In this document: one piece after another, positions 1 to 33,477 of the stretch | Layout of the letters: every line of letters begins with the position of its first letter | How positions within the stretch are numbered: the stretch's first letter is position 1 | Virus record (IMG/VR): IMGVR_UViG_3300029193_000102 | Span: 1 to 33,477 of that record | DNA: 33,477 nucleotides | Source of the DNA: a virus | Lineage: Duplodnaviria; Heunggongvirae; Uroviricota; Caudoviricetes | Direction: 5' to 3' (one strand) | Made by a program: the position numbers and the translations under genes | Notes under the pieces: model-generated | Seen by the model: the letters and a program-made list of their open reading frames with translations, nothing else | What the model was told of the DNA's origin: nothing | Database searches by the model: none

Positions 1-798
1 TTAATGAACATTCGTCGCCGAAAACGAGTCTGTATCATTAGCGTGATGCAGTCTCTGCAAAGGATCTTGTTGATAAAATTGGCAGAAACGTTGCCACAAT
101 GAAGGGAAACGAGGAGCAAAAAGTTCTGGGGCGCTAAAGAAATATTCAGAAAGTACGGCAAAACATTCAGCAGGATCACTGGCAGCATAAGCATCGATGC
201 TCGCCGCATTCTCGCCAACCAATTCGATTTCTTCCTGAATGTTGTTCATTGCAGCATGAAGATCGTGTTCCCAGCCAGCAACCTCACGCAACGGAATAAA
301 GGGAACTCCGCTGGCGCGATCGCCGTTACGGGTGTCCAGCTTATGAGCGACTTCATGAATAATCAGGTTAAAACCAGAAGCATCAAAAGAATCTTGTATA
401 TCCAACCAGTTCAAAACGATAGGCCCTTGCTGCCAGCTCTGACCTGACTGAACAATACGTTGGTTATGCACCAGACCGATATCGTCTTCCCATTCATCAT
501 CGACCACAAATGGCGCAGGATAAATTAAGACTTCATGAAAACCATCCAGCCATTCCAGTCCTAACTCCAGAACGGGCAGGCAAAATAGAAGTGCTATCCG
601 GCAGCTTCTTAATGAATTCAGCTCAAAGCCCTGTAAAGGAACAAGCCGTTTTTGCTGTAAAAAACGTTCGGCAAGAGTGACTAATTTGCTTTGTTCCTGT
701 TCCGTCAGACACGTTAAAAGGGGGATCGATAGTGCTTCCTGCCAGGGAAGGGCAGTTTGATGTGCTGATTCTTGTACTTTCCAGGGCCACTTAATCAT
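1..798 (-). CDS. mtfA: MtfA (Mlc titration factor A, YeeI-like); host chromosomal gene
   Basis: ORF track 1..837 (-); product begins [28 protein letters not shown] from the internal ATG at 796..798, which I recall as the MtfA N-terminus; sits next to serU as I recall for E. coli. Confidence 0.8.
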
Positions 799-891
799 CG
801 TTTTGCTCGCAAACTCGTCACTTGAACAAAATTGCACGGACAGGGACTGTTAAAATGCCAAATTTCCTGGCATCATGGCAACCATCTGAAC

Positions 892-981
892 GGAGAGATG
901 CCGGAGCGGCTGAACGGACCGGTCTCGAAAACCGGAGTGGGGGCAACTCCACCGGGGGTTCAAATCCCCCTCTCTCCGCCA
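892..981 (+). tRNA. serU: tRNA-Ser, anticodon CGA; prophage integration target
   Basis: 90-nt sequence GGAGAGATGCCGGAGCGGCTGAACGGACCGGTCTCGAAAACC...GGTTCAAATCCCCCTCTCTCCGCCA with long variable arm, T-loop GGTTCAAATCC and 3' CCA; anticodon loop CTCGAAA. Confidence 0.9.
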
Positions 982-1026
982 AAATTCAATCACTTACACA
1001 TCATTAAGTCAGTGACAAAAATCACA

Positions 1027-1063
1027 CTTGGAATTACTTGGAATATTTTCTTGGAATATTTTC
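1027..1063. repeat. Three direct copies of CTTGGAAT(T/A) (tandem TTGGAATATTTTC x2 plus one partial) between tRNA 3' end and int stop; candidate integrase arm-type sites of attL
   Basis: Copies begin at 1027, 1037 and 1050; overlap the int stop codon (1034..1036) and lie 46 nt after the tRNA. Confidence 0.4.
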
Positions 1064-2059
1064 AGGTAACGGGACATCAAGTGTCGGTGAAACTTTAACC
1101 TTCCTGTCATAGATTAGCACTTGCCCCTCGGTTTTGTGACCAGAGAAAAGTTGCTTATCCCGACTGCTTCCTTCATAGTCTGAAATTCCTTTCGCCTTCA
1201 GATCATGAAAGGTGAAGTCGGTTAAAATACCTGAAATTTTGCCTGCGCGATTTCTTGCTTCTACCCACATTTCGTTAAAGCCTTTGTACATATATCGGTT
1301 GCCGTATTGATTGCTGATTACATAGGCGGATGTTGGTAACTGTTTTGCTTTTTCGATCGCCGCCTGTAATCGTGGACTCCATGCTTTTATCTGTTTTTTT
1401 CCTGTTTTCCCTTGCTGGATAAAGATCCCGTCGTTTCCAATCTGCTCCCATTTCAGCGATAACACATCGGAAACCCTTGCTGCACACAGATAGGCAATTT
1501 CCATTGCGATAAAAACAGGAAGAGGTGCAACGCTTAATACTGCCTGGTATTCTTTGTCGGTTACATATCGTTCGCGGTTTTTGGCCTTGAATTTACTTAC
1601 ACCTGCACATGGGTTAGCCTTCACGTACCCTCGCTCATACCCCCAACTGTAAACACGGGACATACTGCTTTTTTCATGGTTGGCTTGCGTTTTACTCTGC
1701 TCCCCTCTTTTGTCCATGTATCGACGGATGTGTTCTGGTTTTATGGAATCCGCTGGTACCTTACCGAATACGGCAAGCAACTTTTTTTGATGTTGCAGAT
1801 AATCTTTTTGTGTTCTTGGACTAAGGTCACTGTAATAGGCGCTGGCGAGGAATTTTTCCCACAAGCGACCGAATGTCATTGCACGATCGCGATTATTTAC
1901 AGTTTCCTCATACTTTTTCCATAAAGCAGCTAAACCATCCTTGATGGCGGTTAGTGTGACAGATTCTCTGGATGTTGGTTTCCATACATAACTATATTTA
2001 TTTGGGTATACATTTGGAGGTAATTTTTCGTGTTCAGGATTTTTCCTTCGTCTTCCCAT
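1034..2059 (-). CDS. int: Tyrosine integrase, lambda Int family
   Basis: 341 aa; N-terminus MGRRRKNPEHEKLPPNVY resembles the lambda Int arm-binding domain (MGRRRSHERRDLPPNLY); C-terminal HDLKAKG...GH...LIYDRK catalytic-type motifs; adjacent to tRNA. Confidence 0.9.
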   Translation of the reverse strand: MGRRRKNPEHEKLPPNVYPNKYSYVWKPTSRESVTLTAIKDGLAALWKKYEETVNNRDRAMTFGRLWEKFLASAYYSDLSPRTQKDYLQHQKKLLAVFGKVPADSIKPEHIRRYMDKRGEQSKTQANHEKSSMSRVYSWGYERGYVKANPCAGVSKFKAKNRERYVTDKEYQAVLSVAPLPVFIAMEIAYLCAARVSDVLSLKWEQIGNDGIFIQQGKTGKKQIKAWSPRLQAAIEKAKQLPTSAYVISNQYGNRYMYKGFNEMWVEARNRAGKISGILTDFTFHDLKAKGISDYEGSSRDKQLFSGHKTEGQVLIYDRKVKVSPTLDVPLPENIPRKYSK

Positions 2060-2262
2060 CAGATCGCACCAAAATTCGGCTCTACCTCGCGTGGTGGTAA
2101 AGTTTTATTGCAGGTAAATAGATCCCGGCTGACAATCGGTTTGCCACTACGATTGGTATAGAACGGAAGCCCGTTTTCCATTAACCATTTTCGCTGGTGG
2201 CTTGCATATTTGCAGCCCGTTAATATTAGCAATTCATCTTCGGTTAAAAATAAGCTGCTCAT
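2059..2262 (-). CDS. Excisionase-like small protein (DUF4224-type)
   Basis: 67 aa, stop overlaps int start (ATGA); position immediately upstream of int; MSSLFLTEDELLILTGCKYASHQRKWLMENGLPFY resembles DUF4224 excisionase-like proteins. Confidence 0.6.
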   Translation of the reverse strand: MSSLFLTEDELLILTGCKYASHQRKWLMENGLPFYTNRSGKPIVSRDLFTCNKTLPPREVEPNFGAI

Positions 2263-2320
2263 AGCTATATCTCATAACCGCCGCTAACTATATACGGTTA
2301 GCGGCAATTAGGGTTGAACA

Positions 2321-4762
2321 TTAAAAATCAGCCTGACTCGGGATCAGTTTTTGCCAGATAGCTGAAACGTATTTTGCCTGGTAACGAGCGTCATCAAGTG
2401 CATTATGGCGCTCACCTTCGAATGGAATAGCCGTTCTGGCATCGAAGTCTATGGCTTTCCCCAGCTCAACGATTGTGCGTACATCGCGATCGTTGTAGTA
2501 ACGCCACGGGCAGGGGATCCCCTGCCGTTCGTATGAACGGCGCAAAATCGTGTTGTCGAAGTTGGCTCCATTTCCCCAGACCTGAACAAAAAATTCACCG
2601 GAGTTTTCGTCGATAAATTCCCGCAATTGTAACAGTGCATCATCTAACGGGATTTCATCGGTCATAATGGCAGATTGCGCTTCGCGTGATTGCTTAAGCC
2701 ACCATTTAATGGTGTCCCGATCAATGACTCCGCCAGCAGTTTCCAGATCGATAGTCTTACTAAATTCCGGTCCCATATCTCCGGTTTGCGGATCGAAAAA
2801 TATTGCACCTATTGAGATGATCGGGGCATCAGGATTTTTTCCCATGGTTTCAAGGTCGATCATTAGATGGTCACACGTCCTGCTGGTGGATGTGATTTCG
2901 TGATGACCGTTCACCTTAATTGAGTGATCTGCCGTCTCGCCAGTTTTATTATCGCTGGCGTGATGCTGATTGCCGCCAGGGTTCTCCTTGTGTGGATGTT
3001 CAGCGCCTTCCATTTCCTCCGGATCATTTTCCTGAACTTCAACCTGATTCTCTTCATCGAATGTTTCCTGGTATGTTGCGTCGCCCATCACCGCGCCACA
3101 ATCAGGGCAGTTGCCGCCACCGCTCTGACCGCAGGCGGTGCAGACTTTTTCCGGTTCCTGTTGCGCTACTGGTTCGGATTGTTTCGTTTCTGGCTCGTTT
3201 TGTAACGCATTTGGGCTGTTTTGTTCCGCTTTTTGGTCGTTCCGTTCCGATTCATGCTGGTTCTGGTTCACAGAATCGCGAGTCTGGATCCCCTTGACCC
3301 ATTTCGGATCATTAGGGTCGCTAATCCCCTCAACAAATTCACCACGCGATACAGCAAGTAACTTATCGGCGTCAGGCTGGCTGATATTGGCTGCCTGCAT
3401 AATTTTGTTTACTTCGTCAGCGGTGACTTTTACTTGGTTAGCGGAACTCACCTGCGACTGAGCATCCAGCGACTGCGCGTTTTGGCCATGTTCAGTTGTA
3501 TCCGGTTCCATTGTTTCAGTTGTTGCCTGTTCACCTGCCATTGCGTCAGATGGTTGTGGTTTTTCTTCTTCTGTTTCACGCTCAGTAACCACCTCGCGGT
3601 TAATTTCTTCCAGGATATCTTTTTCCGGCGTATGCCGGGCAGCTGTGAGAGTTTCCTTGCTGGGGTTCTCGTGATCAGTTTCCGTCAAATAGGCGTTGAT
3701 ATACCCCTGAAGGCGTCCCGGGTAGTGATAAAATTCAGGGTGTGCGCTTCGGATAAGTGCAAAAATAGCGGCGCGGGAATAGTCCAGAATACCCGGGGTT
3801 GCACGAAGTGCTGCGGACCATTCTTTGAACGGACTTTCTTTGTTCAGGACTACTTCTTTTGCGCGACGATAAACGCTGCCCGGAATTTCATAAATATTAA
3901 AATCCATCGGAAGTGTGGATGCTGCAATCTCCACATCCAGTGTGTCGAGGGTGTGTACTAAATTCGGATTGCGATCGGTTTTGTTCCCACCGCCAGCATT
4001 AGCACCGAAAGCCGTGCGGGTGATGCGTGAAACACGATTTCCTTTCATCCACTCTTTTGTCAGCAGACCCCGATCAGTGTAGTCAGCGTCCAGGTATGCT
4101 TCGAAAAAAGCAGTTATTAGTCCCAGGTCTGAATTACCAGGATTAGGGAAAACTTTGTCAGTGTCACGAACCAGTTTGTGGAGGTCGCGAATCTCCAGCG
4201 AGTCGAGCAGACTGGTTTTATGCGAAATAGCCAGGGCAGTAACAGCCGGTAGTTCTTCAGCCCGTGCAATGTGTAATGCCTGGAGTTCGTCGCGTGAAAC
4301 GTGCGTTACTGGTTTTTCGCTGCCGTGTTGAGCAAGCCAACGAATGGGCAGTTCCTGACCGGAGACAGGCAGAAGCATGCTCTCCTCAATCTCAGTCATG
4401 TCTTCGCCGTTGATGTTGGTATTGTCAGTGCTGGCTGGTTTGTCCCGAACAGAGGGGGAAGGGCCGATAAATGTCATTGTGATGCCATCTTTCCCGCCTT
4501 TTTCATAGCGGTTGCAGAATTCAGTATCAAACACGCCTTCTGGCGGAAGGTCGTCAACAACGGGCAAATTGACGCGGACGGGTTTTTTAAAGTCGTCTTC
4601 ATCATAATCGTTGTCATCCATTGCGGTAATGCAGCGGGAGATTGCAACAGATAATTTTTTTGCTGTAGTCCAGTAAAAACCACCTTTAATTCCTAGGCGT
4701 TTTCTTACTTTGTCATTTTTTGCTTCGCAATATAGTGCAAATTCTTCTTTATCAGTGCTCAT
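2321..4762 (-). CDS. Large exonuclease-like protein: C-terminal DEDDh-type 3'-5' exonuclease domain, central Cys4 zinc ribbon, acidic linker, uncharacterised N-terminal half (possibly the intact form of Qin YdfE)
   Basis: 813 aa; C-terminal motifs [10 protein letters not shown] (Exo I-like) and [13 protein letters not shown] (Exo III H-x4-D-like); [16 protein letters not shown] zinc ribbon; Qin-like gene order int - ydfE - ydfD - dicB. Confidence 0.7.
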
Positions 4763-4855
4763 TATTGGTAAACCTCATCACAGATTTAAGGGTGAACAAA
4801 TCTCTGCCATTGCTGACATATAAGAATGAAACTGGATATTTATTACGGTGCTGTT

Positions 4856-5047
4856 TTAAAGACCTGCCGGGATTTCGTTATTATCCTGGTGAATAACTTT
4901 ATCGACCGGATAACAGTTGCCTGGAATTTTCTGTTCGGTTGCTGCTGCCATACATTCCTGCATTGTTCTGTGAACACTGACTGCAATATCAACTGGCTCT
5001 CCGGAAACAAGAAAAACCGTCAGAATAAGTGCAAATACTGGATTCAT
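4856..5047 (-). CDS. ydfD: YdfD-like small protein with N-terminal hydrophobic segment (Qin lysis-associated peptide)
   Basis: 63 aa from ATG 5045..5047 with AGGA upstream; MNPVFALILTVFLVSGEP... signal/TM-like N-terminus; directly downstream of dicB as in Qin. Confidence 0.55.
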   Translation of the reverse strand: MNPVFALILTVFLVSGEPVDIAVSVHRTMQECMAAATEQKIPGNCYPVDKVIHQDNNEIPAGL

Positions 5048-5232
5048 TGTGCACATCCTTTTGGCATCAGACGTAAACGGGCCAGCATTGAGACAATGCA
5101 TACTTTATTTAATAACTCCCGTTCGTGTTTTCTTTTGTTAATGGCATCTTCAGTAAATACAGGATTACTGATAGTGACGCCAATTTCAAAACAACCTTCA
5201 GACGTATTAACGTTTGGTAATAACGTTTTCAT
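5044..5232 (-). CDS. dicB: DicB cell-division inhibitor
   Basis: 62 aa from ATG 5230..5232 with GAGGA 8 nt upstream; MKTLLPNVNTSEGCFEIGVTISNPVFTEDAINKRK... matches recalled E. coli K-12 DicB in length and sequence. Confidence 0.7.
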   Translation of the reverse strand: MKTLLPNVNTSEGCFEIGVTISNPVFTEDAINKRKHERELLNKVCIVSMLARLRLMPKGCAQ

Positions 5233-5401
5233 TATCGCGTCCTCAACAATGAATTTTGTGATGCAGTGCCTGGTGCCTCCAGGTGACGTTAACCAGTTAA
5301 CAATTAACGCCGGATACAGAGAATCCACCCATAACACTGTTTTTGGTTTTAACTGTTCCGCGTGCGCTCAGCCGCATTCACCACATCACAAAATTCACTT
5401 T

Positions 5402-5459
5402 AAAAAGGGCGGCAGAGCAGTCACGGAGTAAAACTGATACCGCCAAACGTCACCAGAAA
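5402..5459 (-). ncRNA. dicF: DicF small RNA (53 nt at 5407..5459) with 3' stem-loop and U-tract
   Basis: Minus-strand sequence TTTCTGGTGACGTTTGGCGGTATCAGTTTTACTCCGTGACTGCTCTGCCGCCC followed by TTTTT matches recalled DicF; lies upstream of dicB as in the Qin dicB operon. Confidence 0.7.
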
Positions 5460-5799
5460 ATTGATAACAGAGGGCGTTGCAGCGGGGTTGTCACTTAAGC
5501 GTATGGTCAACCTGACAACCCGGTGTCCTCAACGGGGAAGGAATAACCCCGCCATACTTACCGCCGCGCCATTTCGCGGGTTGCCACAACCGGAAGCGCA
5601 CGGTCGACGAAAATTTAACGACAGGCTATCTATGAACCAGCTACCTCGCCGTGTGCTTTCGCGTTATGCTCTGACTTTTCAGAGAAATATCCTTTCAGTA
5701 AACTGTCAGTGCCGGATGTTCACCCGTGTCCGGCGCACGCACTCCACTTCACCCGTGGAGAACTCCTTAATTACCAACCTTAGCTTCGTTGGTTAGCTA

Positions 5800-6018
5800 T
5801 TAACGCGGGTATGTAATCATTCTGGCAATGCTTAATGCCGCTGCTTTTTCCAGATTGGTGATATCCTGCTCCAGAGCGGACAGATTTTCAGCCTGCTTAG
5901 CCCTGGCTTCATTGGCCCATTTCAGATCCTGCGCTGCATTAATTTTCTGGCGCATCCACTCATAAAGTTCATCATCGGTATAGTCTGGCGCGATGATGAC
6001 GGGTTCTCGTTTCTGCAT
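5800..6018 (-). CDS. Hypothetical 72-aa protein (position and size equivalent to Qin YdfC)
   Basis: ATG 6016..6018 with AAGGAG 6 nt upstream; predicted coiled-coil-rich small protein; same strand as the dicB module. Confidence 0.5.
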   Translation of the reverse strand: MQKREPVIIAPDYTDDELYEWMRQKINAAQDLKWANEARAKQAENLSALEQDITNLEKAAALSIARMITYPR

Positions 6019-6089
6019 GTCGGCTCCTTGTGGTTAGCGTTGCCTGCTTTTAACCACGTCAGGCGAGGTGGTATCCTCTGAGGGGTCTG

Positions 6090-6446
6090 TTACTCGAGAG
6101 GAAATTGGTTATGAGTACAATCAAGTTTTCTTGCCCAGAATGTGGTGGCGAAGTCTTTGACACATCCTTTAAGCCGCAGGGCTCTGACAGTTTCGCGGGA
6201 GCCATCTGCAAAAATTGTGGTCACCTTGTAACTGAAGATGAGTCCTCGCAGTTCGATGATGAAATCGTTGACAATATCTTCGGTGCACTCACCAGAGACT
6301 TTCTGAAGTAAAGGCGCATACCGCTTAGTTACCGCTCTGATAATTCTTACCTGTCCGGCAATGGCGCTGATGTCAATATAAAGCGCCATTGCTGCTTCTT
6401 TGCCGATCCCGGGATGCCTTCCATTCTGATGTTTGACTTCGCCCAC
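6090..6446 (-). CDS. Hypothetical 118-aa protein (GTG start); conflicts with the antisense zinc-ribbon ORF at 6111..6311
   Basis: AGAGGA 7 nt upstream of GTG 6444..6446; same strand as the surrounding early-left operon; no recognisable motif. Confidence 0.3.
   Translation of the reverse strand: MGEVKHQNGRHPGIGKEAAMALYIDISAIAGQVRIIRAVTKRYAPLLQKVSGECTEDIVNDFIIELRGLIFSYKVTTIFADGSRETVRALRLKGCVKDFATTFWARKLDCTHNQFPLE
6111..6311 (+). CDS. Hypothetical 66-aa zinc-ribbon protein (CPECGG...CKNCGH); antisense to the 6090..6446 ORF
   Basis: ATG 6111 with GAGAGGAAA upstream; two CxxC pairs ~22 residues apart; opposite strand to neighbouring genes. Confidence 0.35.
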   Translation: MSTIKFSCPECGGEVFDTSFKPQGSDSFAGAICKNCGHLVTEDESSQFDDEIVDNIFGALTRDFLK

Positions 6447-6636
6447 TGAGAAATCCTCTGTTTCCCCTTAACGCCGGGGTAGCGGAACAAAAACCTGCTG
6501 CATAGTTATTAAAGTTGAACCCTGCCGTCATGTTCTTACGCCTCGGGCTGGCTACTTAACCCCTGACCACTGCCTGGTAACTCGAAGTATTGCCCTGCAT
6601 TCTGTGGGGCGGGGTGGGTTGGTATGAAAAGAAGGA

Positions 6637-6673
6637 TACCCATAGGTATTTAAAAAGTAAATACCTATGGGTA
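6637..6673. promoter_or_regulatory. 16-bp perfect inverted repeat TACCCATAGGTATTTA / TAAATACCTATGGGTA (5-bp spacer); candidate operator upstream of the dicB-type operon
   Basis: Arms at 6637..6652 and 6658..6673; lies in the 270-bp non-coding gap between the repressor gene stop and the first early-left ORF. Confidence 0.35.
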
Positions 6674-6715
6674 AATTTTTGCGGTGTCTTAACTGGTGAC
6701 TAGTTGTTTGGTGAG

Positions 6716-7135
6716 CTATGATGCGTTTTGTGCTTTCTTTTTACGGATTTCTTCGTAGATCATATTGTAATACTGTTTTTTCTCTTCAAGAGTTTTTAAT
6801 AATTTATCCGCTTCACTTTCTGGCAGTTCGTCTAAGAGATCTAAAAAAATACGTTGTCGTGGCGTTAGAACCCTTGTTTCATAACTGGAGGCTGTGTTCG
6901 TTGATGATGAAACGATACCATCCATCCATCCCCGGGGTAACCCAAAGGACTCTTCGATAATCTCCACCATATCATCAGCGATCCGTTTTTTTCCCTTTTT
7001 CCCCTCTGGGTACAACATTCTTGATACATAAGAAGGCTCGCGCCCGATCTTTCTGGCCACGTTAACCGCTTTACCATCGCATTTCTCATCACGAATTTTG
7101 ATGAGTTGCTGTCGTCTAAATTCATATTTGTCCAT
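6716..7135 (-). CDS. Prophage repressor, HTH (DicA/RacR-like immunity repressor), possibly translated leaderless
   Basis: 139 aa; HTH-like segment GKAVNVARKIGREPSYVSRML; C-terminal FLDLLDELPESEAD resembles recalled DicA; divergent from a Cro-like gene; no SD before the ATG but a TATTAT -10 (7142..7147) sits just upstream. Confidence 0.7.
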   Translation of the reverse strand: MDKYEFRRQQLIKIRDEKCDGKAVNVARKIGREPSYVSRMLYPEGKKGKKRIADDMVEIIEESFGLPRGWMDGIVSSSTNTASSYETRVLTPRQRIFLDLLDELPESEADKLLKTLEEKKQYYNMIYEEIRKKKAQNAS

Positions 7136-7141
7136 AGGTAA

Positions 7142-7211
7142 ATAATAGATGCGATTACCGCAAGGTAAACAACCTGTGGGTATTGACTTTTGTTTACCTG
7201 TGGGTATTCTT
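7142..7211. promoter_or_regulatory. Divergent promoter/operator region: direct repeats ACCTGTGGGTATT (7172..7184, 7196..7208) overlapping a rightward promoter (-35 TTGACT 7183..7188, -10 ~7205..7211) and a leftward promoter (-35 GTTTAC 7165..7170 rc, -10 TATTAT 7142..7147 rc)
   Basis: Repeats and hexamers read directly; spacings 16-17 bp; placement between the divergent repressor and Cro-like genes. Confidence 0.4.
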
Positions 7212-7235
7212 TGCTGTGTTTACTAAGGAGTAGCT

Positions 7236-7517
7236 ATGGAAGAATTAAGAATATTTCTCAATTCTCTTTCGTCAGATGAACAGCGTATGTTTGCATGCGA
7301 GTGTGGTACCAGCATCGGTTATCTAAGAAAGGCATTGAGTAAAGGTCAAGTGTTAGGGGCATCGTTATGTGTCCTTATTGAGCGAGCCAGTAATGGTGAA
7401 GTTACACGTCAGCAACTAAGGCCTTTTGATTGGATGAATATTTGGCCCGAGCTGGAAGATACCAAAACGTTAACACAACCACTTTCTAGGAGCTTGATTC
7501 ATGAAAATCAAGCATGA
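7236..7517 (+). CDS. Cro-like HTH regulator (YdaS/DicC-like)
   Basis: 93 aa; AAGGAG SD 7 nt upstream; HTH segment CGTSIGYLRKALS; QLRPFDWMNIW resembles recalled Rac YdaS; divergent from the repressor. Confidence 0.7.
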   Translation: MEELRIFLNSLSSDEQRMFACECGTSIGYLRKALSKGQVLGASLCVLIERASNGEVTRQQLRPFDWMNIWPELEDTKTLTQPLSRSLIHENQA

Positions 7518-7926
7518 ACACATCCGCATGGCGATGAATGCATGGGCGCGTCCTGATGGCGAAAAAGTTCCAGCAGCTGGAATAACCCAGGCTTATTTTG
7601 AGTTGGGTATGACGTTCCCAGAACTGTATGACGACAGCCATCCGGAAGCCCTGGCTCGCAATACCCAGAAAATTTTCCGCTGGGTAGAGAAAGACACCCC
7701 TGATGCTGTTGAAAAAATGCAGGCTCTGTTACCGGCGATCGAAAAGGCGATGCCGCCTTTGCTGGTGGCCCGTATGCGCAGCCACAGTTCTGAATATTAC
7801 CGTGAGATCGTCGAACGGAGGGATCGGCTGGTGAAGGATGTCGATGATTTTGTTGCGTCAGCGGTTGTTTTGTATGACCAGATGAATCGCGGCGGCCCGG
7901 CAGGGAATGCTGTGGTGATGCACTAA
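7501..7926 (+). CDS. YdaT-like regulator (CII-position protein)
   Basis: 141 aa; N-terminus MKIKHEHI matches recalled Rac YdaT; AGGAG SD; start overlaps the Cro-like gene end. Confidence 0.65.
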   Translation: MKIKHEHIRMAMNAWARPDGEKVPAAGITQAYFELGMTFPELYDDSHPEALARNTQKIFRWVEKDTPDAVEKMQALLPAIEKAMPPLLVARMRSHSSEYYREIVERRDRLVKDVDDFVASAVVLYDQMNRGGPAGNAVVMH

Positions 7927-7948
7927 AAGCACGGTGTTCGGGGGGTTT

Positions 7949-8911
7949 ATGAGCAGCAAGCTTCATGGTCTTGTCTGGGAAGGGTGCGCCTTCACCGGCA
8001 TGATCTTATCCAGGGTGGCGGTTATGGCCCGTCTTGCAGACTACAGCAATGACGAGGGCGTGTCATGGCCTGCCATTGAAACTATCCGGCGTCAGATCGG
8101 TGCAAGAAGTGAATCCACAGTGAAATCGGCTATTGCAGAACTGGCGAAAGAGGGCTGGCTGACGAAGGAAGAGCGTAAGGTCGGTGGGCGTAATGTAAGC
8201 AATATCTATCGGCTTAATGTGGAAAAACTCGAAGCAGCTGCGGCGGCGGCGCGTGAGTCATATAAACCGAAAAGAAAAATTAGCCCGGCAAAAAATGACC
8301 CGTTAACAGTTGACCCGTCAAATATTGACCCCTCAACGGTTGACCCGTCAAATTTTGATGGATCAACTGTTGATAAAAAACTGCCGATTAGGGGGGCGAT
8401 GATTGACCCCGATCCGTCAGTATTAAAACCTGATCCGTCAGATAAAAGATCTTCTTGTCCGGACGCTTCGCAACCGGACCCGCAGACGGCTGAACAGGAT
8501 TTTTTAACCCGACACCCTGACGCGGTTGTGTTCAGTGCGAAAAAACGCCAGTGGGGAAGTCAGGAAGATTTGGTGTGCGCACAGTGGATCTGGGGACGAA
8601 TCGTGAGTCTTTACGAGCAGGCGGCCAGCTATGATGGCGAGATCACTAGACCGAAAGAACCCAACTGGACAGCATGGGCCAATGACGTTCGCACAATGCG
8701 GATGCTGGATGGCAGAACTCACAGACAAATTTGTGAAATGTTTGGGCGTCTCCAGCGGGATTCGTTCTGGGTAAAAAACATCATGAGTCCGGCAAAACTC
8801 CGGGAAAAATGGGATGAACTGGTTATCCGCCTGGGGCGTTCGCCTGCGCAGCGTTGCGTGAATCACATTTCTGAACCGGACACTGAAATTCCGCCGGGCT
8901 TCAGGGGGTGA
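7949..8911 (+). CDS. Replication initiator (lambda O-like role) with N-terminal winged-helix domain and internal pentapeptide repeat
   Basis: ATG 7949 after G-rich SD (ORF track starts at GTG 7934); N-terminal HTH-type domain; immediately followed by a DnaC-like loader; contains iteron array. Confidence 0.7.
   Translation: MSSKLHGLVWEGCAFTGMILSRVAVMARLADYSNDEGVSWPAIETIRRQIGARSESTVKSAIAELAKEGWLTKEERKVGGRNVSNIYRLNVEKLEAAAAAARESYKPKRKISPAKNDPLTVDPSNIDPSTVDPSNFDGSTVDKKLPIRGAMIDPDPSVLKPDPSDKRSSCPDASQPDPQTAEQDFLTRHPDAVVFSAKKRQWGSQEDLVCAQWIWGRIVSLYEQAASYDGEITRPKEPNWTAWANDVRTMRMLDGRTHRQICEMFGRLQRDSFWVKNIMSPAKLREKWDELVIRLGRSPAQRCVNHISEPDTEIPPGFRG
8310..8441. repeat. Iteron-like direct repeats (TTGACCCGTCAAAT family) with exact 15-bp periodicity inside the initiator gene; candidate replication origin
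   Basis: Copies start at 8310, 8325, 8340, 8355, 8370, with degenerate copies at 8403 and 8431; they encode the repeated VDPSN(I/F)D peptide. Confidence 0.5.
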
Positions 8912-8917
8912 CGTGTC

Positions 8918-9664
8918 ATGAAAAACATTGCGGCAGTTGGGGTTCTTGAACGTATTCGCAGACTTGCACCACAGGGGGCGGTTCCACCGTACCGGACGGT
9001 GGAGGAGTGGCGGGAATGGCAACTTGCTGAAGGACGAAAACGCAGCGAGGAGATTAACCGCCAGAATCGCCAGTTGCGGGTGGAAAAAATCCTGAATCGT
9101 TCGGGCATTCAGCCTCTGCACAGCAAATGCTCGTTTGCAAATTATCAGGTGCAGAACGACGGGCAAAAATACGCGCTGAGCCAGGCCAAATCCATAGCTG
9201 ACGAACTGATGACCGGGTGCACGAATTTTGTGTTCAGCGGTAAAACCGGCACCGGGAAAAATCACCTTGCAGCGGCGATGGGCAACCGGCTGATGGTGAA
9301 GGGGCGCAGCGTGATTATCGTCACCGTTTCTGACGTCATGAGCGTGTTGCATGACAGCTACGACAACGGCAAATCCGGGGAAAAATTTTTACAGGAGCTT
9401 TGCGGGGTTGATTTGCTGGTCCTGGATGAAATAGGCGTTCAGCGGGAGACGAAAAACGAGCAGGTGGTATTGCACCAGATAATTGATCGCCGGACAGCAT
9501 CACTGTGCAGTGTCGGGATGTTAACAAACCTGAATCATGCCGCAATGAGTACGCTTCTTGGTGAGAGGATTATGGACCGCATGACCATGAACGGTGGTCG
9601 ATGGGTGACGTTTAACTGGGATAGCTGGCGTCCAAATGTCAGCAATATGAGGGTTGTGAAGTAA
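8918..9664 (+). CDS. DnaC-like helicase loader (IstB-type AAA+ ATPase)
   Basis: 248 aa; Walker A GKTGTGKNHLAAAMG, Walker B LLVLDEIG. Confidence 0.85.
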   Translation: MKNIAAVGVLERIRRLAPQGAVPPYRTVEEWREWQLAEGRKRSEEINRQNRQLRVEKILNRSGIQPLHSKCSFANYQVQNDGQKYALSQAKSIADELMTGCTNFVFSGKTGTGKNHLAAAMGNRLMVKGRSVIIVTVSDVMSVLHDSYDNGKSGEKFLQELCGVDLLVLDEIGVQRETKNEQVVLHQIIDRRTASLCSVGMLTNLNHAAMSTLLGERIMDRMTMNGGRWVTFNWDSWRPNVSNMRVVK

Positions 9665-9685
9665 TTTTGTCCGGAGGAAATTTTA

Positions 9686-10456
9686 ATGGAAACCGTATCT
9701 GACGCACTGAAAGCACTGAAAAAAGCCTCTTCACATGTGGTGGCAGCTCGCCTTGGAATCAGTCGTGAAGAGGCTGTCAACGAGCTGTGGGAACTCAAAA
9801 GAAAAGGCGTCGTTGATAAAACTGGTCACACCTGGTTTCTGGCTGGCGAAGGTGAATCCCGGGTAACCGAAGAGCGGCCAGTAAAATCTGAAGCACAGGA
9901 TATGCTGACCGGGGAGGTCGAACAAAAAGTTACCGCAGACATGATGATTGAGTTTATCGGTCAGGATGGGGCTAAAACGTGTGAGGAACTGGCGGGTAAG
10001 TTCGGTGTCAGTACTTGCAAGGTTGCTTCCACGCTGGCGGTGGTAACCGCAACGGGGCGGCTGGCACGCGTTAATCAGAACGGTAAATTTCGTTACTGCA
10101 TGCCGGGCGATAATTTACCAGCAGAGCCGAAAGCCGCGCTGGTAACGGAAAGTGATGGTAAGGCCTTTCCTCAGCCAGCAGGTGCTGCGTTACCAGTCCG
10201 GGAAGCCGCAACACAGGAAGAAATTAAAACAGAAACTGTGGCGGACATTGTGCAGCCGTTGCCATCGTTTACCGAAACGCAAGCAGATGAGCTGATTTTT
10301 CCGTCCCTTCGCAGGGCAAACCTGGCGCTGCGCAGGGCGAAAAGTGATGTTCAGAAGTGGGAGCGAGTCTGCGCCGCGCTGCGGGAGCTGAACAAGCACC
10401 GGGATATTGTTCGACAGATTACTGATTCTTCCCGCCGTGTTGTATCGGAAAAGTGA
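9686..10456 (+). CDS. Hypothetical early protein, 256 aa, two winged-helix-like segments
   Basis: GGAGG SD; SHVVAARLGISREEAVNELWELKRKG and TCEELAGKFGVSTCKVASTLAV segments. Confidence 0.55.
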   Translation: METVSDALKALKKASSHVVAARLGISREEAVNELWELKRKGVVDKTGHTWFLAGEGESRVTEERPVKSEAQDMLTGEVEQKVTADMMIEFIGQDGAKTCEELAGKFGVSTCKVASTLAVVTATGRLARVNQNGKFRYCMPGDNLPAEPKAALVTESDGKAFPQPAGAALPVREAATQEEIKTETVADIVQPLPSFTETQADELIFPSLRRANLALRRAKSDVQKWERVCAALRELNKHRDIVRQITDSSRRVVSEK

Positions 10457-10471
10457 TTGCCGGAGGCGCTT

Positions 10472-10864
10472 ATGGCAAAAGTATTTACACCAGAAGAGCG
10501 GGAAGAAGTGAAGGCGCGCATTGTGGAATTCGTGCGCCTGAGCGGACGAGAAACTTTTCGACAACTGGCAGATAAAACGGGTGTCAGTAAGACCGCTATT
10601 CGTCGTTTATCTGGTGCGCTTGCGGCCAGTGGTGATGTCTGGCTCTCTGGTTGCGGGGTATTTCCATCAGAGCAGGCGTATCGCGTATGGCGTAAGACAC
10701 CGGAGAAGGCTGCTGACCCGACACTGATTCGAAAGTTACCTGACGGAGAAATACGTCGTTACAACAGACGGCAGAACATAATTTTTCGTGAGTGCCGCCA
10801 GAGCGAAGTTATGCAGCGTGTGCTGGCGTTCTATCGGGGAAACTTTCAGGAGGTGATGGAGTGA
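10472..10864 (+). CDS. Hypothetical early protein, ~130 aa
   Basis: ATG 10472 with GGAGG 6 nt upstream (ORF track begins at TTG 10457). Confidence 0.5.
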   Translation: MAKVFTPEEREEVKARIVEFVRLSGRETFRQLADKTGVSKTAIRRLSGALAASGDVWLSGCGVFPSEQAYRVWRKTPEKAADPTLIRKLPDGEIRRYNRRQNIIFRECRQSEVMQRVLAFYRGNFQEVME

Positions 10865-11157
10865 GGGTCAGAGTTTATATTGCCGGTCCAATGACGGGAT
10901 ATGAAAATTTCAACCGTGAGGCGTTTCACAAGGCGGAAGAGGAACTGAAACGGGAAGGGCATACCGTCTTAAACCCGGCAGTACTTCCGGACGGGCTGAC
11001 ACAGCCGCACTACATGGATATTTGCATGGCAATGATTCGTTGTGTGGATGCGATTTACATGCTGAATGGCTGGCAGCGGTCAGCGGGCGCTAAGGCAGAG
11101 CTGGCACTGGCGGAGAAACTGGGGCATGCAGTGATTTATCAGGAGGTGGCTCAATGA
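10861..11157 (+). CDS. DUF4406-like protein (nucleoside 2-deoxyribosyltransferase-like fold family)
   Basis: GTG 10861 overlapping upstream stop, GGAGGTG just upstream; motif VYIAGPMTGYENFNREAFHKAEEELKREGH. Confidence 0.5.
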   Translation: MRVRVYIAGPMTGYENFNREAFHKAEEELKREGHTVLNPAVLPDGLTQPHYMDICMAMIRCVDAIYMLNGWQRSAGAKAELALAEKLGHAVIYQEVAQ

Positions 11158-11615
11158 GAGAGGTTAACTATGAGGCGCTTCGTGAGGCAGCACAAAACTA
11201 TCAGTCGACGCTGGCGTGGTATCAGGCTATCCCGGACAGCCCAAATGCTGAACGGGATTGTGATGCGGCTCTTGCTGCGTTTAAGCGTCACATCCGTCAT
11301 CGGGAAGCGGATATTATCGCTGATTTGCTGGATGGACTGGAAGAAGCAAAATCACAACTCAAAGAGCAGCGTGAGTATTACGAAGGCGTTATCTCTGATG
11401 GGAGCAAGCGTATTGCTGAACTGGAAGCGCGGGAAGTTCAATTACCGACTCGCTACGACCTTCGATATGGACACCCGATAAATGCAGATGAGCGACATGT
11501 CATGATACCTAAAGAAAATGGCAGTTGGCTTTACCTGATTGACCTAGAACACGCATTACGCGTCTCTGGCATTCGCATCAAAGGAGAGGAGCATGGAAAT
11601 AAAACCAGAGGATGA
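11154..11615 (+). CDS. Hypothetical early protein, 153 aa
   Basis: ATG 11154 overlaps upstream stop (ATGA); AGGAGG SD. Confidence 0.55.
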   Translation: MREVNYEALREAAQNYQSTLAWYQAIPDSPNAERDCDAALAAFKRHIRHREADIIADLLDGLEEAKSQLKEQREYYEGVISDGSKRIAELEAREVQLPTRYDLRYGHPINADERHVMIPKENGSWLYLIDLEHALRVSGIRIKGEEHGNKTRG

Positions 11616-11949
11616 GTTAAGCAATATCGTTTTATTTCCGGTAAAAGAGGATGACCCTCGTAATCAGGTTAATTTTCTTTATGAGCCATCGGAAAGACCA
11701 TATTGTCATCACGCCTCTGTCCGGGTTGACGAAAAAGAGCGTCAGGTCCGCTGTAAAATCTGCGGTGCAGTTGTGGAGCCATTTGACTGGATGCTCTCTG
11801 TGGCGAAAAGAGAAACCAGACTGGCAGATGATGTAAGGCACTTGCGCCAGGAGGAGCGGGAAAGGCGAAAAAATATAGAAAAGCTAATTCAGATTGAGCG
11901 TAACGCGAAAGCGCGGATACGCAGGGCGACAAAATCCAGAACTGAATAA
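11593..11949 (+). CDS. Hypothetical zinc-ribbon protein, 118 aa, Arg/Lys-rich C-terminus
   Basis: AAGGAGAGGAG SD; CHH...CKICG motif. Confidence 0.55.
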   Translation: MEIKPEDELSNIVLFPVKEDDPRNQVNFLYEPSERPYCHHASVRVDEKERQVRCKICGAVVEPFDWMLSVAKRETRLADDVRHLRQEERERRKNIEKLIQIERNAKARIRRATKSRTE

Positions 11950-12042
11950 TTAAATTTAGCTTTGTTAAAAATTTAATCCTTAACCGGAGGGATTTCTGCA
12001 CCCTCAGAACATCAGGAAGCCGCCCGAAAGGGCGGTAGTTAA

Positions 12043-12225
12043 ATGCGAAAGTTTAAAATAATTATTGAAACGGGAATAGCCGGTGGAGATTTCGAGGATG
12101 AATTCGAAGTGGATGATGATGCGACGCCTGATGAAATACATGACGAAGCAAAAGATATTTTCTTTAACTACTGCAATTACTCATATCACGAAATAAAAGA
12201 CGAAGAGGAAGAGCAAAATGGCTGA
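12043..12225 (+). CDS. Hypothetical small acidic protein, 60 aa
   Basis: ORF with ATG at 12043 preceded by a short hairpin (12020..12035); very acidic composition. Confidence 0.4.
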   Translation: MRKFKIIIETGIAGGDFEDEFEVDDDATPDEIHDEAKDIFFNYCNYSYHEIKDEEEEQNG

Positions 12226-12394
12226 TTTTGGTTCAACTAAATACAACGTCAGTTTTGAAGCATGGCATGAACTGTTAATGGACTATGCAGAGTTACGTGG
12301 TGGCAGTGCTGCTGATGCTGAAGCATGGCGTGATGATTATGAAGCAGGAAAAACTCCGGTCGAAGCATATTGTGATGAGTGGGGCGATGAATGA
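12218..12394 (+). CDS. Hypothetical 58-aa protein (below the ORF-track size cut-off)
   Basis: ATG 12218 overlaps the upstream stop and its TGA overlaps the next ATG (12391); translated by hand as MADFGSTKYNVSFEAWHELLMDYAELRGG...CDEWGDE. Confidence 0.4.
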   Translation: MADFGSTKYNVSFEAWHELLMDYAELRGGSAADAEAWRDDYEAGKTPVEAYCDEWGDE

Positions 12395-12906
12395 GCGAGA
12401 TTAATTATCAGGAAGGGCATGAAACGGCAGGGCAGGCAAAACCAGTTGCATGGCGATATCGCTACGTGAAAAAAGACGTTACAGACTTTCAGGGGAAGCC
12501 GTGGGCTGGTGACTGGAAATATGTACCGACAAAAGAGGATTGTAACGACAGGCCGAACTATGAAATTCAGGCCTTATTCATCGGCCCGCCAGTCCCGGTG
12601 ACATCAGAAGGACTGGTTAAAGCCGTGCGCTTTTATGAACAGGTAAAGCGTGAGAATCCGCCAGTCGAAACAGGAGCATGGAAGGATGCTGTTGACTGGG
12701 TGCTCAGAGAGGCCTGCTGCGCTGCCATTCTGGGTAAAGCCGACAATCCACCAGCATCCGGCAATCAGGTTAGCGAATTAACAATGTGGGTTAAACGACT
12801 GGTCAGTCAACTGAAAAAAGCTCAGCCGGACTGCAAATTACCGGAGAAGGCGATGGATTACCTGAAACGAAATGGACTGATAAGCGTGGAGGATGTTTTA
12901 CGATGA
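12391..12906 (+). CDS. Hypothetical early protein, 171 aa
   Basis: ORF track; translationally coupled to the upstream small ORF. Confidence 0.55.
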   Translation: MSEINYQEGHETAGQAKPVAWRYRYVKKDVTDFQGKPWAGDWKYVPTKEDCNDRPNYEIQALFIGPPVPVTSEGLVKAVRFYEQVKRENPPVETGAWKDAVDWVLREACCAAILGKADNPPASGNQVSELTMWVKRLVSQLKKAQPDCKLPEKAMDYLKRNGLISVEDVLR

Positions 12907-13026
12907 ATATTTAGACTAAAGAGTTTGTAACGCTATGTAAGTGATTTTTTCTGGTTTAGATATTTATATGTCCGGCCAAATTGAGGTGTGTTTAAATGTT
13001 ATTGCTCATTGATTGTAGGGGGAATA

Positions 13027-13206
13027 ATGAAAAACGCATTGCAGTTTTTGTTTGTTGCGTTCTGGTTGTTCGCATCATGTATGCCCATCATCTTCACAGC
13101 AAGGTATATGGAAAAAATTGATGTTTTGATATTAATGTTTGGACATATAAATGCCCTTTTTTTAGGGGTGTTCATGGCGGTCATGTGCATTGAATACTGG
13201 CGGTAA
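13027..13206 (+). CDS. Small two-helix membrane protein (59 aa) in an AT-rich islet
   Basis: ATG 13027 with GGGGGA upstream; two hydrophobic stretches; surrounding DNA is conspicuously AT-rich. Confidence 0.4.
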   Translation: MKNALQFLFVAFWLFASCMPIIFTARYMEKIDVLILMFGHINALFLGVFMAVMCIEYWR

Positions 13207-13465
13207 ATACAGCGAACGCCATTGGTTTAGTTGGATATTTACTGTGCCGGACAAAAACGGTTTGCGGGGAAATCTTAGTTAAGTAGAATAACTGCGGGTG
13301 CTTGAGGCTATCTGTCTCAGGCATGAACACCAAAAGGCAGATAGAGAAAAGCCCCAGTTAACATTACGCGTCCGGCAAGACGCTTAACATTAATCTGAGG
13401 CTCAATCTATGAACGGCAAATCTAGGTTAGCCTCTTACGTGCCGAAAGGCAAGGAGAAGCAGGCT

Positions 13466-13621
13466 ATGAAGCAGCAAAAGGCGATGTTAGTCGCCCTGAT
13501 CGTCATCTGTATTACCGTCATTGTGACGGCACTGGTAACGAGGAAAGACCTCTGCGAGGTACGAATCCGAACCGGCCAGACGGAGGTCACTGTCTTCACA
13601 GCTTACGAACCTGAGGAGTAA
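13466..13621 (+). CDS. hok: Hok/Gef-family type I toxin (HokD/RelF-like)
   Basis: 51 aa MKQQKAMLVALIVICITVIVTALVTRKDLCEVRIRTGQTEVTVFTAYEPEE, near-identical to recalled HokD; AAGGAGAAG SD 7 nt upstream. Confidence 0.8.
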   Translation: MKQQKAMLVALIVICITVIVTALVTRKDLCEVRIRTGQTEVTVFTAYEPEE

Positions 13622-13691
13622 GAGACCAGGCGAGGGGGAAATCCCTCGCCACCTCTGATGAGTCAGGCATCCTCAACGCACCCGCACTTAA

Positions 13692-13717
13692 CCCGCTTCG
13701 GCGGGTTTTGTTTTTTC
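13692..13717 (+). terminator. Rho-independent terminator after hok
   Basis: CCCGC-TTCG-GCGGG followed by TTTTGTTTTTTC. Confidence 0.55.
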
Positions 13718-13788
13718 CTGGCATTCTGGTTTACAATTCGCACGTCAGCCTGAACACCTGACACCTGCTGCGCCAGCAGAGAAAACAG

Positions 13789-14061
13789 ATGGCGCACAAA
13801 ACCAAATTTCACAATTCTGATACCGACCTTGCCATCCGGCATGGGCGGCGTTCACACGCATTTAAAACCGACTGGTACCAACACCCACCATGTACTGAAG
13901 AACAGGCCGAATGGCTAATTCATAACTACCGCAGACGCGGATACGAGATTAAGAAAGCCCTCAGCCTCGATTATCGTCACTGGATAATCTATGTCAGGCT
14001 CCCTTATTCCGAACGCTCACCGCGCCCATCCCGCACATTCCAGCAACGCATCTGGAGGTAA
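13789..14061 (+). CDS. Hypothetical 90-aa protein upstream of DUF968
   Basis: ORF track; its stop (14059..14061) is 1 nt before the DUF968 GTG start. Confidence 0.4.
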   Translation: MAHKTKFHNSDTDLAIRHGRRSHAFKTDWYQHPPCTEEQAEWLIHNYRRRGYEIKKALSLDYRHWIIYVRLPYSERSPRPSRTFQQRIWR

Positions 14062-14062
14062 C

Positions 14063-15121
14063 GTGCGGATATTACTTCGACCTGTTCTGGTACCGGAACT
14101 CGGGCTGGTGATCCTTAGGCCGGGCCGTGAATCCATGCAAGTATTTCATAACCCTCGAGTGCTGGTGGAGCCTGAACCGAAAAGCATGCGCGGTCTGCCG
14201 TCCGGAGTCGTCCCTGCCGTTCGCCAGCCGCTGGCGGAGGATAAATCATTACTGCCATTTTTCAGCGATGAGCGTGTGATTCGTGCTGCTGGCGGCGCTG
14301 GCGCACTGTCTGACTGGCTCCTGCGTCATGTTAAATCCTGCCAGTGGCCTCATGGAGACTATCACCACAGTGAAACCGTCATACATCGTTACGGTACCGG
14401 CGCAATGGTGTTGTGCTGGCACTGCGACAACCAACTGCGCGACCAGACCTCCGAATCACTCGGGCAACTTGCTCACCAAAACCTGTCTGCATGGATGATT
14501 GACGTCATACGCCATGCAATGAATGGCTCGCAGGAACGGGAATTATCGCTGGCTGAATTATCCTGGTGGGCGGTCCGCAATCAGGTGGCGGACGCGCTAC
14601 CGGAAGCGGTATTACGTCGTTCGCTGGGGTTGCGTGCGGAAAAAATCCGCTCAATGTACCGTGAAAGCGACATCGTACCGGGAGAGCAGACCGCCACCAG
14701 CATACTGAAGCAGCGCACAAAAAATATTGCGCTACCACTTCACGCCCACCAGCAACAAATCCGGCCACAGGAAAAGACGGTGGTCAGCATTGCCGTTGAT
14801 CCGGAGTCACCGGCTCAGTATCTCCAGCGCCAGAAACCACAACGGGAAGAGATGCCTGTATACACGCGCTGGGTAAAAACGCAGAAATGCATGACGTGCG
14901 GTAATCAGGCAGATGATCCGCATCACATCATTGGTCATGGACTGGGAGGGATGGGAACAAAGGCTGACGATTTGTTTGTTATTCCGTTGTGCCGTAAATG
15001 CCATAACAAACTACATGCCGGAGTAAAAGATTTTGAAGAAAAACACGGCAGTCAGTTGTTGTTGCTGATTCGTTTTTTAATGCACGCGAGAAACTCGGGT
15101 GTTCTGAAGTGGAAAGCATAA
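14063..15121 (+). CDS. DUF968 protein (YdfU-like) with C-terminal Cys/His motif
   Basis: GTG 14063 with GGAGG 4 nt upstream; ~352 aa like recalled YdfU; C-terminal CMTCGN...HHIIGHG...CRKCHNKLH. Confidence 0.65.
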   Translation: MRILLRPVLVPELGLVILRPGRESMQVFHNPRVLVEPEPKSMRGLPSGVVPAVRQPLAEDKSLLPFFSDERVIRAAGGAGALSDWLLRHVKSCQWPHGDYHHSETVIHRYGTGAMVLCWHCDNQLRDQTSESLGQLAHQNLSAWMIDVIRHAMNGSQERELSLAELSWWAVRNQVADALPEAVLRRSLGLRAEKIRSMYRESDIVPGEQTATSILKQRTKNIALPLHAHQQQIRPQEKTVVSIAVDPESPAQYLQRQKPQREEMPVYTRWVKTQKCMTCGNQADDPHHIIGHGLGGMGTKADDLFVIPLCRKCHNKLHAGVKDFEEKHGSQLLLLIRFLMHARNSGVLKWKA

Positions 15122-15487
15122 ATGACCGAACGCATAGAATTTGTTTTGCCTTACCCGCCGACGGTGAACACTTACTGGCGACGCCGTGGCAGCACATATT
15201 TTATCTCGGAGGAGGGAAAGCGTTATCGCCGGGCTGTGGCGCTTATTGTTCGCCAGCAGCGGCTGAAATTAAGCCTGTCCGGAAGGCTGGCGATAAAGGT
15301 GATTGCAGAGCCACCGGATAAGCGTCGTCGCGACCTGGACAACATTCTGAAAGCACCGCTGGATGCGCTGACGCATGCGGGAGTGCTCATTGATGACGAG
15401 CAGTTTGATGAAATCAATATTGTACGTGGTCAGCCAGTATCTGGTGGACGGCTGGGTGTGAAGATTTACAAAATTGAGAGTGAGTGA
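15122..15487 (+). CDS. rusA: Holliday junction resolvase RusA
   Basis: 121 aa; matches recalled RusA motifs LPYPPTVNTYWRRRG and DKRRRDLDNILKAPLDALTHAGVLIDD. Confidence 0.85.
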   Translation: MTERIEFVLPYPPTVNTYWRRRGSTYFISEEGKRYRRAVALIVRQQRLKLSLSGRLAIKVIAEPPDKRRRDLDNILKAPLDALTHAGVLIDDEQFDEINIVRGQPVSGGRLGVKIYKIESE

Positions 15488-16050
15488 GCGTAAATATGAT
15501 ATATCCGGAAATTACAGGCAAAAGCGGCGAGCATTTGCGTCTAAAAACGCTGGAAGCAGTCTGGATCCAGGGGAAATTACGGATGTGGGGGCGGTGGTCG
15601 TATATTGGCGGCGGTAAGACGGGAAATATGTTCAACCAATTACTGACCTCTAAAAAGCTGACAAAAACGGCAATTAACGAGGCGCTCCGGAGGATGAAAA
15701 AAGCTGGTCTGGACAAACCTGAACTTGAGGCTTTTTTGCGGGATATGATCAACGGCAATCAAAAAAGCTGGCTGGCACATTGTACCGATTCAGAGGCGTT
15801 AATAATCGACAGGGTTATTGGTGAAGTCCTGGCAGGCTATCCCGGGCTGCTCAATGTCCTGAGTCAGCGTTATGTGGGGCGGGGGATGACTAAGCGCAAA
15901 ATGGCTGAACTGCTGAATGATGCACACCCGGAATGGAGTTTAAGAACCTGTGAAAGACGCATTGAGCATTGGCTAAAGGTGGCAGAATTTATTTTGTACA
16001 AACCAATGGTTATGGCTTTTGGTATAGAGAAAAAAGTTATTGCTTTTTGA
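15484..16050 (+). CDS. Putative late-gene antiterminator (Q-like), assigned mainly by position
   Basis: 188 aa; lies between rusA and a strong terminator that precedes the late genes; alternative start ATG 15496. Confidence 0.5.
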   Translation: MSVNMIYPEITGKSGEHLRLKTLEAVWIQGKLRMWGRWSYIGGGKTGNMFNQLLTSKKLTKTAINEALRRMKKAGLDKPELEAFLRDMINGNQKSWLAHCTDSEALIIDRVIGEVLAGYPGLLNVLSQRYVGRGMTKRKMAELLNDAHPEWSLRTCERRIEHWLKVAEFILYKPMVMAFGIEKKVIAF

Positions 16051-16127
16051 CGTAAAAACTGCTTCAATTCCGGTACGCTTCGCAAAGCTGTACCACGAGG
16101 CGAATAGCAGACATGGACATTTGAAAG

Positions 16128-16151
16128 AGCCCGCTTTTTGCGGGTTTTTTT
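16128..16151 (+). terminator. Rho-independent terminator downstream of the Q-like gene (tR'-like)
   Basis: CCCGC-TTTTT-GCGGG followed by TTTTTTT. Confidence 0.6.
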
Positions 16152-16274
16152 ATGCCTGAAAAACGGCACAGAACATTAAACGCGCTGGTGGTTGCGAATA
16201 CCGGTCTTTCAGCTTGCTGGCTTTTCCGACAAGAGTTATTGGTATGTTACGTTAACCAGAAAAGGGAAAAAGAC

Positions 16275-16472
16275 ATGCTAAAACAGCAGGATATGACCGA
16301 AACCGCCAGAGTGGTGTTTAATGAGTTAAGCGTCACCGAACCGGCGACAGTCGGGGAGATTGCACAGAATACTTACCTTTCACGCGAACGCTGCCAGTTA
16401 ATACTGACCCAGCTTGTTATGGCGGGTCTGGCAGACTATCAGTTTGGTTGTTACAGACACCTTCAGTCCTGA
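16275..16472 (+). CDS. Small winged-helix-like protein (65 aa)
   Basis: ATG 16275 with AAAGGGAAAAAG upstream; TVGEIAQNTYLSRERCQLILTQLVMAGLADY; stop codon sits inside a terminator hairpin. Confidence 0.4.
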   Translation: MLKQQDMTETARVVFNELSVTEPATVGEIAQNTYLSRERCQLILTQLVMAGLADYQFGCYRHLQS

Positions 16473-16486
16473 AGGCTTTTTTATTT
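16460..16486 (+). terminator. Rho-independent terminator
   Basis: CCTTCAG-TC-CTGAAGG followed by CTTTTTTATTT. Confidence 0.5.
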
Positions 16487-16804
16487 GTGGTAAATTGGCG
16501 GCTGGTGGGTGTGGTGGTTGTTGCTTTCCCGTTGCTGAAAAAGAAAACGCCAGACTGTTAGCCGGGTATCAGTTATCTGGAGAAATTTTTAAATACCTCA
16601 CAATTCAGGCGGTTGACTGTTGTCTGGTTTGCGGGGAGTTTGTTAAAAGAAACTGGCATGGTGAATCCCCCTGTGCGGAGGGGCAATCAGCAACTGGTGT
16701 TTTGTCACCGACCCTTATCCTTTCTGTGCGGGTTCAGGTGCTGATACTGAACTCACCGGGAGGCACCCGGCATCATGTGCATGATGATACAGATACGCGG
16801 CTTT

Positions 16805-16830
16805 AGCCCCTCTCCGGAGGGGCTTTCTTG
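16805..16830 (+). terminator. Rho-independent terminator (plus strand)
   Basis: AGCCCCTC-TCCG-GAGGGGCT followed by TTCTTG. Confidence 0.45.
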
Positions 16831-16835
16831 TGGGC

Positions 16836-16861
16836 AAAAAAAAGCCCGAGTGGGTTCGGGC
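16836..16861 (-). terminator. Rho-independent terminator (minus strand), convergent with the previous one
   Basis: A8 run then GCCCGA-GTGGGT-TCGGGC on the plus strand, i.e. hairpin plus U-tract on the minus strand. Confidence 0.4.
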
Positions 16862-17043
16862 AACAGCATGAGATATACATTTTTATAATCGAATGGATTT
16901 TAACCAGAATTCATAAGGCTGCGCAACTGCGCGGTCTTTTTCGAATTGCGGGCTGTCGTCTCTCTTCTGCCATTGTCCTGTAACTTCCGGACTTCAGCCT
17001 GCTCCTTATCTGACTCACAATATTATCCCGGCCGGGAGGATTC

Positions 17044-19014
17044 ATGGCATTTAAACACTACGATGTGGTCAGGGCGGCATCGCCGTCAGACCTTGCGGAT
17101 GCGCTTGCTCAAAAAATTCGTGAAGGATGGCAACCATACGGCGGGCCGTTTTCTTCGTACACGGATGATGGCGCAGCACTTATTCAGGCGATTGTCGCAG
17201 AAGGTAATGTCACCACACCTGTGGTGGTGAAGCCGTCGGATGGAGAAGGCGCAGTTATCAGCACCACCAGCAACCCGGAGTATTACTTTGTTGTTGCCCT
17301 GGCCGGGCAGTCAAACGGTATGGCGTATGGTGAAGGGCTTCCGCTGCCGGAGACATATGACCGTCCGGACCCGCGTATTAAACAGCTGGCGCGTCGCAGC
17401 ACTGTCACGCCGGGTGGTGCGTCCTGTAACTACAATGACATTATTCCTGCGGACCACTGCCTGCATGATGTTCAGGATTTGAGTAAGTTTTCACACCCGA
17501 AAGCCAGCGCAGCTCAGTATGGATGCGTGGGGCAGGGATTACATATCGCGAAGAAATTGTTGCCGTTTATTCCGGCGAATGCCGGTATTCTTCTGGTTCC
17601 GTGCTGCCGTGGGGGTTCTGCATTTTTGGCGGGCGATGAAGGTACCTTCAGCGAATCCACCGGCGCAAGCGAGACCTCGGCACGCTGGGGTGTAGATAAG
17701 CCACTGTACAAGGACCTGCTTACCCGTACTCAGGCCGCACTGAAGGCCAACCCTAAAAATATTCTGCTTGCAGTGGTCTGGATGCAGGGCGAGTTTGATT
17801 TGAAACAGGGTGCATACGCCACTCAGCCGGGGCTGTTTGATTCCATGGTGGAAAAATATCGTTCTGACCTGTCGGAATTCGGAGGTCAGTGTCTCGGGGG
17901 CTCTCCGTCATCAGTTCCCTGGATTTGTGGCGACACGACCTACTACTGGAAGCAGACTTATTCTTCGCAATACGATGCGGTGTATGGTGCATACAAGACG
18001 AAATCCGCAAAAAAAATCTTCTTTGTGCCGTTTATGACGGATGAAAACGGGCGAAATGTGGGTACCAACGAGCCGTCAGAAGATCCGGATGTTGCGGATA
18101 TTGGGTATTACGGAGCCGGTGGTCGAACGGACGCCAAAACCTGGACGACGGCTGACCGTAAAACGCATTTTGGATCATGGGCACGTCGTGGGATTATTTC
18201 CGACCGTCTGGCAACGGCGATTCTTGTGCATGCCGGGAGAACCGCTGAATTCATTACCGGAAAACAGCCTGATACGGTGAAGCCCACCGGACCTTCCGGT
18301 GAAGGTACGGAGAGAGAGCCGGAAGGTCCGGTCAGTAACCGAACCCTGATGAGTCTGCTGGCGTCCGGCGAAGACCTGGCATCACAGGGCTGGCGCTATT
18401 ATCACAAACCGGCGAGCGGAGACAATGTTAACAAAAACATTGCTGAAGCGGTGGTCAGTGATGCGGGGGCTACGGGAGGTAAGGCCCTGCAACTGAATAA
18501 ACCGGAAAACCACATCTGGTTTCTGGAGCATGATGCAGCCGGGCAGGGGGCAGAGTTGCTGAAGAAAGGAGGACGTGTGAGCGTACGGTTTAAGTTGCCG
18601 GGTTCACTGGTGCCGAATCAGTTTGCCCTGGGCATTTACTGGCAGTTGTCGTCCCTGCCGGAGGGAGTGACGCTGGCAGAGGAAGGCAACGACATGCTGA
18701 TGTCCTTCTTCCTGCAGACGGATGCGACGAACCTGAACGCGATGCACCACAAGAAGCCGAATGCGAAGCTGGAAACGTTCGGGGTCTTTGATAACGGATG
18801 GCACACACTGGCTTTTGAGTTTGCCGGAAACAACAGCATTCAGGTGACGCCGGTACTGGATGAGAAACGGGGGACGCCGTTCACACTGGTGAAATCTCCG
18901 GCATCAGGGGCGGTGGACAAACTGCAACTGACAGGCATATCAAAGGCGGCGACATATACGCTGCTGATTGACAGTGTGAAGGTGGAAGTGAACAACGCGG
19001 ACATCGCGGCATGA
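17044..19014 (+). CDS. nanS: Prophage sialate O-acetylesterase (NanS-p type; DUF1737 N-terminus plus SGNH/SASA esterase domain)
   Basis: 656 aa; GGAGG SD; N-terminus MAFKHYDVVRAASPSDLADALAQKIREGWQPYGG; esterase motif ALAGQSNG; position between Q and lysis genes as in Stx phages. Confidence 0.8.
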   Translation: MAFKHYDVVRAASPSDLADALAQKIREGWQPYGGPFSSYTDDGAALIQAIVAEGNVTTPVVVKPSDGEGAVISTTSNPEYYFVVALAGQSNGMAYGEGLPLPETYDRPDPRIKQLARRSTVTPGGASCNYNDIIPADHCLHDVQDLSKFSHPKASAAQYGCVGQGLHIAKKLLPFIPANAGILLVPCCRGGSAFLAGDEGTFSESTGASETSARWGVDKPLYKDLLTRTQAALKANPKNILLAVVWMQGEFDLKQGAYATQPGLFDSMVEKYRSDLSEFGGQCLGGSPSSVPWICGDTTYYWKQTYSSQYDAVYGAYKTKSAKKIFFVPFMTDENGRNVGTNEPSEDPDVADIGYYGAGGRTDAKTWTTADRKTHFGSWARRGIISDRLATAILVHAGRTAEFITGKQPDTVKPTGPSGEGTEREPEGPVSNRTLMSLLASGEDLASQGWRYYHKPASGDNVNKNIAEAVVSDAGATGGKALQLNKPENHIWFLEHDAAGQGAELLKKGGRVSVRFKLPGSLVPNQFALGIYWQLSSLPEGVTLAEEGNDMLMSFFLQTDATNLNAMHHKKPNAKLETFGVFDNGWHTLAFEFAGNNSIQVTPVLDEKRGTPFTLVKSPASGAVDKLQLTGISKAATYTLLIDSVKVEVNNADIAA

Positions 19015-19165
19015 TAAAAAAAGGCCGCCAGCAATGAAGGAAAGGGATGAACTGTGTCCACTACATGAATGCTGGCGGCTGGTAAAACGACCACGATGAC
19101 ACCGAAGTTTGCGATATTTTTCTACAAAAATAAGTAAATCATGTCAACTATCACGGTGAGAAACC

Positions 19166-19348
19166 ATGACATTTCTGAACCAGTTAATGCTGTACTTCTG
19201 TACGGCAGTCTGTGTTATGTATCTTCTTTCGGGTGGGTACAGGGCAGTGCGCGATTTCTGGCGCAGGCAGATTGATAAAAGGGCCGCTGAGAGAATCAGC
19301 GCCAGTCAGTCAGCCGGAAGCAAACCCGAAGATCCGCTCATTCCGTAG
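19166..19348 (+). CDS. Small membrane protein, 60 aa
   Basis: ORF track; one hydrophobic helix LMLYFCTAVCVMYLLSG. Confidence 0.4.
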   Translation: MTFLNQLMLYFCTAVCVMYLLSGGYRAVRDFWRRQIDKRAAERISASQSAGSKPEDPLIP

Positions 19349-19385
19349 TCACTTTCTTGACAACACCTTTCAACGAGAAAATCCC

Positions 19386-19631
19386 ATGTCAGAAATCACA
19401 TCCCTGGTCACTGCTGAGGCAGTGAAGGAAGTCCTGCGCTCTGAAGAAGTCCGGAGTGCACTGAAACAGAAACTCCGCCAGAACCTTGAGGCGCGTCTTG
19501 ATGCAGAAGTGGATGCCATTCTGGATGAGCTGCTGGGCGTACCAGCGGTTCCGGAGCCGGAAGGTATCGCGGGTGACGGGAGTGCTTCAGATGGCGGTGA
19601 ACCCACACCTGACAGCGACATGATGATGTAA
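19386..19631 (+). CDS. Hypothetical acidic protein, 81 aa
   Basis: ATG 19386 with GAGAAAA upstream; ORF track's longer version (19212) lacks an RBS. Confidence 0.45.
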
Positions 19632-19707
19632 GCCTGCGCAAGGGACCATCGGTGTGTGCCGGTGGTCTTTATATTGTTGTGAGCTTCCGGATAACGGGAG
19701 ACGGGGT

Positions 19708-19923
19708 ATGTACCAGATGGAAAAAATCACAACAGGTGTGTCATACACCACGTCAGCGGTGGGAACGGGCTACTGGTTCCTGCAGTTGCTGGACAGGGTT
19801 TCCCCGTCTCAGTGGGCGGCAATAGGCGTGCTGGGGAGTCTGCTGTTTGGGCTGCTGACGTACCTGACTAACCTGTATTTCAAAATCAGAGAGGACCGGC
19901 GTAAGGCGGCGCGGGGAGAGTAA
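19708..19923 (+). CDS. Holin with dual-start motif (MYQM)
   Basis: 71 aa; two Met codons at 19708 and 19717; TM segments; resembles recalled DLP12 EssD-type holins (..[40 protein letters not shown]). Confidence 0.8.
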
Positions 19924-19927
19924 AGCG

Positions 19928-20278
19928 ATGAAGAAAAAATACGAACTGGTTGTTAAAGGGATAAATAATTACCCGGATAAGATTACTGTTACTGTGGTAC
20001 TGGAAATTGGTGGGTATCCGTCACTGTTGTTGCCAGATGTGGCGATTAGTCTTGACCGTACTGAAGGTGCCACGCTGGAGTTTTACGAAGCTGAGGCGAA
20101 AAAGCAGGCGAAGCAGTTTTTCATGGATGTTGCTGCCGGGTTATGTGAAGGGAACGAACCGTTGCCGGAAAAGCGCCCCGTAATTTTAGAGGCGCAGAAT
20201 GTGTTGATAACCTACAAAGGAAAGCTACCGGGAAGAATTACTTGTTCTCTGAAGACTCCACCGGAATCACAACCTTAA
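19928..20278 (+). CDS. Hypothetical 116-aa protein inserted between holin and endolysin
   Basis: GGAGAG SD; no signal peptide or TM segment. Confidence 0.5.
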   Translation: MKKKYELVVKGINNYPDKITVTVVLEIGGYPSLLLPDVAISLDRTEGATLEFYEAEAKKQAKQFFMDVAAGLCEGNEPLPEKRPVILEAQNVLITYKGKLPGRITCSLKTPPESQP

Positions 20279-20341
20279 TTCACTGACCGGAACAGATAAA
20301 CCTGTCCGTGGGCAGAAACCGATAAATCCTGATAAATATCC

Positions 20342-20875
20342 ATGAACACCAAAATCAAATACGGCCTGTCGGCTGCCGTTCTGGCGCTGATTGCCGCTGG
20401 TGCGCCTGCGCCTGACATTCTCGACCAGTTTCTGGATGAAAAGGAAGGTAACCACACCACGGCATACCGTGATGGTGCGGGGATCTGGACCATCTGCCGT
20501 GGAGCCACCCGGGTGGATGGTAAGCCTGTTATTCCTGGCATGAAGCTGTCGAAGGAAAAATGCGACCGGGTTAACGCCATTGAGCGTGATAAGGCGCTGG
20601 CATGGGTGGAGAAAAACATCAGAGTGCCACTGACCGAACCCCAGAAAGCGGGGATCGCGTCATTCTGTCCGTACAACATTGGTCCCGGTAAGTGTTTCCC
20701 GTCGACGTTTTACAGACGAATTAATGCAGGTGATCGAAAAGGTGCCTGCGAAGCGATTCGCTGGTGGATTAAGGACGGTGGCAGAGACTGCCGTATTCGC
20801 TCAAATAACTGTTACGGTCAGGTATCCCGTCGTGACCAGGAGAGCGCGCTGGCGTGCTGGGGTATCGACAGATAA
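20342..20875 (+). CDS. Endolysin, lysozyme-type with N-terminal SAR (signal-anchor-release) domain
   Basis: 177 aa; N-terminal YGLSAAVLALIAAGA; catalytic E..D..T region EGNHTTAYRDGAGIWTICRGAT. Confidence 0.85.
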   Translation: MNTKIKYGLSAAVLALIAAGAPAPDILDQFLDEKEGNHTTAYRDGAGIWTICRGATRVDGKPVIPGMKLSKEKCDRVNAIERDKALAWVEKNIRVPLTEPQKAGIASFCPYNIGPGKCFPSTFYRRINAGDRKGACEAIRWWIKDGGRDCRIRSNNCYGQVSRRDQESALACWGIDR

Positions 20876-20967
20876 GCAGAATATTTTGCTGAAAAATAAG
20901 GCATGGCCACGCGGGCGGATAACACGAAATCCTGCGAACTGGCGAAACGTAAGTGAATAAAAGTAAA

Positions 20968-21005
20968 AACCCCGTTTGTTGGCACCAAGCGGGGTTTTGT
21001 GTTTC
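20968..21005 (+). terminator. Terminator-like hairpin plus T-tract after the endolysin gene
   Basis: AACCCCG...CGGGGTT stem followed by TTTTGTGTTTC. Confidence 0.4.
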
Positions 21006-21031
21006 TGACCTTGAGTAAGGCAAGGGAGAAC

Positions 21032-21214
21032 ATGGCGAAGTATAAACGAATTCTGTTGAGGTTGACTATGAAAAACGGCCTTGAACTGAAAGCGCCTGTA
21101 ACTGATGACATCAGCAGAGCACTGGCTTTTGCCATTAAGTGGGTGGCGGTCGGTGTTGCTGTGTCCCCGATGCTGTATGGGCTGGCAAAACTGGTCATTG
21201 CGTTGAAATCATGA
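21032..21214 (+). CDS. Hypothetical 60-aa protein with C-terminal hydrophobic helix
   Basis: ATG 21032 with AGGGAGAA upstream. Confidence 0.4.
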
Positions 21215-21228
21215 AGGGAGGATTAAGC

Positions 21229-21360
21229 ATGCCAGACAAACTCATAACGCTGGCGAAGATCCTCTGTGTAATTGTCGGCATTTCATTTTCACTAATGCTG
21301 GTTGCTCTTTTTCTTTCCATGGCCTGGATGATGTTGTCTTCGTCGGGGCTGCTGGGGTGA
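21229..21360 (+). CDS. Hypothetical 43-aa membrane peptide
   Basis: ATG 21229 with AAGGGAGGA 7 nt upstream; highly hydrophobic. Confidence 0.3.
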
Positions 21361-21830
21361 ACATAAACCGAATGCTTTCCGCGTTTATCGTTATTCTGCT
21401 GGTGGCCTGTGGTGCGCTGTGGATGGCAACAGACCATTACCGTGATAACGCGATTACCTACAAAGCGCAGCGCGATAACAAAGCCAGAGAACTGAAGCTG
21501 GCGAACGCAACCATTACTGATATGCAGGTGCGCCAGCGCGATGTTGCTGCGCTCGATGCAAAATACTCGAGGGAATTAGCCGATGCGAGAGCTGAAAATG
21601 AAACTCTTCGCGCTGATGTTGCCGCTGGTCGTAAGCGCCTGCGGATCAACGCCACCTGCCCCGGTACCGTGCGTGAAGCCACCGGCACCTCCGGCGTGGA
21701 TAATGCAACCGGCCCCCGACTGGCAGACACCGCTGAACGGGATTATTTCATCCTCAGAGAACGGTTGATGACAATGCAGAAGCAGGTGGAAGGGGCGCAG
21801 GAATATATCCGCACTCAGTGTATTAACTAG
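21357..21830 (+). CDS. Rz: Rz i-spanin
   Basis: Strong similarity to recalled lambda Rz ([25 protein letters not shown]...DVAALDAKY...[27 protein letters not shown]); alternative start ATG 21372. Confidence 0.8.
21583..21768 (+). CDS. Rz1: Rz1 o-spanin lipoprotein, embedded in Rz in the +1 frame
   Basis: MLPLVVSAC lipobox; Pro-rich [27 protein letters not shown] matches recalled lambda Rz1. Confidence 0.75.
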
Positions 21831-21853
21831 TATTTTTGTTATCCGGAGAATGC

Positions 21854-22078
21854 ATGAAGAAATTACTGGTAACCGTAAAGCCTCTTCAGGGAACAATTCT
21901 GTTCCGTATTTTGCAGCGTGGTCGTGTTCTTGTTGAAGGTTCGTTCAGTGGTAAATGTATGCAATTACACTCCCGGACCTTTCAGGTGAATGCCACGAAT
22001 GAAGAGCTAACCGTTGAGTGTACGATGAATACCGCTAAATGCCGCATGGTATCCGCTGCATTACAGCGAGTGTGTTGA
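21854..22078 (+). CDS. Hypothetical 74-aa protein
   Basis: ATG 21854 with GGAGAA upstream. Confidence 0.35.
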   Translation: MKKLLVTVKPLQGTILFRILQRGRVLVEGSFSGKCMQLHSRTFQVNATNEELTVECTMNTAKCRMVSAALQRVC

Positions 22079-22329
22079 GCGACCTTATTATCCATGCGCG
22101 GTATTGTCGCCGTATCCCCGCATTAACAGAGACCGCAGCCCGACCGGGATACTCCTCTGCGCGAGTGTGCGGGGATAATCAAAAACGATACACACCGGGG
22201 TTTACCGCGTTAACGGAGCGCGGCGTTGTCCCCTCATAGTCGCCTGTCCGGTGCGATGGTGGAAGAAACCGGACTACATTGAAAATGATAACCATTATCA
22301 TTTTTGCGGGTCCTCCTGGTGGGGTGGGC

Positions 22330-22365
22330 CTGAACACGGGGCGGGCGGCGCGGAAAAAGGCGCAT
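22330..22365. other. Putative cos site (cosN-like) of a lambda-type packaging system
   Basis: ACGGGGCGGGCGGCGCGG resembles the recalled lambda cohesive-end region (ACGGGGCGGCGACCTCGCGGG); ~185 bp upstream of the small terminase gene; downstream cgtcatcatcat and tgtttttaat resemble lambda cosB-region sequence. Confidence 0.4.
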
Positions 22366-22536
22366 TTTTGTGATTTTATCGTCATCATCATAATAATGGT
22401 AACTTATTGTTTTTAATGTGTTTAGCATTAAAAAGATGATGATTGCGGTTGATTTTTGTTCGACATCTTTATATGGCGGCATTTCTTTACAAAAAAAGAG
22501 CCACTTTTGTTCAGCGGTTTATGTGGAGGGATGTAA

Positions 22537-23013
22537 ATGGACGGCGAGCTGAAAAATATGAAGTTAAATATTAATCAACTGGCAGCCCTTTCAGGTCTGC
22601 ACCGGCAGACTGTTGCCGCCAGAATGGCGGATGTTCCTCTTGCACCAGGCAGTAATGAAAAGAAAAAACTGTATCTCCTGACGGATTTGATTATTTCGTT
22701 GCTGGAAAAACCACCGACTTCCGAAGATGAAGAGATGAACCCACATGATCGGAAGGCATGGTATCAGTCCGAGCGCGAGCGTCTTAAATTTCAGCATGAA
22801 ACTGTTCAGCTTGTGCCTGTCAGTGATGTCAGGCGGTCCTTTTCTGTCGTGGTGAAAGCGATAGTTCAGGTACTGGAAACCTGGCCTGACCGGCTGGAAA
22901 GGGACAGAGGTTGGACCGCATCACAACTGAATGAAGTACAGATTGTGGTTGATGAGATCCGCGACACACTGGAAAAGGCAGTCATTGACTGTTGTGATGA
23001 GGCCGATATGTGA
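22537..23013 (+). CDS. Terminase small subunit
   Basis: 158 aa; GGAGGGA SD; N-terminal HTH NINQLAALSGLHRQTVAARM; immediately upstream of the large terminase gene. Confidence 0.7.
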   Translation: MDGELKNMKLNINQLAALSGLHRQTVAARMADVPLAPGSNEKKKLYLLTDLIISLLEKPPTSEDEEMNPHDRKAWYQSERERLKFQHETVQLVPVSDVRRSFSVVVKAIVQVLETWPDRLERDRGWTASQLNEVQIVVDEIRDTLEKAVIDCCDEADM

Positions 23014-25133
23014 ATCAGGTGAACGAGAGCCATAGCCGCGCATCCGATATCTGGCGCGAAGTGGCCTCGCTGTTTCGCCCGCCCAGCCGGTTACCAGTAG
23101 CGGAAGCCATCAGGCGTTATATGCGGGTACCACGGGGAGCCAATACTTCCGGTCCGTGGGAGTCATCGCTGACGCCCTATATGATTGACCCCATTAATAC
23201 ATTATCAGCCCGTGAATATGACGCGGTGGTGTTTGTGGGACCTGCGCGAACCGGGAAAACCGAAGGGCTGATTGACGGCTGGATTGTGTACGGCATCATC
23301 TGTGATCCGGCGGATATGCTGGTGGTGCAAATGACCGAGACGAAGGCGCGGGAACACTCCAGAACGCGTCTTTCCAGAACGTTTCGTCACAGCCCGGAGG
23401 TCAGTAAGCGTCTCAGTCCTTCCCGTAATGACAACAACGTCCACGATAAAATGTTTCTTGACGGCTCCTTCCTGAAGATTGGCTGGCCGTCGATCACTGT
23501 ATTTTCTTCTTCGGATTACCGTCGTGTGGCGCTGACGGATTATGACCGTTTCCCTGAAAACGTGGACGGGGAAGGGGATGCCTTCACCCTGGCATCAAAG
23601 CGTACCACCACCTTTATGTCCTCGGGGATGACCCTGGTCGAGAGTTCGCCGGGGCGGGATATCACTGACACCAAATGGCGCTGTGGCGGCGCACATGAGG
23701 CACCGCCAACAACGGGGATCCTGTCACTGTATAACCGGGGAGACCGCCGCCGGTGGTACTGGCCGTGTCCGCACTGCGGGGAATATTTTCAGCCGGTGAT
23801 GGATAACATGACCGGATACCGGAATAACCCGGATTTTGTGGCTGCCGGTCAGGCTGCCCGTCTGATGTGTCCGCATTGTCGCGGGCTGATTGCCCCTGAG
23901 CAGAAACGCGAACTGAATAACAAAGGGATCTGGCTTCGTGAAGGTGAACGGGCGGTGGCGGACGGCAGTATCACCGGAACACCACGAAATTCCAGGATTG
24001 CGTCATTCTGGATGGAGGGGCCGGCTGCGGCGTTTCAGACCTGGGAACAACTGATTTTTAAACTGCTGGCGGCAGAAGAAGAGTATGAGCGAACCGGCAG
24101 TGAAGAGACCCTGAAAGCGGTGGTGAACACCGATATCGGACGCCCCTATCTGCCCCGTTCAGCCACGGAACAGCGTAAAAGTGAACTGCTTGAACAGCGT
24201 GCCGAGCCGTTTCCCCGGCGATCTGTGCCGGATGGTGTGCGTTTTATTGAGGCAACGGTTGACGTACAGGGCGGTAAAAATCGCCGTTTTGTTGTGCAGA
24301 TCACCGGATACGGAGAGCAGGGGGAACGCTGGATTGTTGATCGCTATAACATCCGGCATTCACTGCGCTGCAGTCCCAACGGTGAAAGTCTGCCGGTTGA
24401 TCCGGCGGCATATCCGGAGGACTGGGATTTGTTGCTGACGGATGTGTTCCATAAAACATGGCCGCTGGCTTCTGATCCGGATGTGCGCATGCGTCTGATG
24501 GCCATGGCGGTGGATACGGGAGGGGAAGCCGGGGTGACAGATAACGCCTATCGTTTCTGGCGTCGTTGCCGGAGTGACGGACTGGGCAACAGGGTGTTTC
24601 TGTTCAAGGGGGATGGACTTCGCCGTGACAGGCTGATTAACCGTACCTTCCCGGATAATACCGGCAGAAGTGCCCGCCGTGCCAGAGCCAGTGGCGATGT
24701 CGCGCTGTGGCTGGTTCAGACGGATGCGTTTAAGGACCGTGTAAATAATGCCCTGTGGCGTGACACACCAGGGCCGAACTATATCCACTTTCCCGACTGG
24801 CTGGGGCGATGGTTTTACGATGAGCTGACCTATGAAGAGCGCGGCAGTGACGGAAAATGGCGAAAACCGGGCAGGGGAGCTAACGAGGCGTTTGACCTGC
24901 TGGTTTATGCGGATGCGCTTGCCGTTCTGCATGGTTACGAAAAGATCCGCTGGCCCTCCGCACCGGACTGGGCACAGCGGGAAACGTGGCTCGTCTTCCC
25001 GCAGGAGCGTTCTGGTGAAACGGTATCCCCGGAACTGACGGCCGGGGCAGAAAAACGCCGTCGCCGGAAGAAAAAACTACGGACGGAGCGTGCGGAAGAT
25101 AATCCATGGATAACATCAGGAGGCTGGTTGTGA
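23010..25133 (+). CDS. A: Terminase large subunit (lambda gpA family)
   Basis: 707 aa; ATPase motif VGPARTGKTE, CPHCGE zinc motif and nuclease-region DTGG as in lambda gpA; GTG start overlapping the small-subunit stop. Confidence 0.9.
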   Translation: MNQVNESHSRASDIWREVASLFRPPSRLPVAEAIRRYMRVPRGANTSGPWESSLTPYMIDPINTLSAREYDAVVFVGPARTGKTEGLIDGWIVYGIICDPADMLVVQMTETKAREHSRTRLSRTFRHSPEVSKRLSPSRNDNNVHDKMFLDGSFLKIGWPSITVFSSSDYRRVALTDYDRFPENVDGEGDAFTLASKRTTTFMSSGMTLVESSPGRDITDTKWRCGGAHEAPPTTGILSLYNRGDRRRWYWPCPHCGEYFQPVMDNMTGYRNNPDFVAAGQAARLMCPHCRGLIAPEQKRELNNKGIWLREGERAVADGSITGTPRNSRIASFWMEGPAAAFQTWEQLIFKLLAAEEEYERTGSEETLKAVVNTDIGRPYLPRSATEQRKSELLEQRAEPFPRRSVPDGVRFIEATVDVQGGKNRRFVVQITGYGEQGERWIVDRYNIRHSLRCSPNGESLPVDPAAYPEDWDLLLTDVFHKTWPLASDPDVRMRLMAMAVDTGGEAGVTDNAYRFWRRCRSDGLGNRVFLFKGDGLRRDRLINRTFPDNTGRSARRARASGDVALWLVQTDAFKDRVNNALWRDTPGPNYIHFPDWLGRWFYDELTYEERGSDGKWRKPGRGANEAFDLLVYADALAVLHGYEKIRWPSAPDWAQRETWLVFPQERSGETVSPELTAGAEKRRRRKKKLRTERAEDNPWITSGGWL

Positions 25134-25342
25134 GCACAGAAGAAGCCAGAGAAATGATACAGCGGTACCGTGAAGCGGAAATGGCCGTACTGGAGGGGAA
25201 GTCTGTCACCTTCAACGGACAGCAACTGACGCTGGAAAGCCTTTCTCAGATCCGCGCCGGACGTCAGGAGTGGGAACGCAGGCTTGCCGCGATGGTGAGC
25301 CGCAGGCGGGGAAAACCAGGATTTAAACTGGCGAGGTTTTAA
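25130..25342 (+). CDS. W: Head-tail joining protein W-like
   Basis: ~70 aa from GTG 25130 (AGGAGG 6 nt upstream; alternative ATG 25106); C-terminus RRRGKPGF resembles lambda gpW. Confidence 0.6.
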   Translation: MSTEEAREMIQRYREAEMAVLEGKSVTFNGQQLTLESLSQIRAGRQEWERRLAAMVSRRRGKPGFKLARF

Positions 25343-26844
25343 TGGCAATTATTGATGATGTGATAGGCGTGTTTTCCCCCGGCTGGAAAGCAGCCAGACT
25401 GCGTTCAAGGGCGTTAATCATGGCCTATGAGGCGGTGAAACCGACCCGGACACATAAAGCCCGGCGGGAAAATCGCTCTGCTGATCAGCTCAGTAAATAC
25501 GGTGCGGTTTCCCTGCGGGAGCAGGCCCGTTTTCTGGATATCAATCATGACCTGGTGATTGGTGTGTTTGACAAGCTGGAAGAGCGGGTGATTGGTGCCA
25601 GGGGAATTATTGTGGAGCCTCAGCCATTACGAAAAAACGGGGAAATGGCGGCAGAGCTGGCTGCGGATATCCGCCGGTTGTGGGCTGAGTGGTCCGTGAG
25701 TCCGGATGTGACAGGGCAGTATACCCGTCCCGTGCTTGAACGTTTACTGCTGCGGACCTGGCTGCGGGATGGTGAAGTGTTTGCGCAGATGGTCAGTGGT
25801 GCGGGAAACGGTCTGGAACGGACGGCGGGAGTGCCATTCTGGCTTGAGGCGATGGAGCCGGATTTTGTTCCCATGCGCACTGATGAATCCGCCGGACTGA
25901 ATCAGGGGGTTTTTCTTGATGAGTGGGGAAGACCGAAAAAATATCTGGTTTATAAAAATTATCCGGTCAGCGGCCGGCAGAGTGATACGAAAGAAATCGC
26001 TGCCGGAAAAATGATCCACCTGAAGTTCACTCGTCGTCTGCATCAGACGCGAGGCTCATCCATGTTATCGGGGGTGCTGATACGGATCAGTGCCCTTAAG
26101 GAGTATGAGGATGCGGAACTCACTGCGGCGCGTATTGCCGCGGCGCTGGGACTGTATATCCGTAAAGGTGACGGGCAGGACTATGAAGAGCCGGGGATCA
26201 AAGAAACCGACCGGGAAGTCCATATCACACCGGGTATTATTTATGACGATTTGCGCAAGGGCGAGGATATCGGCATGGTCAAATCAGACCGTCCCAATCC
26301 CAACCTTGAAACTTTCCGCAACGGCCAGTTGCGTGCAGTGGCAGCGGGCAGTCGTCTGAGTTTTTCCAGTGCGGCGCGTAACTATAACGGCACCTACAGT
26401 GCCCAGCGGCAGGAGCTGGTCGAGTCCACGGATGGTTACCTGATCCTGCAGGACTGTTTTATTGGCGCGGTAACCCGTCCGGTGTACCGGACATGGCTGA
26501 ATATGGTGGTTGCGGCAGGTCTGCTGAAAATTCCGGCGGATGTGGAGATGAAAACGCTATATAACGCGACGTATTCCGGTCCGGTGATGCCGTGGATCGA
26601 CCCGGTTAAGGAAGCTGAAGCCTGGAGAATTCAGATCCGGGGTGGTGCAGCGACAGAATCTGACTGGGTGCGTGCCGGCGGGCGCAATCCGGATGAGGTC
26701 AAACGTCGCCGCAAGGCTGAAATTGATGAAAACAGCAGACTGGGGCTGGTCTTTGATACTGACCCCGTCAACGACAAAGGAGGCAACAGTGCCGGAACTG
26801 AACAACAGCGTCAGCAGGCCACCGACAGCCAGCATGAAGAATAA
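25342..26844 (+). CDS. B: Portal protein (lambda gpB family)
   Basis: 500 aa, placed after W and before the protease as in lambda. Confidence 0.85.
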   Translation: MAIIDDVIGVFSPGWKAARLRSRALIMAYEAVKPTRTHKARRENRSADQLSKYGAVSLREQARFLDINHDLVIGVFDKLEERVIGARGIIVEPQPLRKNGEMAAELAADIRRLWAEWSVSPDVTGQYTRPVLERLLLRTWLRDGEVFAQMVSGAGNGLERTAGVPFWLEAMEPDFVPMRTDESAGLNQGVFLDEWGRPKKYLVYKNYPVSGRQSDTKEIAAGKMIHLKFTRRLHQTRGSSMLSGVLIRISALKEYEDAELTAARIAAALGLYIRKGDGQDYEEPGIKETDREVHITPGIIYDDLRKGEDIGMVKSDRPNPNLETFRNGQLRAVAAGSRLSFSSAARNYNGTYSAQRQELVESTDGYLILQDCFIGAVTRPVYRTWLNMVVAAGLLKIPADVEMKTLYNATYSGPVMPWIDPVKEAEAWRIQIRGGAATESDWVRAGGRNPDEVKRRRKAEIDENSRLGLVFDTDPVNDKGGNSAGTEQQRQQATDSQHEE

Positions 26845-28813
26845 ATCCTGGTTCAGGATGCAGGCGGGTGGTCAGGGTGAGGCGGATATTTATATTTATG
26901 ACGAGATTGGTTTCTGGGGAGTTACCGCGAAGCAGTTTGTCAGCGATATGAATGCCCTGGGTGATATCACCCACATTAATCTCCACATCAACTCACCGGG
27001 TGGCGATGTCTTTGAAGGCATCGCCATTTTTAATGCCCTGAAAAATCACGGTGCGGCCATTACCGTGTATGTGGATGGCGTTGCCGCCTCGATGGCATCC
27101 CTGATTGCGATGGCCGGTGACACGGTCATTATGCCGGAAAATGCCTTCATGATGATCCATAAACCCTGGGGGATCAGCGGTGGTGATGCGGAGAAAATGC
27201 GCACTTATGCCGAACGTCTGGACAAACTTGAGTCGGTTATGGTGCCGGTATATGCGCAGAAAACCGGAAAAACTACCGATGAAATTGCCGCCATGCTGGC
27301 GGATGAGACCTGGATGTCCGGTGCCGAGTGTCTGGCACACGGATTTGCAGACCAGGTGACGCCAGCCGTTAAGGCAATGGCATGTATTCAGTCAAAACGT
27401 ACAGAGGAATTTAAAAAGATGCCGGAATCCATCCGAAATATGATCACGCAGCCATACAACAGTGCCCCGCGTGATACCACAGTGACAATCCCTGCACCGG
27501 CGGTAACAGAACCATCACCGGTACCGGCAGTGTCTGATGAGGCGACCATTCGCGCCCGCGTTATGGCAGAACAGAAAGCCCGCATGTCAGGCATTAACGA
27601 TCTGTTTGCCATGTTCGGCGGTCGCTATCAGACGCTTCAGGCACAGTGCGTGGCTGATCCTGACTGTTCGCTGGAAATGGCCCGTGAACGTCTGCTGAAT
27701 GAAATGGGCAAGGAGTCCTCGCCGACCAACAAAAATACACCGGCTCATATTTATGCCGGAAACGGCAATTTTGTGGGGGACGGGATCCGCCAGGCGATGC
27801 TGGCCCGTGCCGGATTTGAAAATGTCGAGAAGGATAACGCCTATAACGGGATGACCCTGCGTGAATGGGCTCGCATGTCACTGACGGAGCGCGGTATTGG
27901 GGTGGCCAGTTATAACCCCATGCAGATGGTCGGGCTGGCGCTGACGCACAGCACCTCTGATTTTGGCAATATTCTGCTGGATGTGTCGAACAAGGGGCTG
28001 ATCCAGGGCTGGGAGGAATCAGAAGAAACCTTCCAGAAGTGGACCCGTAAGGGACGCCTGTCAGACTTCAAAACAGCGTATCGCGTGGGGATGGGCGGTT
28101 TTGGTTCTCTGCGCCAGGTTCGTGAGGGGGCGGAGTATAAATACATCACCACCTCAGATCGCAAGGAGACCATTGCACTGGCCACTTACGGGGAGATTTT
28201 CTCCATCACCCGCCAGGCCATTATCAATGATGATCTGAATATGCTGGTGGACGTGCCGATGAAGATGGGGCGTGCGGCGAAGGCAACGATTGGTGACCTG
28301 GTTTACAAGGTGCTGACGGATAACCCGAAACTGTCAGACGGTAAGGCGCTGTTCCATGCCGATCACAAAAATATTGCCACCGGTGGGATTTCCGTTTCCG
28401 GACTGGATGCGGCCCGTCAGATGATGCGCCTGCAGAAAGAAGGCGATCGCGCCCTGAATATCCGTCCGGCCTTTATGCTGGTACCGGTGGCACTGGAGAC
28501 GGTGGCGAACCAGACCATCAAATCGGCCAGTGTGAAAGGGGCGGATGCAAACGCCGGTGTCATTAACCCCATCCAGAACTTTGCTGAGGTGATTGCAGAA
28601 GCGCGTCTTGATGCGGCAGATCCGAAAACCTGGTATCTGGCGGCGGCACAGGGCACTGACACCATTGAAGTGGCCTGGCTGGATGGTGTGGACACTCCAT
28701 ACATTGATCAGCAGGAAGGTTTCACCACTGACGGCATTGCCACAAAAATCCGTATTGATGCCGGAGTGGCACCACTTGACTGGCGCGGGCTGGTGCGTTC
28801 GTCGGTGGCCTGA
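26834..28813 (+). CDS. Prohead protease (ClpP/S49-like) fused to a putative major capsid domain
   Basis: ~660 aa from ATG 26834 (track ORF begins 26642 inside the portal gene); protease region INSPGGDVFEGIAIFNAL...ASMASLIAMAGD; C-terminal ~330 aa of capsid-like character; no separate major capsid gene follows. Confidence 0.7.
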   Translation: MKNKSWFRMQAGGQGEADIYIYDEIGFWGVTAKQFVSDMNALGDITHINLHINSPGGDVFEGIAIFNALKNHGAAITVYVDGVAASMASLIAMAGDTVIMPENAFMMIHKPWGISGGDAEKMRTYAERLDKLESVMVPVYAQKTGKTTDEIAAMLADETWMSGAECLAHGFADQVTPAVKAMACIQSKRTEEFKKMPESIRNMITQPYNSAPRDTTVTIPAPAVTEPSPVPAVSDEATIRARVMAEQKARMSGINDLFAMFGGRYQTLQAQCVADPDCSLEMARERLLNEMGKESSPTNKNTPAHIYAGNGNFVGDGIRQAMLARAGFENVEKDNAYNGMTLREWARMSLTERGIGVASYNPMQMVGLALTHSTSDFGNILLDVSNKGLIQGWEESEETFQKWTRKGRLSDFKTAYRVGMGGFGSLRQVREGAEYKYITTSDRKETIALATYGEIFSITRQAIINDDLNMLVDVPMKMGRAAKATIGDLVYKVLTDNPKLSDGKALFHADHKNIATGGISVSGLDAARQMMRLQKEGDRALNIRPAFMLVPVALETVANQTIKSASVKGADANAGVINPIQNFAEVIAEARLDAADPKTWYLAAAQGTDTIEVAWLDGVDTPYIDQQEGFTTDGIATKIRIDAGVAPLDWRGLVRSSVA

Positions 28814-28835
28814 TAACCGAGTTATCACAATCACT

Positions 28836-28854
28836 GCCCGAAAGGGCTTTTTTT
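28836..28854 (+). terminator. Terminator-like hairpin plus T7 after the capsid gene
   Basis: GCCC-GAAA-GGGC followed by TTTTTTT; preceded by palindrome TGATAACCGAGTTATCA (28811..28827). Confidence 0.4.
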
Positions 28855-28901
28855 ATGCCTGAAAAACAGCCCCACAGGGGGCTGTCCGGAGAAACAGCAT
28901 T

Positions 28902-29228
28902 ATGGCGAAAAATTTTGTACAGGACGGTACCACCATTGAACTGGTGAATGCCGGAGATCAGACCATCCTGAGCGGTGCTGCGGTGGTGGTCGGCAGTATG
29001 GTGGCCGTGGCCATTACCGATATTCCTGCCGGTGATGCCGGTGACGGTTTTGCCGAAGGCGTGTTCCTTCTGCCCAAACAGTCTGCTGACGACATTCAGT
29101 CCGGCGCGGTGGTTTATCTGAAGGACGGGGTTGTGCAGCTGGCTGCAGAGGGTGCGGTGGCCGCGGGGGTAGCCTGGGAAAATGCTCCTGCAAACAGCGC
29201 CACTGTGGCGGTAAAAATCAATGTCTGA
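28902..29228 (+). CDS. Putative head decoration protein
   Basis: 108 aa Gly/Ala/Val-rich protein directly after the capsid gene; lambda D-equivalent position. Confidence 0.5.
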   Translation: MAKNFVQDGTTIELVNAGDQTILSGAAVVVGSMVAVAITDIPAGDAGDGFAEGVFLLPKQSADDIQSGAVVYLKDGVVQLAAEGAVAAGVAWENAPANSATVAVKINV

Positions 29229-29502
29229 TCTGTTTACGCGAATGTGTTGCCGGATGGACGGGGCGACCGTTCGGGTGATGGGCAAACAGGCGGAGATTAA
29301 CGGCGTCGTGTATGACGTGATGCCGGAGGAAGAGTCCGCGGAGATGGGGGCGCTTTCGGGCAGCCAGTTGTCACTGGTGGTGTTTTCAGCCCGGTACCGT
29401 CCGGCCCGTCATGATGTTGTTGTGTTTGATGGCCGTACACTGACGGTGACCCGTTATGACACGTACAACGGTAAACCCCGGATTTTTGTCGAACAGGAAT
29501 GA
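29221..29502 (+). CDS. Putative head-tail connector / head completion protein
   Basis: 93 aa; overlaps upstream stop; position between decoration protein and Z. Confidence 0.45.
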   Translation: MSDLFTRMCCRMDGATVRVMGKQAEINGVVYDVMPEEESAEMGALSGSQLSLVVFSARYRPARHDVVVFDGRTLTVTRYDTYNGKPRIFVEQE

Positions 29503-29504
29503 GC

Positions 29505-30128
29505 ATGGCAATAAAAGGTCTGGCGCAGGCCATGAAAAATCTGGATGCAATTGACCGCCGTGCCGTTCCCCGGGCCTCTGCCACGACACTGAACCGCGTG
29601 GCGGGGGCCATCATTGCGAAAACGGCCACTTCAGTTGCCAGGGAGCTGGCCGTTCCCCGCCGTCTTATCCGTGCCCGCATCCGGTTAAGTCCGGCACGAC
29701 CGGATAAGGTTTATGCAAAGGTTTACATCAATACCGGCAACCTGCCTGCCATCAAACTGGGGGAGGCCCGCGTTCGACTTTCCCGCAGAAAACGGAGAAA
29801 GAAAGGACAGCGTGCGGCCCTGAAAGGGGGCGGCAGTGTGCTGATTGTGGGGAAAAGACGGATCCCGGACGCCTTTATCACCCGACTGGCTAACGGACGC
29901 TGGCATGTGATGCAGCGTATGCCGTGGGCACCATCGTCCACCGGCGCTGACAGCAAAGGGAGGCCGAAACGCCACCGTCTGCCAATTGAAGTGGTGAAAA
30001 TTCCGACTGCCGGACCGCTGGCAGAAACCTTTGAACGTGAACGGGACCGGATGTACCGGGAAAAATTACCAGTGCAGATGATGAAAGCCATGACGCATCA
30101 GTTACGCCTGGTGCTGAAAAGAAAATGA
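29505..30128 (+). CDS. Z: Tail completion protein Z
   Basis: MAIKGLAQA..., RRKRRKKGQRAALKGGGSVL, NGRWHVMQR, VVKIP and HQLRLVLKR match recalled lambda gpZ. Confidence 0.8.
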   Translation: MAIKGLAQAMKNLDAIDRRAVPRASATTLNRVAGAIIAKTATSVARELAVPRRLIRARIRLSPARPDKVYAKVYINTGNLPAIKLGEARVRLSRRKRRKKGQRAALKGGGSVLIVGKRRIPDAFITRLANGRWHVMQRMPWAPSSTGADSKGRPKRHRLPIEVVKIPTAGPLAETFERERDRMYREKLPVQMMKAMTHQLRLVLKRK

Positions 30129-30140
30129 CAGGGAGGGTGT

Positions 30141-30539
30141 ATGAAACACCGTGAAATACGGGCGGCAGTTCTGTCTGCCCTGAAAGACAATATTTCTGAG
30201 CGGGTGAGCTGGTTTGACGGCCGCCCGGTTTTTATTGATGAACAGGAACTGCCTGCTGTTGCTGTTTACCTGACTGATGCGTCTGCTGCTGACGAGTTCG
30301 TTGATGAGGGGACCTGGGAGGCGACACTGCATATTGAATTTTTTCTCAGGGCAAAAGAACCGGACTCGGCACTGGATATGTGGATGGAAGAGAAAATCCT
30401 TCCTGCGCTGGAGGCGGTTCCCGGCCTCAGTGCGTTACTGCTGAAGATGAATCTTCAGGGGTATGACTACCGCCGGGATGATGAGTTTATGATGTGGGGA
30501 TCGGCAGATCTCCTGTGGAAAATTACCTACGAGATGTGA
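30141..30539 (+). CDS. U: Tail terminator protein U
   Basis: [11 protein letters not shown]...FPAVAVYLT...GYDYRRDD...ITYEM match recalled lambda gpU. Confidence 0.85.
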
Positions 30540-30546
30540 GGACGAT

Positions 30547-31293
30547 ATGGCAACACCAAATCCCCTGGAGCCGGTAAAAGGTGCCGGTACCACTCTGTGG
30601 GTTTACAACGGCAAGGCTGATGCTTATGCAAACCCGTTGTCAGACGATGACTGGCAGCGACTGGCTAAGGTGAAGGATCTGACGCCGGGCGAGATGACGG
30701 CTGAACCCTACGATGATAACTACCTGGATGATGAAGACGCGGACTGGACCGCGACCGGGCAGGGACAGAAATCTGCAGGTGATACCAGTTTTACGCTGGC
30801 CTGGAAACCGGGAGAGGAAGGTCAGAAAGGGCTTATAGGCTGGTTTGAAAGCGGCGATGTCCGGGCCTATAAAATCCGTTTTCCGAATGGCACGGTGGAT
30901 GTGTTTCGTGGCTGGGTCAGCAGTATCGGTAAGGCCGTGACGGCGAAAGAAGTGATCACCCGCACGGTGAAAGTCACTAACGTGGGTAAACCTTCTGTAG
31001 CGGAAGAACGCAGCAAAATTACGCCGGTCACTGCGATTAAGGTAACGCCGACAGGTACGGTTGAAAAAGGGAAAACAACCACCCTGACCGTTACTGTGGA
31101 ACCGGAAAATGCAACGGATAAGACATTCAGGGCGATTTCCGCCGATCCATCGAAAGCCACCATTAGCGTGAAAGATATGACGATTACTGTGACGGGGGTT
31201 AAGGATGGAAAAGTCAGCATCCCTGTGATTTCCGGTAATGGTCAGTTTGCTGCGGTGGCTGAAATTACCGTTAATAATGTGCCGGGTGGCTAA
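30547..31293 (+). CDS. V: Major tail protein V with C-terminal Ig-like domain
   Basis: Near-identical stretches to recalled lambda gpV ([52 protein letters not shown]). Confidence 0.9.
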
Positions 31294-31311
31294 AGAGCTG
31301 AGAGATAAGCG

Positions 31312-31743
31312 ATGTTCCTGAAAACAGAACAATTTGAATATAACGGTGTATCCGTCACGCTTTCTGAGCTGTCTGCGCTGCAGCGTATTGAGCATCTTGC
31401 CCTCCTGAAACGGCGGGCAGAAGAGGCTGAAGCCAGCGGCAACCTGCAGGTGAGTGTGGAAGATCTTGTCAGAACCGGCGCGTTTCTGGTGGCGATGTCC
31501 CTGTGGCATAACCATCCACAGAAAACGCAGTCACCGTCAATGAATGAGGCCGTGATGAAGATAGAGCAGGAAGTGCTCACCACCTGGCCTGCCGATGCCA
31601 TTGCCCGGGCGGAAGACGTGGTGTTGTGCCTGTCCGGGATGATCGAAGCTGTTCGTCCGGATACTGATATTACTGAAGTGGCGAAAAATAACACGCTGAC
31701 TGATGATGATTTTTCTGCGGGAAAGTCTTCGACGGTGAGCTGA
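31312..31743 (+). CDS. G: Tail assembly chaperone G
   Basis: MFLKTEQFEYNGVSVTLSELSALQRIEHLAL...FLVAMSLWHNHPQKTQ...SAGKSSTVS matches recalled lambda gpG. Confidence 0.85.
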   Translation: MFLKTEQFEYNGVSVTLSELSALQRIEHLALLKRRAEEAEASGNLQVSVEDLVRTGAFLVAMSLWHNHPQKTQSPSMNEAVMKIEQEVLTTWPADAIARAEDVVLCLSGMIEAVRPDTDITEVAKNNTLTDDDFSAGKSSTVS

Positions 31744-32174
31744 ACTTTGCCCTCAGACTGGCGCGTGAGATGGGGAGACCCGACTGGCGCGCCATGCTTG
31801 CCGGGATGACATCCACCGAATATGCCGACTGGCACCGTTTTTACCGCACGCATTATTTTCAGGATACCCAGCTGGATATGCATTTTTCCGGGCTGACGTA
31901 CGCTGTACTCAGCCTGTTTTTTTGCGATCCGGATATGCATCCCTCTGATTTCAGTCTGCTGGCACCCCGACGTGATGATGAGCAGACGGAGATGCCGGAT
32001 GAGGACGATATGCTGATGCGGAAAGCGGCAGGTCTTTCTGGTGGTGTCCGCTTTGGGGCTGACGGGAAGGAAATCGTTATGGTCAGTGATGACATGCGGA
32101 GCAGTACAGAGGATGAAGCCATGCTGATGATGGTGTCTGAGGGAATTCCAGGAGGTGTACGCTATGGCGGGTAA
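31312..32174 (+). CDS. T: Tail assembly chaperone G-T fusion made by programmed -1 ribosomal frameshift at GGGAAAG (31719..31725)
   Basis: Slippery heptamer in X XXY YYZ register near the end of G; -1 frame continues VFDGELNFALRLAREMGRPDWRAMLAG... matching recalled lambda gpT. Confidence 0.75.
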
Positions 32175-33477
32175 TTTTGCCGATCTGACAGCTGTTCTTA
32201 CACTGGATTCAACCCGTTTTTCTGAAGAGGCTGCACGGGTAAAGAAAGAACTGGGTGAAACCAGTGACCTTGCGGATTTGATGGCCGGGCGTGTCAGCCA
32301 GTCTTTTAAGAAACAGGCCGCTGCTGTTGAGCAGGGGCTGAGCCGTCAGGCGCTGGCTGCACAAAAAGCCGGGATTTCCGTCGGGCAGTATAAAGCGGCC
32401 ATGCGAACCCTGCCCGCACAGTTTACGGATATCGCCACGCAGCTTGCCGGTGGTCAGAATCCGTGGCTGATCCTGCTGCAACAGGGCGGTCAGGTGAAGG
32501 ACTCCTTCGGCGGGATGATCCCCATGTTCAGGGGGCTTGCCGGTGCGATCACCCTGCCGATGGTCGGGGTCACCTCGCTGGCGGTGGCGACAGGTGCGCT
32601 GGTGTACGCCTGGTACCAGGGAGATTCCACGCTTTCAGCGTTTAATAAAACCCTGGTTCTTTCCGGTAATCAGTCCGGACTGACTGCCGATCGCATGCTG
32701 ACGCTCTCCAGAGCCGGACAGGCCGCAGGGCTGACGTTTAACCAGGCGAGTGAGTCACTGGCAGCCATGGTGAATGCCGGTGTGCGTGGTGGTGAACAGT
32801 TTGATGCCATCAACCAGAGTGTCGCGCGTTTTGCGTCTGCATCCGGTGTGGAGGTGGACAAGGTTGCAGAGGCTTTCGGAAAACTGACCACCGACCCGAC
32901 GTCGGGGCTGACTGCAATGGCGCGCCAGTTCCGTAACGTGACGGCAGAGCAGATTGCGTATGTCGCACAGCTGCAGCGTTCCGGAGACGAGGCCGGGGCC
33001 TTACAGGCGGCGAACGATATCGCCACGAAAGGCTTTGATGAGCAGACCCGTCGCCTGAAAGAAAACATGGGGACACTGGAGACCTGGGCGGATAAAACAG
33101 GGAAGGCATTCAAATCGATGTGGGATGCCATTCTGGATATCGGTCGTCCTGAGTCCTCAGCGGATATGCTCGCCAGTGCACAGAAGGCATTTGATGAGGC
33201 GGATAAAAAATGGCAGTGGTACCAGAGCCGGAGCCAGCGCCGGGGAAAAACCGCCTCTTTTCGTGCCAACCTTCAGGGCGCATGGGATGACCGGGAAAAT
33301 GCCCGTCTGGGTCTGGCAGCGGCAACGCTGCAGTCGGATATGGAAAAAGCCGGTGAACTGGCGGCAAGGGACAGGGCTGAGCGTGAGTCGTCACAGCTGA
33401 AGTATACCGAAGAGGCGCAGAAGGCTTACGAACGGCTGCAGACGCCGCTGGAGAAATATACCGCCCGTCAGGAAGAA
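32163..33477 (+). CDS. H: Tail tape-measure protein H, 3'-truncated by the window edge
   Basis: ATG 32163 with GGAGGTG upstream; long stretches identical to recalled lambda gpH (QALAAQKAGISVGQYKAAMR, GGQVKDSFGGMIPMFRGLAGAITLPMVG); no stop before the window end. Confidence 0.9.

What the first reader, a model, noticed from the sequence alone, without database searches (positions are those of the whole stretch)
16145..16164. 20-nt exact repeat shared by two terminator-proximal sites 12.7 kb apart
TTTTTTTATGCCTGAAAAAC occurs at 16145..16164 (T-tract of the tR'-like terminator running into an ATG) and again at 28848..28867 (T-tract of the terminator after the capsid gene). The next three bases also match at two of three positions. 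In both places a hairpin precedes it, and at 28867..28884 a second hairpin (CAGCCCC-ACA-GGGGCTG) follows. A chance 20-mer match within 33 kb is very unlikely, so this may be a conserved regulatory element or a module-boundary sequence used in mosaic recombination.
Basis: seen in the sequence. Interest (0 to 1): 0.5.

Follow-up and report, generated by a model that had tools for sequence, protein, structure and literature searches.

The report
Shared tail of two phage terminators
The 20-base repeat is real: it is the T-run plus the next 13 bases of two transcription terminators in a common E. coli lambdoid prophage. It is a terminator "tail" that recurs in enterobacterial phages, not a paired regulatory or recombination device.

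Summary
TTTTTTTATGCCTGAAAAAC occurs exactly twice, at 16145-16164 and 28848-28867 on the + strand, extending to 24/26 identity, and was matched in 0 of 100 shuffles.

- **Copy A:** it follows the hairpin CCCGC-TTTTT-GCGGG just after the Q antiterminator gene, so it sits at a tR'-type terminator.
- **Copy B:** it follows GCCC-GAAA-GGGC after the protease/scaffold/capsid gene. It is the linker to a second hairpin in front of the head-decoration gene.
- **Conservation of B:** the B architecture is kept in all 24 distinct relatives found through the downstream protein, down to about 60% amino-acid identity. The motif is T5-8 + AT[GA][CT]CTGAAA, with compensatory changes in hairpin 2.
- **Variability of A:** at locus A the same 13 bases vary. 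They are exact in only 4 of 80 relatives.
- **No pairing of A and B:** in 7 of 7 phages or genomes where both loci were fetched independently of the motif, B has this sequence and A does not.
- **Mosaic joint:** A lies at a true mosaic joint where many Q/hairpin modules meet one downstream region. B does not, and no A×B recombinant was seen.
- **The ATG:** it is not a conserved start codon.

The tail does recur after at least 10 unrelated phage hairpins, against 2 of 13 for composition-matched controls. It is absent from E. coli K-12 terminators and from a Pseudomonas homologue. Its own function is unproven.

The parts
15484..16050 (+). Q-type late antiterminator gene (188 aa, DUF1133 / Phage_antitermQ)
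   Evidence: Pfam DUF1133 at 5.6e-106 and Phage_antitermQ at 8e-8. PHROG 753 'anti-termination protein Q-like' at 1.6e-80.
16130..16151 (+). Terminator A (tR'-type): stem CCCGC 16130-34, loop TTTTT, stem GCGGG 16140-44, T7 tract 16145-51
   Evidence: Sequence. RNA fold with extended A/U pairing. Own stem + T-run scan. It lies about 80 nt after the Q stop. Homology to Stx2 phages begins at 16140.
16145..16164 (+). Copy A of the 20-mer (T7 + ATGCCTGAAAAAC)
   Evidence: It is one allele of a variable segment.
16184..16191 (+). Chi site GCTGGTGG, 20 nt downstream of copy A
   Evidence: It is kept in most alleles of the locus.
16275..16472 (+). 65-aa ORF (phrog_331; 'TrmB family regulator' in some records), with an AGGGA Shine-Dalgarno. 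This is the real first ORF after terminator A.
   Evidence: The in-frame extension back to ATG 16152 is not conserved.
26642..28813 (+). ClpP protease / scaffold / major capsid fusion gene
   Evidence: Pfam CLP_protease and Phage_capsid_4. PHROG 133.
28836..28854 (+). Terminator B: hairpin 1 GCCC-GAAA-GGGC (28836-47) plus T7 tract (28848-54)
   Evidence: The stem is invariant with 10 GCCC/GGGC loop variants in relatives. The homologous element in phage mEp043 is annotated 'rho-independent terminator'.
28848..28867 (+). Copy B of the 20-mer. It is the T-tract plus the linker between hairpin 1 and hairpin 2.
   Evidence: The linker T5-8 + AT[GA][CT]CTGAAA is present in 24 of 24 distinct relatives. 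Pairwise identity is 0.94 in the linker, against 0.56 in the 25 nt upstream of hairpin 1.
28866..28885 (+). Hairpin 2, ACAGCCCC-ACAG-GGGGCTGT, directly before the Shine-Dalgarno sequence
   Evidence: Relatives show compensatory stem variants (CAGCCCC/GGGGCTG, CGGCCCC/GGGGCCG, CGGCACC/GGTGCCG) and G·U wobbles that fit only the + strand RNA. On the - strand it is followed by T5.
28888..29228 (+). GGAG Shine-Dalgarno (28888-91) and head decoration/cement gene (28902-29228)
   Evidence: Pfam Phage_cement_2 at 5e-19. PHROG 122 'head decoration'.

Best explanation
The two copies are the U-tract plus the first 13 downstream bases of two Rho-independent terminators in the Q-controlled late operon of a lambdoid E. 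coli prophage.

**Copy A.** It ends the short leader transcript that starts after the Q gene. This is a tR'-type terminator, read through only by Q-modified polymerase.

**Copy B.** It lies in a conserved intercistronic element between the capsid and decoration genes:
- a short hairpin plus U7 (a weak terminator and a 3' end protector for the capsid message);
- a 10-13 nt single-stranded linker;
- a second hairpin abutting the decoration gene's ribosome-binding site.

**Why the two copies are identical.** The linker is under purifying selection at B. At A the same stretch is only the current allele of a drifting segment next to a mosaic joint. The 20-base identity therefore reflects membership of both terminators in one sequence family of 'terminator tails' (T6-8 + AT[GA][CT]CTGAAA). 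This family recurs in temperate enterobacterial phages, spread by descent or short-patch recombination. One C/T transition then made this A allele exact. The two copies do not act as a pair.

**Shown:** the anatomy, the conservation patterns, the lack of A/B correlation, and the mosaic joint at A.

**Inferred:** that the hairpins terminate or stabilise RNA, and whatever the linker itself does.
For: - **Terminator anatomy and position:**
- **Independent annotation:** the mEp043 homologue of B is annotated as a rho-independent terminator.
- **B element conserved without ascertainment on the motif:** 160 loci found through the decoration protein give 24 distinct intergenic sequences, and all carry T5+ AT[GA][CT]CTGAAA. 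Linker identity is 0.94 against 0.56 for the upstream spacer.
- **Hairpin 2 structure:** it shows compensatory and G·U variants.
- **A locus variable:** mismatches to the 13-mer are 0 in 4, 1 in 2, 2 in 2, 3 in 7, 4 in 29 (the mode) and 5 or more in 34 of 78 scored A loci (2 of the 80 could not be scored). Sibling alleles ATGCCCGAAAAACGGCACAG differ by one base.
- **A and B alleles uncorrelated within phages:** 7 of 7 pairs.
- **A is a mosaic joint:**
- **Family recurrence:** the 18-mer gives at least 118 IMG/VR loci, all after hairpins, in at least 10 unrelated contexts. Three composition-matched controls give 5, 5 and 3 hits, of which 2 follow a hairpin.
- **The ATACC variant:** about 45 of 66 contexts follow a hairpin (41 by the energy cut-off, plus 4 just under it), including A-, B- and C-type loci.
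- **Lambda:** its tR' carries T6 + ATATCTGCACAAC.
Against: - No transcript 3' or 5' ends are available, so termination or processing at either site is not shown.
- Hairpin 1 at B has only 4 base pairs. The consensus scanner rejects B for that, and it also misses A.
- The near-perfect conservation of the linker at B, and its recurrence after unrelated hairpins, points to a sequence-specific role that this explanation leaves open.
- Descent, gene conversion and convergence cannot be told apart with 13 bases.
Confidence: 0.62

Rival explanations
1. The 13-base tail is itself a sequence-specific functional element that works at both sites. It could act in the DNA held in the polymerase's downstream channel while it pauses on the U-tract, tuning termination. 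Or it could act in read-through RNA as a single-stranded recognition or cleavage site (for example for RNase E) or as a ribosome standby site between protective hairpins.
For: - The linker is invariant in 24 of 24 B relatives, while neighbouring non-coding bases are only 56% identical.
- The tail recurs after at least 10 (ATGCC) and about 45 (ATACC) unrelated phage hairpins, often 15-25 nt before a Shine-Dalgarno sequence plus ATG, against 2 of 13 hairpin-associated hits in controls.
- The same G/A polymorphism occurs at loci A, B and C.
- G·U pairs in hairpin 2 point to function in the sense RNA.
Against: - At locus A the same positions vary freely.
- An unbiased 300-kb K-12 sample has 45 terminator-like sites, none followed by ATGCC.
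- In metagenomes the GC variant is no more common than the 15 other dinucleotide variants.
- The homologous capsid-decoration spacer of Pseudomonas phage F10 lacks both the linker and hairpin 2.
- No factor is known, and no paper holds the sequence.
Confidence: 0.25
2. The 20-mer is a linker or boundary sequence used for homologous recombination that swaps modules. This is the first reader's idea, in the sense of Susskind-Botstein linkers or the PeSL cassettes of T4-type phages.
For: - Copy A sits exactly where homology between phages with different Q modules begins.
- A conserved Chi site lies 20 nt downstream, oriented to stimulate exchange toward the joint (the Chi polarity is from established RecBCD knowledge).
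- The two direct repeats bracket the lysis-terminase-portal-capsid block.
Against: - B is not a breakpoint.
- A and B alleles differ in most relatives, so the pair cannot be a standing recombination substrate.
- There are no A-left/B-right or B-left/A-right hybrids among 119 loci.
- The first ~35 nt after the A T-tract are the most diverged part of that locus, not the most conserved.
- 20 bp is at or below the length needed for efficient RecA or Red exchange (established knowledge).
Confidence: 0.08
3. The match is pure coincidence between two unrelated terminators.
For: - Seven of the 20 bases are a T-run.
- Positions +1 to +3 after T-runs are biased (A/G, T, G/T). A position weight matrix from other terminators raises the probability of the 13-mer 16- to 160-fold over uniform.
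- Hits in bacterial chromosomes fit chance plus this bias.
Against: - 0 of 100 shuffles gave a match.
- Even with the weight matrix the 13-mer has probability about 10^-5.6 per terminator, and only 3 such sites exist on this strand.
- The same tail recurs at many phage terminators but not in the controls.
Confidence: 0.05

Closest known systems
Lambdoid tR' terminator and the short pR'-tR' leader RNAs (lambda 6S RNA; StxS of Stx phages, PMC7547250; IsrK downstream of AntQ in Gifsy-1, PMC4825925)
   Same: - Copy A is the first hairpin + T7 after a Q-family gene and precedes the late genes.
- Lambda tR' has a related tail, T6 + ATATCTGCACAAC.
- In Stx phages the homologous downstream region follows Q in the same way.
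   Different: - The Q gene and hairpin here are a different module from 933W/Sakai Stx phages; homology starts only at 16140.
- No Rfam family reaches threshold. isrK scores 18 bits against a cutoff of 50, driven by the generic terminator.
- The pR' promoter and qut site were not identified.
Rho-independent terminator or stabiliser hairpin after the major capsid gene. It is annotated as such in phage mEp043 (NC_019706). T7 Tphi after gene 10 is the classic case (from memory).
   Same: - Copy B is hairpin + T7 directly after the most highly expressed structural gene.
- The mEp043 homologue GCCCGTAAGGGC-T7 is annotated 'rho-independent terminator'.
   Different: - Here the terminator is part of a fixed two-hairpin unit with a conserved linker and a second, covarying hairpin at the next gene's ribosome-binding site.
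- That unit is not annotated or described in the records or papers searched.
Module-boundary or linker sequences of lambdoid phages and PeSL mobile regulatory cassettes of T4-type phages (recalled from memory: Clark et al. 2001; Arbiol et al. 2010)
   Same: It is a short intergenic sequence with a stem-loop, repeated at several places in phage genomes. One copy (A) lies at a mosaic joint.
   Different: - No promoter component was found.
- B is not a joint.
- No recombinant or circular products are detectable.
- The copies are not maintained as a pair.
Intercistronic stem-loop / endonuclease sites that set differential mRNA stability in operons (papBA, puf; from memory)
   Same: An A/U-rich single-stranded linker flanked by a 3' hairpin for the upstream message and a 5' hairpin for the downstream message.
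   Different: No cleavage data exist, and the linker does not obviously match the RN|WUU RNase E preference. This is an analogy only.

Membership tests
Rho-independent (intrinsic) terminator | G+C-rich hairpin immediately followed by a run of at least 5-7 U, on the transcribed strand | tested here: met
   - A: a 5-bp all-G/C stem, extendable by A/U pairs, plus T7.
- B: a 4-bp G/C stem with a GAAA loop plus T7. This is short, and the consensus scanner does not list it.
Rho-independent (intrinsic) terminator | RNA 3' ends or termination actually occur at the U-tract | not testable with these tools
   No transcriptome or in vitro data are available. This needs Term-seq or single-round transcription.
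Lambdoid tR' (Q-dependent late terminator) | First terminator downstream of the Q gene, upstream of the lysis and morphogenesis genes, all on one strand | tested here: met
   The order on the + strand is Q at 15484-16050, terminator at 16130-16151, then nanS-like, terminase, portal and capsid genes.
Lambdoid tR' (Q-dependent late terminator) | A constitutive pR' promoter with a Q-binding/pause (qut) site between Q and the terminator | tested here: inconclusive
   The sigma-70 scan found no + strand promoter in 15400-17100. Only weak hexamers can be seen by eye around 16041-16069.
Recombination linker / boundary sequence (PeSL-like cassette) | Homology breakpoints between related phages coincide with the repeat at each copy | tested here: not met
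   This is met at A but not at B, where both flanks stay homologous.
Recombination linker / boundary sequence (PeSL-like cassette) | Products of exchange between copies exist (hybrids, deletions, circles) | tested here: not met
   No A/B hybrid flanks were found among 119 motif-bearing loci. A and B alleles are uncorrelated.
Lambda-type nut site (boxB hairpin with GAAAA loop) | A 5-bp stem closing a GNRNA pentaloop, with boxA nearby | tested here: not met
   GCCTGAAAAAC resembles half of lambda boxB (from memory), but no perfect stem forms at either copy. A scan for boxB- and boxA-like sites found none at these positions.
Protein-coding start (ATG CCT GAA AAA C) | Conserved open frame, conserved start codon and a ribosome-binding site | tested here: not met
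   - The frame is open in 34 of 80 A loci, with stops or 1-nt indels in the rest.
- Many B relatives have ATA.
- A T-run, not a Shine-Dalgarno sequence, precedes the ATG.
Any curated RNA family (Rfam 15) | Score at or above the family's gathering threshold | tested here: not met
   There is no hit at either site at gathering thresholds. Only sub-threshold, terminator-driven matches occur at A, and none at B.

The most novel reading that the evidence does not exclude
T6-8 + AT[GA][CT]CTGAAA is a previously undescribed, sequence-specific 'terminator-distal box' of temperate enterobacterial phages and satellites. A host or phage factor, or the polymerase's downstream-DNA channel, would read it to set termination strength, or to set processing and translation of read-through late mRNA. 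It would have been spread among unrelated hairpins by selection rather than by descent.
Probability: 0.2. Interest if true: 0.65.

Novelty: new variant of a known kind. Interest (0 to 1): 0.35.

Why it matters
As it stands, the finding is mostly ordinary: two intrinsic terminators, one at a well-known kind of mosaic joint.

Two things go beyond routine annotation.

- **A fixed intercistronic unit.** The capsid-decoration spacer of a large group of enterobacterial siphophages is a fixed two-hairpin unit. Its linker is more conserved than the surrounding non-coding DNA and than the proteins' synonymous sites. This gives a concrete, testable handle on how late-operon stoichiometry or mRNA stability is set.
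- **A recurring downstream sequence.** The same linker sequence follows many unrelated phage terminators. Canonical terminator models assign no sequence requirement downstream of the U-tract. A real requirement would therefore be of general interest for terminator design and prediction.

Tried and rejected
- **Universal bacterial motif: rejected.**
  - The 18-mer follows hairpins at rpsI, hns, efp, rpsT, trpS and other terminators in many Gammaproteobacteria: 66 of 119 hits.
  - It usually occurs once per genome, and a weight matrix of terminator flanks predicts tens of chance hits in 596 Gb.
  - A metagenome scan with the internal control TTTTTATNNCTGAAAAAC shows GC no commoner than the other dinucleotides, with a 14% hairpin baseline.
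  - An unbiased 300-kb K-12 sample has no ATGCC tails.
- **Mobile element with inverted ends:** no inverted copy of the 13-mer lies within ±1.5 kb of any hit.
- **ORF start:** rejected.
- **nut/boxB:** rejected.
- **Promoter:** there are no matching -10/-35 spacings (plus inspection).
- **Reverse-strand terminator at B:** hairpin 2 + T5 exists in this window, but the T-run shrinks to 3 in relatives with GAAAC or GAAATC. It is not the conserved function.
- **U-tract/A-tract mini-hairpin (UUUUUUUA-UGCC-UGAAAAA) and the nested fold from RNAalifold:** no compensatory support (0 of 12 pairs). The A/T against G/C co-variation at +1/+6 in A alleles involves too few lineages to count.
- **Concerted evolution of A and B:** rejected.
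- **IsrK/StxS homology of the leader:** only sub-threshold, terminator-driven Rfam scores.
- **Literature:** no paper contains the motif or its variants.
- **Distant decoration-gene relatives:** the attempt to reach them returned mostly close relatives because only the best 80 loci are kept.

Full report
**1. Observation**

TTTTTTTATGCCTGAAAAAC occurs exactly at 16145-16164 and 28848-28867, both on the + strand. No further matches appear even with three mismatches. None of 100 dinucleotide-preserving shuffles gave a match. The repeat finder extends the pair to 24/26 identity, 16142-16167 against 28845-28870.

**2. Setting**

The window is a lambdoid E. coli prophage. The segment around site A is found at 80% coverage or more in 818 of 5426 complete E. 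coli genomes.

Site A:
- ORF 15484-16050 is a Q-family antiterminator (DUF1133/Phage_antitermQ; PHROG 'Q-like').
- About 80 nt later comes CCCGC-TTTTT-GCGGG + T7 (16130-16151), the first terminator of the rightward late operon.
- It is followed by a 65-aa ORF (16275-16472), STnc100, an antisense AsxR, a nanS-like esterase, terminase, portal and the capsid gene.

Site B:
- It lies 22 nt after the stop codon of the ClpP-protease/scaffold/capsid fusion gene (26642-28813).
- The order is GCCC-GAAA-GGGC + T7 (28836-28854), the 13-mer, a second hairpin ACAGCCCC-ACAG-GGGGCTGT (28866-28885), GGAG, and the head-decoration gene (28902-29228; Phage_cement_2, PHROG 122).

With my stem + T-run criteria, these two sites and one look-alike inside a coding region are the only such sites on the + strand. 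The consensus scanner lists neither A nor B.

**3. Is the pair a conserved feature? No.**

I fetched relatives without using the motif.

Locus B:
- The decoration protein retrieved 160 loci, giving 24 distinct intergenic sequences.
- All 24 carry T5-8 + AT[GA][CT]CTGAAA between hairpin 1 and hairpin 2, down to about 60% protein identity.
- Pairwise identity is 0.94 for the 10-nt linker and 0.88 for hairpin 1. It is 0.56 for the 25 nt just upstream.

Adding motif-selected loci, 54 B-type elements show:
- Hairpin 1 keeps the GCCC/GGGC stem with 10 different loops.
- Hairpin 2 shows compensatory stems (CAGCCCC/GGGGCTG, CGGCCCC/GGGGCCG, CGGCACC/GGTGCCG). Its G·U wobbles fit only the sense RNA.

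Locus A:
- The 65-aa ORF retrieved 80 loci, giving 42 distinct upstream sequences.
- The region after the tR' T-run is homologous in all but variable. Alleles include ATGCCTGAAAAAC, ATGCCCGAAAAAC, ATGACTGAAATC, ATGGCTGAAATC, ATGTCCGAAAATC, GTGTCCGTAATAT and GTGCCCGCAAAGT.
- It is exact in only 4 of 80 loci, and the modal distance is 4 mismatches of 13.

Within phages:
- In four contigs and three genomes that hold both loci, B is always ATGCCTGAAAAAC. A is GTGTCCG.., GTGCCCG.., ATGACTG.. or ATGTCCG...
- Among the motif-selected loci, one contig (IMGVR_UViG_2718218131_000003) carries the exact 18-mer twice, as this window does.
- The window's A allele differs from sibling alleles (ATGCCCGAAAAACGGCACAG) by a single C/T transition.

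The exact 20-mer is therefore a lineage-specific coincidence of alleles, resting on a deeper resemblance of about 10/13 between the two loci.

**4. Mosaic joint**

- Megablast homology to Stx2 phages, phiP27 and others begins exactly at window position 16140, inside the terminator.
- At least eight unrelated hairpin/Q modules are joined to the same downstream sequence. Site A is a real module boundary, as expected for Q, which must travel with its own promoter and qut site.
- A Chi site (16184-16191) lies 20 nt downstream and is kept in most alleles.
- Site B is not a boundary. A 1-kb query across it is 98-99% identical end to end in 12 phage records, and more distant relatives diverge on both sides.
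- No locus among 119 combines an A-type left flank with a B-type right flank or the reverse.

**5. The tail as a family**

Every hit directly follows a stable hairpin. The contexts are:
- A-type, with several hairpins;
- B-type;
- a third family beside AlpA-like and P4-type integrase-like ORFs, judged from the translations (type C);
- seven further unrelated sites, for example between terminase and portal genes, after a capsid-like ORF, and after a repressor-like ORF (all by eye from the translations; no domain search was run).

Three composition-matched controls with the same T5 prefix gave 5, 5 and 3 hits. Only two of those follow a hairpin.

It again includes A-, B- and C-type loci, and many sites 15-25 nt before a Shine-Dalgarno sequence and ATG. 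Lambda's own tR' is T6-ATATCTGCACAAC.

The family is not universal:
- In a metagenome scan of TTTTTATNNCTGAAAAAC, the GC variant is 6 of 120 hits, no more than the others. Only 14% of all hits follow a hairpin.
- Six arbitrary 50-kb pieces of E. coli K-12 hold 45 terminator-like sites, none followed by ATGCC. Only rpsI (T7-ATAGCTAAAATC) is clearly related.
- The homologous spacer of Pseudomonas phage F10 has one hairpin and no such linker.
- The many hits at housekeeping terminators in other Gammaproteobacteria fit chance in 596 Gb, once the general flank bias (A/G, T, G/T at +1 to +3) is counted.

**6. Readings rejected**

- **The ATG is not a start.** The extended frame is open in 34 of 80 A loci. 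At B the ORF is out of frame and the ATG is ATA in many relatives. No Shine-Dalgarno sequence precedes it.
- **No nut-like boxB/boxA**.
- **No Rfam family.** Sub-threshold isrK, Trp-leader and OrzO matches at A are generic terminator matches.
- **No inverted copy** that would suggest a mobile element.
- **The nested fold** proposed by RNAalifold has no covariation support.
- **The reverse-strand terminator at B** is not conserved.

**7. Mechanism, as far as it can be committed**

Both sites are intrinsic terminators of the Q-controlled late operon.

- **Site A.** It stops the constitutive leader transcript in the lysogen. This is the arrangement that yields StxS in Stx phages (PMC7547250) and IsrK next to AntQ in Gifsy-1 (PMC4825925).
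- **Site B.** It is a short terminator/stabiliser hairpin after the most abundant structural gene, coupled to a second hairpin at the next gene's ribosome-binding site. The mEp043 homologue is annotated as a rho-independent terminator.
- **The 20-mer.** It is the U-tract plus what lies immediately beyond. At B this is a selected single-stranded linker. At A it is the present state of a drifting joint.
- **The linker's own job.** It might tune pausing and termination through the downstream duplex. It might be an endonuclease site between two protective hairpins, or a ribosome standby site. This cannot be decided here, and I give a sequence-specific role about one chance in four.

**8. Verdict**

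This is a real repeat, correctly located. It is explained as two members of a phage terminator-tail family. It is not a paired regulatory or recombination device, and it is of modest interest. The conserved two-hairpin capsid-decoration element and the recurrence of its linker at unrelated phage terminators are the parts worth an experiment.

Noticed in passing
window 2193, 2882, 7761, 14161, 16184, 16501, 20760, 21398, 23318, 28243 (+); 12748, 14694, 14746, 17264 (-): There are fourteen Chi sites (GCTGGTGG) in 33.5 kb, ten of them on the late-gene strand. About one would be expected at random. The one at 16184-16191 sits 20 nt from the Q-module joint and is kept in most alleles of that locus.
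   Followed up: partly
window 892-978, 5407-5458(-), 13296-13471, 16627-16835, 16839-16891(-): Rfam gathering-level hits are tRNA, DicF, sok antitoxin RNA, STnc100 and AsxR (anti-stx2 sRNA), although the window has no stx genes. STnc100 and AsxR end in face-to-face terminators at 16805-16861.
   Followed up: no
window 27001-27046: A hairpin + T5 + AATGCCCTGAAAAATC lies inside the ClpP-protease domain coding sequence and resembles the motif with one extra C. It encodes conserved ClpP residues, so I take it as chance.
   Followed up: partly
window 16130-16151 and 28836-28854: The promoter/terminator consensus scanner reports neither of the two terminators, although A fits its stated criteria: 5 G/C pairs, a 5-nt loop and T7.
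   Followed up: no
L238 (Pseudoalteromonas shioyasakiensis), about 420 nt upstream of the match: A tRNA gene is followed by two partial copies of its 3' end at ~119-nt spacing. Each copy is followed by a hairpin + T7-8 + ATGCCTGAAAA. This looks like repeated integration scars or tandem duplication.
   Followed up: no
L266, L303, L315 and similar loci, ~45 nt upstream of the tR' hairpin: Some alleles of locus A carry a second TTTTATGCCTGACG just before the tR' hairpin, as if two terminator tails were in tandem.
   Followed up: no
L735 (E. coli N3 rpsI-sspA), L736 (K-12), L196 (Yersinia alsatica): The rpsI terminator has different hairpins in E. coli and Yersinia but related tails: T7-ATGGCTAAAATC or ATAGCTAAAATC against T7-ATGCCTGAAAAAC. 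The rest of the spacer is not alignable.
   Followed up: partly
window 16275-16472: The 65-aa ORF matches positions 35-98 of the 111-position phrog_331 profile, so many database members are annotated from upstream starts. Comparative data show that the upstream extension is not conserved.
   Followed up: yes
L734 (lambda) 6100-6140: Lambda has a hairpin + T7 + ACGGGA + T7 directly before the E (capsid) start, between D and E. The gene order is the reverse of that in this window.
   Followed up: no
L010 and relatives (type C); E. coli chromosomes: A third family carrying the exact tail lies about 150 nt from a divergently oriented AlpA-like ORF that is followed by a P4-type integrase-like ORF, both judged by eye from the translations. 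Segments matching this region occur in 875 of 5426 E. coli genomes, though only 4 hold most of the 700-nt query. Alleles carry ATGCC, ATACC or ATTCC.
   Followed up: partly

What the first reader, a model, noticed from the sequence alone, without database searches (positions are those of the whole stretch)
16152..17043. Stx-equivalent locus holds a small winged-helix ORF and converging terminators instead of toxin or tRNA genes
Between the tR'-like terminator and nanS-p, where Stx phages carry tRNA and stx genes, this prophage has a 65-aa winged-helix-like ORF (16275..16472) whose stop lies inside a terminator, then ~340 bp without a convincing ORF, then a plus-strand terminator (16805..16830) abutting a minus-strand terminator (16836..16861), then a weaker hairpin plus T-run near 16917..16941. 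The minus-strand terminator implies a leftward transcript of roughly 150-180 nt originating just upstream of nanS-p, which could be an antisense or regulatory RNA. This is the spot I would examine first for an undescribed small regulatory module.
Basis: partly seen in the sequence, partly recalled or inferred. Interest (0 to 1): 0.55.

Follow-up and report, generated by a model that had tools for sequence, protein, structure and literature searches.

The report
Known prophage small-RNA pair, cassette-less site
The "empty" Shiga-toxin slot of this prophage holds a known pair of back-to-back Hfq-type small regulatory RNAs (an STnc100/EcOnc27 copy and a short AsxR/AgvB-class "anti-sRNA") plus a conserved 65-residue phage protein, so it is mostly ordinary; the one open point is that this anti-sRNA carries an untested 5' targeting sequence.

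Summary
The sequence features are real, but the module is already described. The ~340-bp "ORF-less" stretch and its plus-strand terminator are a full-length STnc100 sRNA (Rfam RF02076, 130.6 bits against a cut-off of 47). This is the family of EcOnc27/sRNA103, which lies downstream of stx2 in O157. The abutting minus-strand terminator ends a 53-56-nt anti-sRNA of the AsxR/AgvB/EcOnc03 class. It does not end a 150-180-nt antisense RNA. Its promoter (TTGCGC-18 nt-TAAAAT) is conserved in all four variant types. This convergent sRNA "dyad" between PR'/Q and the lysis genes was described by Tree et al. 2014. The 65-aa ORF is a real gene under purifying selection (phrog_331); its winged-helix fold is only weakly supported. 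In relatives a 0.6-2.8-kb cassette sits exactly at 16512/16513. It carries tRNA genes and, in different relatives, a methyltransferase, TerB or stx2AB, and DUF3927. The window is the cassette-less form and keeps a DUF3927 remnant at a Chi-containing repeat. The modest novelty is the anti-sRNA's 5' region, a fourth, uncharacterised variant. It is at least 99% identical in 153 of 20,395 complete-genome records. Its predicted pairing to AsxR's target FnrS is about half as strong, but the prediction method is weak.

The parts
16122..16151 (+). tR'-like intrinsic terminator downstream of the Q gene (DUF1133-type Q, 15484-16050). It forms the left boundary of the locus.
   Evidence: Fold -18.2 kcal/mol, z -5.3. 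Q identified by Pfam DUF1133 (352 bits) plus Phage_antitermQ (32.6 bits).
16152..16274 (+). Non-coding leader upstream of ORF65. The in-frame 106-aa extension called by some annotations is not coding.
   Evidence: Across 54 unique homologous loci, variable columns by codon position are 29/31/31. Many relatives have in-frame stops or frameshifts here.
16275..16472 (+). ORF65: a conserved 65-aa phage protein (phrog_331; named 'TrmB family transcriptional regulator' by NCBI). It is the first gene after tR'. It is a possible small winged-helix DNA binder of unknown function.
   Evidence: Variable columns by codon position 5/6/28. phrog_331 E 5.5e-37. Seven wHTH Pfam families match residues 6-55, all below cut-off (TrmB 18 bits against 25.6). 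334 homologues in Escherichia, Shigella, Salmonella, Klebsiella and Citrobacter. AF2 pLDDT 67 with three helices; Foldseek and PDB searches found nothing.
16460..16485 (+). Weak intrinsic terminator overlapping the ORF65 stop codon.
   Evidence: The sequence through 16512 is 95-100% conserved in 80 related loci.
16487..16561 (+). 3' remnant (24 codons, GTG start, no Shine-Dalgarno) of a DUF3927 small membrane-protein gene. Probably not functional.
   Evidence: Pfam DUF3927 30.2 bits, but only profile positions 37-53 of 53. The full 54-aa gene is seen at the right end of the cassette in L011 (5298-5462). PGAP annotates the 24-aa CDS in strain EC931.
16501..16514 (+). Cassette junction. The Chi-containing repeat GCTGGTGGGTGT lies here; relatives have a 0.6-2.8-kb cassette inserted between 16512 and 16513.
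   Evidence: The same Chi-containing repeat is present on both sides of the cassette in L010, L011, L014, L018 and L075.
16596..16835 (+). STnc100 / EcOnc27 (sRNA103) family Hfq-binding sRNA. The Rfam core is 16627-16835. The block conserved across different upstream contexts, and a 5' hairpin (16606-16626), begin at about 16596.
   Evidence: RF02076 130.6 bits (GA 47), model positions 1-206. Alignment and consensus fold of 14 unique homologues, with a G-U/G-C/A-U change in the 5' hairpin. Sp5 EcOnc27 is ~235/247 nt by Northern.
16805..16831 (+). Terminator of the STnc100 sRNA. Its U-tract is interrupted (UUUCUUG).
   Evidence: -19.4 kcal/mol, z -2.2.
16836..16891 (-). Anti-sRNA of the AsxR/AgvB/EcOnc03 class, 53-56 nt: CGAUUAUAAAAAUGUAUAUCUCAUGCUGUUGCCCGAACCCACUCGGGCU8. 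The 5' region is a fourth, uncharacterised variant. From UAUCUC onward it is identical to EcOnc03.
   Evidence: RF02703 AsxR 63.0 bits (equal to GA 63), E 7e-9, model positions 1-53; AgvB 43.4 bits, below GA. Published sequences in the Tree 2014 supplement. Variant census. At least 99% identical in 153 records.
16897..16926 (-). Sigma-70 promoter of the anti-sRNA: -35 TTGCGC (16926-16921), 18-nt spacer, -10 TAAAAT (16902-16897), start at C16891.
   Evidence: TTGCGCAGCCT-AT(G/A)AA(T/C)(T/C)CTGGTTAAAAT is conserved in window-type, Sp5 AsxR, AgvB-type and EcOnc03-type loci. 5' ends of the homologues were mapped by RLM-RACE in Tree 2014. It is inferred here, not measured.
16915..16941 (+). Strong plus-strand hairpin followed by T5, about 100 nt upstream of nanS-p. 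It is probably a backstop terminator for read-through from STnc100. It overlaps the -35 of the anti-sRNA promoter.
   Evidence: -18.3 kcal/mol, z -3.9. It is conserved upstream of the esterase gene even where the anti-sRNA is replaced by another element, with G-C to G-U changes. In L074 and L043 its homologue directly terminates a shortened STnc100-like RNA.
17034..17046 (+). Shine-Dalgarno sequence (GGGAGG) and ATG of nanS-p (DUF1737 + SASA esterase + DUF6645). It forms the right boundary of the locus.

Best explanation
The locus is the late-operon 'moron' site of a lambdoid prophage in its cassette-less form. It carries the known dyad of convergent, independently transcribed Hfq-type sRNAs.

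**In a lysogen (inferred from homologues):**
- PR' transcripts stop at tR'.
- The STnc100/EcOnc27-family sRNA (about 16596-16832, plus strand) and the 53-56-nt anti-sRNA (16891->16836, minus strand) are made from their own promoters. They end at back-to-back terminators about 5 nt apart.
- The anti-sRNA binds Hfq through its U-tail and its A-rich 5' part. It uses its variable 5' ~20 nt to pair with a core-genome sRNA and titrate or destabilise it, which de-represses that sRNA's targets. AsxR does this to FnrS and AgvB does it to GcvB.
- Here the 5' region differs from all three characterised variants, so the partner is probably not FnrS or GcvB and is unknown.

**On induction (inferred):**
- Q-modified polymerase reads through tR', the ORF65 terminator, the STnc100 terminator and the third hairpin. 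This expresses ORF65 (a small, possibly DNA-binding protein of unknown role), nanS-p and the lysis genes.
- That late transcript is antisense to the anti-sRNA.

**Origin of the 'empty' state:** it arose by recombination between Chi-containing repeats that flank the tRNA/methyltransferase/TerB-or-stx2/DUF3927 cassette in relatives.
For: **Shown here**
- Rfam matches at or above the curated thresholds for both RNAs, each covering the full model.
- From UAUCUC onward the anti-sRNA is identical to the published EcOnc03, and its first 7 nt match AsxR.
- The promoter is conserved across four variant classes.
- The same order, STnc100 -> anti-sRNA <- esterase gene, is seen in Sp5 of O157 Sakai, where Rfam gives STnc100 207.7 bits and AsxR 88.1 bits.
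- The cassette lies exactly at 16512/16513 in relatives, with tRNAs, stx2AB in L012, L035 and L044, and a full DUF3927 gene.
- ORF65 has a coding signature.

**From the literature**
- Convergent sRNAs at the moron site; sizes of 51-60 nt; mapped primary 5' ends; Hfq CRAC peaks and loss in delta-hfq; sponge activity of AsxR on FnrS and of AgvB on GcvB (PMC4104026).
- Dyads occur in at least 8 Sakai prophages (PMC7873438).
- STnc100 corresponds to EcOnc27/sRNA103 downstream of stx2 (PMC12711010; PMC12370729).
- The 11 STnc100 copies of EDL933 are transcribed without induction, and one was confirmed by Northern blot (PMC5331693).
Against: - There are no expression data for this strain or for this anti-sRNA variant.
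- The AsxR score sits exactly on the gathering threshold.
- The 5' end of the STnc100-family RNA and its promoter could not be fixed from sequence.
- Simple duplex-energy prediction cannot tell even the validated AsxR-FnrS pair from shuffled controls (z +0.5). The statement that FnrS is not the partner (-5.2 against -10.1 kcal/mol at the FnrS terminator loop) is therefore weak.
- The function of ORF65 is unknown and its fold is not established.
Confidence: 0.85

Rival explanations
1. One reading: the minus-strand terminator ends a ~150-180-nt antisense or regulatory RNA that starts just upstream of, or inside, the nanS-p start region. It acts in cis on nanS-p or late-transcript expression.
For: A promoter-like site is found on the minus strand at 17050->17022 (ATGCCA-17-GATAAT, 9 of 12 matches). 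A transcript from it would end at 16836 after about 180 nt.
Against: One promoter-like site is below the chance expectation (2.1 +/- 1.3 in shuffles). Its -10 is lost in AgvB-type and EcOnc03-type loci, which keep the sRNA. The homologues have mapped primary 5' ends that give 51-60 nt. The Rfam model matches only 16891-16839.
Confidence: 0.05
2. The minus-strand element is a decaying, non-functional copy of AsxR. It may be transcribed, but it has no specific partner because its seed has drifted.
For: The AsxR score is only at the threshold, 63.0 against 88.1 for Sp5. There are four substitutions in the 5' region. Predicted FnrS pairing is halved.
Against: The exact 95-nt promoter-plus-RNA sequence is at least 99% identical in 153 complete-genome records and in four independent viral contigs. 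Two further contigs differ by one or two bases. The promoter, terminator and Hfq-type U-tail are intact. In this family the 5' region is expected to vary between functional members.
Confidence: 0.12
3. The convergent hairpins serve mainly as a bidirectional transcriptional insulator at a recombination-prone site. The RNAs are by-products with no trans-acting role.
For: Back-to-back terminators lie between modules that are swapped among phages. Examples are iraM or another minus-strand element in place of the anti-sRNA. The reviewers state that the reason for the dyad arrangement is unclear.
Against: Two members of the class have compensatory-mutation-verified trans targets. STnc100 has a conserved multi-helix structure well beyond its terminator.
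Confidence: 0.05
4. ORF65 is the key element: a winged-helix repressor or activator made from read-through of tR' that controls the neighbouring sRNA promoters or PR'.
For: ORF65 sits directly after tR' in hundreds of phages, upstream of stx2 in some. Seven wHTH profiles align weakly over residues 6-55.
Against: All profile matches are below the curated cut-offs. The structure model has low confidence and finds no wHTH match. ORF65 also occurs in loci that lack the anti-sRNA, and the dyad occurs in Sp5 without ORF65. There is therefore no obligatory linkage.
Confidence: 0.08

Closest known systems
AsxR (EcOnc02), the anti-sRNA of Stx2 phage Sp5 (Rfam RF02703; Tree et al. 2014)
   Same: Same position and orientation: convergent with STnc100/EcOnc27 and directly upstream of the esterase gene. 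Same promoter, same first 7 nt (CGAUUAU), same terminator hairpin and same length class.
   Different: Four substitutions in the 5' targeting region (U8A, C13U, A15U, G16A) plus AA->UG at positions 27-28. Predicted pairing to the FnrS terminator loop falls from -10.1 to -5.2 kcal/mol. There is no stx2 upstream. It is found in non-STEC clinical isolates.
EcOnc03 (Sp9) and AgvB/EcOnc01 (Sp10, Sp17; RF02702)
   Same: From UAUCUC onward it is identical to EcOnc03. The promoter is shared and so is the dyad arrangement.
   Different: The 5' variable region differs. It lacks AgvB's CA-rich GcvB-mimic; AgvB-GcvB gives -22 kcal/mol while the window variant gives -9. The AgvB model scores 43.4, below GA 56.
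STnc100 (RF02076) = EcOnc27 / sRNA103, downstream of stx2B
   Same: Full-length model match at 130.6 bits. The helices are conserved, including the CCCCCUGUGCGGAGGGG and CACCGGGAGGCACCCGG hairpins, and so is the terminator.
   Different: The central variable segment differs from the Sp5 copy, which scores 207.7 bits. Here it follows a DUF3927 remnant rather than stx2B. There is one copy, whereas some relatives have two in tandem.
PasD sRNAs of EPEC (Zhu, Shabalina & Storz 2026 preprint)
   Same: [quoted passage not shown]
   Different: No PasD sequence was compared here. The window element scores as STnc100 proper.
StxS / lambda 6S-type PR'-tR' RNA
   Same: The locus starts at a tR' that should release a short constitutive PR' transcript, as in Stx phages.
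   Different: There is no sequence similarity to the Sp5 region. The only Rfam match is a sub-threshold isrK hit of 18 bits. PR' was not located.

Membership tests
Prophage anti-sRNA class (AsxR/AgvB/EcOnc03; Tree et al. 2014) | Unusually short RNA (51-60 nt) running from its own promoter to a Rho-independent terminator | tested here: met
   53-56 nt from the conserved start position (C16891) to the U-tract (16843-16836). The promoter TTGCGC-18-TAAAAT is conserved. The ends are inferred from sequence, not mapped.
Prophage anti-sRNA class (AsxR/AgvB/EcOnc03; Tree et al. 2014) | Highly conserved ~42-nt 3' region with a variable 14-18-nt 5' region | tested here: met
   From UAUCUC to the U-tail it is identical to EcOnc03. 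The 5' region is unlike all three published variants.
Prophage anti-sRNA class (AsxR/AgvB/EcOnc03; Tree et al. 2014) | Encoded 3' of PR' at the moron site, convergent with a second sRNA, before a conserved phage ORF | tested here: met
   Order Q - tR' - ORF65 - STnc100 -> <- anti-sRNA - nanS-p. The order is the same in Sp5.
Prophage anti-sRNA class (AsxR/AgvB/EcOnc03; Tree et al. 2014) | Binds Hfq and is destabilised without it; antagonises a core-genome sRNA | not testable with these tools
   This needs CRAC or RIL-seq, Northern blots in delta-hfq, and reporter assays.
AsxR sensu stricto (FnrS sponge; Rfam RF02703) | Covariance-model score at or above the gathering threshold | tested here: met
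   63.0 bits against GA 63, exactly borderline; E 7e-9.
AsxR sensu stricto (FnrS sponge; Rfam RF02703) | 5' end complementary to the loop of the FnrS terminator | tested here: inconclusive
   -5.2 kcal/mol against -10.1 for Sp5 AsxR. The U8A change breaks the 8-bp helix. However, the method does not separate true pairs from shuffled controls.
STnc100 (Rfam RF02076) | Covariance-model score at or above the gathering threshold over the whole model | tested here: met
   130.6 bits against 47, model positions 1-206 of 206.
TrmB / winged-helix transcription regulators (Pfam PF01978 and relatives) | Profile score at or above the curated cut-off, or a wHTH fold | tested here: not met
   TrmB scores 18.0 against 25.6, and six other wHTH families are also below cut-off. 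The AF2 model has pLDDT 67. Foldseek against the PDB gives a best E of 4, and PDB profile search a best E of 0.085. The resemblance is only suggestive.
PHROG 331 (phage protein of unknown function) | Significant profile match | tested here: met
   E 5.5e-37 over residues 1-64. The profile's first 34 positions correspond to the non-coding upstream extension.
DUF3927 (PF13064) | Full-length match to the 53-position profile | tested here: not met
   The score of 30.2 bits is above GA, but only profile positions 37-53 match. It is a 3' remnant.
Stx-converting prophage | stxA/stxB genes at the moron site | tested here: not met
   tblastn with Stx2A and Stx2B finds nothing in the window (best E 0.37). 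Relatives L012, L035 and L044 carry stx2 at this site.

The most novel reading that the evidence does not exclude
The window-type anti-sRNA (5' CGAUUAUAAAAAUGUAUAUC) is a functional fourth specificity in the anti-sRNA family. It would sponge a core-genome sRNA other than FnrS or GcvB. It is spread by non-Stx lambdoid prophages into commensal and extraintestinal E. coli, where it is at least 99% identical in 153 complete-genome records and is never annotated. That would extend phage-borne rewiring of host sRNA networks beyond EHEC.
Probability: 0.35. Interest if true: 0.45.

Novelty: new member of a known kind. Interest (0 to 1): 0.2.

Why it matters
The finding mainly shows that an apparently empty toxin slot is not empty. 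It holds two known Hfq-type riboregulators that RefSeq annotation leaves unmarked. For this variant, one search shows no feature under any of the 25 listed matches.

Practical value:
- It gives a correct annotation of this locus.
- It provides a clean example of the cassette-less and cassette-bearing forms of the moron site, with the junction mapped to a Chi-containing repeat.
- It identifies an uncharacterised anti-sRNA allele whose target could be sought in existing or new RIL-seq or CLASH data.

It does not open a new class of system.

Tried and rejected
1. **Longer 106-aa reading of the small ORF (ATG 16152).** Rejected. The upstream part shows no codon-position bias, and relatives have stops and frameshifts there.
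2. **Structure route for ORF65.** AF2 on a 27-sequence alignment gave only pLDDT 67. Foldseek against the PDB and profile search against PDB sequences gave nothing significant. The winged-helix call stays unproven.
3. **Target prediction for the anti-sRNA by duplex energies.** I tested it against FnrS, GcvB, the window's own STnc100, DicF and the tR' RNA, with shuffled controls. Only AgvB-GcvB stood out (z -1.8). The validated AsxR-FnrS pair did not (z +0.5). The method is therefore uninformative and no partner is proposed. I did not build a full E. coli sRNA panel because this control failed.
4. **Sigma-70 promoter for STnc100.** TTGACT (16613-16618) looks like a -35, but it lies in the loop of a hairpin that shows a pair change, and no acceptable -10 follows at 17 nt. 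An extended -10 candidate (TGTTAAAAG, 16641-16649) and a TTAAAT box (16589-16594) are both possible. This is unresolved.
5. **PR' upstream of tR'.** No convincing match was found.
6. **A ~48-nt plus-strand RNA** from the perfect TATAAT at 16884-16889 to the third hairpin. The -35 is poor and the box is not conserved in the other variants, so I treat it as coincidence.
Full report
**What is in the sequence**

The region lies in the late operon of a lambdoid prophage.
- Upstream are RusA (15122-15487) and a DUF1133-type antiterminator Q (15484-16050; Pfam 352 bits plus Phage_antitermQ 32.6 bits). Downstream is a nanS-p-type esterase (17044-19014; DUF1737 + SASA + DUF6645).
  - a strong tR' hairpin (-18.2 kcal/mol, z -5.3);
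  - the 65-aa ORF 16275-16472, whose TGA lies inside hairpin 16460-16475 followed by a T-run;
  - a plus-strand terminator at 16805-16824;
  - a minus-strand terminator at 16861-16844;
  - a third hairpin at 16915-16938 with T5. This one is strong, not weak (-18.3 kcal/mol, z -3.9, 0 of 200 shuffles as stable).
- No tRNA gene lies in the locus. No stx homologue lies in the window.

**The two RNAs**

A search of 15000-18000 against all Rfam families gave two hits at or above the curated thresholds, and the whole-window search confirmed both.
- STnc100 (RF02076) matches 16627-16835 on the plus strand: 130.6 bits against a threshold of 47, over the full model (positions 1-206).
- AsxR (RF02703) matches 16891-16839 on the minus strand: 63.0 bits against a threshold of 63, over the full model (positions 1-53), E 7e-9.
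- AgvB (RF02702) matches the same place below its threshold (43.4 against 56).

So the '340 bp without an ORF' plus the plus-strand terminator is an sRNA gene. The abutting minus-strand terminator ends a second, very short sRNA.

**This arrangement is published**

- Tree et al. 2014 (PMC4104026) describe 'convergent sRNAs' at the moron insertion site 3' of PR' in Sakai prophages Sp3, 4, 5, 9, 10, 11, 15 and 17.
- In that paper the minus-strand members (EcOnc01/AgvB, EcOnc02/AsxR, EcOnc03) are 51-60 nt. They have mapped primary 5' ends, a conserved ~42-nt 3' region and a variable 14-18-nt 5' region.
- They are Hfq-bound and act as sponges: AsxR on FnrS and AgvB on GcvB.
- The plus-strand partner in Sp5 is EcOnc27 (~235/247 nt), later equated with STnc100 and sRNA103.
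- The 2021 review calls these 'dyads' and notes that the reason for the arrangement is unclear.
- I fetched Sp5 from the Sakai genome. Rfam finds STnc100 (207.7 bits) and AsxR (88.1 bits) there, in the same order and directly upstream of the esterase homologue ECs_1207.

**The anti-sRNA in detail**

- The window RNA is CGAUUAUAAAAAUGUAUAUCUCAUGCUGUUGCCCGAACCCACUCGGGC followed by U8.
- From UAUCUC onward it is identical to the published EcOnc03. Its first seven bases equal those of AsxR. Within the 5' region it differs from AsxR at four positions.
- Among 80 related viral contigs plus Sp5 I found four 5' types: EcOnc03-type (10 loci), window-type (4 loci identical to the window, plus 2 differing by one or two bases), AgvB-type (3) and AsxR (Sp5).
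- On the minus strand, TTGCGC (16926-16921), an 18-nt spacer and TAAAAT (16902-16897) precede the start at C16891. This block is conserved in all four types.
- The promoter-like site near the nanS-p start (17050->17022) is within chance expectation and is lost in the AgvB-type and EcOnc03-type loci.
- The 95-nt promoter-plus-RNA sequence is at least 99% identical in 153 of 20,395 complete-genome records, and 95-99% identical in 30 more. The records include urinary, CSF and carbapenem-resistant isolates. None of the 25 listed matches has an annotated feature.

**Which sRNA might it sponge?**

- Restricted to the FnrS terminator loop, which is AsxR's published site, Sp5 AsxR gives -10.1 kcal/mol. 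The window variant gives -5.2, similar to the non-cognate AgvB and EcOnc03.
- A control with shuffled anti-sRNA 5' regions showed that this simple method does not separate AsxR-FnrS from noise (z +0.5). Only AgvB-GcvB stands out (z -1.8).
- I therefore conclude only that the targeting region differs. No target is proposed.

**STnc100 boundaries**

- I aligned 16 copies with different upstream contexts: stx2B, tRNA-Arg, another STnc100 copy, or the DUF3927 gene.
- Conservation starts at about 16596, roughly 30 nt before the Rfam model.
- A 5' hairpin at 16606-16626 is predicted in the consensus fold. One of its pairs changes between G-U, G-C and A-U.
- If the 3' end is near 16831, the ~235/247-nt sizes of EcOnc27 would place the 5' end at about 16586-16600. 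This is inference.
- The promoter could not be assigned.
- The terminator U-tract is interrupted (UUUCUUG). The third hairpin, 85 nt further on, is therefore plausibly a backstop terminator.
- That hairpin is conserved upstream of the esterase gene even where the anti-sRNA is replaced. In L074 and L043 its homologue directly terminates a shortened STnc100-like RNA.

**ORF65**

- Across 54 unique homologous loci, variable columns in 16275-16469 fall 5/6/28 by codon position. In the upstream in-frame extension (16152-16274) they fall 29/31/31, and many relatives have stops and frameshifts there.
- The 65-aa protein is therefore real, and the 106-aa form seen in some databases is an over-call.
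- It belongs to phrog_331 (E 5.5e-37). It has 334 homologues in several enterobacterial genera, which NCBI usually names 'TrmB family transcriptional regulator'.
- Seven winged-helix Pfam families align to residues 6-55, all below cut-off (TrmB 18 bits against 25.6).
- AlphaFold2 gave three helices at pLDDT 67. Foldseek and PDB profile searches gave nothing significant.
- 'Winged-helix-like' is a reasonable guess but is not shown.
- ORF65 and the dyad are not obligatorily linked. Sp5 has the dyad without ORF65, and many loci have ORF65 without the anti-sRNA.

**Why the site is 'empty'**

- In 80 related contigs, ORF65 and its terminator (through window 16512) are conserved.
- 14 contigs continue as the window does. 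The others that reach far enough have 0.6-2.8 kb inserted before homology resumes, at 16513 or at about 16586.
- The inserts carry tRNA-Met/Arg/Arg. In L011 there is also a DNA methyltransferase and a TerB-like gene. In L012, L035 and L044 there is stx2AB.
- The right end of the cassette encodes a 54-aa DUF3927 protein (L011 5298-5462). The window keeps only its last ~17 codons (16487-16561; Pfam 30.2 bits, profile positions 37-53 of 53).
- Both cassette ends carry the repeat GCTGGTGG(G/C)GGTGT, which contains the Chi octamer. The window has a single copy at 16501-16514.
- The cassette-less state is therefore best explained by recombination between these repeats. The direction (loss or gain) is inferred from the truncated gene.

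**Mechanism, with status of each step**

- Shown: the identity and boundaries of the RNA genes by covariance models and by homology to mapped RNAs; the conserved promoter; the coding status of ORF65; the cassette junction.
- Inferred from homologues: constitutive expression in lysogens, Hfq binding, sponge action, and read-through of all four plus-strand terminators by Q-modified polymerase on induction. That read-through would also make RNA antisense to the anti-sRNA.
- Unknown: the anti-sRNA's partner, the targets of STnc100, and the role of ORF65.

**Verdict**

The module is a known kind, the sRNA dyad at the moron site. The only new element is an uncharacterised 5' allele of the anti-sRNA. 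Interest is low.

Noticed in passing
window 16501-16514; L010, L011, L014, L018 and L075 cassette ends: The tRNA/methyltransferase/TerB-or-stx2/DUF3927 cassette of relatives is bracketed by a direct repeat, GCTGGTGG(G/C)GGTGT, that contains the Chi octamer. The window has one copy at the junction. The window holds 10 plus-strand and 4 minus-strand Chi sites in 33.5 kb.
   Followed up: partly
window 16487-16561 (+): A 24-codon ORF that is the 3' remnant of a DUF3927 small membrane-protein gene. PGAP annotates it as a CDS in strain EC931. It has a GTG start and no Shine-Dalgarno sequence, so it is probably not functional.
   Followed up: yes
window 13296-13471 (+), 5407-5458 (-), 892-981 (+): Other Rfam hits in the window: sok antitoxin RNA (112.4 bits), DicF (76.7 bits) and tRNA-Ser(CGA). 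The last is presumably near the prophage attachment site.
   Followed up: no
L008, L009, L019, L022, L049, L065 and L072, between STnc100 and the esterase gene: In place of the anti-sRNA these relatives carry a different minus-strand terminator (GCCCGCGTCTCCCAGCGCGGGC plus T7), preceded by about 90 nt of AT-rich sequence. No Rfam family reaches its threshold there. It may be another dyad partner sRNA.
   Followed up: partly
L005, L026, L032, L076 and L077, between STnc100 and the esterase gene: An AT-rich ~630-bp insert with a minus-strand 111-aa IraM-like ORF replaces the anti-sRNA. RefSeq annotates 'anti-adapter protein IraM' at this place in two genomes (H59, H60).
   Followed up: partly
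L029 3353-3558 and 3836-4045; L008 4772-4962 and 5240-5449: Some relatives have two tandem STnc100 copies upstream of the minus-strand partner. The window has one.
   Followed up: no
L074 3353-3525; L043 5471-5643: A shortened STnc100-like RNA (101-108 bits) ends directly at the homologue of the window's third hairpin, just upstream of the esterase gene. It may correspond to the PasD sRNAs described in EPEC. No PasD sequence was compared.
   Followed up: no
window 16884-16889 (+): A perfect TATAAT lies on the plus strand inside the anti-sRNA's variable region. Together with the third hairpin it could give a ~48-nt plus-strand RNA. The -35 is poor and the box is not conserved in the other anti-sRNA variants.
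   Followed up: partly
window 16050-16151 (+): The PR'-tR' interval should yield a short constitutive RNA, as with lambda 6S and StxS. It shows no similarity to the Sp5 region and only a sub-threshold isrK match (18 bits). PR' was not located.
   Followed up: partly

What the first reader, a model, noticed from the sequence alone, without database searches (positions are those of the whole stretch)
17044..19014. NanS-p-type sialate O-acetylesterase moron without accompanying stx genes
The 656-aa protein has the DUF1737-type N-terminus and an SGNH/SASA esterase core (ALAGQSNG), and sits in the late operon between Q and the holin. This family is best known from Stx-converting and related prophages of enterohaemorrhagic E. 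coli, where it deacetylates 9-O-acetyl sialic acids. Here it is present on a Stx-phage-like scaffold that lacks stx.
Basis: partly seen in the sequence, partly recalled or inferred. Interest (0 to 1): 0.45.

Follow-up and report, generated by a model that had tools for sequence, protein, structure and literature searches.

The report
Prophage sialate esterase with head-matched anchor
This is an intact copy of a well-known E. coli prophage enzyme that removes acetyl groups from gut-mucus sialic acids; having no Shiga-toxin gene next to it is the normal state, but its small N-terminal domain is swapped to match the phage's head type, which suggests the enzyme rides on the virus particle rather than being simple bacterial cargo.

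Summary
ORF 17044-19014 (+) encodes an intact 656-aa protein with DUF1737, a SASA/SGNH esterase and DUF6645. It matches the solved structures of NanS and of the NanS-p C-terminal domain. It lies between a Q-like antiterminator and the holin of an E. coli prophage at mtfA/tRNA-Ser.

It is a NanS-p family member. The catalytic Gln89-Ser90 and His375 are present.

Absence of stx is real but ordinary. 125 bp replace the 2.9-kb methylase-tRNA-stxAB block of a related Stx2a phage. Only 23 of 104 sampled loci carry stx. The exact protein is already in NCBI, and the literature describes nanS-p in non-Stx prophages.

The "moron" label is doubtful. A 2026 preprint shows that the phi24B orthologue decorates the capsid through DUF1737. 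Across 52 typed loci, the DUF1737 variant tracks head-gene type (AMI 0.66). The esterase, the C-terminal domain and the whole lysis cassette lie in between and do not (AMI about 0). Relatives with a 100% identical esterase but another head differ only in nt 50-150 of the gene.

The gene most likely encodes a late-expressed, virion-displayed mucin sialate de-O-acetylase. The gene itself is already known, so interest is modest.

The parts
17044..19014 (+). nanS-p coding sequence (656 aa plus stop), intact
   Evidence: PHROG phrog_143 matches full length (E=0). The exact sequence is in NCBI as 'DUF6645 domain-containing protein [E. coli]'.
17044..17205 (+). DUF1737 domain (residues 1-54), variant D1. 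It is the proposed capsid-docking module matched to this phage's head type.
   Evidence: Pfam PF08410. It is 98% identical to the Stx2_95 domain and 61-65% to phi24B gp84. D1 occurs only with the window-type head (12 of 12).
17094..17193 (+). Exchanged cassette inside DUF1737 (about nt 50-150 of the gene, residues ~18-50). It includes the segment equivalent to the phi24B capsid-anchoring loop, where Tyr42 of phi24B is Asp42 here.
   Evidence: DNA identity to L007 falls to 52-62% only in these bins and is 96-100% on both sides. Per-position diversity is highest at residues 34-46.
17206..17268 (+). Linker 1 (residues 55-75). It lacks the SISSP motif proposed as a processing site in phi24B.
   Evidence: Alignment; preprint text.
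17269..18225 (+). SGNH type II / SASA esterase domain (residues 76-394). Gln89-Ser90 lie at 17308-17313 and His375 at 18166-18168.
   Evidence: 3PT5 alignment, E=1.5e-118. G88, Q89, S90, N91, R372 and H375 are invariant in 122 homologues. The dyad is documented in PMC9063846. Codons were checked.
18226..18441 (+). Linker 2 (residues 395-466), variable, with a conserved P-S-G
18442..19011 (+). C-terminal lectin-like jelly-roll domain (DUF6645). Three of the four proposed sugar-binding positions stay aromatic (F527, Y532, F556). The fourth, F611 of phi24B, falls in a gap.
   Evidence: 6YP6 hit, E=1.8e-60. Pfam PF20350. Residue mapping. The aromatic positions are listed in PMC10462455.
15484..16050 (+). 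Q-like late antiterminator (DUF1133 / Phage_antitermQ), presumed controller of late transcription through the esterase gene
16275..16472 (+). 65-aa post-Q ORF, 95% identical to the one that follows Q in the Stx2a phage Stx2_95
16473..16597 (.). Empty cargo site. These ~125 bp replace the ~2.9-kb methylase, three tRNAs and stx2AB block of Stx2_95.
16627..16835 (+). STnc100 / PasD-like sRNA, ending in the hairpin at 16805-16824
   Evidence: Rfam RF02076, 130.6 bits. The sRNA-esterase arrangement is described in bioRxiv 10.64898/2026.05.13.724894.
16839..16891 (-). AsxR-like anti-sRNA with its own terminator
   Evidence: Rfam RF02703, 63 bits, exactly at the gathering score. Terminator.
16919..17043 (+). 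Conserved 5' leader of nanS-p: hairpin CTGCGCAACTGCGCGG plus a T-run (16919-16941) and the Shine-Dalgarno GGGAGG (17034-17039)
   Evidence: It is nearly invariant between the window, Stx2_95 and phi24B.
19166..21830 (+). Lysis cassette (DUF1378, DUF826, holin, DUF1327, lysozyme, Rz). It lies between the esterase gene and the head genes and served as the linkage control.
   Evidence: These gene families have AMI with head type of -0.02 to 0.08.
22537..29228 (+). Head module of type W, to which the D1 DUF1737 variant is matched:
- TerS, 22537-23013
- TerL, 23010-25133
- portal, 25342-26844
- protease-major capsid fusion, ending at 28813 (the ORF opens at 26642, but the true start is probably later)
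- head decoration protein, 28902-29228
   Evidence: PHROGs. The same head module is present in all other D1 loci.

Best explanation
The ORF encodes an intact three-module protein of the NanS-p family.

Module 2 (residues 76-394) is an SGNH type II 9-O-acetyl-sialate esterase. It works with a Ser90-His375 dyad and a Gln89/Gly oxyanion hole, with no catalytic Asp. It converts Neu5,9Ac2 and related O-acetylated sialic acids of mucins to Neu5Ac. Family membership and conserved residues are shown here. Activity is inferred from characterised homologues.

Module 3 (residues 467-656) is a lectin-like jelly roll. It probably holds the enzyme on glycans (inferred).

Module 1 (DUF1737, residues 1-54) is an exchangeable docking cassette matched to the phage's own head type. 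The enzyme is therefore most likely displayed on, or delivered with, the capsid, as shown by cryo-EM for phi24B gp84. This is inferred here from co-variation.

The gene has no promoter of its own that I could detect. It should be transcribed from pR' under Q antitermination together with the lysis and head genes (inferred). The protein would therefore appear during lytic growth. It has no signal peptide and would leave the cell on lysis.

Two benefits would follow. Phage particles could bind or penetrate O-acetylated mucus. The surviving lysogen population would gain usable sialic acid.

stx is absent simply because the cargo site upstream is empty, which is the usual state in E. coli.

Sub-confidences:
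- NanS-p family esterase: about 0.97
- late, Q-dependent expression: about 0.8
- virion association through DUF1737 in this phage: about 0.55-0.6
For: Family and chemistry:
- Pfam architecture and a full-length match to phrog_143.
- 3PT5 E=1.5e-118 and 6YP6 E=1.8e-60.
- The esterase domain is 72% identical to phi24B gp84.
- G88, Q89, S90, N91, R372 and H375 are invariant in 122 homologues.
- The dyad and the Gln oxyanion residue are documented for NanS (PMC9063846).
- NanS-p alleles from Stx and non-Stx prophages are active and support growth on Neu5,9Ac2 (PMC8065619; PMC10462455).

Late expression:
- The gene lies between the Q-like gene and the holin.
- No promoter-like site lies on the + strand in 15900-19700.
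- The leader and Shine-Dalgarno are conserved with Stx phages.
- nanS-p is induced by mitomycin C and norfloxacin in STEC.

Virion role:
- The phi24B gp84 DUF1737 forms hexamers plugged into capsid hexons (preprint).
- In 52 loci with typed head modules, D1 goes with the W head in 12 of 12, D2 with the phi24B head in 7 of 8, and D0 with lambda-like or X heads in 30 of 31.
- AMI with head type is 0.66 for DUF1737, 0.02 for the esterase and 0.12 for the C-terminal domain.
- After dereplication to 23 combinations, AMI is 0.51 with permutation p<=2e-4. The other domains give p>=0.076.
- Seven lysis-gene families lying between the gene and the head genes have AMI of -0.02 to 0.08. The TerL positive control gives 0.75.
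- The nucleotide-bin profile peaks only at nt 0-300 of the gene (0.55).
- Cassette swap: relatives with a 100% identical esterase and a 98-99% identical C-terminal domain but a different head have only 66% identical DUF1737. DNA divergence is confined to nt 50-150.
- A diverged W head (L082) carries a diverged D1-like domain.

No signal peptide or transmembrane segment is present.
Against: - Direct virion evidence exists only for phi24B, a short-tailed phage with an unrelated head, and comes from a preprint.
- The phi24B anchoring residue Tyr42 is Asp42 here. The proposed SISSP processing motif is absent.
- The mapping is not one-to-one. Variant D0 occurs with two apparently unrelated head types (A and X) and does not split between them.
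- Two loci are mismatched: L112 and L132.
- The W head already encodes a separate head-decoration protein (phrog_122).
- The sample is E. coli prophage predictions from IMG/VR. Relatedness is only crudely controlled by dereplication.
- No independent cross-genus sample exists.
- The single-sequence AlphaFold model of residues 1-75 was of low confidence and did not reproduce the reported fold.
- Esterase activity and expression were not measured.
Confidence: 0.6

Rival explanations
1. Pure lysogenic-conversion cargo. The esterase is a soluble public-good enzyme released on lysis of a few induced cells. It lets the lysogen population feed on O-acetylated sialic acids. DUF1737 would have no virion role in this phage.
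For: Growth on Neu5,9Ac2 depends on nanS-p alleles in EDL933 and O104:H4. The gene lies in the classic cargo site 3' of pR', where stx and the anti-sRNAs also sit. The Tyr42 tooth and the SSP motif of phi24B are not conserved. The W head has its own decoration protein.
Against: This reading does not explain why a ~100-nt cassette in DUF1737 tracks head type. The esterase, the C-terminal domain, seven lysis genes and the upstream region all do not. No promoter of its own was found. The phi24B orthologue is abundant in virions. The nutritional benefit is compatible with either model.
Confidence: 0.28
2. Infection-cycle enzyme aimed at the bacterial surface. The esterase, whether on the capsid or free, would remove O-acetyl groups from O-antigen or from O-acetylated polysialic (K1-type) capsule. 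This would aid adsorption or prevent re-adsorption to lysed cells.
For: The idea is raised as an open possibility in the review PMC8065619. Late expression and a carbohydrate-binding C-terminal domain fit it. The closest relatives are prophages of extra-intestinal or commensal strains such as ATCC 25922.
Against: There is no experimental support. The demonstrated substrates are free and mucin-bound O-acetyl sialic acids. The orthologue is a frameshifted pseudogene in ATCC 25922, so it is dispensable for prophage maintenance there. The C-terminal domain type does not co-vary with anything I could test.
Confidence: 0.08
3. Decaying or inactive remnant of a former Stx phage, with no current function.
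For: Some orthologues are frameshifted (ATCC 25922) or interrupted by IS elements. The stx site is empty.
Against: The ORF is full length, with all catalytic and block residues intact and a strong Shine-Dalgarno. It is 99% identical to copies in other genomes that carry the same head module (L004 and L036). The surrounding lysis and head genes are intact. No stx remnant exists.
Confidence: 0.03

Closest known systems
phi24B gp84 (vb_24B_21), the NanS-p of Stx2 phage phi24B. Its C-terminal domain is solved (6YP6), and DUF1737 is seen on the capsid by cryo-EM (preprint 10.64898/2026.04.10.717836).
   Same: The three-module architecture is the same. The position is the same, downstream of Q and the cargo site and upstream of DUF1378, DUF826 and the holin. 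The 5' leader is conserved. The esterase is 72% identical with identical catalytic residues.
   Different: DUF1737 is only 61-65% identical, with a different anchoring loop (Tyr42 becomes Asp42). Linker 1 is unrelated and has no SISSP. The C-terminal domain is 55-59% identical, with Y510F and Y540F changes and no counterpart of F611. The host phage has a long-tailed, lambda-like virion with a protease-capsid fusion head, not the T=9 podovirus head.
933W NanS-p (Z1466 / L0105) and the other EDL933 and O104:H4 NanS-p alleles, which are biochemically characterised
   Same: Same family, same genomic slot and same domain order. Several of those alleles also sit in non-Stx prophages and are active.
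   Different: The combination of domain variants differs. The window has a D1-type DUF1737 like Stx2_95-type phages, with an esterase and C-terminal domain of another lineage. That lineage is 96-100% identical to copies in ATCC 25922-like prophages. I made no direct comparison with each EDL933 allele.
Chromosomal NanS (YjhS), PDB 3PT5
   Same: Same SGNH type II esterase core (E=1.5e-118). The Gln-Ser and His dyad is the same, and the catalytic Asp is likewise missing.
   Different: NanS is the esterase domain alone (326 aa). It belongs to the chromosomal nan regulon. It has no DUF1737 or lectin-like domain and is not phage-borne.
Capsid-displayed glycan-binding decoration proteins such as T4 Hoc (functional analogy only, from my own knowledge and as discussed in the phi24B preprint)
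   Same: Both are non-essential proteins attached at hexon centres that mediate interaction of the virion with mucus.
   Different: Hoc is a monomeric Ig-like binder without enzymatic activity. The present protein would be a hexamer-forming anchor carrying an enzyme and a lectin domain. There is no sequence relationship.

Membership tests
NanS-p (prophage-borne sialate O-acetylesterase) | Three-domain order: DUF1737, then the SASA esterase, then the C-terminal jelly roll (DUF6645) | tested here: met
   Pfam hits at residues 3-53, 86-277 and 506-619. 6YP6 matches residues 467-651.
NanS-p (prophage-borne sialate O-acetylesterase) | NanS-type SGNH blocks: GQSN with the nucleophile Ser and the oxyanion Gln, and a block with the catalytic His (R-x-x-H) | tested here: met
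   Q89-S90-N91 and R372-K-T-H375 are present. They align to Ser19 and His301 of 3PT5 and are invariant in 122 homologues.
NanS-p (prophage-borne sialate O-acetylesterase) | Location in the late region of a lambdoid prophage, downstream of Q and upstream of holin S | tested here: met
   The Q-like gene is at 15484-16050 and the holin at 19654-19923. The prophage sits at mtfA/tRNA-Ser.
NanS-p (prophage-borne sialate O-acetylesterase) | Hydrolysis of Neu5,9Ac2 and of O-acetylated mucin sialic acids | not testable with these tools
   This needs an enzyme assay. It is inferred from 72% identity of the esterase domain to characterised homologues.
NanS-p (prophage-borne sialate O-acetylesterase) | Induction- and Q-dependent expression | not testable with these tools
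   Only indirect evidence is available. No promoter-like site lies on the + strand. The leader is conserved with Stx phages. Published data show induction in STEC.
Canonical SGNH/GDSL hydrolase | Ser-His-Asp triad with the Asp three residues before the His (DxxH) | tested here: not met
   Arg372 occupies that position (RKTH). The same deviation is documented for NanS, which works as a dyad (PMC9063846). So this does not argue against activity.
DUF1737 capsid-decorating protein (phi24B gp84 type) | DUF1737 domain at the N-terminus | tested here: met
   PF08410, E=1e-11.
DUF1737 capsid-decorating protein (phi24B gp84 type) | Anchoring loop with the Tyr42 'tooth' | tested here: not met
   Asp42 aligns with Tyr42, and the loop at residues 34-46 is of a different type. 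This may reflect a different capsid partner.
DUF1737 capsid-decorating protein (phi24B gp84 type) | Specific pairing with the phage's own capsid | tested here: met
   This is shown by co-variation only. D1 pairs with the W head in 12 of 12 loci. AMI is 0.66, against about 0 for the intervening genes. The permutation p is <=2e-4. A cassette swap is seen at nt 50-150.
DUF1737 capsid-decorating protein (phi24B gp84 type) | Presence in purified virions or density on hexons | not testable with these tools
   This needs proteomics or cryo-EM of this phage type.
DUF1737 capsid-decorating protein (phi24B gp84 type) | Interdomain processing at SSP-containing linkers | tested here: not met
   Linker 1 is NVTTPVVV and linker 2 has P-T-G-P-S-G, so there is no SSP. 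The motif itself is only a proposal in the preprint.
Moron (autonomously expressed prophage cargo gene) | Own promoter and terminator flanking the gene, with expression from the repressed prophage | tested here: inconclusive
   The consensus scan found no + strand promoter in 15900-19700. Hairpins exist upstream (16805-16824, 16919-16941) and a convergent one lies downstream. A simple scan cannot exclude a weak or non-sigma70 promoter.

The most novel reading that the evidence does not exclude
DUF1737 is an exchangeable, head-type-specific docking cassette. A segment of about 100 nt is swapped by recombination. Through it, most lambdoid E. coli prophages, including long-tailed, non-Stx ones like this, would display a mucin sialate esterase plus lectin on their capsids. 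NanS-p would then be primarily a virion component that adapts phages to the mucus layer, with the nutritional benefit to lysogens a by-product.
Probability: 0.5. Interest if true: 0.55.

Novelty: already known. Interest (0 to 1): 0.3.

Why it matters
As stated, the finding adds nothing new. nanS-p without stx is the common state, and this exact protein is already catalogued.

The follow-up gives a concrete, testable point. The N-terminal domain of this very widespread E. coli prophage protein behaves as a head-matched module. This holds across at least three unrelated head types. It extends a single cryo-EM observation in phi24B to ordinary long-tailed prophages of commensal and pathogenic E. 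coli.

If confirmed, NanS-p would be reclassified from metabolic cargo to a virion-displayed mucus-modifying enzyme. The small cassette could also be used to graft proteins onto specific phage capsids.

Tried and rejected
1. stx remnants. tblastn of Stx2A, Stx2B and the linked methylase against the whole window gave nothing better than E=0.37, so no decayed toxin genes are present.

2. NCBIfam gave no hit for the protein.

3. An independent cross-species sample for the co-variation test. The genome-contig scan returned only 6 loci. Two were full-length copies, in E. albertii and an Escherichia sp.. The test could therefore not be replicated outside E. coli prophages.

4. Splitting variant D0 into subtypes specific for head types A and X. 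Identical N-termini occur with both heads, so this was rejected.

5. AlphaFold2 of residues 1-75 without an alignment. Mean pLDDT was 65. The strand-helix-strand start looked plausible, but the second half was unreliable. It was not used as evidence.

6. The primary papers of Rangarajan 2011, Rangel 2016 and Saile 2016 are not held in the library. Their content is cited only through papers that describe them.

7. Simple physical linkage as the cause of the DUF1737-head association. This was rejected because all intervening genes and domains show AMI of about 0.

8. iraM as part of the locus. It is present in the ATCC 25922 relative but absent from the window.
Full report
**1. Observation**

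The ORF at 17044..19014 (+) exists exactly as described: ATG start, 656 aa. It is preceded by a GGGAGG Shine-Dalgarno at 17034-17039.

Pfam finds three domains:
- DUF1737, residues 3-53
- SASA, residues 86-277
- DUF6645, residues 506-619

PHROG phrog_143 matches full length. NCBIfam has no model for it.

Two solved structures match by sequence:
- 3PT5, chromosomal NanS/YjhS, E=1.5e-118 over residues 76-394
- 6YP6, the NanS-p C-terminal domain, E=1.8e-60 over residues 467-651

The neighbours form a lambdoid late region:
- DUF968
- RusA
- a Q-like protein (DUF1133/Phage_antitermQ, 15484-16050)
- a 65-aa post-Q ORF
- the esterase
- DUF1378
- DUF826
- a P21-type holin
- DUF1327
- lysozyme
- Rz

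Next come the terminase, the portal, a protease-capsid fusion, a head decoration protein and lambda-like tail genes. The element is an E. coli prophage next to mtfA and tRNA-Ser(CGA). The flank is 99.7% identical to E. coli chromosomes.

**2. Is it a NanS-p esterase?**

Yes. Against phi24B gp84 the esterase domain is 72% identical, the C-terminal domain 59% and DUF1737 65%.

The residues that align with Gln18, Ser19 and His301 of NanS are Gln89, Ser90 and His375. G88, Q89, S90, N91, R372 and H375 are invariant in 122 full-length homologues.

NanS is documented to work with a Ser-His dyad, a Gln/Gly oxyanion hole and no catalytic Asp (PMC9063846). The window has Arg372 at the DxxH position, as the family does.

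In the C-terminal domain, three of the four aromatic positions proposed for sugar binding in phi24B stay aromatic (F527, Y532, F556). The fourth falls in a gap.

There is no signal peptide or hydrophobic segment.

**3. Is "without stx" remarkable?**

No. stx is truly absent. tblastn with Stx2A, Stx2B and the linked methylase finds nothing, and there is no tRNA cassette.

Comparison with the Stx2a phage Stx2_95 shows an empty cargo site. The post-Q ORF (16275-16472) is 95% identical. Homology resumes at about 16598 with the stxB-to-nanS-p spacer. About 125 bp stand in for 2.9 kb carrying the methylase, three tRNAs and stx2AB.

This is the usual state:
- In my sample, only 23 of 104 loci with enough upstream sequence carry stxA.
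- A 4-kb query centred on the gene matches 3438 of 5426 complete E. coli genomes, with a median of 2 places and up to 17.
- The closest relatives, at 96%, are in ATCC 25922-type strains, where the gene is frameshifted.
- The exact protein is in NCBI from 15 contigs, in a 90% cluster of 3518 members.
- Active NanS-p alleles in non-Stx prophages are published.
- A 2026 preprint reports that fewer than 3% of chromosomal esterase-PasA loci are adjacent to stx.

The scaffold is Stx-phage-like only from about 16.1 kb onward, where it is about 91% identical to Stx2_95-type phages. The early region is about 94% identical to non-Stx coliphages.

**4. Is it a moron?**

A 2026 preprint on phi24B reports three things:
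- gp84, the NanS-p orthologue, is one of the most abundant virion proteins.
- Its DUF1737 domain forms hexamers seated in the central hexons of the capsid, anchored by a loop with Tyr42.
- The catalytic part is cleaved off later.

This prompted a test of whether DUF1737 is matched to the head in other phages too. Two IMG/VR scans gave 137 loci with up to 10 kb of flank. DUF1737 falls into six or seven variants that differ mostly in residues 19-26 and 34-46, the phi24B anchoring-loop region.

Downstream head modules, typed de novo, fall into four kinds:
- A: lambda-like, with gpA/gpB/gpC-type genes
- W: the window type, with a protease-capsid fusion (phrog_133)
- X: another protease-capsid fusion (phrog_617)
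- P: phi24B

The cross-tabulation is as follows:

| DUF1737 variant | Head type(s) found with it |
|---|---|
| D1 (window) | W, 12 of 12 |
| D2 (phi24B) | P, 7 of 8 |
| D0 | A (22), X (8), W (1) |
| D5 (diverged, D1-like) | a diverged W head, 1 locus |

**5. Control for linkage**

The esterase and C-terminal domains and the whole lysis cassette lie physically between DUF1737 and the head genes. Adjusted mutual information (AMI) with head type is shown below.

| Feature | AMI, all 52 loci | AMI, 23 dereplicated combinations |
|---|---|---|
| DUF1737 | 0.66 | 0.51 (permutation p<=2e-4) |
| Linker 1 | 0.24 | 0.12 |
| Esterase | 0.02 | -0.06 |
| Linker 2 | 0.11 | -0.05 |
| C-terminal domain | 0.12 | -0.04 |

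The other domains give permutation p>=0.076. The families for DUF1378, DUF826, holin, DUF1327, lysozyme, Rz and Rz1 give -0.02 to 0.08. The TerL positive control gives 0.75.

In 300-nt bins, the association peaks only in the first bin of the gene, at 0.55. It is <=0.26 upstream and <=0.11 over the next 2.7 kb.

Pairwise comparison makes the swap explicit:

| Loci compared with the window | Head | DUF1737 | Esterase | C-terminal domain |
|---|---|---|---|---|
| L007, L017 | A | 66% | 100% | 98-99% |
| L016, L038 | X | 66% | 100% | 98% |
| L053, L062 | W (same as window) | 98% | 72-73% | 54-55% |

Against L007, DNA identity drops to 52-62% only at nt 50-150 of the gene.

Simple linkage therefore cannot explain the pattern. 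Selection for compatibility between DUF1737 and the virion module can.

**6. Caveats**

- The mapping is not one-to-one. D0 pairs with two heads and does not subdivide.
- Two loci are mismatched.
- Tyr42 and the proposed SSP processing motif are not conserved here.
- The W head has its own decoration protein.
- The sample consists of E. coli prophages, with only crude dereplication.
- No cross-genus replicate is possible, because the three-domain protein is essentially confined to Escherichia.
- A single-sequence structure prediction of residues 1-75 was uninformative.
- No + strand promoter was detected near the gene, and the 110-nt leader is conserved with Stx phages. The scan is only a consensus match.

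**7. Mechanism proposed**

The gene is transcribed late from pR' under the Q-like antiterminator, together with the lysis and head genes. The protein docks on the phage's own capsid through the D1 DUF1737 cassette, and some may stay free. It is released on lysis.

Its Ser90/His375 esterase removes 7/8/9-O-acetyl groups from mucin sialic acids. The lectin-like C-terminal domain holds it on glycans.

Two benefits follow. Virions can interact with mucus, and sister lysogens gain Neu5Ac.

What is shown and what is inferred:
- Shown here: family membership, intact catalytic residues, genomic position, absence of stx, and the head-matched cassette.
- Inferred: activity, timing of expression and capsid display.

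The rival readings are a soluble public-good moron, a bacterial-surface deacetylase, and a remnant. They are weighed in the rival explanations section.

**8. Verdict**

The gene is an already known kind, and indeed an already catalogued sequence, in an ordinary context. It was not previously reported, as far as the held literature shows (DUF1737 occurs in five papers), that the DUF1737 variant tracks head type. This is a property of the family, not of this window. Interest is 0.3.

Noticed in passing
window 16627-16835 (+): An STnc100 / PasD-like prophage sRNA (Rfam RF02076, 130.6 bits) lies directly upstream of the esterase gene and ends in the 16805-16824 hairpin. A 2026 preprint describes the same sRNA-esterase-holin arrangement.
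   Followed up: partly
window 16839-16891 (-): An AsxR-like anti-sRNA (RF02703) scores 63 bits, exactly at the gathering score. It also scores 43 bits on AgvB. It has its own terminator. AsxR was described as lying antisense and 3' of stx2AB, yet here it sits in a stx-less prophage. A few bases of its variable 5' part differ from the consensus, so its sRNA target may differ.
   Followed up: partly
window 16919-16941 (+): A hairpin CTGCGCAACTGCGCGG followed by a T-run lies about 100 nt upstream of the nanS-p start. It is nearly invariant in the window, Stx2_95 and phi24B. It could be a Q-overridden terminator or a leader structure.
   Followed up: no
window 19015-19079 (- strand reading): A 10-bp GC-rich stem (19024-19033 with 19070-19079) lies just after the nanS-p stop. 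Read on the minus strand, it is followed by U7. Folding gives z=-2.8. It may be a convergent terminator or the 3' end of a minus-strand sRNA of the PasA/PasC type.
   Followed up: partly
window 16825-17042 versus L001 5423-6052: The closest complete-genome relative (ATCC 25922) carries an iraM anti-adapter gene on the minus strand between the STnc100 region and the esterase. The window has 218 bp there instead of 630 bp and no iraM. So this spacer is a second small cargo site.
   Followed up: partly
L001 6054-8016 (ATCC 25922): The orthologous esterase gene of the widely used reference strain ATCC 25922 is annotated as a frameshifted pseudogene.
   Followed up: no
window 5407-5458 (-) and 13296-13621 (+): A DicF sRNA (76.7 bits) lies in the early region. 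A hok/sok-type toxin-antitoxin module (sok 112 bits, with a 70-aa Hok-like ORF at 13409-13621) lies upstream of the DUF968 gene.
   Followed up: no
protein cluster of window 17044-19011: Several partial NanS-p fragments in NCBI (for example 347, 233 and 205 aa) are named 'phage terminase large subunit family protein'. This looks like a propagated annotation error.
   Followed up: no
L112 and L132: Two loci break the DUF1737-head rule: D0 with a W head, and D2 with an X head. They could be recent recombinants, assembly chimeras, or tolerated mismatches in which the enzyme is no longer capsid-bound.
   Followed up: no
window 1000-16100 versus 16100-25900: The prophage is a mosaic. The integrase-to-Q part is about 94% identical to non-Stx coliphages (vB_EcoS-689R5 and relatives). 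The late and head part is about 91% identical to Stx2_95-type Stx2a phages.
   Followed up: partly

What the first reader, a model, noticed from the sequence alone, without database searches (positions are those of the whole stretch)
19928..21360. Extra ORFs interleaved in the lysis cassette
A 116-aa soluble ORF lies between holin and endolysin. After the endolysin gene there is a terminator-like hairpin (20968..21005), then a 60-aa ORF and a 43-aa hydrophobic peptide, each with a good SD, before Rz. The canonical holin-endolysin-spanin order is therefore interrupted twice. These could be lysis regulators, inhibitors or unrelated cargo.
Basis: seen in the sequence. Interest (0 to 1): 0.45.

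Follow-up and report, generated by a model that had tools for sequence, protein, structure and literature searches.

The report
Known accessory genes in prophage lysis cassette
The extra reading frames are real, conserved genes (a YdfR-family protein and two tiny membrane peptides) sitting in two much-used cargo slots of E. coli lambdoid prophage lysis cassettes; they are common and already catalogued, but what they do has not been tested.

Summary
Holin (19708-19923) is followed by a 116-aa soluble ORF (19928-20278), a SAR-type endolysin (20342-20875), a terminator-like hairpin (20966-20998), a 60-aa ORF (21032-21214), a 43-aa ORF (21229-21360), then Rz/Rz1.

None of it is new as sequence. 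The 116-aa protein is a YdfR/DUF1327 member, and E. coli K-12 Qin has essQ-ydfR-rrrQ in the same order. The small ORFs belong to PHROG 1115 and 4906 and are annotated "hypothetical protein" in RefSeq. Related DNA occurs in 32% (small ORFs) and 56% (ydfR) of 5,426 complete E. coli genomes.

All three evolve as coding sequence (dN/dS 0.09-0.48, no broken copies). Both junctions are mosaic cargo slots: among 79 loci with a ≥94% identical endolysin, the holin-endolysin gap ranges 4-1316 nt and the endolysin-Rz gap 26-1435 nt.

YdfR is most likely a late cytoplasmic RNase E/RNA-binding accessory protein, judged from the K-12 homologue. The hairpin-60aa(-43aa) module sits just after the endolysin in four unrelated cassette types and is translationally coupled to Rz. 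I read it as a dispensable inner-membrane modulator of lysis. That is inference; plain cargo is the main rival.

The parts
19708..19923 (+). Class II (phage 21 S-type) holin, 71 aa. Start motif MYQMEK: two Met residues with no Lys between them.
   Evidence: PF04971 E=9e-33; 79% identical to K-12 EssQ; N-terminal variants.
19928..20278 (+). 116-aa soluble YdfR/DUF1327-family protein in the holin-endolysin slot. It uses the SD inside the holin 3' end.
   Evidence: PF07041 E=1.8e-45 and phrog_406/2091/1085; 45% identical to K-12 YdfR over residues 1-78; dN/dS 0.45-0.48; AF2 model.
20279..20341 (+). Linker before the endolysin. It ends in GATAAATCCTGATAAATATCC and has no SD. The linker is conserved wherever the slot carries cargo.
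20342..20875 (+). Lysozyme-family endolysin, 177 aa, with a SAR-type N-terminus (MNTKIKYGLSAAVLALIAAGAPAP).
   Evidence: PF00959; 89% identical to K-12 RrrQ; R21-like SAR endolysins in Stx phages are described in PMC8136144.
20876..20965 (+). Conserved endolysin 3' UTR containing hairpin 1 (20915-20935: GCGGAT-AACACGAA-ATCC(T)GC).
   Evidence: Alignment of 43 unique variants plus Salmonella; fold.
20966..20998 (.). Intrinsic-terminator-like hairpin flanked by an A-run and a T-run, so terminator-shaped on both strands. It is the 5' element of the small-ORF module.
   Evidence: present in 66 of 79 loci; stem covariation across contexts.
21032..21214 (+). 60-aa protein (family A, phrog_1115): a basic cytoplasmic N-terminus, a conserved MKNG-LE-(K/D)AP-T-D/E-I...AFAIK motif, and a C-terminal transmembrane segment. 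Second in-frame start at 21068.
   Evidence: dN/dS 0.18 over the whole ORF and 0.09 over residues 23-60.
21229..21360 (+). 43-aa hydrophobic peptide (family B, phrog_4906): N-terminus [10 protein letters not shown] followed by about 30 hydrophobic residues. Alternative start at 21211 overlaps the 60-aa stop codon.
   Evidence: dN/dS 0.47.
21357..21830 (+). Rz i-spanin. A GTG start overlaps the 43-aa stop codon; RefSeq homologues are called from the ATG at 21372. Rz1 o-spanin is embedded at 21598-21768.
   Evidence: PF03245 and PF06085; sequence reading.
21039..21068 (-). Promoter-like element TAGTCA-18-TATACT pointing towards the hairpin. This is a lead only: it could give a roughly 75-nt antisense RNA over the 60-aa SD and start codon.
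   Evidence: same site in L102; analogous TTGGCC-16-TATACT in L097; absent in L099.

Best explanation
The lysis cassette of this lambdoid prophage carries accessory genes in two mosaic cargo slots of the Q-dependent late operon.

Slot 1 (holin-endolysin) holds a short allele of YdfR. It is a soluble cytoplasmic protein, translated from the SD that the endolysin uses when the slot is empty. By homology with K-12 YdfR it probably binds the catalytic half of RNase E and/or RNA late in infection. It is not part of the envelope-disruption machinery.

Slot 2 (endolysin-Rz) holds a mobile module: a terminator-like hairpin, a 60-aa gene and a 43-aa gene. Because the hairpin precedes them and no plus-strand promoter follows it, the two genes should be made only from antiterminated late transcripts. 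They are translated in a coupled chain (60 aa stop/ATG overlap, 43 aa stop/GTG overlap) that runs into Rz. Both products are predicted N-in single-pass inner-membrane peptides. I infer that they tune lysis at the inner membrane (timing or efficiency) without being required for it.

Shown here: the ORFs and hairpin exist; family membership; coding conservation; slot variability; the module's position in four cassette types; the overlapping stop and start codons.

Inferred: late-only expression, membrane topology, RNase E binding by this allele, and any effect on lysis.
For: - Identity.
- K-12 precedent essQ-ydfR-rrrQ.
- K-12 YdfR binds RNase E residues 1-597 in two-hybrid and co-purification assays. 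Its residues 1-72 suffice, and RNA co-purifies with it (PMC13232886).
- Slot variability among 79 loci with a ≥94% identical endolysin: holin-endolysin gap 4-1316 nt (24 length classes), endolysin-Rz gap 26-1435 nt (14 classes).
- 78 of 79 loci carry at least one small transmembrane peptide of three families (A, B, C) before Rz.
- Coding conservation.
- The family A (60-aa) gene with its hairpin, with or without a family B (43-aa) gene, follows the endolysin in four unrelated cassettes: (i) S21 holin + R21-like SAR lysozyme (this window); (ii) PF16080 holin + a SAR lysozyme only 35% identical; (iii) PF05106 class I holin + GH19 endolysin; (iv) Phage_holin_8/3_7 + GH108 endolysin.
- The hairpin travels with the module and covaries.
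- No plus-strand promoter is predicted between hairpin and Rz.
- Precedents for small membrane-tethered lysis co-factors: Mu gp25 (PMC9239132) and LambdaSo Lcc6.
Against: - No experiment exists on the 60-aa or 43-aa proteins.
- Cassettes with none of these genes exist: lambda, Qin for slot 2, L060. So none of them is needed for lysis.
- Family A also occurs outside lysis cassettes, after tail-fibre genes and after a nanS-like esterase.
- The 43-aa ORF is under only weak purifying selection (dN/dS 0.47).
- The window's YdfR is only 45% identical to the tested K-12 protein. Overproducing K-12 YdfR hardly changed the transcriptome or growth.
- The fold searches gave no significant match.
Confidence: 0.42

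Rival explanations
1. Pure cargo. All three genes are selfish or host-directed passengers (for example superinfection exclusion, membrane stress tolerance, or anti-defence). They sit in the lysis cassette only because its gene junctions tolerate insertions and provide late expression. They have no effect on lysis.
For: - Both junctions hold many unrelated inserts: ant, a DNA methyltransferase, reverse-strand genes, a 185-aa protein, and YdfR fused to other domains.
- Presence and absence vary among near-identical cassettes.
- Family A is also found after tail-fibre genes, flanked by terminators like a classical moron, and after a nanS-like gene.
- The families are narrow and young: 23 clusters at 50% identity among 1.84 billion representatives for family A; YdfR is found only in Escherichia/Shigella.
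Against: - No plus-strand promoter is predicted for the small ORFs, and a terminator precedes them, so expression in the lysogen looks unlikely.
- The same position, directly after the endolysin, recurs in four unrelated cassettes.
- Translational coupling into Rz.
- No match to known defence-system models.
Confidence: 0.3
2. The 60-aa gene is a type I toxin-like or P22 ant/sar-like unit. A small antisense RNA starts at a minus-strand promoter inside the first codons (21068..21039), covers the SD and start codon, and ends at the bidirectional hairpin. This would keep a membrane-active peptide silent until late transcription swamps it.
For: - The hairpin is terminator-shaped on both strands and has the better T-tract on the minus strand.
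- A promoter-like site lies at the homologous position in the window, in L102 and, with a different -35, in L097.
- The -10 box persists across contexts, and a Lys-to-Asn variant turns it into TATAAT.
- Codons 3-18 are identical between E. coli and Salmonella, while 12 of the 32 later codons that keep the same amino acid differ synonymously.
- Some variants have an 8-codon leader ORF coupled to the start codon.
Against: - The promoter matches are only 9 of 12, and about as many are expected by chance. None was found in L099.
- The -10 box lies in conserved Lys-Tyr codons.
- The conserved nucleotides also contain an SD (GAGG or GGAGG) and an internal ATG that would explain the conservation.
- No Rfam family matches.
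- No RNA data are available, and toxicity is untested.
Confidence: 0.12
3. YdfR is itself a lysis regulator, for example a cytoplasmic partner of the holin C-terminal tail or of the SAR endolysin N-terminus, analogous in logic to T4 RIII.
For: - Its fixed position between holin and endolysin, in K-12 as well.
- It takes over the SD that otherwise serves the endolysin, leaving the endolysin without an SD, which must change the endolysin:holin ratio.
- A Keio ydfR mutant was scored in an envelope-integrity screen, as cited in PMC13232886.
Against: - The slot is empty, or filled by unrelated proteins and reverse-strand genes, in cassettes with the same holin and endolysin.
- The only direct data point to RNase E and RNA.
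- ydfR is not mentioned in the main text of the screen paper, and a polar effect on rrrQ could explain that phenotype (my inference).
Confidence: 0.08
4. The small ORFs are not genes. They stay open by chance, or because the DNA serves as SD or linker sequence for Rz.
For: They are very short. The 3' end of the 43-aa ORF supplies the G-rich stretch before the Rz start codon. Most database copies carry no name.
Against: - dN/dS is 0.18 over the whole 60-aa ORF and 0.09 over residues 23-60, against 1.0-2.4 in the shifted frames. There were no stop codons in 9 unique variants of the 60-aa ORF or 15 of the 43-aa ORF.
- A conserved cytoplasmic motif is shared with homologues that HMMER alone can detect.
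- Strong SDs are present.
- The genes keep their integrity while moving between unrelated contexts.
Confidence: 0.03

Closest known systems
E. coli K-12 Qin prophage essQ-ydfR-rrrQ-rzpQ/rzoQ
   Same: Same holin family (79% identical), same endolysin (89%), and a DUF1327 protein in the same slot.
   Different: K-12 YdfR is 103 aa with a different, helical C-terminus and is only 45% identical in the N-domain. Its stop codon overlaps rrrQ. Qin has nothing between rrrQ and rzpQ.
Stx-converting phages (933W type): S-R-ant-Rz
   Same: Same cassette family. A family B peptide homologous to the 43-aa ORF (63-79% identical) sits just before Rz in most of the 276 phage records that carry it, and is often unannotated there.
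   Different: Those phages carry the antirepressor gene ant and a different terminator-like hairpin in place of the 60-aa gene.
Phage Mu gp25 releasin (DUF2730)
   Same: A small membrane-tethered, mostly cytoplasmic protein encoded beside a SAR endolysin. Its family also occurs with cytoplasmic endolysins.
   Different: No DUF2730 match. gp25 has an N-terminal transmembrane segment and is required for lysis. The 60-aa protein has a C-terminal transmembrane segment and is dispensable, judged by its absence from sister cassettes.
Shewanella LambdaSo Lcc6
   Same: A 65-aa single-pass protein acting with a pinholin/SAR endolysin system.
   Different: Lcc6 is encoded far from the cassette, has an N-terminal transmembrane segment and is strictly required. 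Sequence similarity could not be tested because I did not have its sequence.
Phage P22 sar RNA / ant, and type I toxin-antitoxin loci such as hok/sok
   Same: Architecture only: a possible antisense promoter in the first codons, aimed at the SD and ending at a terminator, with a small hydrophobic product. The P22 comparison rests on my own knowledge of the literature.
   Different: No RNA evidence, no Rfam match, and no demonstrated toxicity.
Lambda morons (bor, lom)
   Same: Accessory genes inserted at gene junctions of the late region, with terminators at their borders (lambda S-R-Rz-bor layout).
   Different: Classical morons have their own promoter and are expressed from the prophage. No such promoter is seen here.

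Membership tests
YdfR / DUF1327 (PF07041) | Match to the Pfam model above its gathering score | tested here: met
   153.5 bits against a cut-off of 25, E=1.8e-45, residues 1-112.
YdfR / DUF1327 (PF07041) | Location between a class II holin and the endolysin of a lambdoid prophage, as for K-12 ydfR | tested here: met
   RefSeq annotation of homologous loci.
YdfR / DUF1327 (PF07041) | Binding to the RNase E N-terminal half and co-purification of RNA (shown for K-12 YdfR only) | not testable with these tools
   PMC13232886. The window allele is 45% identical over the interacting residues 1-72.
Releasin (Mu gp25, DUF2730) | Match to DUF2730 | tested here: not met
   No Pfam family at E ≤ 0.1 for the 60-aa or 43-aa proteins.
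Releasin (Mu gp25, DUF2730) | N-terminal transmembrane domain followed by a cytoplasmic domain | tested here: not met
   The hydrophobic segment of the 60-aa protein spans roughly residues 30-58, after a basic N-terminus. The 43-aa peptide has no soluble domain.
Releasin (Mu gp25, DUF2730) | Required for release of a SAR endolysin | not testable with these tools
   Indirect only: sister cassettes with the same endolysin lack the genes.
Holin / antiholin families | Match to any Pfam or PHROG holin model, or similarity to lambda S | tested here: not met
   (both PHROG families are "unknown function"). BLASTP against lambda S gave no alignment for the 43-aa peptide and E=2.3 for the 60-aa protein.
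Intrinsic (rho-independent) terminator | G+C-rich stem-loop followed by a T-tract | tested here: met
   20966-20998, 13 pairs, then TTTTGTGTTT; -18.9 kcal/mol.
Intrinsic (rho-independent) terminator | Structure conserved through compensatory change | tested here: met
   The inner stem reads GTTTG/CAAGC, GAACG/CGATC, GATTG/CAGTC or GGCTG/CAG(T)CC in different contexts, and all variants fold at -12 to -24 kcal/mol.
Intrinsic (rho-independent) terminator | Stops RNA polymerase that is not modified by Q | not testable with these tools
   Needs Term-seq or an in vitro transcription assay.
Type I toxin-antitoxin / cis-antisense control | Antisense RNA gene overlapping the toxin SD | tested here: inconclusive
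   Promoter-like sites in the window, L102 and L097 but not L099, at about the chance rate. No Rfam hit.
Type I toxin-antitoxin / cis-antisense control | Small hydrophobic protein that is toxic when expressed | not testable with these tools
   Only the size and hydrophobicity are shown.
Moron (own promoter, gene, terminator; expressed from the prophage) | Plus-strand sigma-70 promoter upstream of the gene | tested here: not met
   No plus-strand promoter-like site between 19600 and 22300. This was a consensus scan only.
Known anti-phage defence systems (PADLOC) | Match to a PADLOC model | tested here: not met
   No match for the three window proteins or for five other proteins tested: four alternative slot cargos and the window's 74-aa ORF.

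The most novel reading that the evidence does not exclude
The hairpin-60aa-43aa module, together with the alternative family C peptide, is a previously unrecognised class of inner-membrane lysis accessory factor. It moves as a unit between unrelated holin-endolysin cassettes. It is gated by its own terminator (and possibly an antisense RNA). It makes long and short isoforms from paired in-frame starts (21032/21068 and 21211/21229), much as holins make holin/antiholin pairs. In Stx phages, where the 43-aa family is nearly universal, it would help set the time of lysis and so of toxin release.
Probability: 0.2. Interest if true: 0.6.

Novelty: already known. Interest (0 to 1): 0.3.

Why it matters
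As found, it matters little. The genes are catalogued, common and annotated, and the gene order is in the K-12 reference genome.

The useful output is a sharper, testable picture.

- The two junctions of the S21/R21-type cassette are cargo slots bounded by conserved linkers.
- Almost every cassette of this type carries at least one of three small transmembrane peptide families before Rz.
- One of these families travels with its own terminator hairpin into at least four unrelated lysis cassettes.

If these peptides do tune lysis, they would join Mu releasin and LambdaSo Lcc6 as evidence that holin-endolysin-spanin is not the full parts list. They would also be relevant to the timing of Shiga-toxin release. 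If YdfR really acts on RNase E, it would be a lambdoid counterpart of T7 gp0.7, T4 Srd and phiKZ Dip (those three comparisons come from my own knowledge).

Tried and rejected
- Rfam, at gathering scores on the whole window and at E ≤ 10 on 19600-22600: no family at the hairpin or the endolysin 3' UTR, only a sub-threshold rimP-leader match caused by the terminator shape.
- Defence systems and curated families: PADLOC and NCBIfam gave nothing for the three extra ORFs.
- Similarity of the small peptides to lambda S: none.
- Literature: no paper contains the peptide or hairpin sequences. A search for DUF1327 found one genomics paper only. The Stx-phage lysis-cassette survey does not mention the small ORFs. 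ydfR is absent from the main text of the envelope screen paper.
- Species-representative genomes: the family A pattern found nothing. YdfR was found only in Escherichia/Shigella, plus two metagenome bins labelled Veillonella and Bacillota, which I take to be contamination.
- "SAR endolysin-specific co-factor" for the 60-aa family: rejected, because the family also follows GH19 and GH108 endolysins.
- The 64-aa paralogue from L099 as a query against viral contigs: no relatives.
Full report
**Observation**

The window is a lambdoid prophage. It carries a tRNA, DicF, a sok-like RNA, the STnc100 late leader, AsxR and a nanS-like esterase. Its lysis region reads as follows:

- holin, 19708-19923
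- 116-aa ORF, 19928-20278
- endolysin, 20342-20875
- hairpin, 20966-20998
- 60-aa ORF, 21032-21214
- 43-aa ORF, 21229-21360
- Rz, from GTG 21357 or ATG 21372 to 21830, with Rz1 embedded at 21598-21768

Every ORF has an SD at a workable distance. The 60-aa stop codon overlaps an upstream ATG of the 43-aa frame (ATGA at 21211). The 43-aa stop codon overlaps a GTG (GTGA at 21357). That GTG restores an Asn-Arg N-terminus before the Rz transmembrane segment, like other Rz alleles, so I take it as the Rz start (inference).

**Identity**

- The holin is a phage 21 S-type class II holin (PF04971).
- The endolysin is a lysozyme with a SAR-type N-terminus.
- The 116-aa protein is a DUF1327/YdfR-family member (E=1.8e-45).
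- The 60-aa and 43-aa proteins have no Pfam family. They match PHROG 1115 and PHROG 4906, both of unknown function.

E. coli K-12 has essQ-ydfR-rrrQ-rzpQ in its Qin prophage. Identities to the window are 79% for the holin and 89% for the endolysin. For YdfR the identity is only 45%, over residues 1-78. RefSeq annotates the same six-gene order in many genomes as [quoted passage not shown], and so do cultured phages such as PhiR12_1.

Prevalence among 5,426 complete E. coli genomes:

| Query DNA | Any match | Full length |
|---|---|---|
| 60-aa + 43-aa pair | 1,739 | 1,038 |
| YdfR-like gene | 3,019 | 1,258 |

The 43-aa family is present in 276 phage records, mostly Stx phages, and is often unannotated there. 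Both small families carry only "hypothetical protein" labels.

**Are they genes?**

I used 80 IMG/VR loci chosen only for a ≥94% identical endolysin, four annotated loci and the window. dN/dS in the annotated frame was:

| ORF | dN/dS in frame | dN/dS in shifted frames |
|---|---|---|
| 60-aa, whole ORF | 0.18 | 1.0-1.6 |
| 60-aa, residues 23-60 | 0.09 | 1.4-2.4 |
| 43-aa | 0.47 | 0.8-1.2 |
| YdfR | 0.45-0.48 | 0.7-0.9 |
| holin | 0.09 | |
| endolysin | 0.08 | |
| Rz | 0.37 | |

No unique variant of either small ORF contains a stop codon. The 60-aa ORF is under strong constraint; the other two are under relaxed or diversifying constraint.

**The two junctions are cargo slots**

Among loci that share this endolysin, the holin-endolysin gap takes 24 lengths from 4 to 1316 nt, and the endolysin-Rz gap takes 14 lengths from 26 to 1435 nt.

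The holin-endolysin slot can hold:

- nothing
- a short YdfR of 110-116 aa
- YdfR-N fused to other domains, giving proteins of 162-329 aa
- an unrelated 185-aa protein
- reverse-strand genes of 90-210 aa

None of these has a Pfam or PADLOC match apart from DUF1327. Whenever cargo is present, the endolysin is preceded by a conserved SD-less linker, GATAAATCCTGATAAATATCC. When the slot is empty, the endolysin sits 4 nt after the holin and uses the SD in the holin's 3' end. In the window that SD serves YdfR instead.

The endolysin-Rz slot holds combinations of three small single-pass peptide families, plus ant or a DNA methyltransferase:

- Family A, the 60-aa type
- Family B, the 43-aa type
- Family C, 44-45 aa, with the motif (F/L)DFSKLIRE...WKF

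| Architecture | Loci |
|---|---|
| none | 1 |
| C | 18 |
| A | 3 |
| C-B | 1 |
| A-B | 21 |
| C-B-A-A | 22 |
| ant-B | 12 |
| A-B-methyltransferase | 1 |

So 78 of 79 loci carry at least one small peptide. Lambda itself has overlapping S/R and R/Rz genes and no cargo.

**The hairpin belongs to the small-ORF module**

About 85 nt after the endolysin stop codon are conserved. They include a small hairpin (20915-20935) and the terminator-like hairpin, which is present in 66 of 79 loci. The ant-type loci carry a different terminator-like hairpin at the same place.

In Salmonella the same two hairpins, followed by an 8-codon leader ORF and a family A gene, come after quite different endolysins. 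Across 62 unique upstream sequences the flanks differ completely. Yet an A-run/GC-stem/T-run hairpin always lies 15-35 nt (up to about 60 nt where the leader ORF intervenes) before the family A start codon, and the inner stem covaries. All variants fold at -12 to -24 kcal/mol. No Rfam family matches.

Because it is T-flanked on both strands, the hairpin could terminate transcription from either direction.

**Where family A lives**

Besides this cassette type, the family A gene and its hairpin, with or without a family B gene, directly follow the endolysin in three other cassettes:

- PF16080 holin plus a SAR lysozyme only 35% identical to the window's
- PF05106 class I holin plus a GH19 endolysin
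- Phage_holin_8/Phage_holin_3_7 plus a GH108 endolysin. Here A and B are followed by a 60-aa lipoprotein and no recognisable Rz. This type was seen in more than 40 viral contigs.

The association is therefore with "just after the endolysin", not with SAR endolysins.

There are exceptions. One variant lies after tail-fibre genes, flanked by terminators. Tandem paralogues lie after a nanS-like esterase.

The family is tiny: 23 clusters at 50% identity among 1.84 billion representative proteins. It shares a cytoplasmic motif, MKNG-LE-DAP-T-EI...A-AFAI(K/R), ahead of the transmembrane segment. Many members start at this internal Met. In the window it is ATG 21068, behind GAGG at a 6-nt spacing. 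This SD-plus-ATG arrangement is kept in nearly all variants, even where the N-terminal extension differs. Long and short isoforms are therefore possible. The 43-aa frame likewise has two possible starts.

**Mechanism (inferred)**

YdfR. The K-12 protein binds RNase E residues 1-597 in two-hybrid and co-purification assays. Its residues 1-72 suffice, and RNA co-purifies with it. Overproduction has little effect (PMC13232886). My model of the window allele has a confident beta-beta-beta-alpha N-domain and an uncertain C-terminal hairpin, with no significant structural neighbour. The slot is otherwise filled with unrelated cargo. On that basis I rate YdfR as a late cytoplasmic RNA-metabolism accessory protein rather than a lysis protein.

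Small peptides. Four things point to strictly late expression together with the spanin and to action in the inner membrane:

- a terminator ahead of them
- no plus-strand promoter
- translational coupling into Rz
- predicted N-in single-pass topology

Their recurrent position after unrelated endolysins argues for a role in lysis. Mu gp25 and LambdaSo Lcc6 are precedents for small membrane proteins in lysis. Their absence from sister cassettes shows that the role is dispensable. They fail the membership tests for releasin (no DUF2730 match, opposite topology) and for holins.

**Rivals**

- Plain cargo is nearly as likely. It is supported by the slot diversity and by the copies outside lysis cassettes.
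- A cis-antisense, type I toxin-like arrangement is suggested by a minus-strand promoter-like site at the homologous position in three contexts. It is also suggested by 48 nucleotides of the 5' coding sequence that are identical between the E. coli and Salmonella copies. However, the promoter matches occur at about the chance rate, one context lacks the site, and the internal SD and start codon explain the conservation equally well.
- Spurious ORFs are excluded for the 60-aa gene and unlikely for the 43-aa gene.

**Verdict**

The finding is a correct reading of an ordinary, already annotated arrangement. Its parts belong to known but uncharacterised families, and nothing here defines a new kind of system. 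The most novel reading still open is that the hairpin-A-B module is a mobile, terminator-gated, dual-start inner-membrane lysis modulator. It is testable with simple phage genetics, and I give it about one chance in five.

Noticed in passing
window 19708-19719: The holin starts MYQMEK, with two Met codons three residues apart like the phage 21 and Qin dual-start motif (MKSMDK), but with no Lys between them. Other alleles read MNQMEK or have only the second Met. The charge-based antiholin form may therefore be missing in this holin clade.
   Followed up: partly
window 20279-20341: The endolysin start codon has no SD. It is preceded by a linker, GATAAATCCTGATAAATATCC, conserved in every locus whose holin-endolysin slot carries cargo. 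In empty slots the endolysin sits 4 nt after the holin and uses the SD that YdfR uses here.
   Followed up: partly
window 20915-20935: A small conserved hairpin (GCGGAT-AACACGAA-ATCC(T)GC) lies in the endolysin 3' UTR. Its loop sequence is kept in Salmonella modules that follow unrelated endolysins, and just upstream is a hypervariable patch (about 20897-20912). No Rfam match. It could be part of a 3'UTR-derived small RNA or a recombination linker.
   Followed up: partly
window 21058-21070 and 21211-21231: Both small ORFs have paired in-frame start codons, each with its own SD: 21032/21068 for the 60-aa ORF and 21211/21229 for the 43-aa ORF. Many homologues of the 60-aa protein consist only of the short form, starting MKNG.
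   Followed up: partly
window 21854-22078: A 74-aa ORF after Rz (phrog_2571, annotated hypothetical in RefSeq) shows no clear coding signal: dN/dS is 0.65 in frame against 0.45-0.58 in the shifted frames.
   Followed up: partly
L008, L020, L033, L047, L070 and others (holin-endolysin slot): The YdfR N-domain occurs fused to several different C-terminal domains, giving proteins of up to 329 aa. One of those domains also exists as the C-terminal part of a stand-alone 185-aa protein in the same slot. Reverse-strand genes of 90-210 aa with no family match share the slot.
   Followed up: partly
L204 1440-2040 (and about 40 similar viral contigs): In a cassette with Phage_holin_8, Phage_holin_3_7 and a GH108 endolysin, the hairpin-60aa-43aa module is followed by a 60-aa lipoprotein (phrog_7528). 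No Rz-like gene was found within 1.5 kb.
   Followed up: partly
L085 3225-3314: In Salmonella a 29-aa hydrophobic ORF (MICFVAAFMLACDGRSGWGWFLLVGLIVM) starts on the stop codon of the SAR lysozyme (ATGA), ahead of the hairpins and the 60-aa homologue.
   Followed up: no
window 892-978, 5407-5458, 13296-13471, 16627-16891: Known RNA genes elsewhere in the prophage: a tRNA at the left end, DicF, a sok-like antitoxin RNA (implying a hok-type toxin), the STnc100 late-leader RNA, and AsxR on the opposite strand right after it.
   Followed up: no
L093, L095: YdfR-bearing contigs are labelled as Veillonella parvula and Bacillota metagenome bins. They look like Escherichia prophage DNA mis-binned into those genomes.
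   Followed up: no

What the first reader, a model, noticed from the sequence alone, without database searches (positions are those of the whole stretch)
22079..22536. Structured non-coding region containing a lambda-like cos site
ACGGGGCGGGCGGCGCGG at 22335..22352 resembles the lambda cohesive-end region, and the following ~150 bp share short blocks with lambda cosB-region sequence (cgtcat..., tgtttttaat). Upstream there are long-range inverted repeats (CCCCGCA at 22117 with TGCGGGG at 22171; CCGCG-TTAACGGAG-CGCGG near 22208). Together with a gpA-type terminase this supports cos packaging with 5' overhangs; the exact nick positions are not determinable from sequence.
Basis: partly seen in the sequence, partly recalled or inferred. 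Interest (0 to 1): 0.4.

Follow-up and report, generated by a model that had tools for sequence, protein, structure and literature searches.

The report
Lambda-type cos packaging site of prophage
This non-coding stretch is the cohesive-end (cos) site where a lambda-like E. coli prophage cuts and packages its DNA, an expected and ordinary feature that sits next to a separate conserved block that is not part of cos.

Summary
Window 22308-22467 has every subsite of a lambda-type cos. cosQ (GGGTCCT) is at 22308-22314. cosN reads CG|GGGCGG..., with the left nick predicted between 22338 and 22339. An A5/T5 spacer follows. The cosB has three GATGWYGA repeats in -,+,- orientation (22379-89, 22435-42, 22460-67) around an IHF-consensus site (22400-12). 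A DUF1441/PHROG-141 small terminase gene (22537) and a gpA-family large terminase gene (23010) lie directly downstream.

Support comes from alignment to lambda's real ends, from relatives whose records start at the homologous base, and from about 140 related loci. In those loci the IHF site is fixed in position and strand, and cosB repeats switch together with the N-terminal 90 residues of TerS while TerL stays at least 99% identical.

Two corrections:
- The upstream inverted repeats belong to a separate 179-nt module (22096-22274) that lambda carries 1.4 kb from its cos. It is a possible RNA element.
- Overhang length is uncertain (12 nt GGGCGGGCGGCG or 10 nt), because this lineage has 10, 11 or 12 nt before the conserved CGCGG flank.

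No ends were measured. This is an ordinary, unannotated member of a known kind.

The parts
22096..22274 (+). It is not part of cos. It is a candidate structured RNA within the late transcript, and lambda has a copy at about 46,866-47,033.
   Evidence: 80% identity to lambda. Sharp boundaries with three different right flanks. 1-nt and 11-nt indels and no codon bias. Consensus fold 97.6% paired, 3 pairs with compensatory changes, 56 G.U on + against 7 on -. MFE z-score not significant. No Rfam match.
22281..22304 (.). AT-rich perfect palindrome (AAAATGATAA-cca-TTATCATTTT) immediately 5' of cosQ; matches the Fur-box consensus at 17/19 positions. Its role is unknown and it is not conserved in other cos lineages.
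   Evidence: I5; 0.00 expected; DNA hairpin z = -4.3; lambda 16/19 at the same place; other lineages have other sequences there.
22308..22314 (+). cosQ heptamer GGGTCCT (packaging-termination signal), 24 nt 5' of the predicted left nick.
   Evidence: Identical to lambda 48473-48479, which lies 23 nt from lambda's end. Present 22-24 nt from the nick in 133 of 143 related contexts. Its identity as cosQ rests on my recollection of Wieczorek & Feiss 2001; PMC4669245 says only that the 7-bp cosQ is highly conserved.
22337..22352 (.). cosN nicking site, CG|GGGCGGGCGGCG|CG. Top-strand nick predicted between 22338 and 22339. The 5' overhang is 22339-22350 if 12 nt, or 22339-22348 if the right nick is set by the conserved CGCGG flank.
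   Evidence: Alignment with lambda ends, the cdtI record start and the LLS annotated (inferred) overhang. Position 6 is G, giving GGGCGG at 1-6, in 141 of 143 contexts; GGGCG and the 5' CG flank were fixed by the search pattern. Spacer polymorphism of 10/11/12 nt. No physical ends were available.
22351..22378 (.). Spacer between cosN and cosB (equivalent in position to lambda I2), with the near-palindromic A5/T5 tract AAAAAGGCGCATTTTT at 22354-22369.
   Evidence: CGCGGAAAAAGGCNNNTTTTT is shared by at least five TerS/cosB classes. A role in termination is inferred from lambda I2 (PMC4669245).
22379..22389 (-). R3-like small-terminase binding repeat (overlapping GATGACGA and GATGATGA on the - strand), at bp 41-51 from the left end.
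   Evidence: The repeat changes class together with the TerS N-terminus.
22400..22412 (-). IHF-consensus site (AAACAATAAGTTA; 1 mismatch to WATCAANNNNTTR), homologous to lambda I1 (TAACTTAATGTTT).
   Evidence: In 112 of 112 related contexts the best consensus match is on the - strand at +48 to +51 from CGCGG, and 83 are perfect. Within the window alone the consensus is not enriched (17 found, 27 expected).
22435..22442 (+). R2-like repeat GATGATGA, inverted relative to R3 and R1.
   Evidence: (I1, I9).
22460..22467 (-). R1-like repeat (GATGTCGA on the - strand), preceded by the conserved TTGaTTTTTGTTC linker.
22537..23013 (+). Small terminase subunit gene (158 aa; Pfam DUF1441, PHROG 141). The N-terminal ~60 residues are predicted to form a helix-turn-helix with flanking strands.
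   Evidence: Model pLDDT 80. Best fold matches are viral TerS DNA-binding domains, including gpNu1 1J9I (prob 0.93, rmsd 2.9 A, but E = 0.3). No BLASTP similarity to gpNu1; weak hhalign match of residues 9-58 to Nu1 2-53.
23010..25133 (+). Large terminase subunit gene (707 aa), gpA family: ATPase and endonuclease domains.
   Evidence: Pfam GpA_ATPase 2e-81 and GpA_nuclease 6e-84. 24% identity to lambda gpA over the full length, E = 6e-19.

Best explanation
Window 22308-22467 is the cos site of a lambdoid E. coli prophage related to VT1-Sakai and long-tailed Stx phages. It is proposed to work as lambda's does. During lytic growth the small terminase binds three short repeats in cosB (R3 22379-89, R2 22435-42, R1 22460-67). 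Host IHF bends the DNA at 22400-12, bringing the inverted R3 and R2 together. The gpA-type large terminase is thereby positioned on cosN. It nicks the top strand between 22338 and 22339 and the bottom strand about 12 nt to the right (possibly 10 nt), leaving a G-rich 5' overhang. DNA is then packaged rightwards, with the terminase genes entering first. At the next cos on the concatemer, cosQ (22308-14), cosN and the A/T-tract spacer signal the terminating cut. Shown here: sequence homology, subsite order, spacing and orientation, gene context, and covariation of cosB with TerS. Inferred: protein binding, nicking, overhang polarity and length, and IHF use. The upstream block 22096-22274, which holds the long-range inverted repeats, is a different element and not part of this mechanism.
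For: Gene context is Rz (21357-21830), then the non-coding region, then TerS (DUF1441/PHROG 141), gpA-family TerL and a lambda-family portal. The cosQ-to-cosN segment aligns with lambda's real right and left ends, with ACG|GGGCGG in register. The cdtI record begins at the homologous G, and phage LLS annotates the homologous 12 nt as the 5' overhang, although that is inferred rather than measured. In 143 related contexts GGGTCCT lies 22-24 nt 5' of the nick in 133, and overhang position 6 is G (GGGCGG at 1-6) in 141. These match the criteria for lambda-like cos sites in PMC4669245. In cosB, four GATGWYGA hits fall within 89 bp in -,-,+,- orientation. An IHF consensus sits at a fixed position and strand in 112 of 112 contexts. 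TerS classes A, B and C differ in residues 1-90. Residues 91-158 are identical between A and B and nearly so in C. TerL stays at least 99.3% identical between classes A and B (87.7% in the class C locus L033). Each class has its own cosB repeats. The TerS N-terminus is modelled as an HTH whose best structural matches include the gpNu1 DNA-binding domain. Sp15/VT1-Sakai, with the same cos (92.6% identity) and TerS (96.8%), has an intact terminase and gives DNase-resistant particle DNA after induction.
Against: No virion ends were measured for this phage or for any close relative found. The LLS and mEp213 overhangs are inferences, and the basis for the cdtI record start was not checked. TerS has no detectable sequence similarity to gpNu1, and the fold matches have weak E-values (0.06-0.3). 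TerL is only 24% identical to gpA. The IHF consensus is not enriched in the window by itself. The spacer before the conserved CGCGG flank is 10 nt here against 12 in most relatives, and 10 or 11 nt next to TerLs at least 99.3% identical. So the CG-flank rule and a fixed 12-nt stagger cannot both hold across this lineage. A related terminase (Cr-LKS3) makes a 9-nt overhang. The loci were collected with cos-derived search patterns, so some conservation figures are inflated by ascertainment. Sp15 packaging could have been complemented by other prophages.
Confidence: 0.9

Rival explanations
1. The site is a cos relic: the sequence descends from a cos site but is no longer cut, because the prophage is defective.
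For: Many lambdoid prophages in E. coli are defective, and Sp15, which carries this cos type, has morphogenesis defects. The 10-nt spacer departs from the 12 nt seen in most relatives. The preceding ORF (21854-22075) is a fragment of a longer family.
Against: All subsites are intact. TerS, TerL and portal are full-length with strong family matches. The same 10-nt cosN accompanies full-length TerLs at least 99.3% identical in 24 loci and two TerS classes, which looks like maintenance rather than decay. Sp15 DNA is found in particles.
Confidence: 0.07
2. The conserved blocks are protein-coding: small ORFs across the region (for example 22279-22413, 22039-22236) encode real proteins, and that explains the conservation.
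For: PHROG families match these ORFs: phrog_5188 at E = 1e-20, and phrog_6954 'Rz-like spanin' at 5e-13. Some phage records annotate hypothetical proteins or 'Rz-like spanin' there.
Against: Substitutions show no third-position bias (17/16/13 and 9/14/11), and clades differ by 1-nt and 11-nt indels. ORF 22279-22413 starts with TTG and spans cosQ, cosN and R3, so it would be severed in virion DNA. RefSeq annotates nothing in most genomes. PHROG families are built from predicted ORFs, so conserved non-coding DNA can seed them (inference).
Confidence: 0.03
3. The phage packages by a headful (pac) mechanism and the GC-rich motif is incidental.
For: None specific. It remains only because no ends were measured.
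Against: TerL is gpA-family, the class associated with 5' cohesive ends. cosQ, cosN and cosB are conserved in order and spacing. The composite motif is unique in the window.
Confidence: 0.02
4. The whole 22079-22536 region is one structured unit, so the upstream inverted repeats are a functional part of cos.
For: In this window the module abuts the palindrome and cosQ, and the same arrangement occurs in several related loci.
Against: The same module occurs with two other right flanks unrelated to cos, and in lambda it lies about 1.4 kb from cos. More than 300 lambdoid phages, including 933W types with different packaging genes, share its 3' part. Most cos lineages with the same cosQ and cosN lack it.
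Confidence: 0.03

Closest known systems
Bacteriophage lambda cos (cosQ-cosN-I2-cosB with R3-I1-R2-R1; gpNu1/gpA terminase)
   Same: Same subsite order. cosQ heptamer is identical. The ACG|GGGCGG left half of cosN is identical. CG follows a 12-nt stagger. An IHF-type site homologous to I1 lies between inverted repeats, with a third repeat in R3 orientation. Position is between the lysis genes and the small terminase gene. TerL is gpA-family.
   Different: Overhang positions 7-12 differ at 5 of 6 positions if the overhang is 12 nt. cosQ is 24 rather than 23 nt from the nick. R3 and I1 lie about 9-12 bp closer to cosN. The repeat sequence is unrelated to lambda's R sites. TerS shows no sequence similarity to gpNu1, and TerL is only 24% identical to gpA.
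Phage 21 versus lambda packaging specificity (cosB and TerS N-terminal domain exchanged as a unit)
   Same: Natural chimeras here keep TerL and TerS residues 91-158 while exchanging TerS residues 1-90 together with cosB. This is the arrangement described for lambda-21 hybrids (PMC9026076).
   Different: It was seen only as sequence mosaicism among prophages. Specificity was not tested. The protein family is different (DUF1441).
Putative cos sites of DUF1441-TerS lambdoid phages: mEp213/LLS, cdtI, mEp460, Gifsy-2, Fels-1
   Same: Same TerS family (37-59% identity). Same cosQ...CACG|GGGCGG junction, CGCGGAAAAAGG right flank, IHF site and repeat layout.
   Different: Those have 12 nt before CGCGG (GGGCGGCGCGCT, GGGCGGGAGCGT/G), whereas the window lineage has 10 or 11. 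The cosB repeat class differs. Their overhangs are also inferred rather than measured.
Cyanophage Cr-LKS3 cos
   Same: Related TerS (33% identity) and a lambda-like TerL. 5' extension beginning GGGC with CG flanks on both sides.
   Different: Its cohesive end is reported as 9 nt, which shows that stagger length is not fixed in this wider group. The host and genome are very distant.

Membership tests
Lambda-like cos site (criteria of Feiss et al., PMC4669245) | A gpA-family large terminase encoded next to the site | tested here: met
   Pfam GpA_ATPase 2e-81 and GpA_nuclease 6e-84. 24% identity to lambda gpA over the full length, E = 6e-19.
Lambda-like cos site (criteria of Feiss et al., PMC4669245) | Conserved 7-bp cosQ about 23 nt upstream of the nick | tested here: met
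   GGGTCCT at 22308-22314, 24 nt from the predicted nick; identical to lambda 48473-48479. The heptamer's identity as cosQ is from my own knowledge.
Lambda-like cos site (criteria of Feiss et al., PMC4669245) | cosN with conserved left half (overhang positions 1-6) and 5'-CG-3' flanking both nicks; variation confined to positions 7-12 | tested here: met
   CG|GGGCGG GCGGCG|CG at 22337-22352. Positions 1-6 are identical to lambda, and all 5 differences fall in positions 7-12. A 10-nt reading also leaves a CG flank.
Lambda-like cos site (criteria of Feiss et al., PMC4669245) | 12-nt 5'-protruding cohesive ends on virion DNA | not testable with these tools
   No physical ends were found in phage records, IMG/VR or metagenome contigs. 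The spacer polymorphism of 10/11/12 nt leaves the length open.
Lambda-like cos site (criteria of Feiss et al., PMC4669245) | Partial two-fold rotational symmetry of cosN | tested here: inconclusive
   By my own count on the sequence, the 16-mer CGGGGCGGGCGGCGCG matches its reverse complement at 10 of 16 positions, the same as lambda's 16-mer. Such symmetry arises easily in a G/C repeat.
Lambda-like cos site (criteria of Feiss et al., PMC4669245) | Complex cosB: three TerS-binding repeats with R2 inverted relative to R3 and R1 | tested here: met
   GATGWYGA at 22379/22382 (-), 22435 (+) and 22460 (-). The repeats co-vary with the TerS N-terminal class. Binding itself was not tested.
Lambda-like cos site (criteria of Feiss et al., PMC4669245) | IHF site (I1) between R3 and R2 | tested here: met
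   AAACAATAAGTTA at 22400-22412 (-), homologous to lambda I1. Position and strand are fixed in 112 of 112 related contexts. IHF binding is not testable here.
gpNu1-type small terminase | N-terminal winged helix-turn-helix DNA-binding domain homologous to gpNu1 | tested here: inconclusive
   No BLASTP similarity. hhalign E = 0.025, probability 2%. The model (pLDDT 80) has a beta-HTH-beta-alpha N-terminus. The top fold hits are viral TerS domains: 7LW0 (prob 1.0) and gpNu1 1J9I (prob 0.93, rmsd 2.9 A), but no hit reaches E <= 0.001.
Any Rfam RNA family (for the upstream module 22096-22274) | Covariance-model match at or near the gathering score | tested here: not met
   No hit at gathering thresholds. 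The best permissive hits are far below threshold: PrrF 23 bits against 90, Twister-P5 13 against 37.6.
Fur box (for the palindrome 22281-22299) | Match to the 19-bp consensus GATAATGATAATCATTATC, and Fur binding | tested here: inconclusive
   17 of 19 positions match with 0.00 expected by chance, and lambda has 16 of 19 at the same place. The consensus is from my own knowledge. Binding is not testable. No promoter was found there, and other cos lineages lack the palindrome.

The most novel reading that the evidence does not exclude
The 179-nt block at 22096-22274 may be an undescribed, conserved cis-acting RNA structure carried on the late transcripts of many lambdoid phages. It travels as a discrete module independently of the packaging genes. 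A second, smaller possibility is that this terminase lineage does not make a fixed 12-nt stagger, because TerLs at least 99.3% identical sit beside cosN spacers of 10 and 11 nt.
Probability: 0.3. Interest if true: 0.5.

Novelty: new member of a known kind. Interest (0 to 1): 0.22.

Why it matters
The practical value is modest:
- It supplies an annotation that RefSeq and the Stx-phage records lack, for a site present in hundreds of E. coli genomes.
- It predicts the genome ends of a group of long-tailed Stx and Stx-like phages.
- It documents natural exchange of cosB with the TerS DNA-binding half around a constant TerL. That exchange bears on which prophages and satellites in one cell can package each other's DNA.

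The spacer-length polymorphism in cosN gives a simple natural test of whether nick spacing is set by the enzyme or by flanking sequence. The upstream module is a cheap candidate for a new phage RNA motif that could be tested in lambda itself.

Tried and rejected
- **Rfam:** scans at gathering and permissive thresholds found no family in 22079-22536.
- **Records with termini at the site:** the 12 phage records that share the right half are prophage-style deposits. The mEp460 record starts at the TerS ATG, and mEp460_4F5 is linearised 5 nt from the nick.
- **Literature searches by sequence:** the window overhang, the relatives' overhangs and the upstream module gave only the LLS paper, whose overhang is inferred. 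Vahanian et al. 2017, the survey of cosN variation, is not held.
- **Contigs ending at physical termini:** scans of IMG/VR and metagenomes gave nothing decisive. L262 ends exactly at ...GGGCGGGCGG, but it is an isolate assembly in which a break at a repeat divergence point explains this equally well.
- **IHF consensus as a stand-alone statistic:** not enriched in the window. Only its position and its conservation across loci carry weight.
- **Folding energy of the upstream module:** not significant on either strand.
- **Promoter and terminator scan:** nothing at the palindrome or cos.
- **Single-sequence structure model of TerS:** unusable at pLDDT 55, so it was redone with 46 homologues.
- **Sequence-profile search of PDB with the TerS family:** no terminase hit.
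- **Fur box plus cos in the literature:** nothing found.

Full report
**Context.** The window is a lambdoid E. coli prophage of the VT1-Sakai / long-tailed Stx-phage type. Upstream of the finding lie a lysozyme gene (20342-20875) and Rz (21357-21830). A 74-aa ORF (21854-22075) follows; it is only a fragment of a 291-position PHROG family of unknown function. Downstream lie a 158-aa DUF1441 / PHROG-141 'terminase small subunit' (22537-23013), a 707-aa gpA-family large terminase (23010-25133) and a lambda-family portal (25342-26844). The finding therefore occupies the place where lambda has cos: between the lysis cassette and the small terminase gene. The 458-bp region is 93-95% identical to unannotated stretches of Stx2a phages and VT1-Sakai. 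At least part of it occurs in 2005 of 5426 complete E. coli genomes, where RefSeq annotates nothing or a 'hypothetical protein'.

**Checking the observation.** The cos-like part is far beyond chance. GGGTCCT-N22-CGGGGCGG occurs once in the window, with 0.04 expected.

**Homology to real cohesive ends.** I fetched both ends of lambda and joined them. From the AT-rich palindrome through GGGTCCT to ACG|GGGCGG, the window aligns in register with lambda's right end and the first six bases of its left end. The large terminase is only 24% identical to gpA, and the small subunit has no BLASTP similarity to gpNu1. [quoted passage not shown]

**Relatives with the same TerS family.** A tblastn search with TerS found 58 phage records.
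- The phage cdtI record begins exactly at the homologous G (GGGCGGGAGCGT|CGCGG) and ends ...GGGTCCT...CCTGCCACG.
- Phage LLS annotates the homologous GGGCGGCGCGCT as a '5' extended single-strand cohesive site'.
- The LLS paper states that this overhang is inferred by analogy with the putative mEp213 cos and was not measured. I count it as concordant opinion, not as data.

**Published criteria.** Feiss et al. (PMC4669245) define lambda-like cos sites by these features:
- 12-nt 5' extensions;
- conservation of overhang positions 1-6 and of the CG dinucleotides flanking both nicks, with free variation at positions 7-12;
- an essentially invariant 7-bp cosQ;
- in 'complex' cosBs, three TerS-binding repeats with R2 inverted relative to R3 and R1, and an IHF site between R3 and R2.

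The window reads CG|GGGCGG GCGGCG|CG at 22337-22352. Positions 1-6 equal lambda's, all five differences fall in positions 7-12, and CG flanks both sides. GGGTCCT at 22308-22314 equals lambda 48473-48479. Equating that heptamer with cosQ rests on my recollection of Wieczorek & Feiss 2001.

**Comparative survey.** I used the conserved right flank CGCGGAAAAAGGCNNNTTTTT, and later a lineage-specific left-side pattern, to collect about 200 loci from IMG/VR and metagenomes. In 143 distinct contexts GGGTCCT lies 22-24 nt from the nick in 133, and overhang position 6 is G (GGGCGG at 1-6) in 141. The search patterns fixed GGGCG and the left CG flank, so those are not independent observations.

**cosB.**
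- In the window, GATGWYGA occurs at 22379 and 22382 (-), 22435 (+) and 22460 (-). That is four hits in 89 bp against 14 in the remaining ~33 kb, in the R3(-), R2(+), R1(-) pattern expected of a complex cosB.
- Between R3 and R2 lies AAACAATAAGTTA (22400-22412, - strand). It has one mismatch to the IHF consensus WATCAANNNNTTR and is homologous to lambda's I1 block.
- Within the window alone that consensus is not enriched (17 found, 27 expected).
- Across 112 distinct related cos contexts, the best match is always on the - strand at +48 to +51 from CGCGG. It is perfect in 83 and has one mismatch in 20.
- The strongest evidence is a natural specificity swap. TerLs at least 99.3% identical to the window's are paired with two TerS classes, A and B. 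These are 100% identical from residue 91 to the C-terminus but only about 60% identical in residues 1-90, and each class has its own repeat set.
- Class A (window) has GATGATGA/GATGTCGA repeats. Class B has GGTGATGG/AGTGTCGA/AGTGATGA repeats.
- A third, mEp460-like N-terminus with its own repeats is fused to nearly the same C-terminal half.
- This mirrors the lambda/21 situation, where the N-terminal DNA-binding half of TerS and cosB determine specificity and the C-terminal half binds TerL (PMC9026076).

**TerS fold.** With 46 homologues, AlphaFold gives pLDDT 80 and a beta-alpha-alpha-loop-beta-alpha N-terminus. The best Foldseek hits to the PDB are viral small-terminase DNA-binding domains and MerR-type regulators. 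They include gpNu1 1J9I (probability 0.93, rmsd 2.9 A over 53 columns) and the lambda TerS-RppC complex. No hit reaches E <= 0.001, and hhalign to gpNu1 is weak. I therefore treat 'works like gpNu1' as likely and 'is a gpNu1 homologue' as unproven.

**Nick positions.** The left nick is fixed by homology at 22338|22339. The right nick is uncertain.
- Most relatives have 12 nt between the left nick and a conserved CGCGG. The window's sub-lineage has 10 nt (GGGCGGGCGG), and close relatives have 11 (GGGCGGGCGGG).
- Counts over 136 distinct contexts are 90, 35 and 11 for 12, 10 and 11 nt. These counts are biased by my patterns.
- TerLs at least 99.3% identical sit beside both the 10-nt spacer (41 loci) and the 11-nt spacer (9 loci).
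- If the stagger is a fixed 12 nt, the window's overhang is GGGCGGGCGGCG and still has a CG flank. The 11-nt variants would then have a GC flank.
- If the right nick is set by the CGCGG flank, the overhangs are 10 and 11 nt.
- A related terminase (Cr-LKS3) is reported to make a 9-nt overhang, so a length other than 12 is not excluded.
- My estimate is about 55% for 12 nt, 35% for 10 nt and 10% for another length.
- No contig in IMG/VR or the metagenome collection gave a convincing physical end.

**Function in vivo.** Sp15 (VT1-Sakai) carries this cos at 92.6% identity and TerS at 96.8%. It encodes an intact terminase and yields DNase-resistant particle DNA after mitomycin C. The authors note that other prophages may complement it (PMC2669165).

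**The upstream 'structured' part is a different element.**
- The block 22096-22274 contains the perfect 10-nt inverted repeat 22113-22122 / 22168-22177.
- It is 80% identical to lambda at about 46,885-46,981, with its 3' end at 47,033. That is about 1.4 kb from lambda's cos, between bor and lambdap78.
- It has sharp boundaries, several left flanks and three different right flanks, only one of which leads into cosQ.
- Its 3' part is shared by more than 300 lambdoid phages, including 933W types with other packaging genes.
- It is non-coding: clades differ by 1-nt and 11-nt indels, and substitutions show no codon-position bias.
- Folding energy is not significant.
- A consensus fold is 97.6% paired across 18 distinct sequences, with three pairs showing compensatory double changes. 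The slid controls drop to 30-55% paired.
- Substitutions produce 56 G.U cells on the + strand against 7 on the - strand. An independent fold of the reverse complement is less stable (-21 against -37 kcal/mol; with ribosum scoring -74.6 against -79.7).
- This amounts to moderate evidence for an RNA structure in the sense of the late transcript. It rests on only about three clades and has no Rfam counterpart and no literature.

**The palindrome.** Between the module and cosQ lies a perfect AT-rich palindrome (22282-22291 / 22295-22304). It matches the Fur-box consensus at 17 of 19 positions with 0.00 expected, and lambda has 16 of 19 at the same place. Other cos lineages have terminator-like or other sequences there. 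No promoter was detected and no paper connects Fur to cos. I record it as unexplained.

**Verdict.** The inverted repeats it cited belong to a neighbouring module, not to cos. As a cos site this is an expected, ordinary feature, and I file it as a new, unannotated member of a known kind. The open points are the overhang length and the nature of the upstream module.

Noticed in passing
window 22096-22274 (lambda NC_001416 ~46,866-47,033): A discrete 179-nt conserved non-coding module of lambdoid phages with sharp boundaries and three alternative right flanks. There is moderate covariation and G.U-asymmetry evidence for a + strand RNA structure, no Rfam family and no literature.
   Followed up: partly
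window 22281-22304; lambda 48447-48465: A perfect AT-rich palindrome just 5' of cosQ matches the Fur-box consensus at 17/19 positions (lambda 16/19), with 0.00 expected by chance. It is absent from other cos lineages. No promoter was detected and no published link between Fur and cos was found.
   Followed up: partly
window 22339-22353 and loci L021, L106, L260, L270, L279, L283 and others: Length polymorphism in the right half of cosN: 10, 11 or 12 nt between the left nick and the conserved CGCGG. The 10-nt and 11-nt forms lie beside TerLs at least 99.3% identical.
   Followed up: partly
window 22537-23013 versus L107, L264, L033: Natural chimeric small terminases. Residues 91-158 are identical between classes A and B and nearly so in the mEp460-like class; residues 1-90 fall in three diverged classes. 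Each class is linked to its own cosB repeats. TerL stays at least 99% identical between classes A and B (87.7% in L033).
   Followed up: yes
window 22279-22413 and 22039-22236: PHROG families match ORFs lying on conserved non-coding DNA: phrog_5188, and phrog_6954 'Rz-like spanin'. One ORF spans cosQ-cosN-R3. These are probably spurious ORF families that propagate misannotation, such as 'Rz-like spanin' features in some Stx phage records.
   Followed up: partly
loci L018, L019, L023, L027, L262, L303; L097, L099, L124, L031: Some contigs carry two cos sites; in L023 they are inverted and 285 nt apart. In 37 of 114 cos loci no DUF1441 TerS was detected within 330 nt downstream; several have a terminator-like sequence there, and some have a variant cosQ (GGTACTC). 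These may be satellite- or PICI-like elements using this cos type.
   Followed up: no
L005/L006 (LR595868.1, mEp460_4F5) versus L003 (NC_019716, mEp460): The mEp460_4F5 record is linearised 5 nt 5' of the predicted nick, and its cosN is 3 nt shorter (GGGCGGGAG+CGCGG against GGGCGGGAGCGG+CGCGG). This may be an assembly artefact at the cohesive ends.
   Followed up: no
window 16627-16891, 13296-13471, 5407-5458, 892-978: Rfam gathering-level hits elsewhere in the window: STnc100 (16627-16835, +) abutting AsxR (16839-16891, -), sok (13296-13471, +), DicF (5407-5458, -) and a tRNA (892-978, +).
   Followed up: no
window 21854-22075: The 74-aa ORF between Rz and the non-coding region matches only positions 100-171 of a 291-position PHROG family (phrog_2571, unknown function). 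It is probably a gene fragment.
   Followed up: no

What the first reader, a model, noticed from the sequence alone, without database searches (positions are those of the whole stretch)
26834..28813. Single gene encoding prohead protease plus capsid-like domain
Instead of separate lambda C, Nu3 and E genes, one ~660-aa ORF carries a ClpP/S49-like protease region at the N-terminus and ~330 aa of capsid-like sequence at the C-terminus. A 108-aa decoration-like gene follows and no separate major capsid gene is present before the tail genes. The capsid assignment for the C-terminal half is inference.
Basis: partly seen in the sequence, partly recalled or inferred. Interest (0 to 1): 0.4.

Follow-up and report, generated by a model that had tools for sequence, protein, structure and literature searches.

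The report
Fused prohead protease–scaffold–capsid gene (Gifsy-2 type)
This is an ordinary, already described phage head gene: one reading frame in an E. coli lambdoid prophage encodes the maturation protease, a scaffold-like spacer and the major capsid protein, as in Salmonella phage Gifsy-2.

Summary
Window 26834-28813 (+) is one intact 659-codon ORF. It has three parts:
- A ClpP/S14-type protease domain, residues about 1-205. Ser86 and His109 are invariant in 105 homologues.
- A Pro/Thr-rich linker and a helical central region, residues about 206-368.
- An HK97-fold major capsid domain, residues 369-659 (Pfam Phage_capsid_4, Mu gpT type).

The gene follows a lambda-type portal gene. A 108-aa cement/decoration gene and then the tail genes come next. 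No other capsid gene is present.

None of this is new. NCBI has a curated model for this architecture (NF045540, 996 bits against a cut-off of 475). RefSeq already names the protein [quoted passage not shown]. It is 61% identical along its whole length to the Gifsy-2 "tripartite capsid gene" product (Effantin et al. 2010). It is 97-99.8% identical to proteins of phage CP-1639 and Stx-converting phages. The gene occurs in 2070 of 5426 complete E. coli genomes. Low interest.

The parts
25342..26844 (+). Portal protein gene (lambda gpB family). Its stop overlaps the start of the fusion gene.
   Evidence: Pfam Phage_portal_2 E 6e-80 and PHROG 21. RefSeq 'phage portal protein'.
26834..28813 (+). 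Tripartite head gene: ClpP-like prohead protease, scaffold-like region and major capsid protein (659 aa, 71.7 kDa).
   Evidence: ORF. NCBIfam NF045540, 995.8 bits against cut-off 475. PHROG 133 end-to-end. 61% identity over the full length to the Gifsy-2 protein. RefSeq WP_122986669.1.
26789..26791 (+). Alternative in-frame GTG start, with GAGG at 26780-26783 and a 5-nt spacer. It would give a 674-aa product.
   Evidence: Sequence. The 674-aa homologue P0001 (3481 member sequences) starts at the equivalent position.
26834..27448 (+). Protease domain, residues 1-205 (22.4 kDa). ClpP/S14 fold. Catalytic Ser86 (codon 27089-27091), His109 (codon 27158-27160) and Glu158 at the position of the ClpP Asp.
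27449..27538 (+). Pro/Thr/Ala/Ser-rich flexible linker, residues 206-235.
   Evidence: Model pLDDT below 50 at 206-233. Lowest conservation and many indels in alignment A1. Composition 47% P+T+S+A over residues 191-235.
27539..27937 (+). Central helical region, residues 236-368 (14.7 kDa). Inferred scaffold or delta-domain equivalent, possibly including the capsid N-arm.
   Evidence: Confidently modelled helices 236-259, 266-274, 280-293, 313-326, 342-351 and 362-371. No Pfam family. Homologous to the same region of S78-protease-fused relatives from about residue 202 or 278 onward. The scaffold role is inferred from literature on Gifsy-2 and MD8 (PMC8508860).
27938..28810 (+). Major capsid protein core, residues 369-659 (31.6 kDa). 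HK97 fold, Mu gpT type.
28902..29228 (+). Head decoration (cement) protein gene, 108 aa.
   Evidence: Pfam Phage_cement_2 at 5e-19 and PHROG 122 'head decoration' at 3e-39. 54% identity to Gifsy-2 STM1034.

Best explanation
This is the head-shell gene of a Gifsy-2-type lambdoid prophage of E. coli. One polypeptide of about 72 kDa carries three parts in order. First comes a ClpP-family serine protease. Then comes a flexible linker plus a helical scaffold-like region that plays the part of the HK97 delta domain or lambda Nu3. Last comes an HK97-fold major capsid protein. Shown here: the intact ORF, the three modules, the conserved Ser/His catalytic residues, the HK97 fold, the gene order (portal, fusion gene, decoration gene, tail genes), the absence of any other capsid gene, and full-length homology to Gifsy-2. 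Inferred from published work on Gifsy-2, HK97 and lambda: about 415 copies assemble on the portal into a T=7 procapsid, with the protease and scaffold parts pointing inward. The protease domains then cut away the N-terminal 300-370 residues, their own included. The remaining capsid protein of about 32-38 kDa expands during DNA packaging. Trimers of the 108-aa cement protein then bind the three-fold sites and stabilise the shell.
Against: No experiment on this particular protein is available. The cleavage site(s), and whether every copy keeps its protease until assembly, are not known from my data. The scaffold role of residues 236-368 rests on position, helical character and analogy, since no family model matches it. 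The prophage itself may be defective, because relatives carry a frameshifted integrase, so the gene may not be expressed in this host. I could not read the primary Gifsy-2 paper. Details of it are cited through other papers or from memory.
Confidence: 0.93

Rival explanations
1. The C-terminal half is only a scaffold or other internal head protein, and the real major capsid gene lies elsewhere.
For: Older annotations call the protein 'protease/scaffold protein' or 'Clp protease'. A pipeline quoted in PMC8814770 failed to pick up an HK97-fold capsid protein for Gifsy-2.
Confidence: 0.01
2. The long ORF is an accident of this genome: two neighbouring genes (protease and capsid) joined by a mutation or sequencing error, that is, a pseudogene-like fusion.
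For: Unfused arrangements exist in other phages. One example is Vibrio phage K233, which has a 240-aa ClpP-type protease followed by a separate 391-aa capsid gene.
Against: The same full-length architecture is seen in over 100 of the 150 best-scoring 50%-identity clusters. It is also seen in plaque-forming phages (mEp460, LLS, Gifsy-2, Pseudomonas phages) and in 1699 complete E. coli genomes at 80% cover or more. There is a curated NCBI model for it.
Confidence: 0.01
3. The gene yields several primary products, as lambda C/Nu3 does. Internal in-frame initiation, or another recoding event, would make scaffold-capsid or capsid-only chains. Only a minority of shell subunits would then carry a protease. 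This adds to the main explanation rather than replacing it.
For: There is a precedent in the lambda C/Nu3 and Mu I/Z nested genes (established knowledge; Shaw and Murialdo 1980, cited in PMC8508860). If every subunit carried its N-terminal 368 residues, 415 copies would put about 16.6 MDa, or about 20,000 nm3, inside the procapsid. This is heavy but would still fit in a cavity of 20-24 nm radius.
Against: No in-frame ATG/GTG/TTG inside the gene has more than a 4-base Shine-Dalgarno-like match. None of these lies at a domain boundary except a weak one at Met196. The promoter and terminator scans are at background level.
Confidence: 0.1

Closest known systems
Salmonella phage Gifsy-2 'tripartite capsid gene' (STM1034.3n; Effantin et al. 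2010, Virology 402:355) and NCBIfam NF045540
   Same: Same three-part order (ClpP-like protease, central region, HK97-fold capsid protein). 61% identity over the whole length. Same neighbours: lambda-type portal upstream, small cement gene (54% identical) downstream, lambda-like tail genes. Scores 996 bits on the curated family model.
   Different: Nothing of kind. The linker is shorter and different in sequence (659 aa against 696 as annotated), and the host is E. coli rather than Salmonella.
E. coli phages CP-1639, Stx2a/Stx2d-converting phages, VT1-Sakai, mEp460, cdtI, LLS, mEp043
   Same: The same gene at 97-99.8% amino-acid identity (CP-1639, Stx phages) or about 76% (mEp460 group).
   Different: Annotated under many names, such as 'protease/scaffold', 'Nu3', 'major capsid protein' and 'head maturation protease'. 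In VT1-Sakai the gene is interrupted by IS629.
Pseudomonas phage MD8 gp5 and F10-like phages (PMC8508860)
   Same: Protease, scaffold and capsid protein in one gene of about 690 aa. 57% identity for related Pseudomonas phages.
   Different: Different host clade. The domain limits in that paper come from homology modelling only.
S78-protease/capsid fusions (NCBIfam NF045541; Rhodobacter phage RcKvothe gp9, Bordetella phage PBb002)
   Same: The scaffold-like region and capsid domain are homologous: 34% identity over residues 278-657, with NF045541 matching residues 202-656. Same gene position after the portal.
   Different: The N-terminal protease is HK97-type Peptidase_S78, not ClpP. Our protein scores 417.5 bits, below that model's cut-off of 525.
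Phage HK97 gp4 protease plus gp5 (delta domain fused to capsid protein)
   Same: A protease gene lies directly before a capsid gene whose N-terminal part acts as a built-in scaffold and is cut off. Same HK97 fold. Works alike (inference).
   Different: Two genes, not one. The protease is S78-type. The HK97 shell is stabilised by covalent cross-links, not a cement protein. The capsid is Pfam family Phage_capsid rather than Phage_capsid_4.
Phage lambda C / Nu3 / E / D
   Same: Lambdoid genome with the same portal, terminase and tail families. Protease of the same clan, a scaffold, and a T=7 shell with a trimeric cement protein.
   Different: Lambda has an S49-type protease fused to a scaffold (C, with Nu3 nested inside it) and a separate capsid gene E. 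Its gpD decoration protein belongs to another family than Phage_cement_2.

Membership tests
ClpP-like prohead protease/major capsid protein fusion (NCBIfam NF045540; Gifsy-2 type) | Full-length match to the curated family model above its cut-off | tested here: met
   995.8 bits against cut-off 475, covering residues 17-657 of 659 and profile positions 2-651 of 652.
ClpP-like prohead protease/major capsid protein fusion (NCBIfam NF045540; Gifsy-2 type) | N-terminal ClpP/S14-fold domain with catalytic Ser and His | tested here: met
ClpP-like prohead protease/major capsid protein fusion (NCBIfam NF045540; Gifsy-2 type) | C-terminal HK97-fold major capsid domain (Phage_capsid_4 / Mu gpT type) in the same frame | tested here: met
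ClpP-like prohead protease/major capsid protein fusion (NCBIfam NF045540; Gifsy-2 type) | Gene sits between the portal gene and a small decoration gene, with no separate capsid or scaffold gene in the head module | tested here: met
   Same order in Gifsy-2.
ClpP-like prohead protease/major capsid protein fusion (NCBIfam NF045540; Gifsy-2 type) | Central region acts as an assembly scaffold and is removed with the protease by self-cleavage, leaving a capsid protein of about 32-38 kDa in virions | not testable with these tools
   Only indirect evidence: a helical central module flanked by low-confidence linkers. Needs virion proteomics or N-terminal sequencing.
Lambda-type head genes (C/Nu3 protease-scaffold, E capsid, D decoration) | S49 (SppA-type) protease, a separate gpE capsid gene and a gpD-family decoration protein | tested here: not met
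   Best protease family is S14 Clp. The SppA domain model scores 27.5 bits against cut-off 155. The capsid domain is fused and is Phage_capsid_4. The decoration protein is Phage_cement_2.
Lambda-type head genes (C/Nu3 protease-scaffold, E capsid, D decoration) | Nested in-frame scaffold gene with its own start (Nu3-like) | tested here: inconclusive
   Only weak 4-base SD-like matches before internal in-frame starts. No expression data.
HK97-type head genes (gp4 S78 protease, gp5 delta-capsid) | Peptidase_S78 protease encoded by a separate gene | tested here: not met
   No S78 match in this protein. S78 is found in the related fusions of RcKvothe and PBb002 instead.
S78 prohead protease/major capsid fusion (NCBIfam NF045541) | Full-length score above cut-off | tested here: not met
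   417.5 bits against cut-off 525. The match covers only residues 202-656, the scaffold-like and capsid part.

The most novel reading that the evidence does not exclude
The evidence does not exclude one unusual reading. With one ClpP-like domain tethered to every shell subunit, the protease would have to work outside the canonical ClpP heptamer-ring geometry, matched instead to capsid hexamers and pentamers. The large released protease-scaffold fragments might also have a second role, for example as a trigger or decoy for host defence systems. Scaffold domains of other prohead proteases trigger CBASS toxicity (bioRxiv 10.1101/2023.05.21.541620). Nothing in this window points specifically to either idea. 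They apply to the whole known family.
Probability: 0.05. Interest if true: 0.45.

Novelty: already known. Interest (0 to 1): 0.08.

Why it matters
It matters little as a discovery. The architecture was described for Gifsy-2 in 2010, has its own NCBI family model, and is present in over a third of complete E. coli genomes (2070 of 5426). The practical value is in annotation. Databases still label this protein variously as 'Clp protease', 'Nu3', 'scaffold', 'head maturation protease' or 'major capsid protein'. Capsid-finding pipelines can therefore miss the capsid gene of these phages, as PMC8814770 reports for Gifsy-2. The family remains a tidy natural example of how protease, scaffold and shell functions can be merged. 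The protease module has been swapped between S14 and S78 types in front of the same scaffold-capsid unit.

Tried and rejected
- Single-sequence AlphaFold of the whole protein gave an unusable model (pLDDT 37.9). It was replaced by a run with a 105-sequence alignment.
- Profile search of the PDB with the full-length alignment was likewise dominated by ClpP.
- The central region (residues 190-369) matched no Pfam family, even at E up to 10.
- The decoration protein had no meaningful sequence match in the PDB.
- The primary Gifsy-2 paper (PMID 20427067) is not held in the library. It is cited through PMC12315714, PMC8538268 and PMC8814770.
- A scan for internal in-frame starts with Shine-Dalgarno motifs found nothing convincing. 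The promoter and terminator scans were not clearly above chance.
- I first assumed the whole window was colinear with E. coli EC931 and attributed that strain's IS66 insertion to the window. The tRNA position exposed the error. Searches showed that only the head-tail part is identical to EC931 and that the window has no IS66 element.

Full report
**Observation**

The + strand frame is open from 26642 to a stop at 28811-28813. The ATG at 26834 gives a 659-aa product of 71.7 kDa. RefSeq annotates the same coordinates (WP_122986669.1) in E. coli EC931, whose DNA is 100% identical to window 22500-31300. The start overlaps the stop of the portal gene (25342-26844) by 11 nt.

An in-frame GTG at 26789 is preceded by GAGG with a 5-nt spacer. 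This start would give a 674-aa form, which is the form used for a 3481-member cluster of near-identical database proteins. The exact start is therefore uncertain by 15 codons. This does not affect anything else.

**Anatomy**

Family models:
- Pfam places CLP_protease at residues 30-176 (E 1.5e-36) and Phage_capsid_4 at 369-656 (E 7e-56). There is a secondary match to Mu-like_gpT.
- PHROG 133 matches end to end.
- NCBIfam NF045540, [quoted passage not shown], scores 995.8 bits against a cut-off of 475. NF045542, "head maturation protease, ClpP-related", covers residues 17-175.

Catalytic residues come from an alignment of 105 homologues at 34-97% identity:
- Ser86 (motif GVAASM) and His109 (motif MIHKP) are invariant.
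- Glu158 occupies the position of the ClpP catalytic Asp in 84% of sequences.

Conservation and alignment occupancy collapse at about residues 205-240. This is a Pro/Thr/Ala/Ser-rich stretch with many indels.

Structure:
- A single-sequence AlphaFold run failed (pLDDT 37.9).
- With the alignment, the model reached pLDDT 87.4. It shows three folded modules separated by low-confidence segments at 206-233 and 302-310.
- By sequence alone, residues 331-659 also hit the solved Mu-type capsid proteins 9jod (1.4e-5) and 8rkx.

The central helical region (236-368) has no Pfam family. It is nevertheless conserved together with the capsid domain. The sister model NF045541 matches residues 202-656. The S78-protease fusion of Rhodobacter phage RcKvothe aligns over residues 278-657 at 34% identity.

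**Context**

The gene order is:
- small terminase-like DUF1441 gene
- gpA-type large terminase
- a 78-aa ORF
- lambda-type portal
- the fusion gene
- a 108-aa Phage_cement_2 / PHROG 122 decoration gene (28902-29228)
- a head-tail joining gene
- gpZ, gpU, gpV, G/T and tape-measure homologues

No other capsid-family gene was found among the larger ORFs of the rest of the window. None appears in the annotation of the complete related prophages.

**Comparison with known systems**

The protein is 61% identical along its whole length to the Gifsy-2 gene product, and the decoration protein is 54% identical.

What the literature says about Gifsy-2:
- Its prohead protease and coat genes are fused (PMC12315714, citing Effantin et al. 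[quoted passage not shown]
- Its capsid is T=7 (PMC8814770).
- It carries a trimeric cement protein at the three-fold axes (PMC8538268).

I could not read the primary paper. From my own memory, not checked here, it describes a ClpP-like N-terminus, a central domain of about 200 residues with a presumed scaffolding role, and a C-terminal capsid protein. I also recall that the cryo-EM maps were fitted with the HK97 capsid protein and lambda gpD.

The same one-gene arrangement is described for Pseudomonas phage MD8 (PMC8508860).

In the phage collection the protein shows these identities:
- 99.8% to CP-1639
- 97-99.7% to Stx2-converting phages and VT1-Sakai
- about 76% to mEp460, cdtI, LLS and mEp043
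- 57% to Pseudomonas phages
- 27% to a Vibrio phage, still over the full length

The gene is found in 2070 of 5426 complete E. coli genomes. In a search of 1.84 billion cluster representatives, 7966 proteins matched at E of 1e-30 or better. Over 100 of the best 150 were full-length fusions at 36-55% identity.

Unfused relatives also exist. Vibrio phage K233 has a 240-aa ClpP-type protease followed by a separate capsid gene of a different family.

**Mechanism**

Shown here:
- one intact frame with three modules
- a conserved catalytic dyad
- an HK97-fold C-terminus
- the head-module gene order
- no other capsid gene

Inferred from Gifsy-2, HK97 and lambda: copies co-assemble on the portal with their N-terminal parts inside the procapsid. 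The protease domains remove everything N-terminal of the capsid core. The shell then expands on DNA packaging, and the 108-aa cement protein locks it.

A rough calculation shows that 415 N-terminal parts of 40 kDa each (16.6 MDa, about 20,000 nm3) fit within a cavity of 20-24 nm radius. I looked for internal starts that could give protease-free chains, as with lambda Nu3, and found nothing convincing. This remains a minor open possibility.

**Verdict**

The feature is a textbook-level, curated and very common phage gene architecture. Novelty is "already known" and interest is low.

Noticed in passing
window 26780-26791: An in-frame GTG at 26789, with GAGG 5 nt upstream, is a better-looking ribosome site than the annotated ATG at 26834, which has no SD. 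Databases hold 659-, 674- and 648-aa versions of the same protein, so the start is inconsistently annotated.
   Followed up: partly
window 1-22500: The window starts in the chromosomal gene mtfA (about 1-800, minus strand), followed by tRNA-Ser(CGA) at 892-981 (the attachment site), then the prophage. Only the head-tail part (22500-31300) is 100% identical to E. coli EC931. No complete E. coli genome covers 80% or more of 1-22500 (best 75-76% cover at about 97.5%). The immunity/replication segment at about 6488-9664 differs from the closest relative, which is typical lambdoid mosaicism.
   Followed up: partly
window 1034-2059 (-): The integrase ORF is 341 aa. The corresponding gene is flagged 'frameshifted' by RefSeq in both close relatives examined (EC931, AVS0196), so the prophage may be unable to excise. 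I did not check whether the window copy is intact.
   Followed up: no
window 5407-5458 (-), 13296-13471 (+), 16627-16835 (+), 16839-16891 (-): Rfam matches at gathering score: DicF antisense RNA, sok antitoxin RNA (next to hokD), sRNA STnc100, and an AsxR-like ('anti-stx2') sRNA scoring exactly at threshold (63 bits). The last two lie downstream of the Q antiterminator gene (15484-16050), just upstream of the 656-aa ORF at 17044-19014.
   Followed up: no
window 17044-19014 (+): A 656-aa ORF between the Q antiterminator gene and the holin gene has DUF1737, SASA (sialate O-acetylesterase-like) and DUF6645 domains. It is a moron-position gene resembling the prophage esterases of EHEC Stx phages (resemblance from memory, not tested).
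   Followed up: no
window 29221-29502 (+): This 93-aa gene is named 'DNA breaking-rejoining protein' in RefSeq, and its Pfam family (PF13856 'Gifsy-2') is described as an 'ATP-binding sugar transporter'. By position, by PHROG 153, and by a weak Phage_attach (lambda FII-like) match, it is most likely a head-tail joining protein. Both database names look misleading.
   Followed up: partly
L004:2658-4700 (Rhodobacter phage RcKvothe) and L005:2921-5011 (Bordetella phage PBb002): The same scaffold-like plus capsid unit (34% identity over residues 278-657 to RcKvothe, 36% over 337-654 to PBb002) is fused there to an HK97-type S78 protease instead of a ClpP-type one. One of these phages is a myovirus. 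The protease module has therefore been exchanged in front of a conserved scaffold-capsid unit.
   Followed up: partly
phage record AP000400.1 (VT1-Sakai), hit H11: The 97%-identical copy of this gene in the Stx1 prophage VT1-Sakai is interrupted by IS629, which would inactivate head assembly in that prophage.
   Followed up: no
L001:10009-12425 (E. coli EC931): In EC931 an IS66-family element (ISEc23) sits in the lysis region and splits a YdfR-family gene. The window lacks this insertion, even though the head genes are identical.
   Followed up: yes
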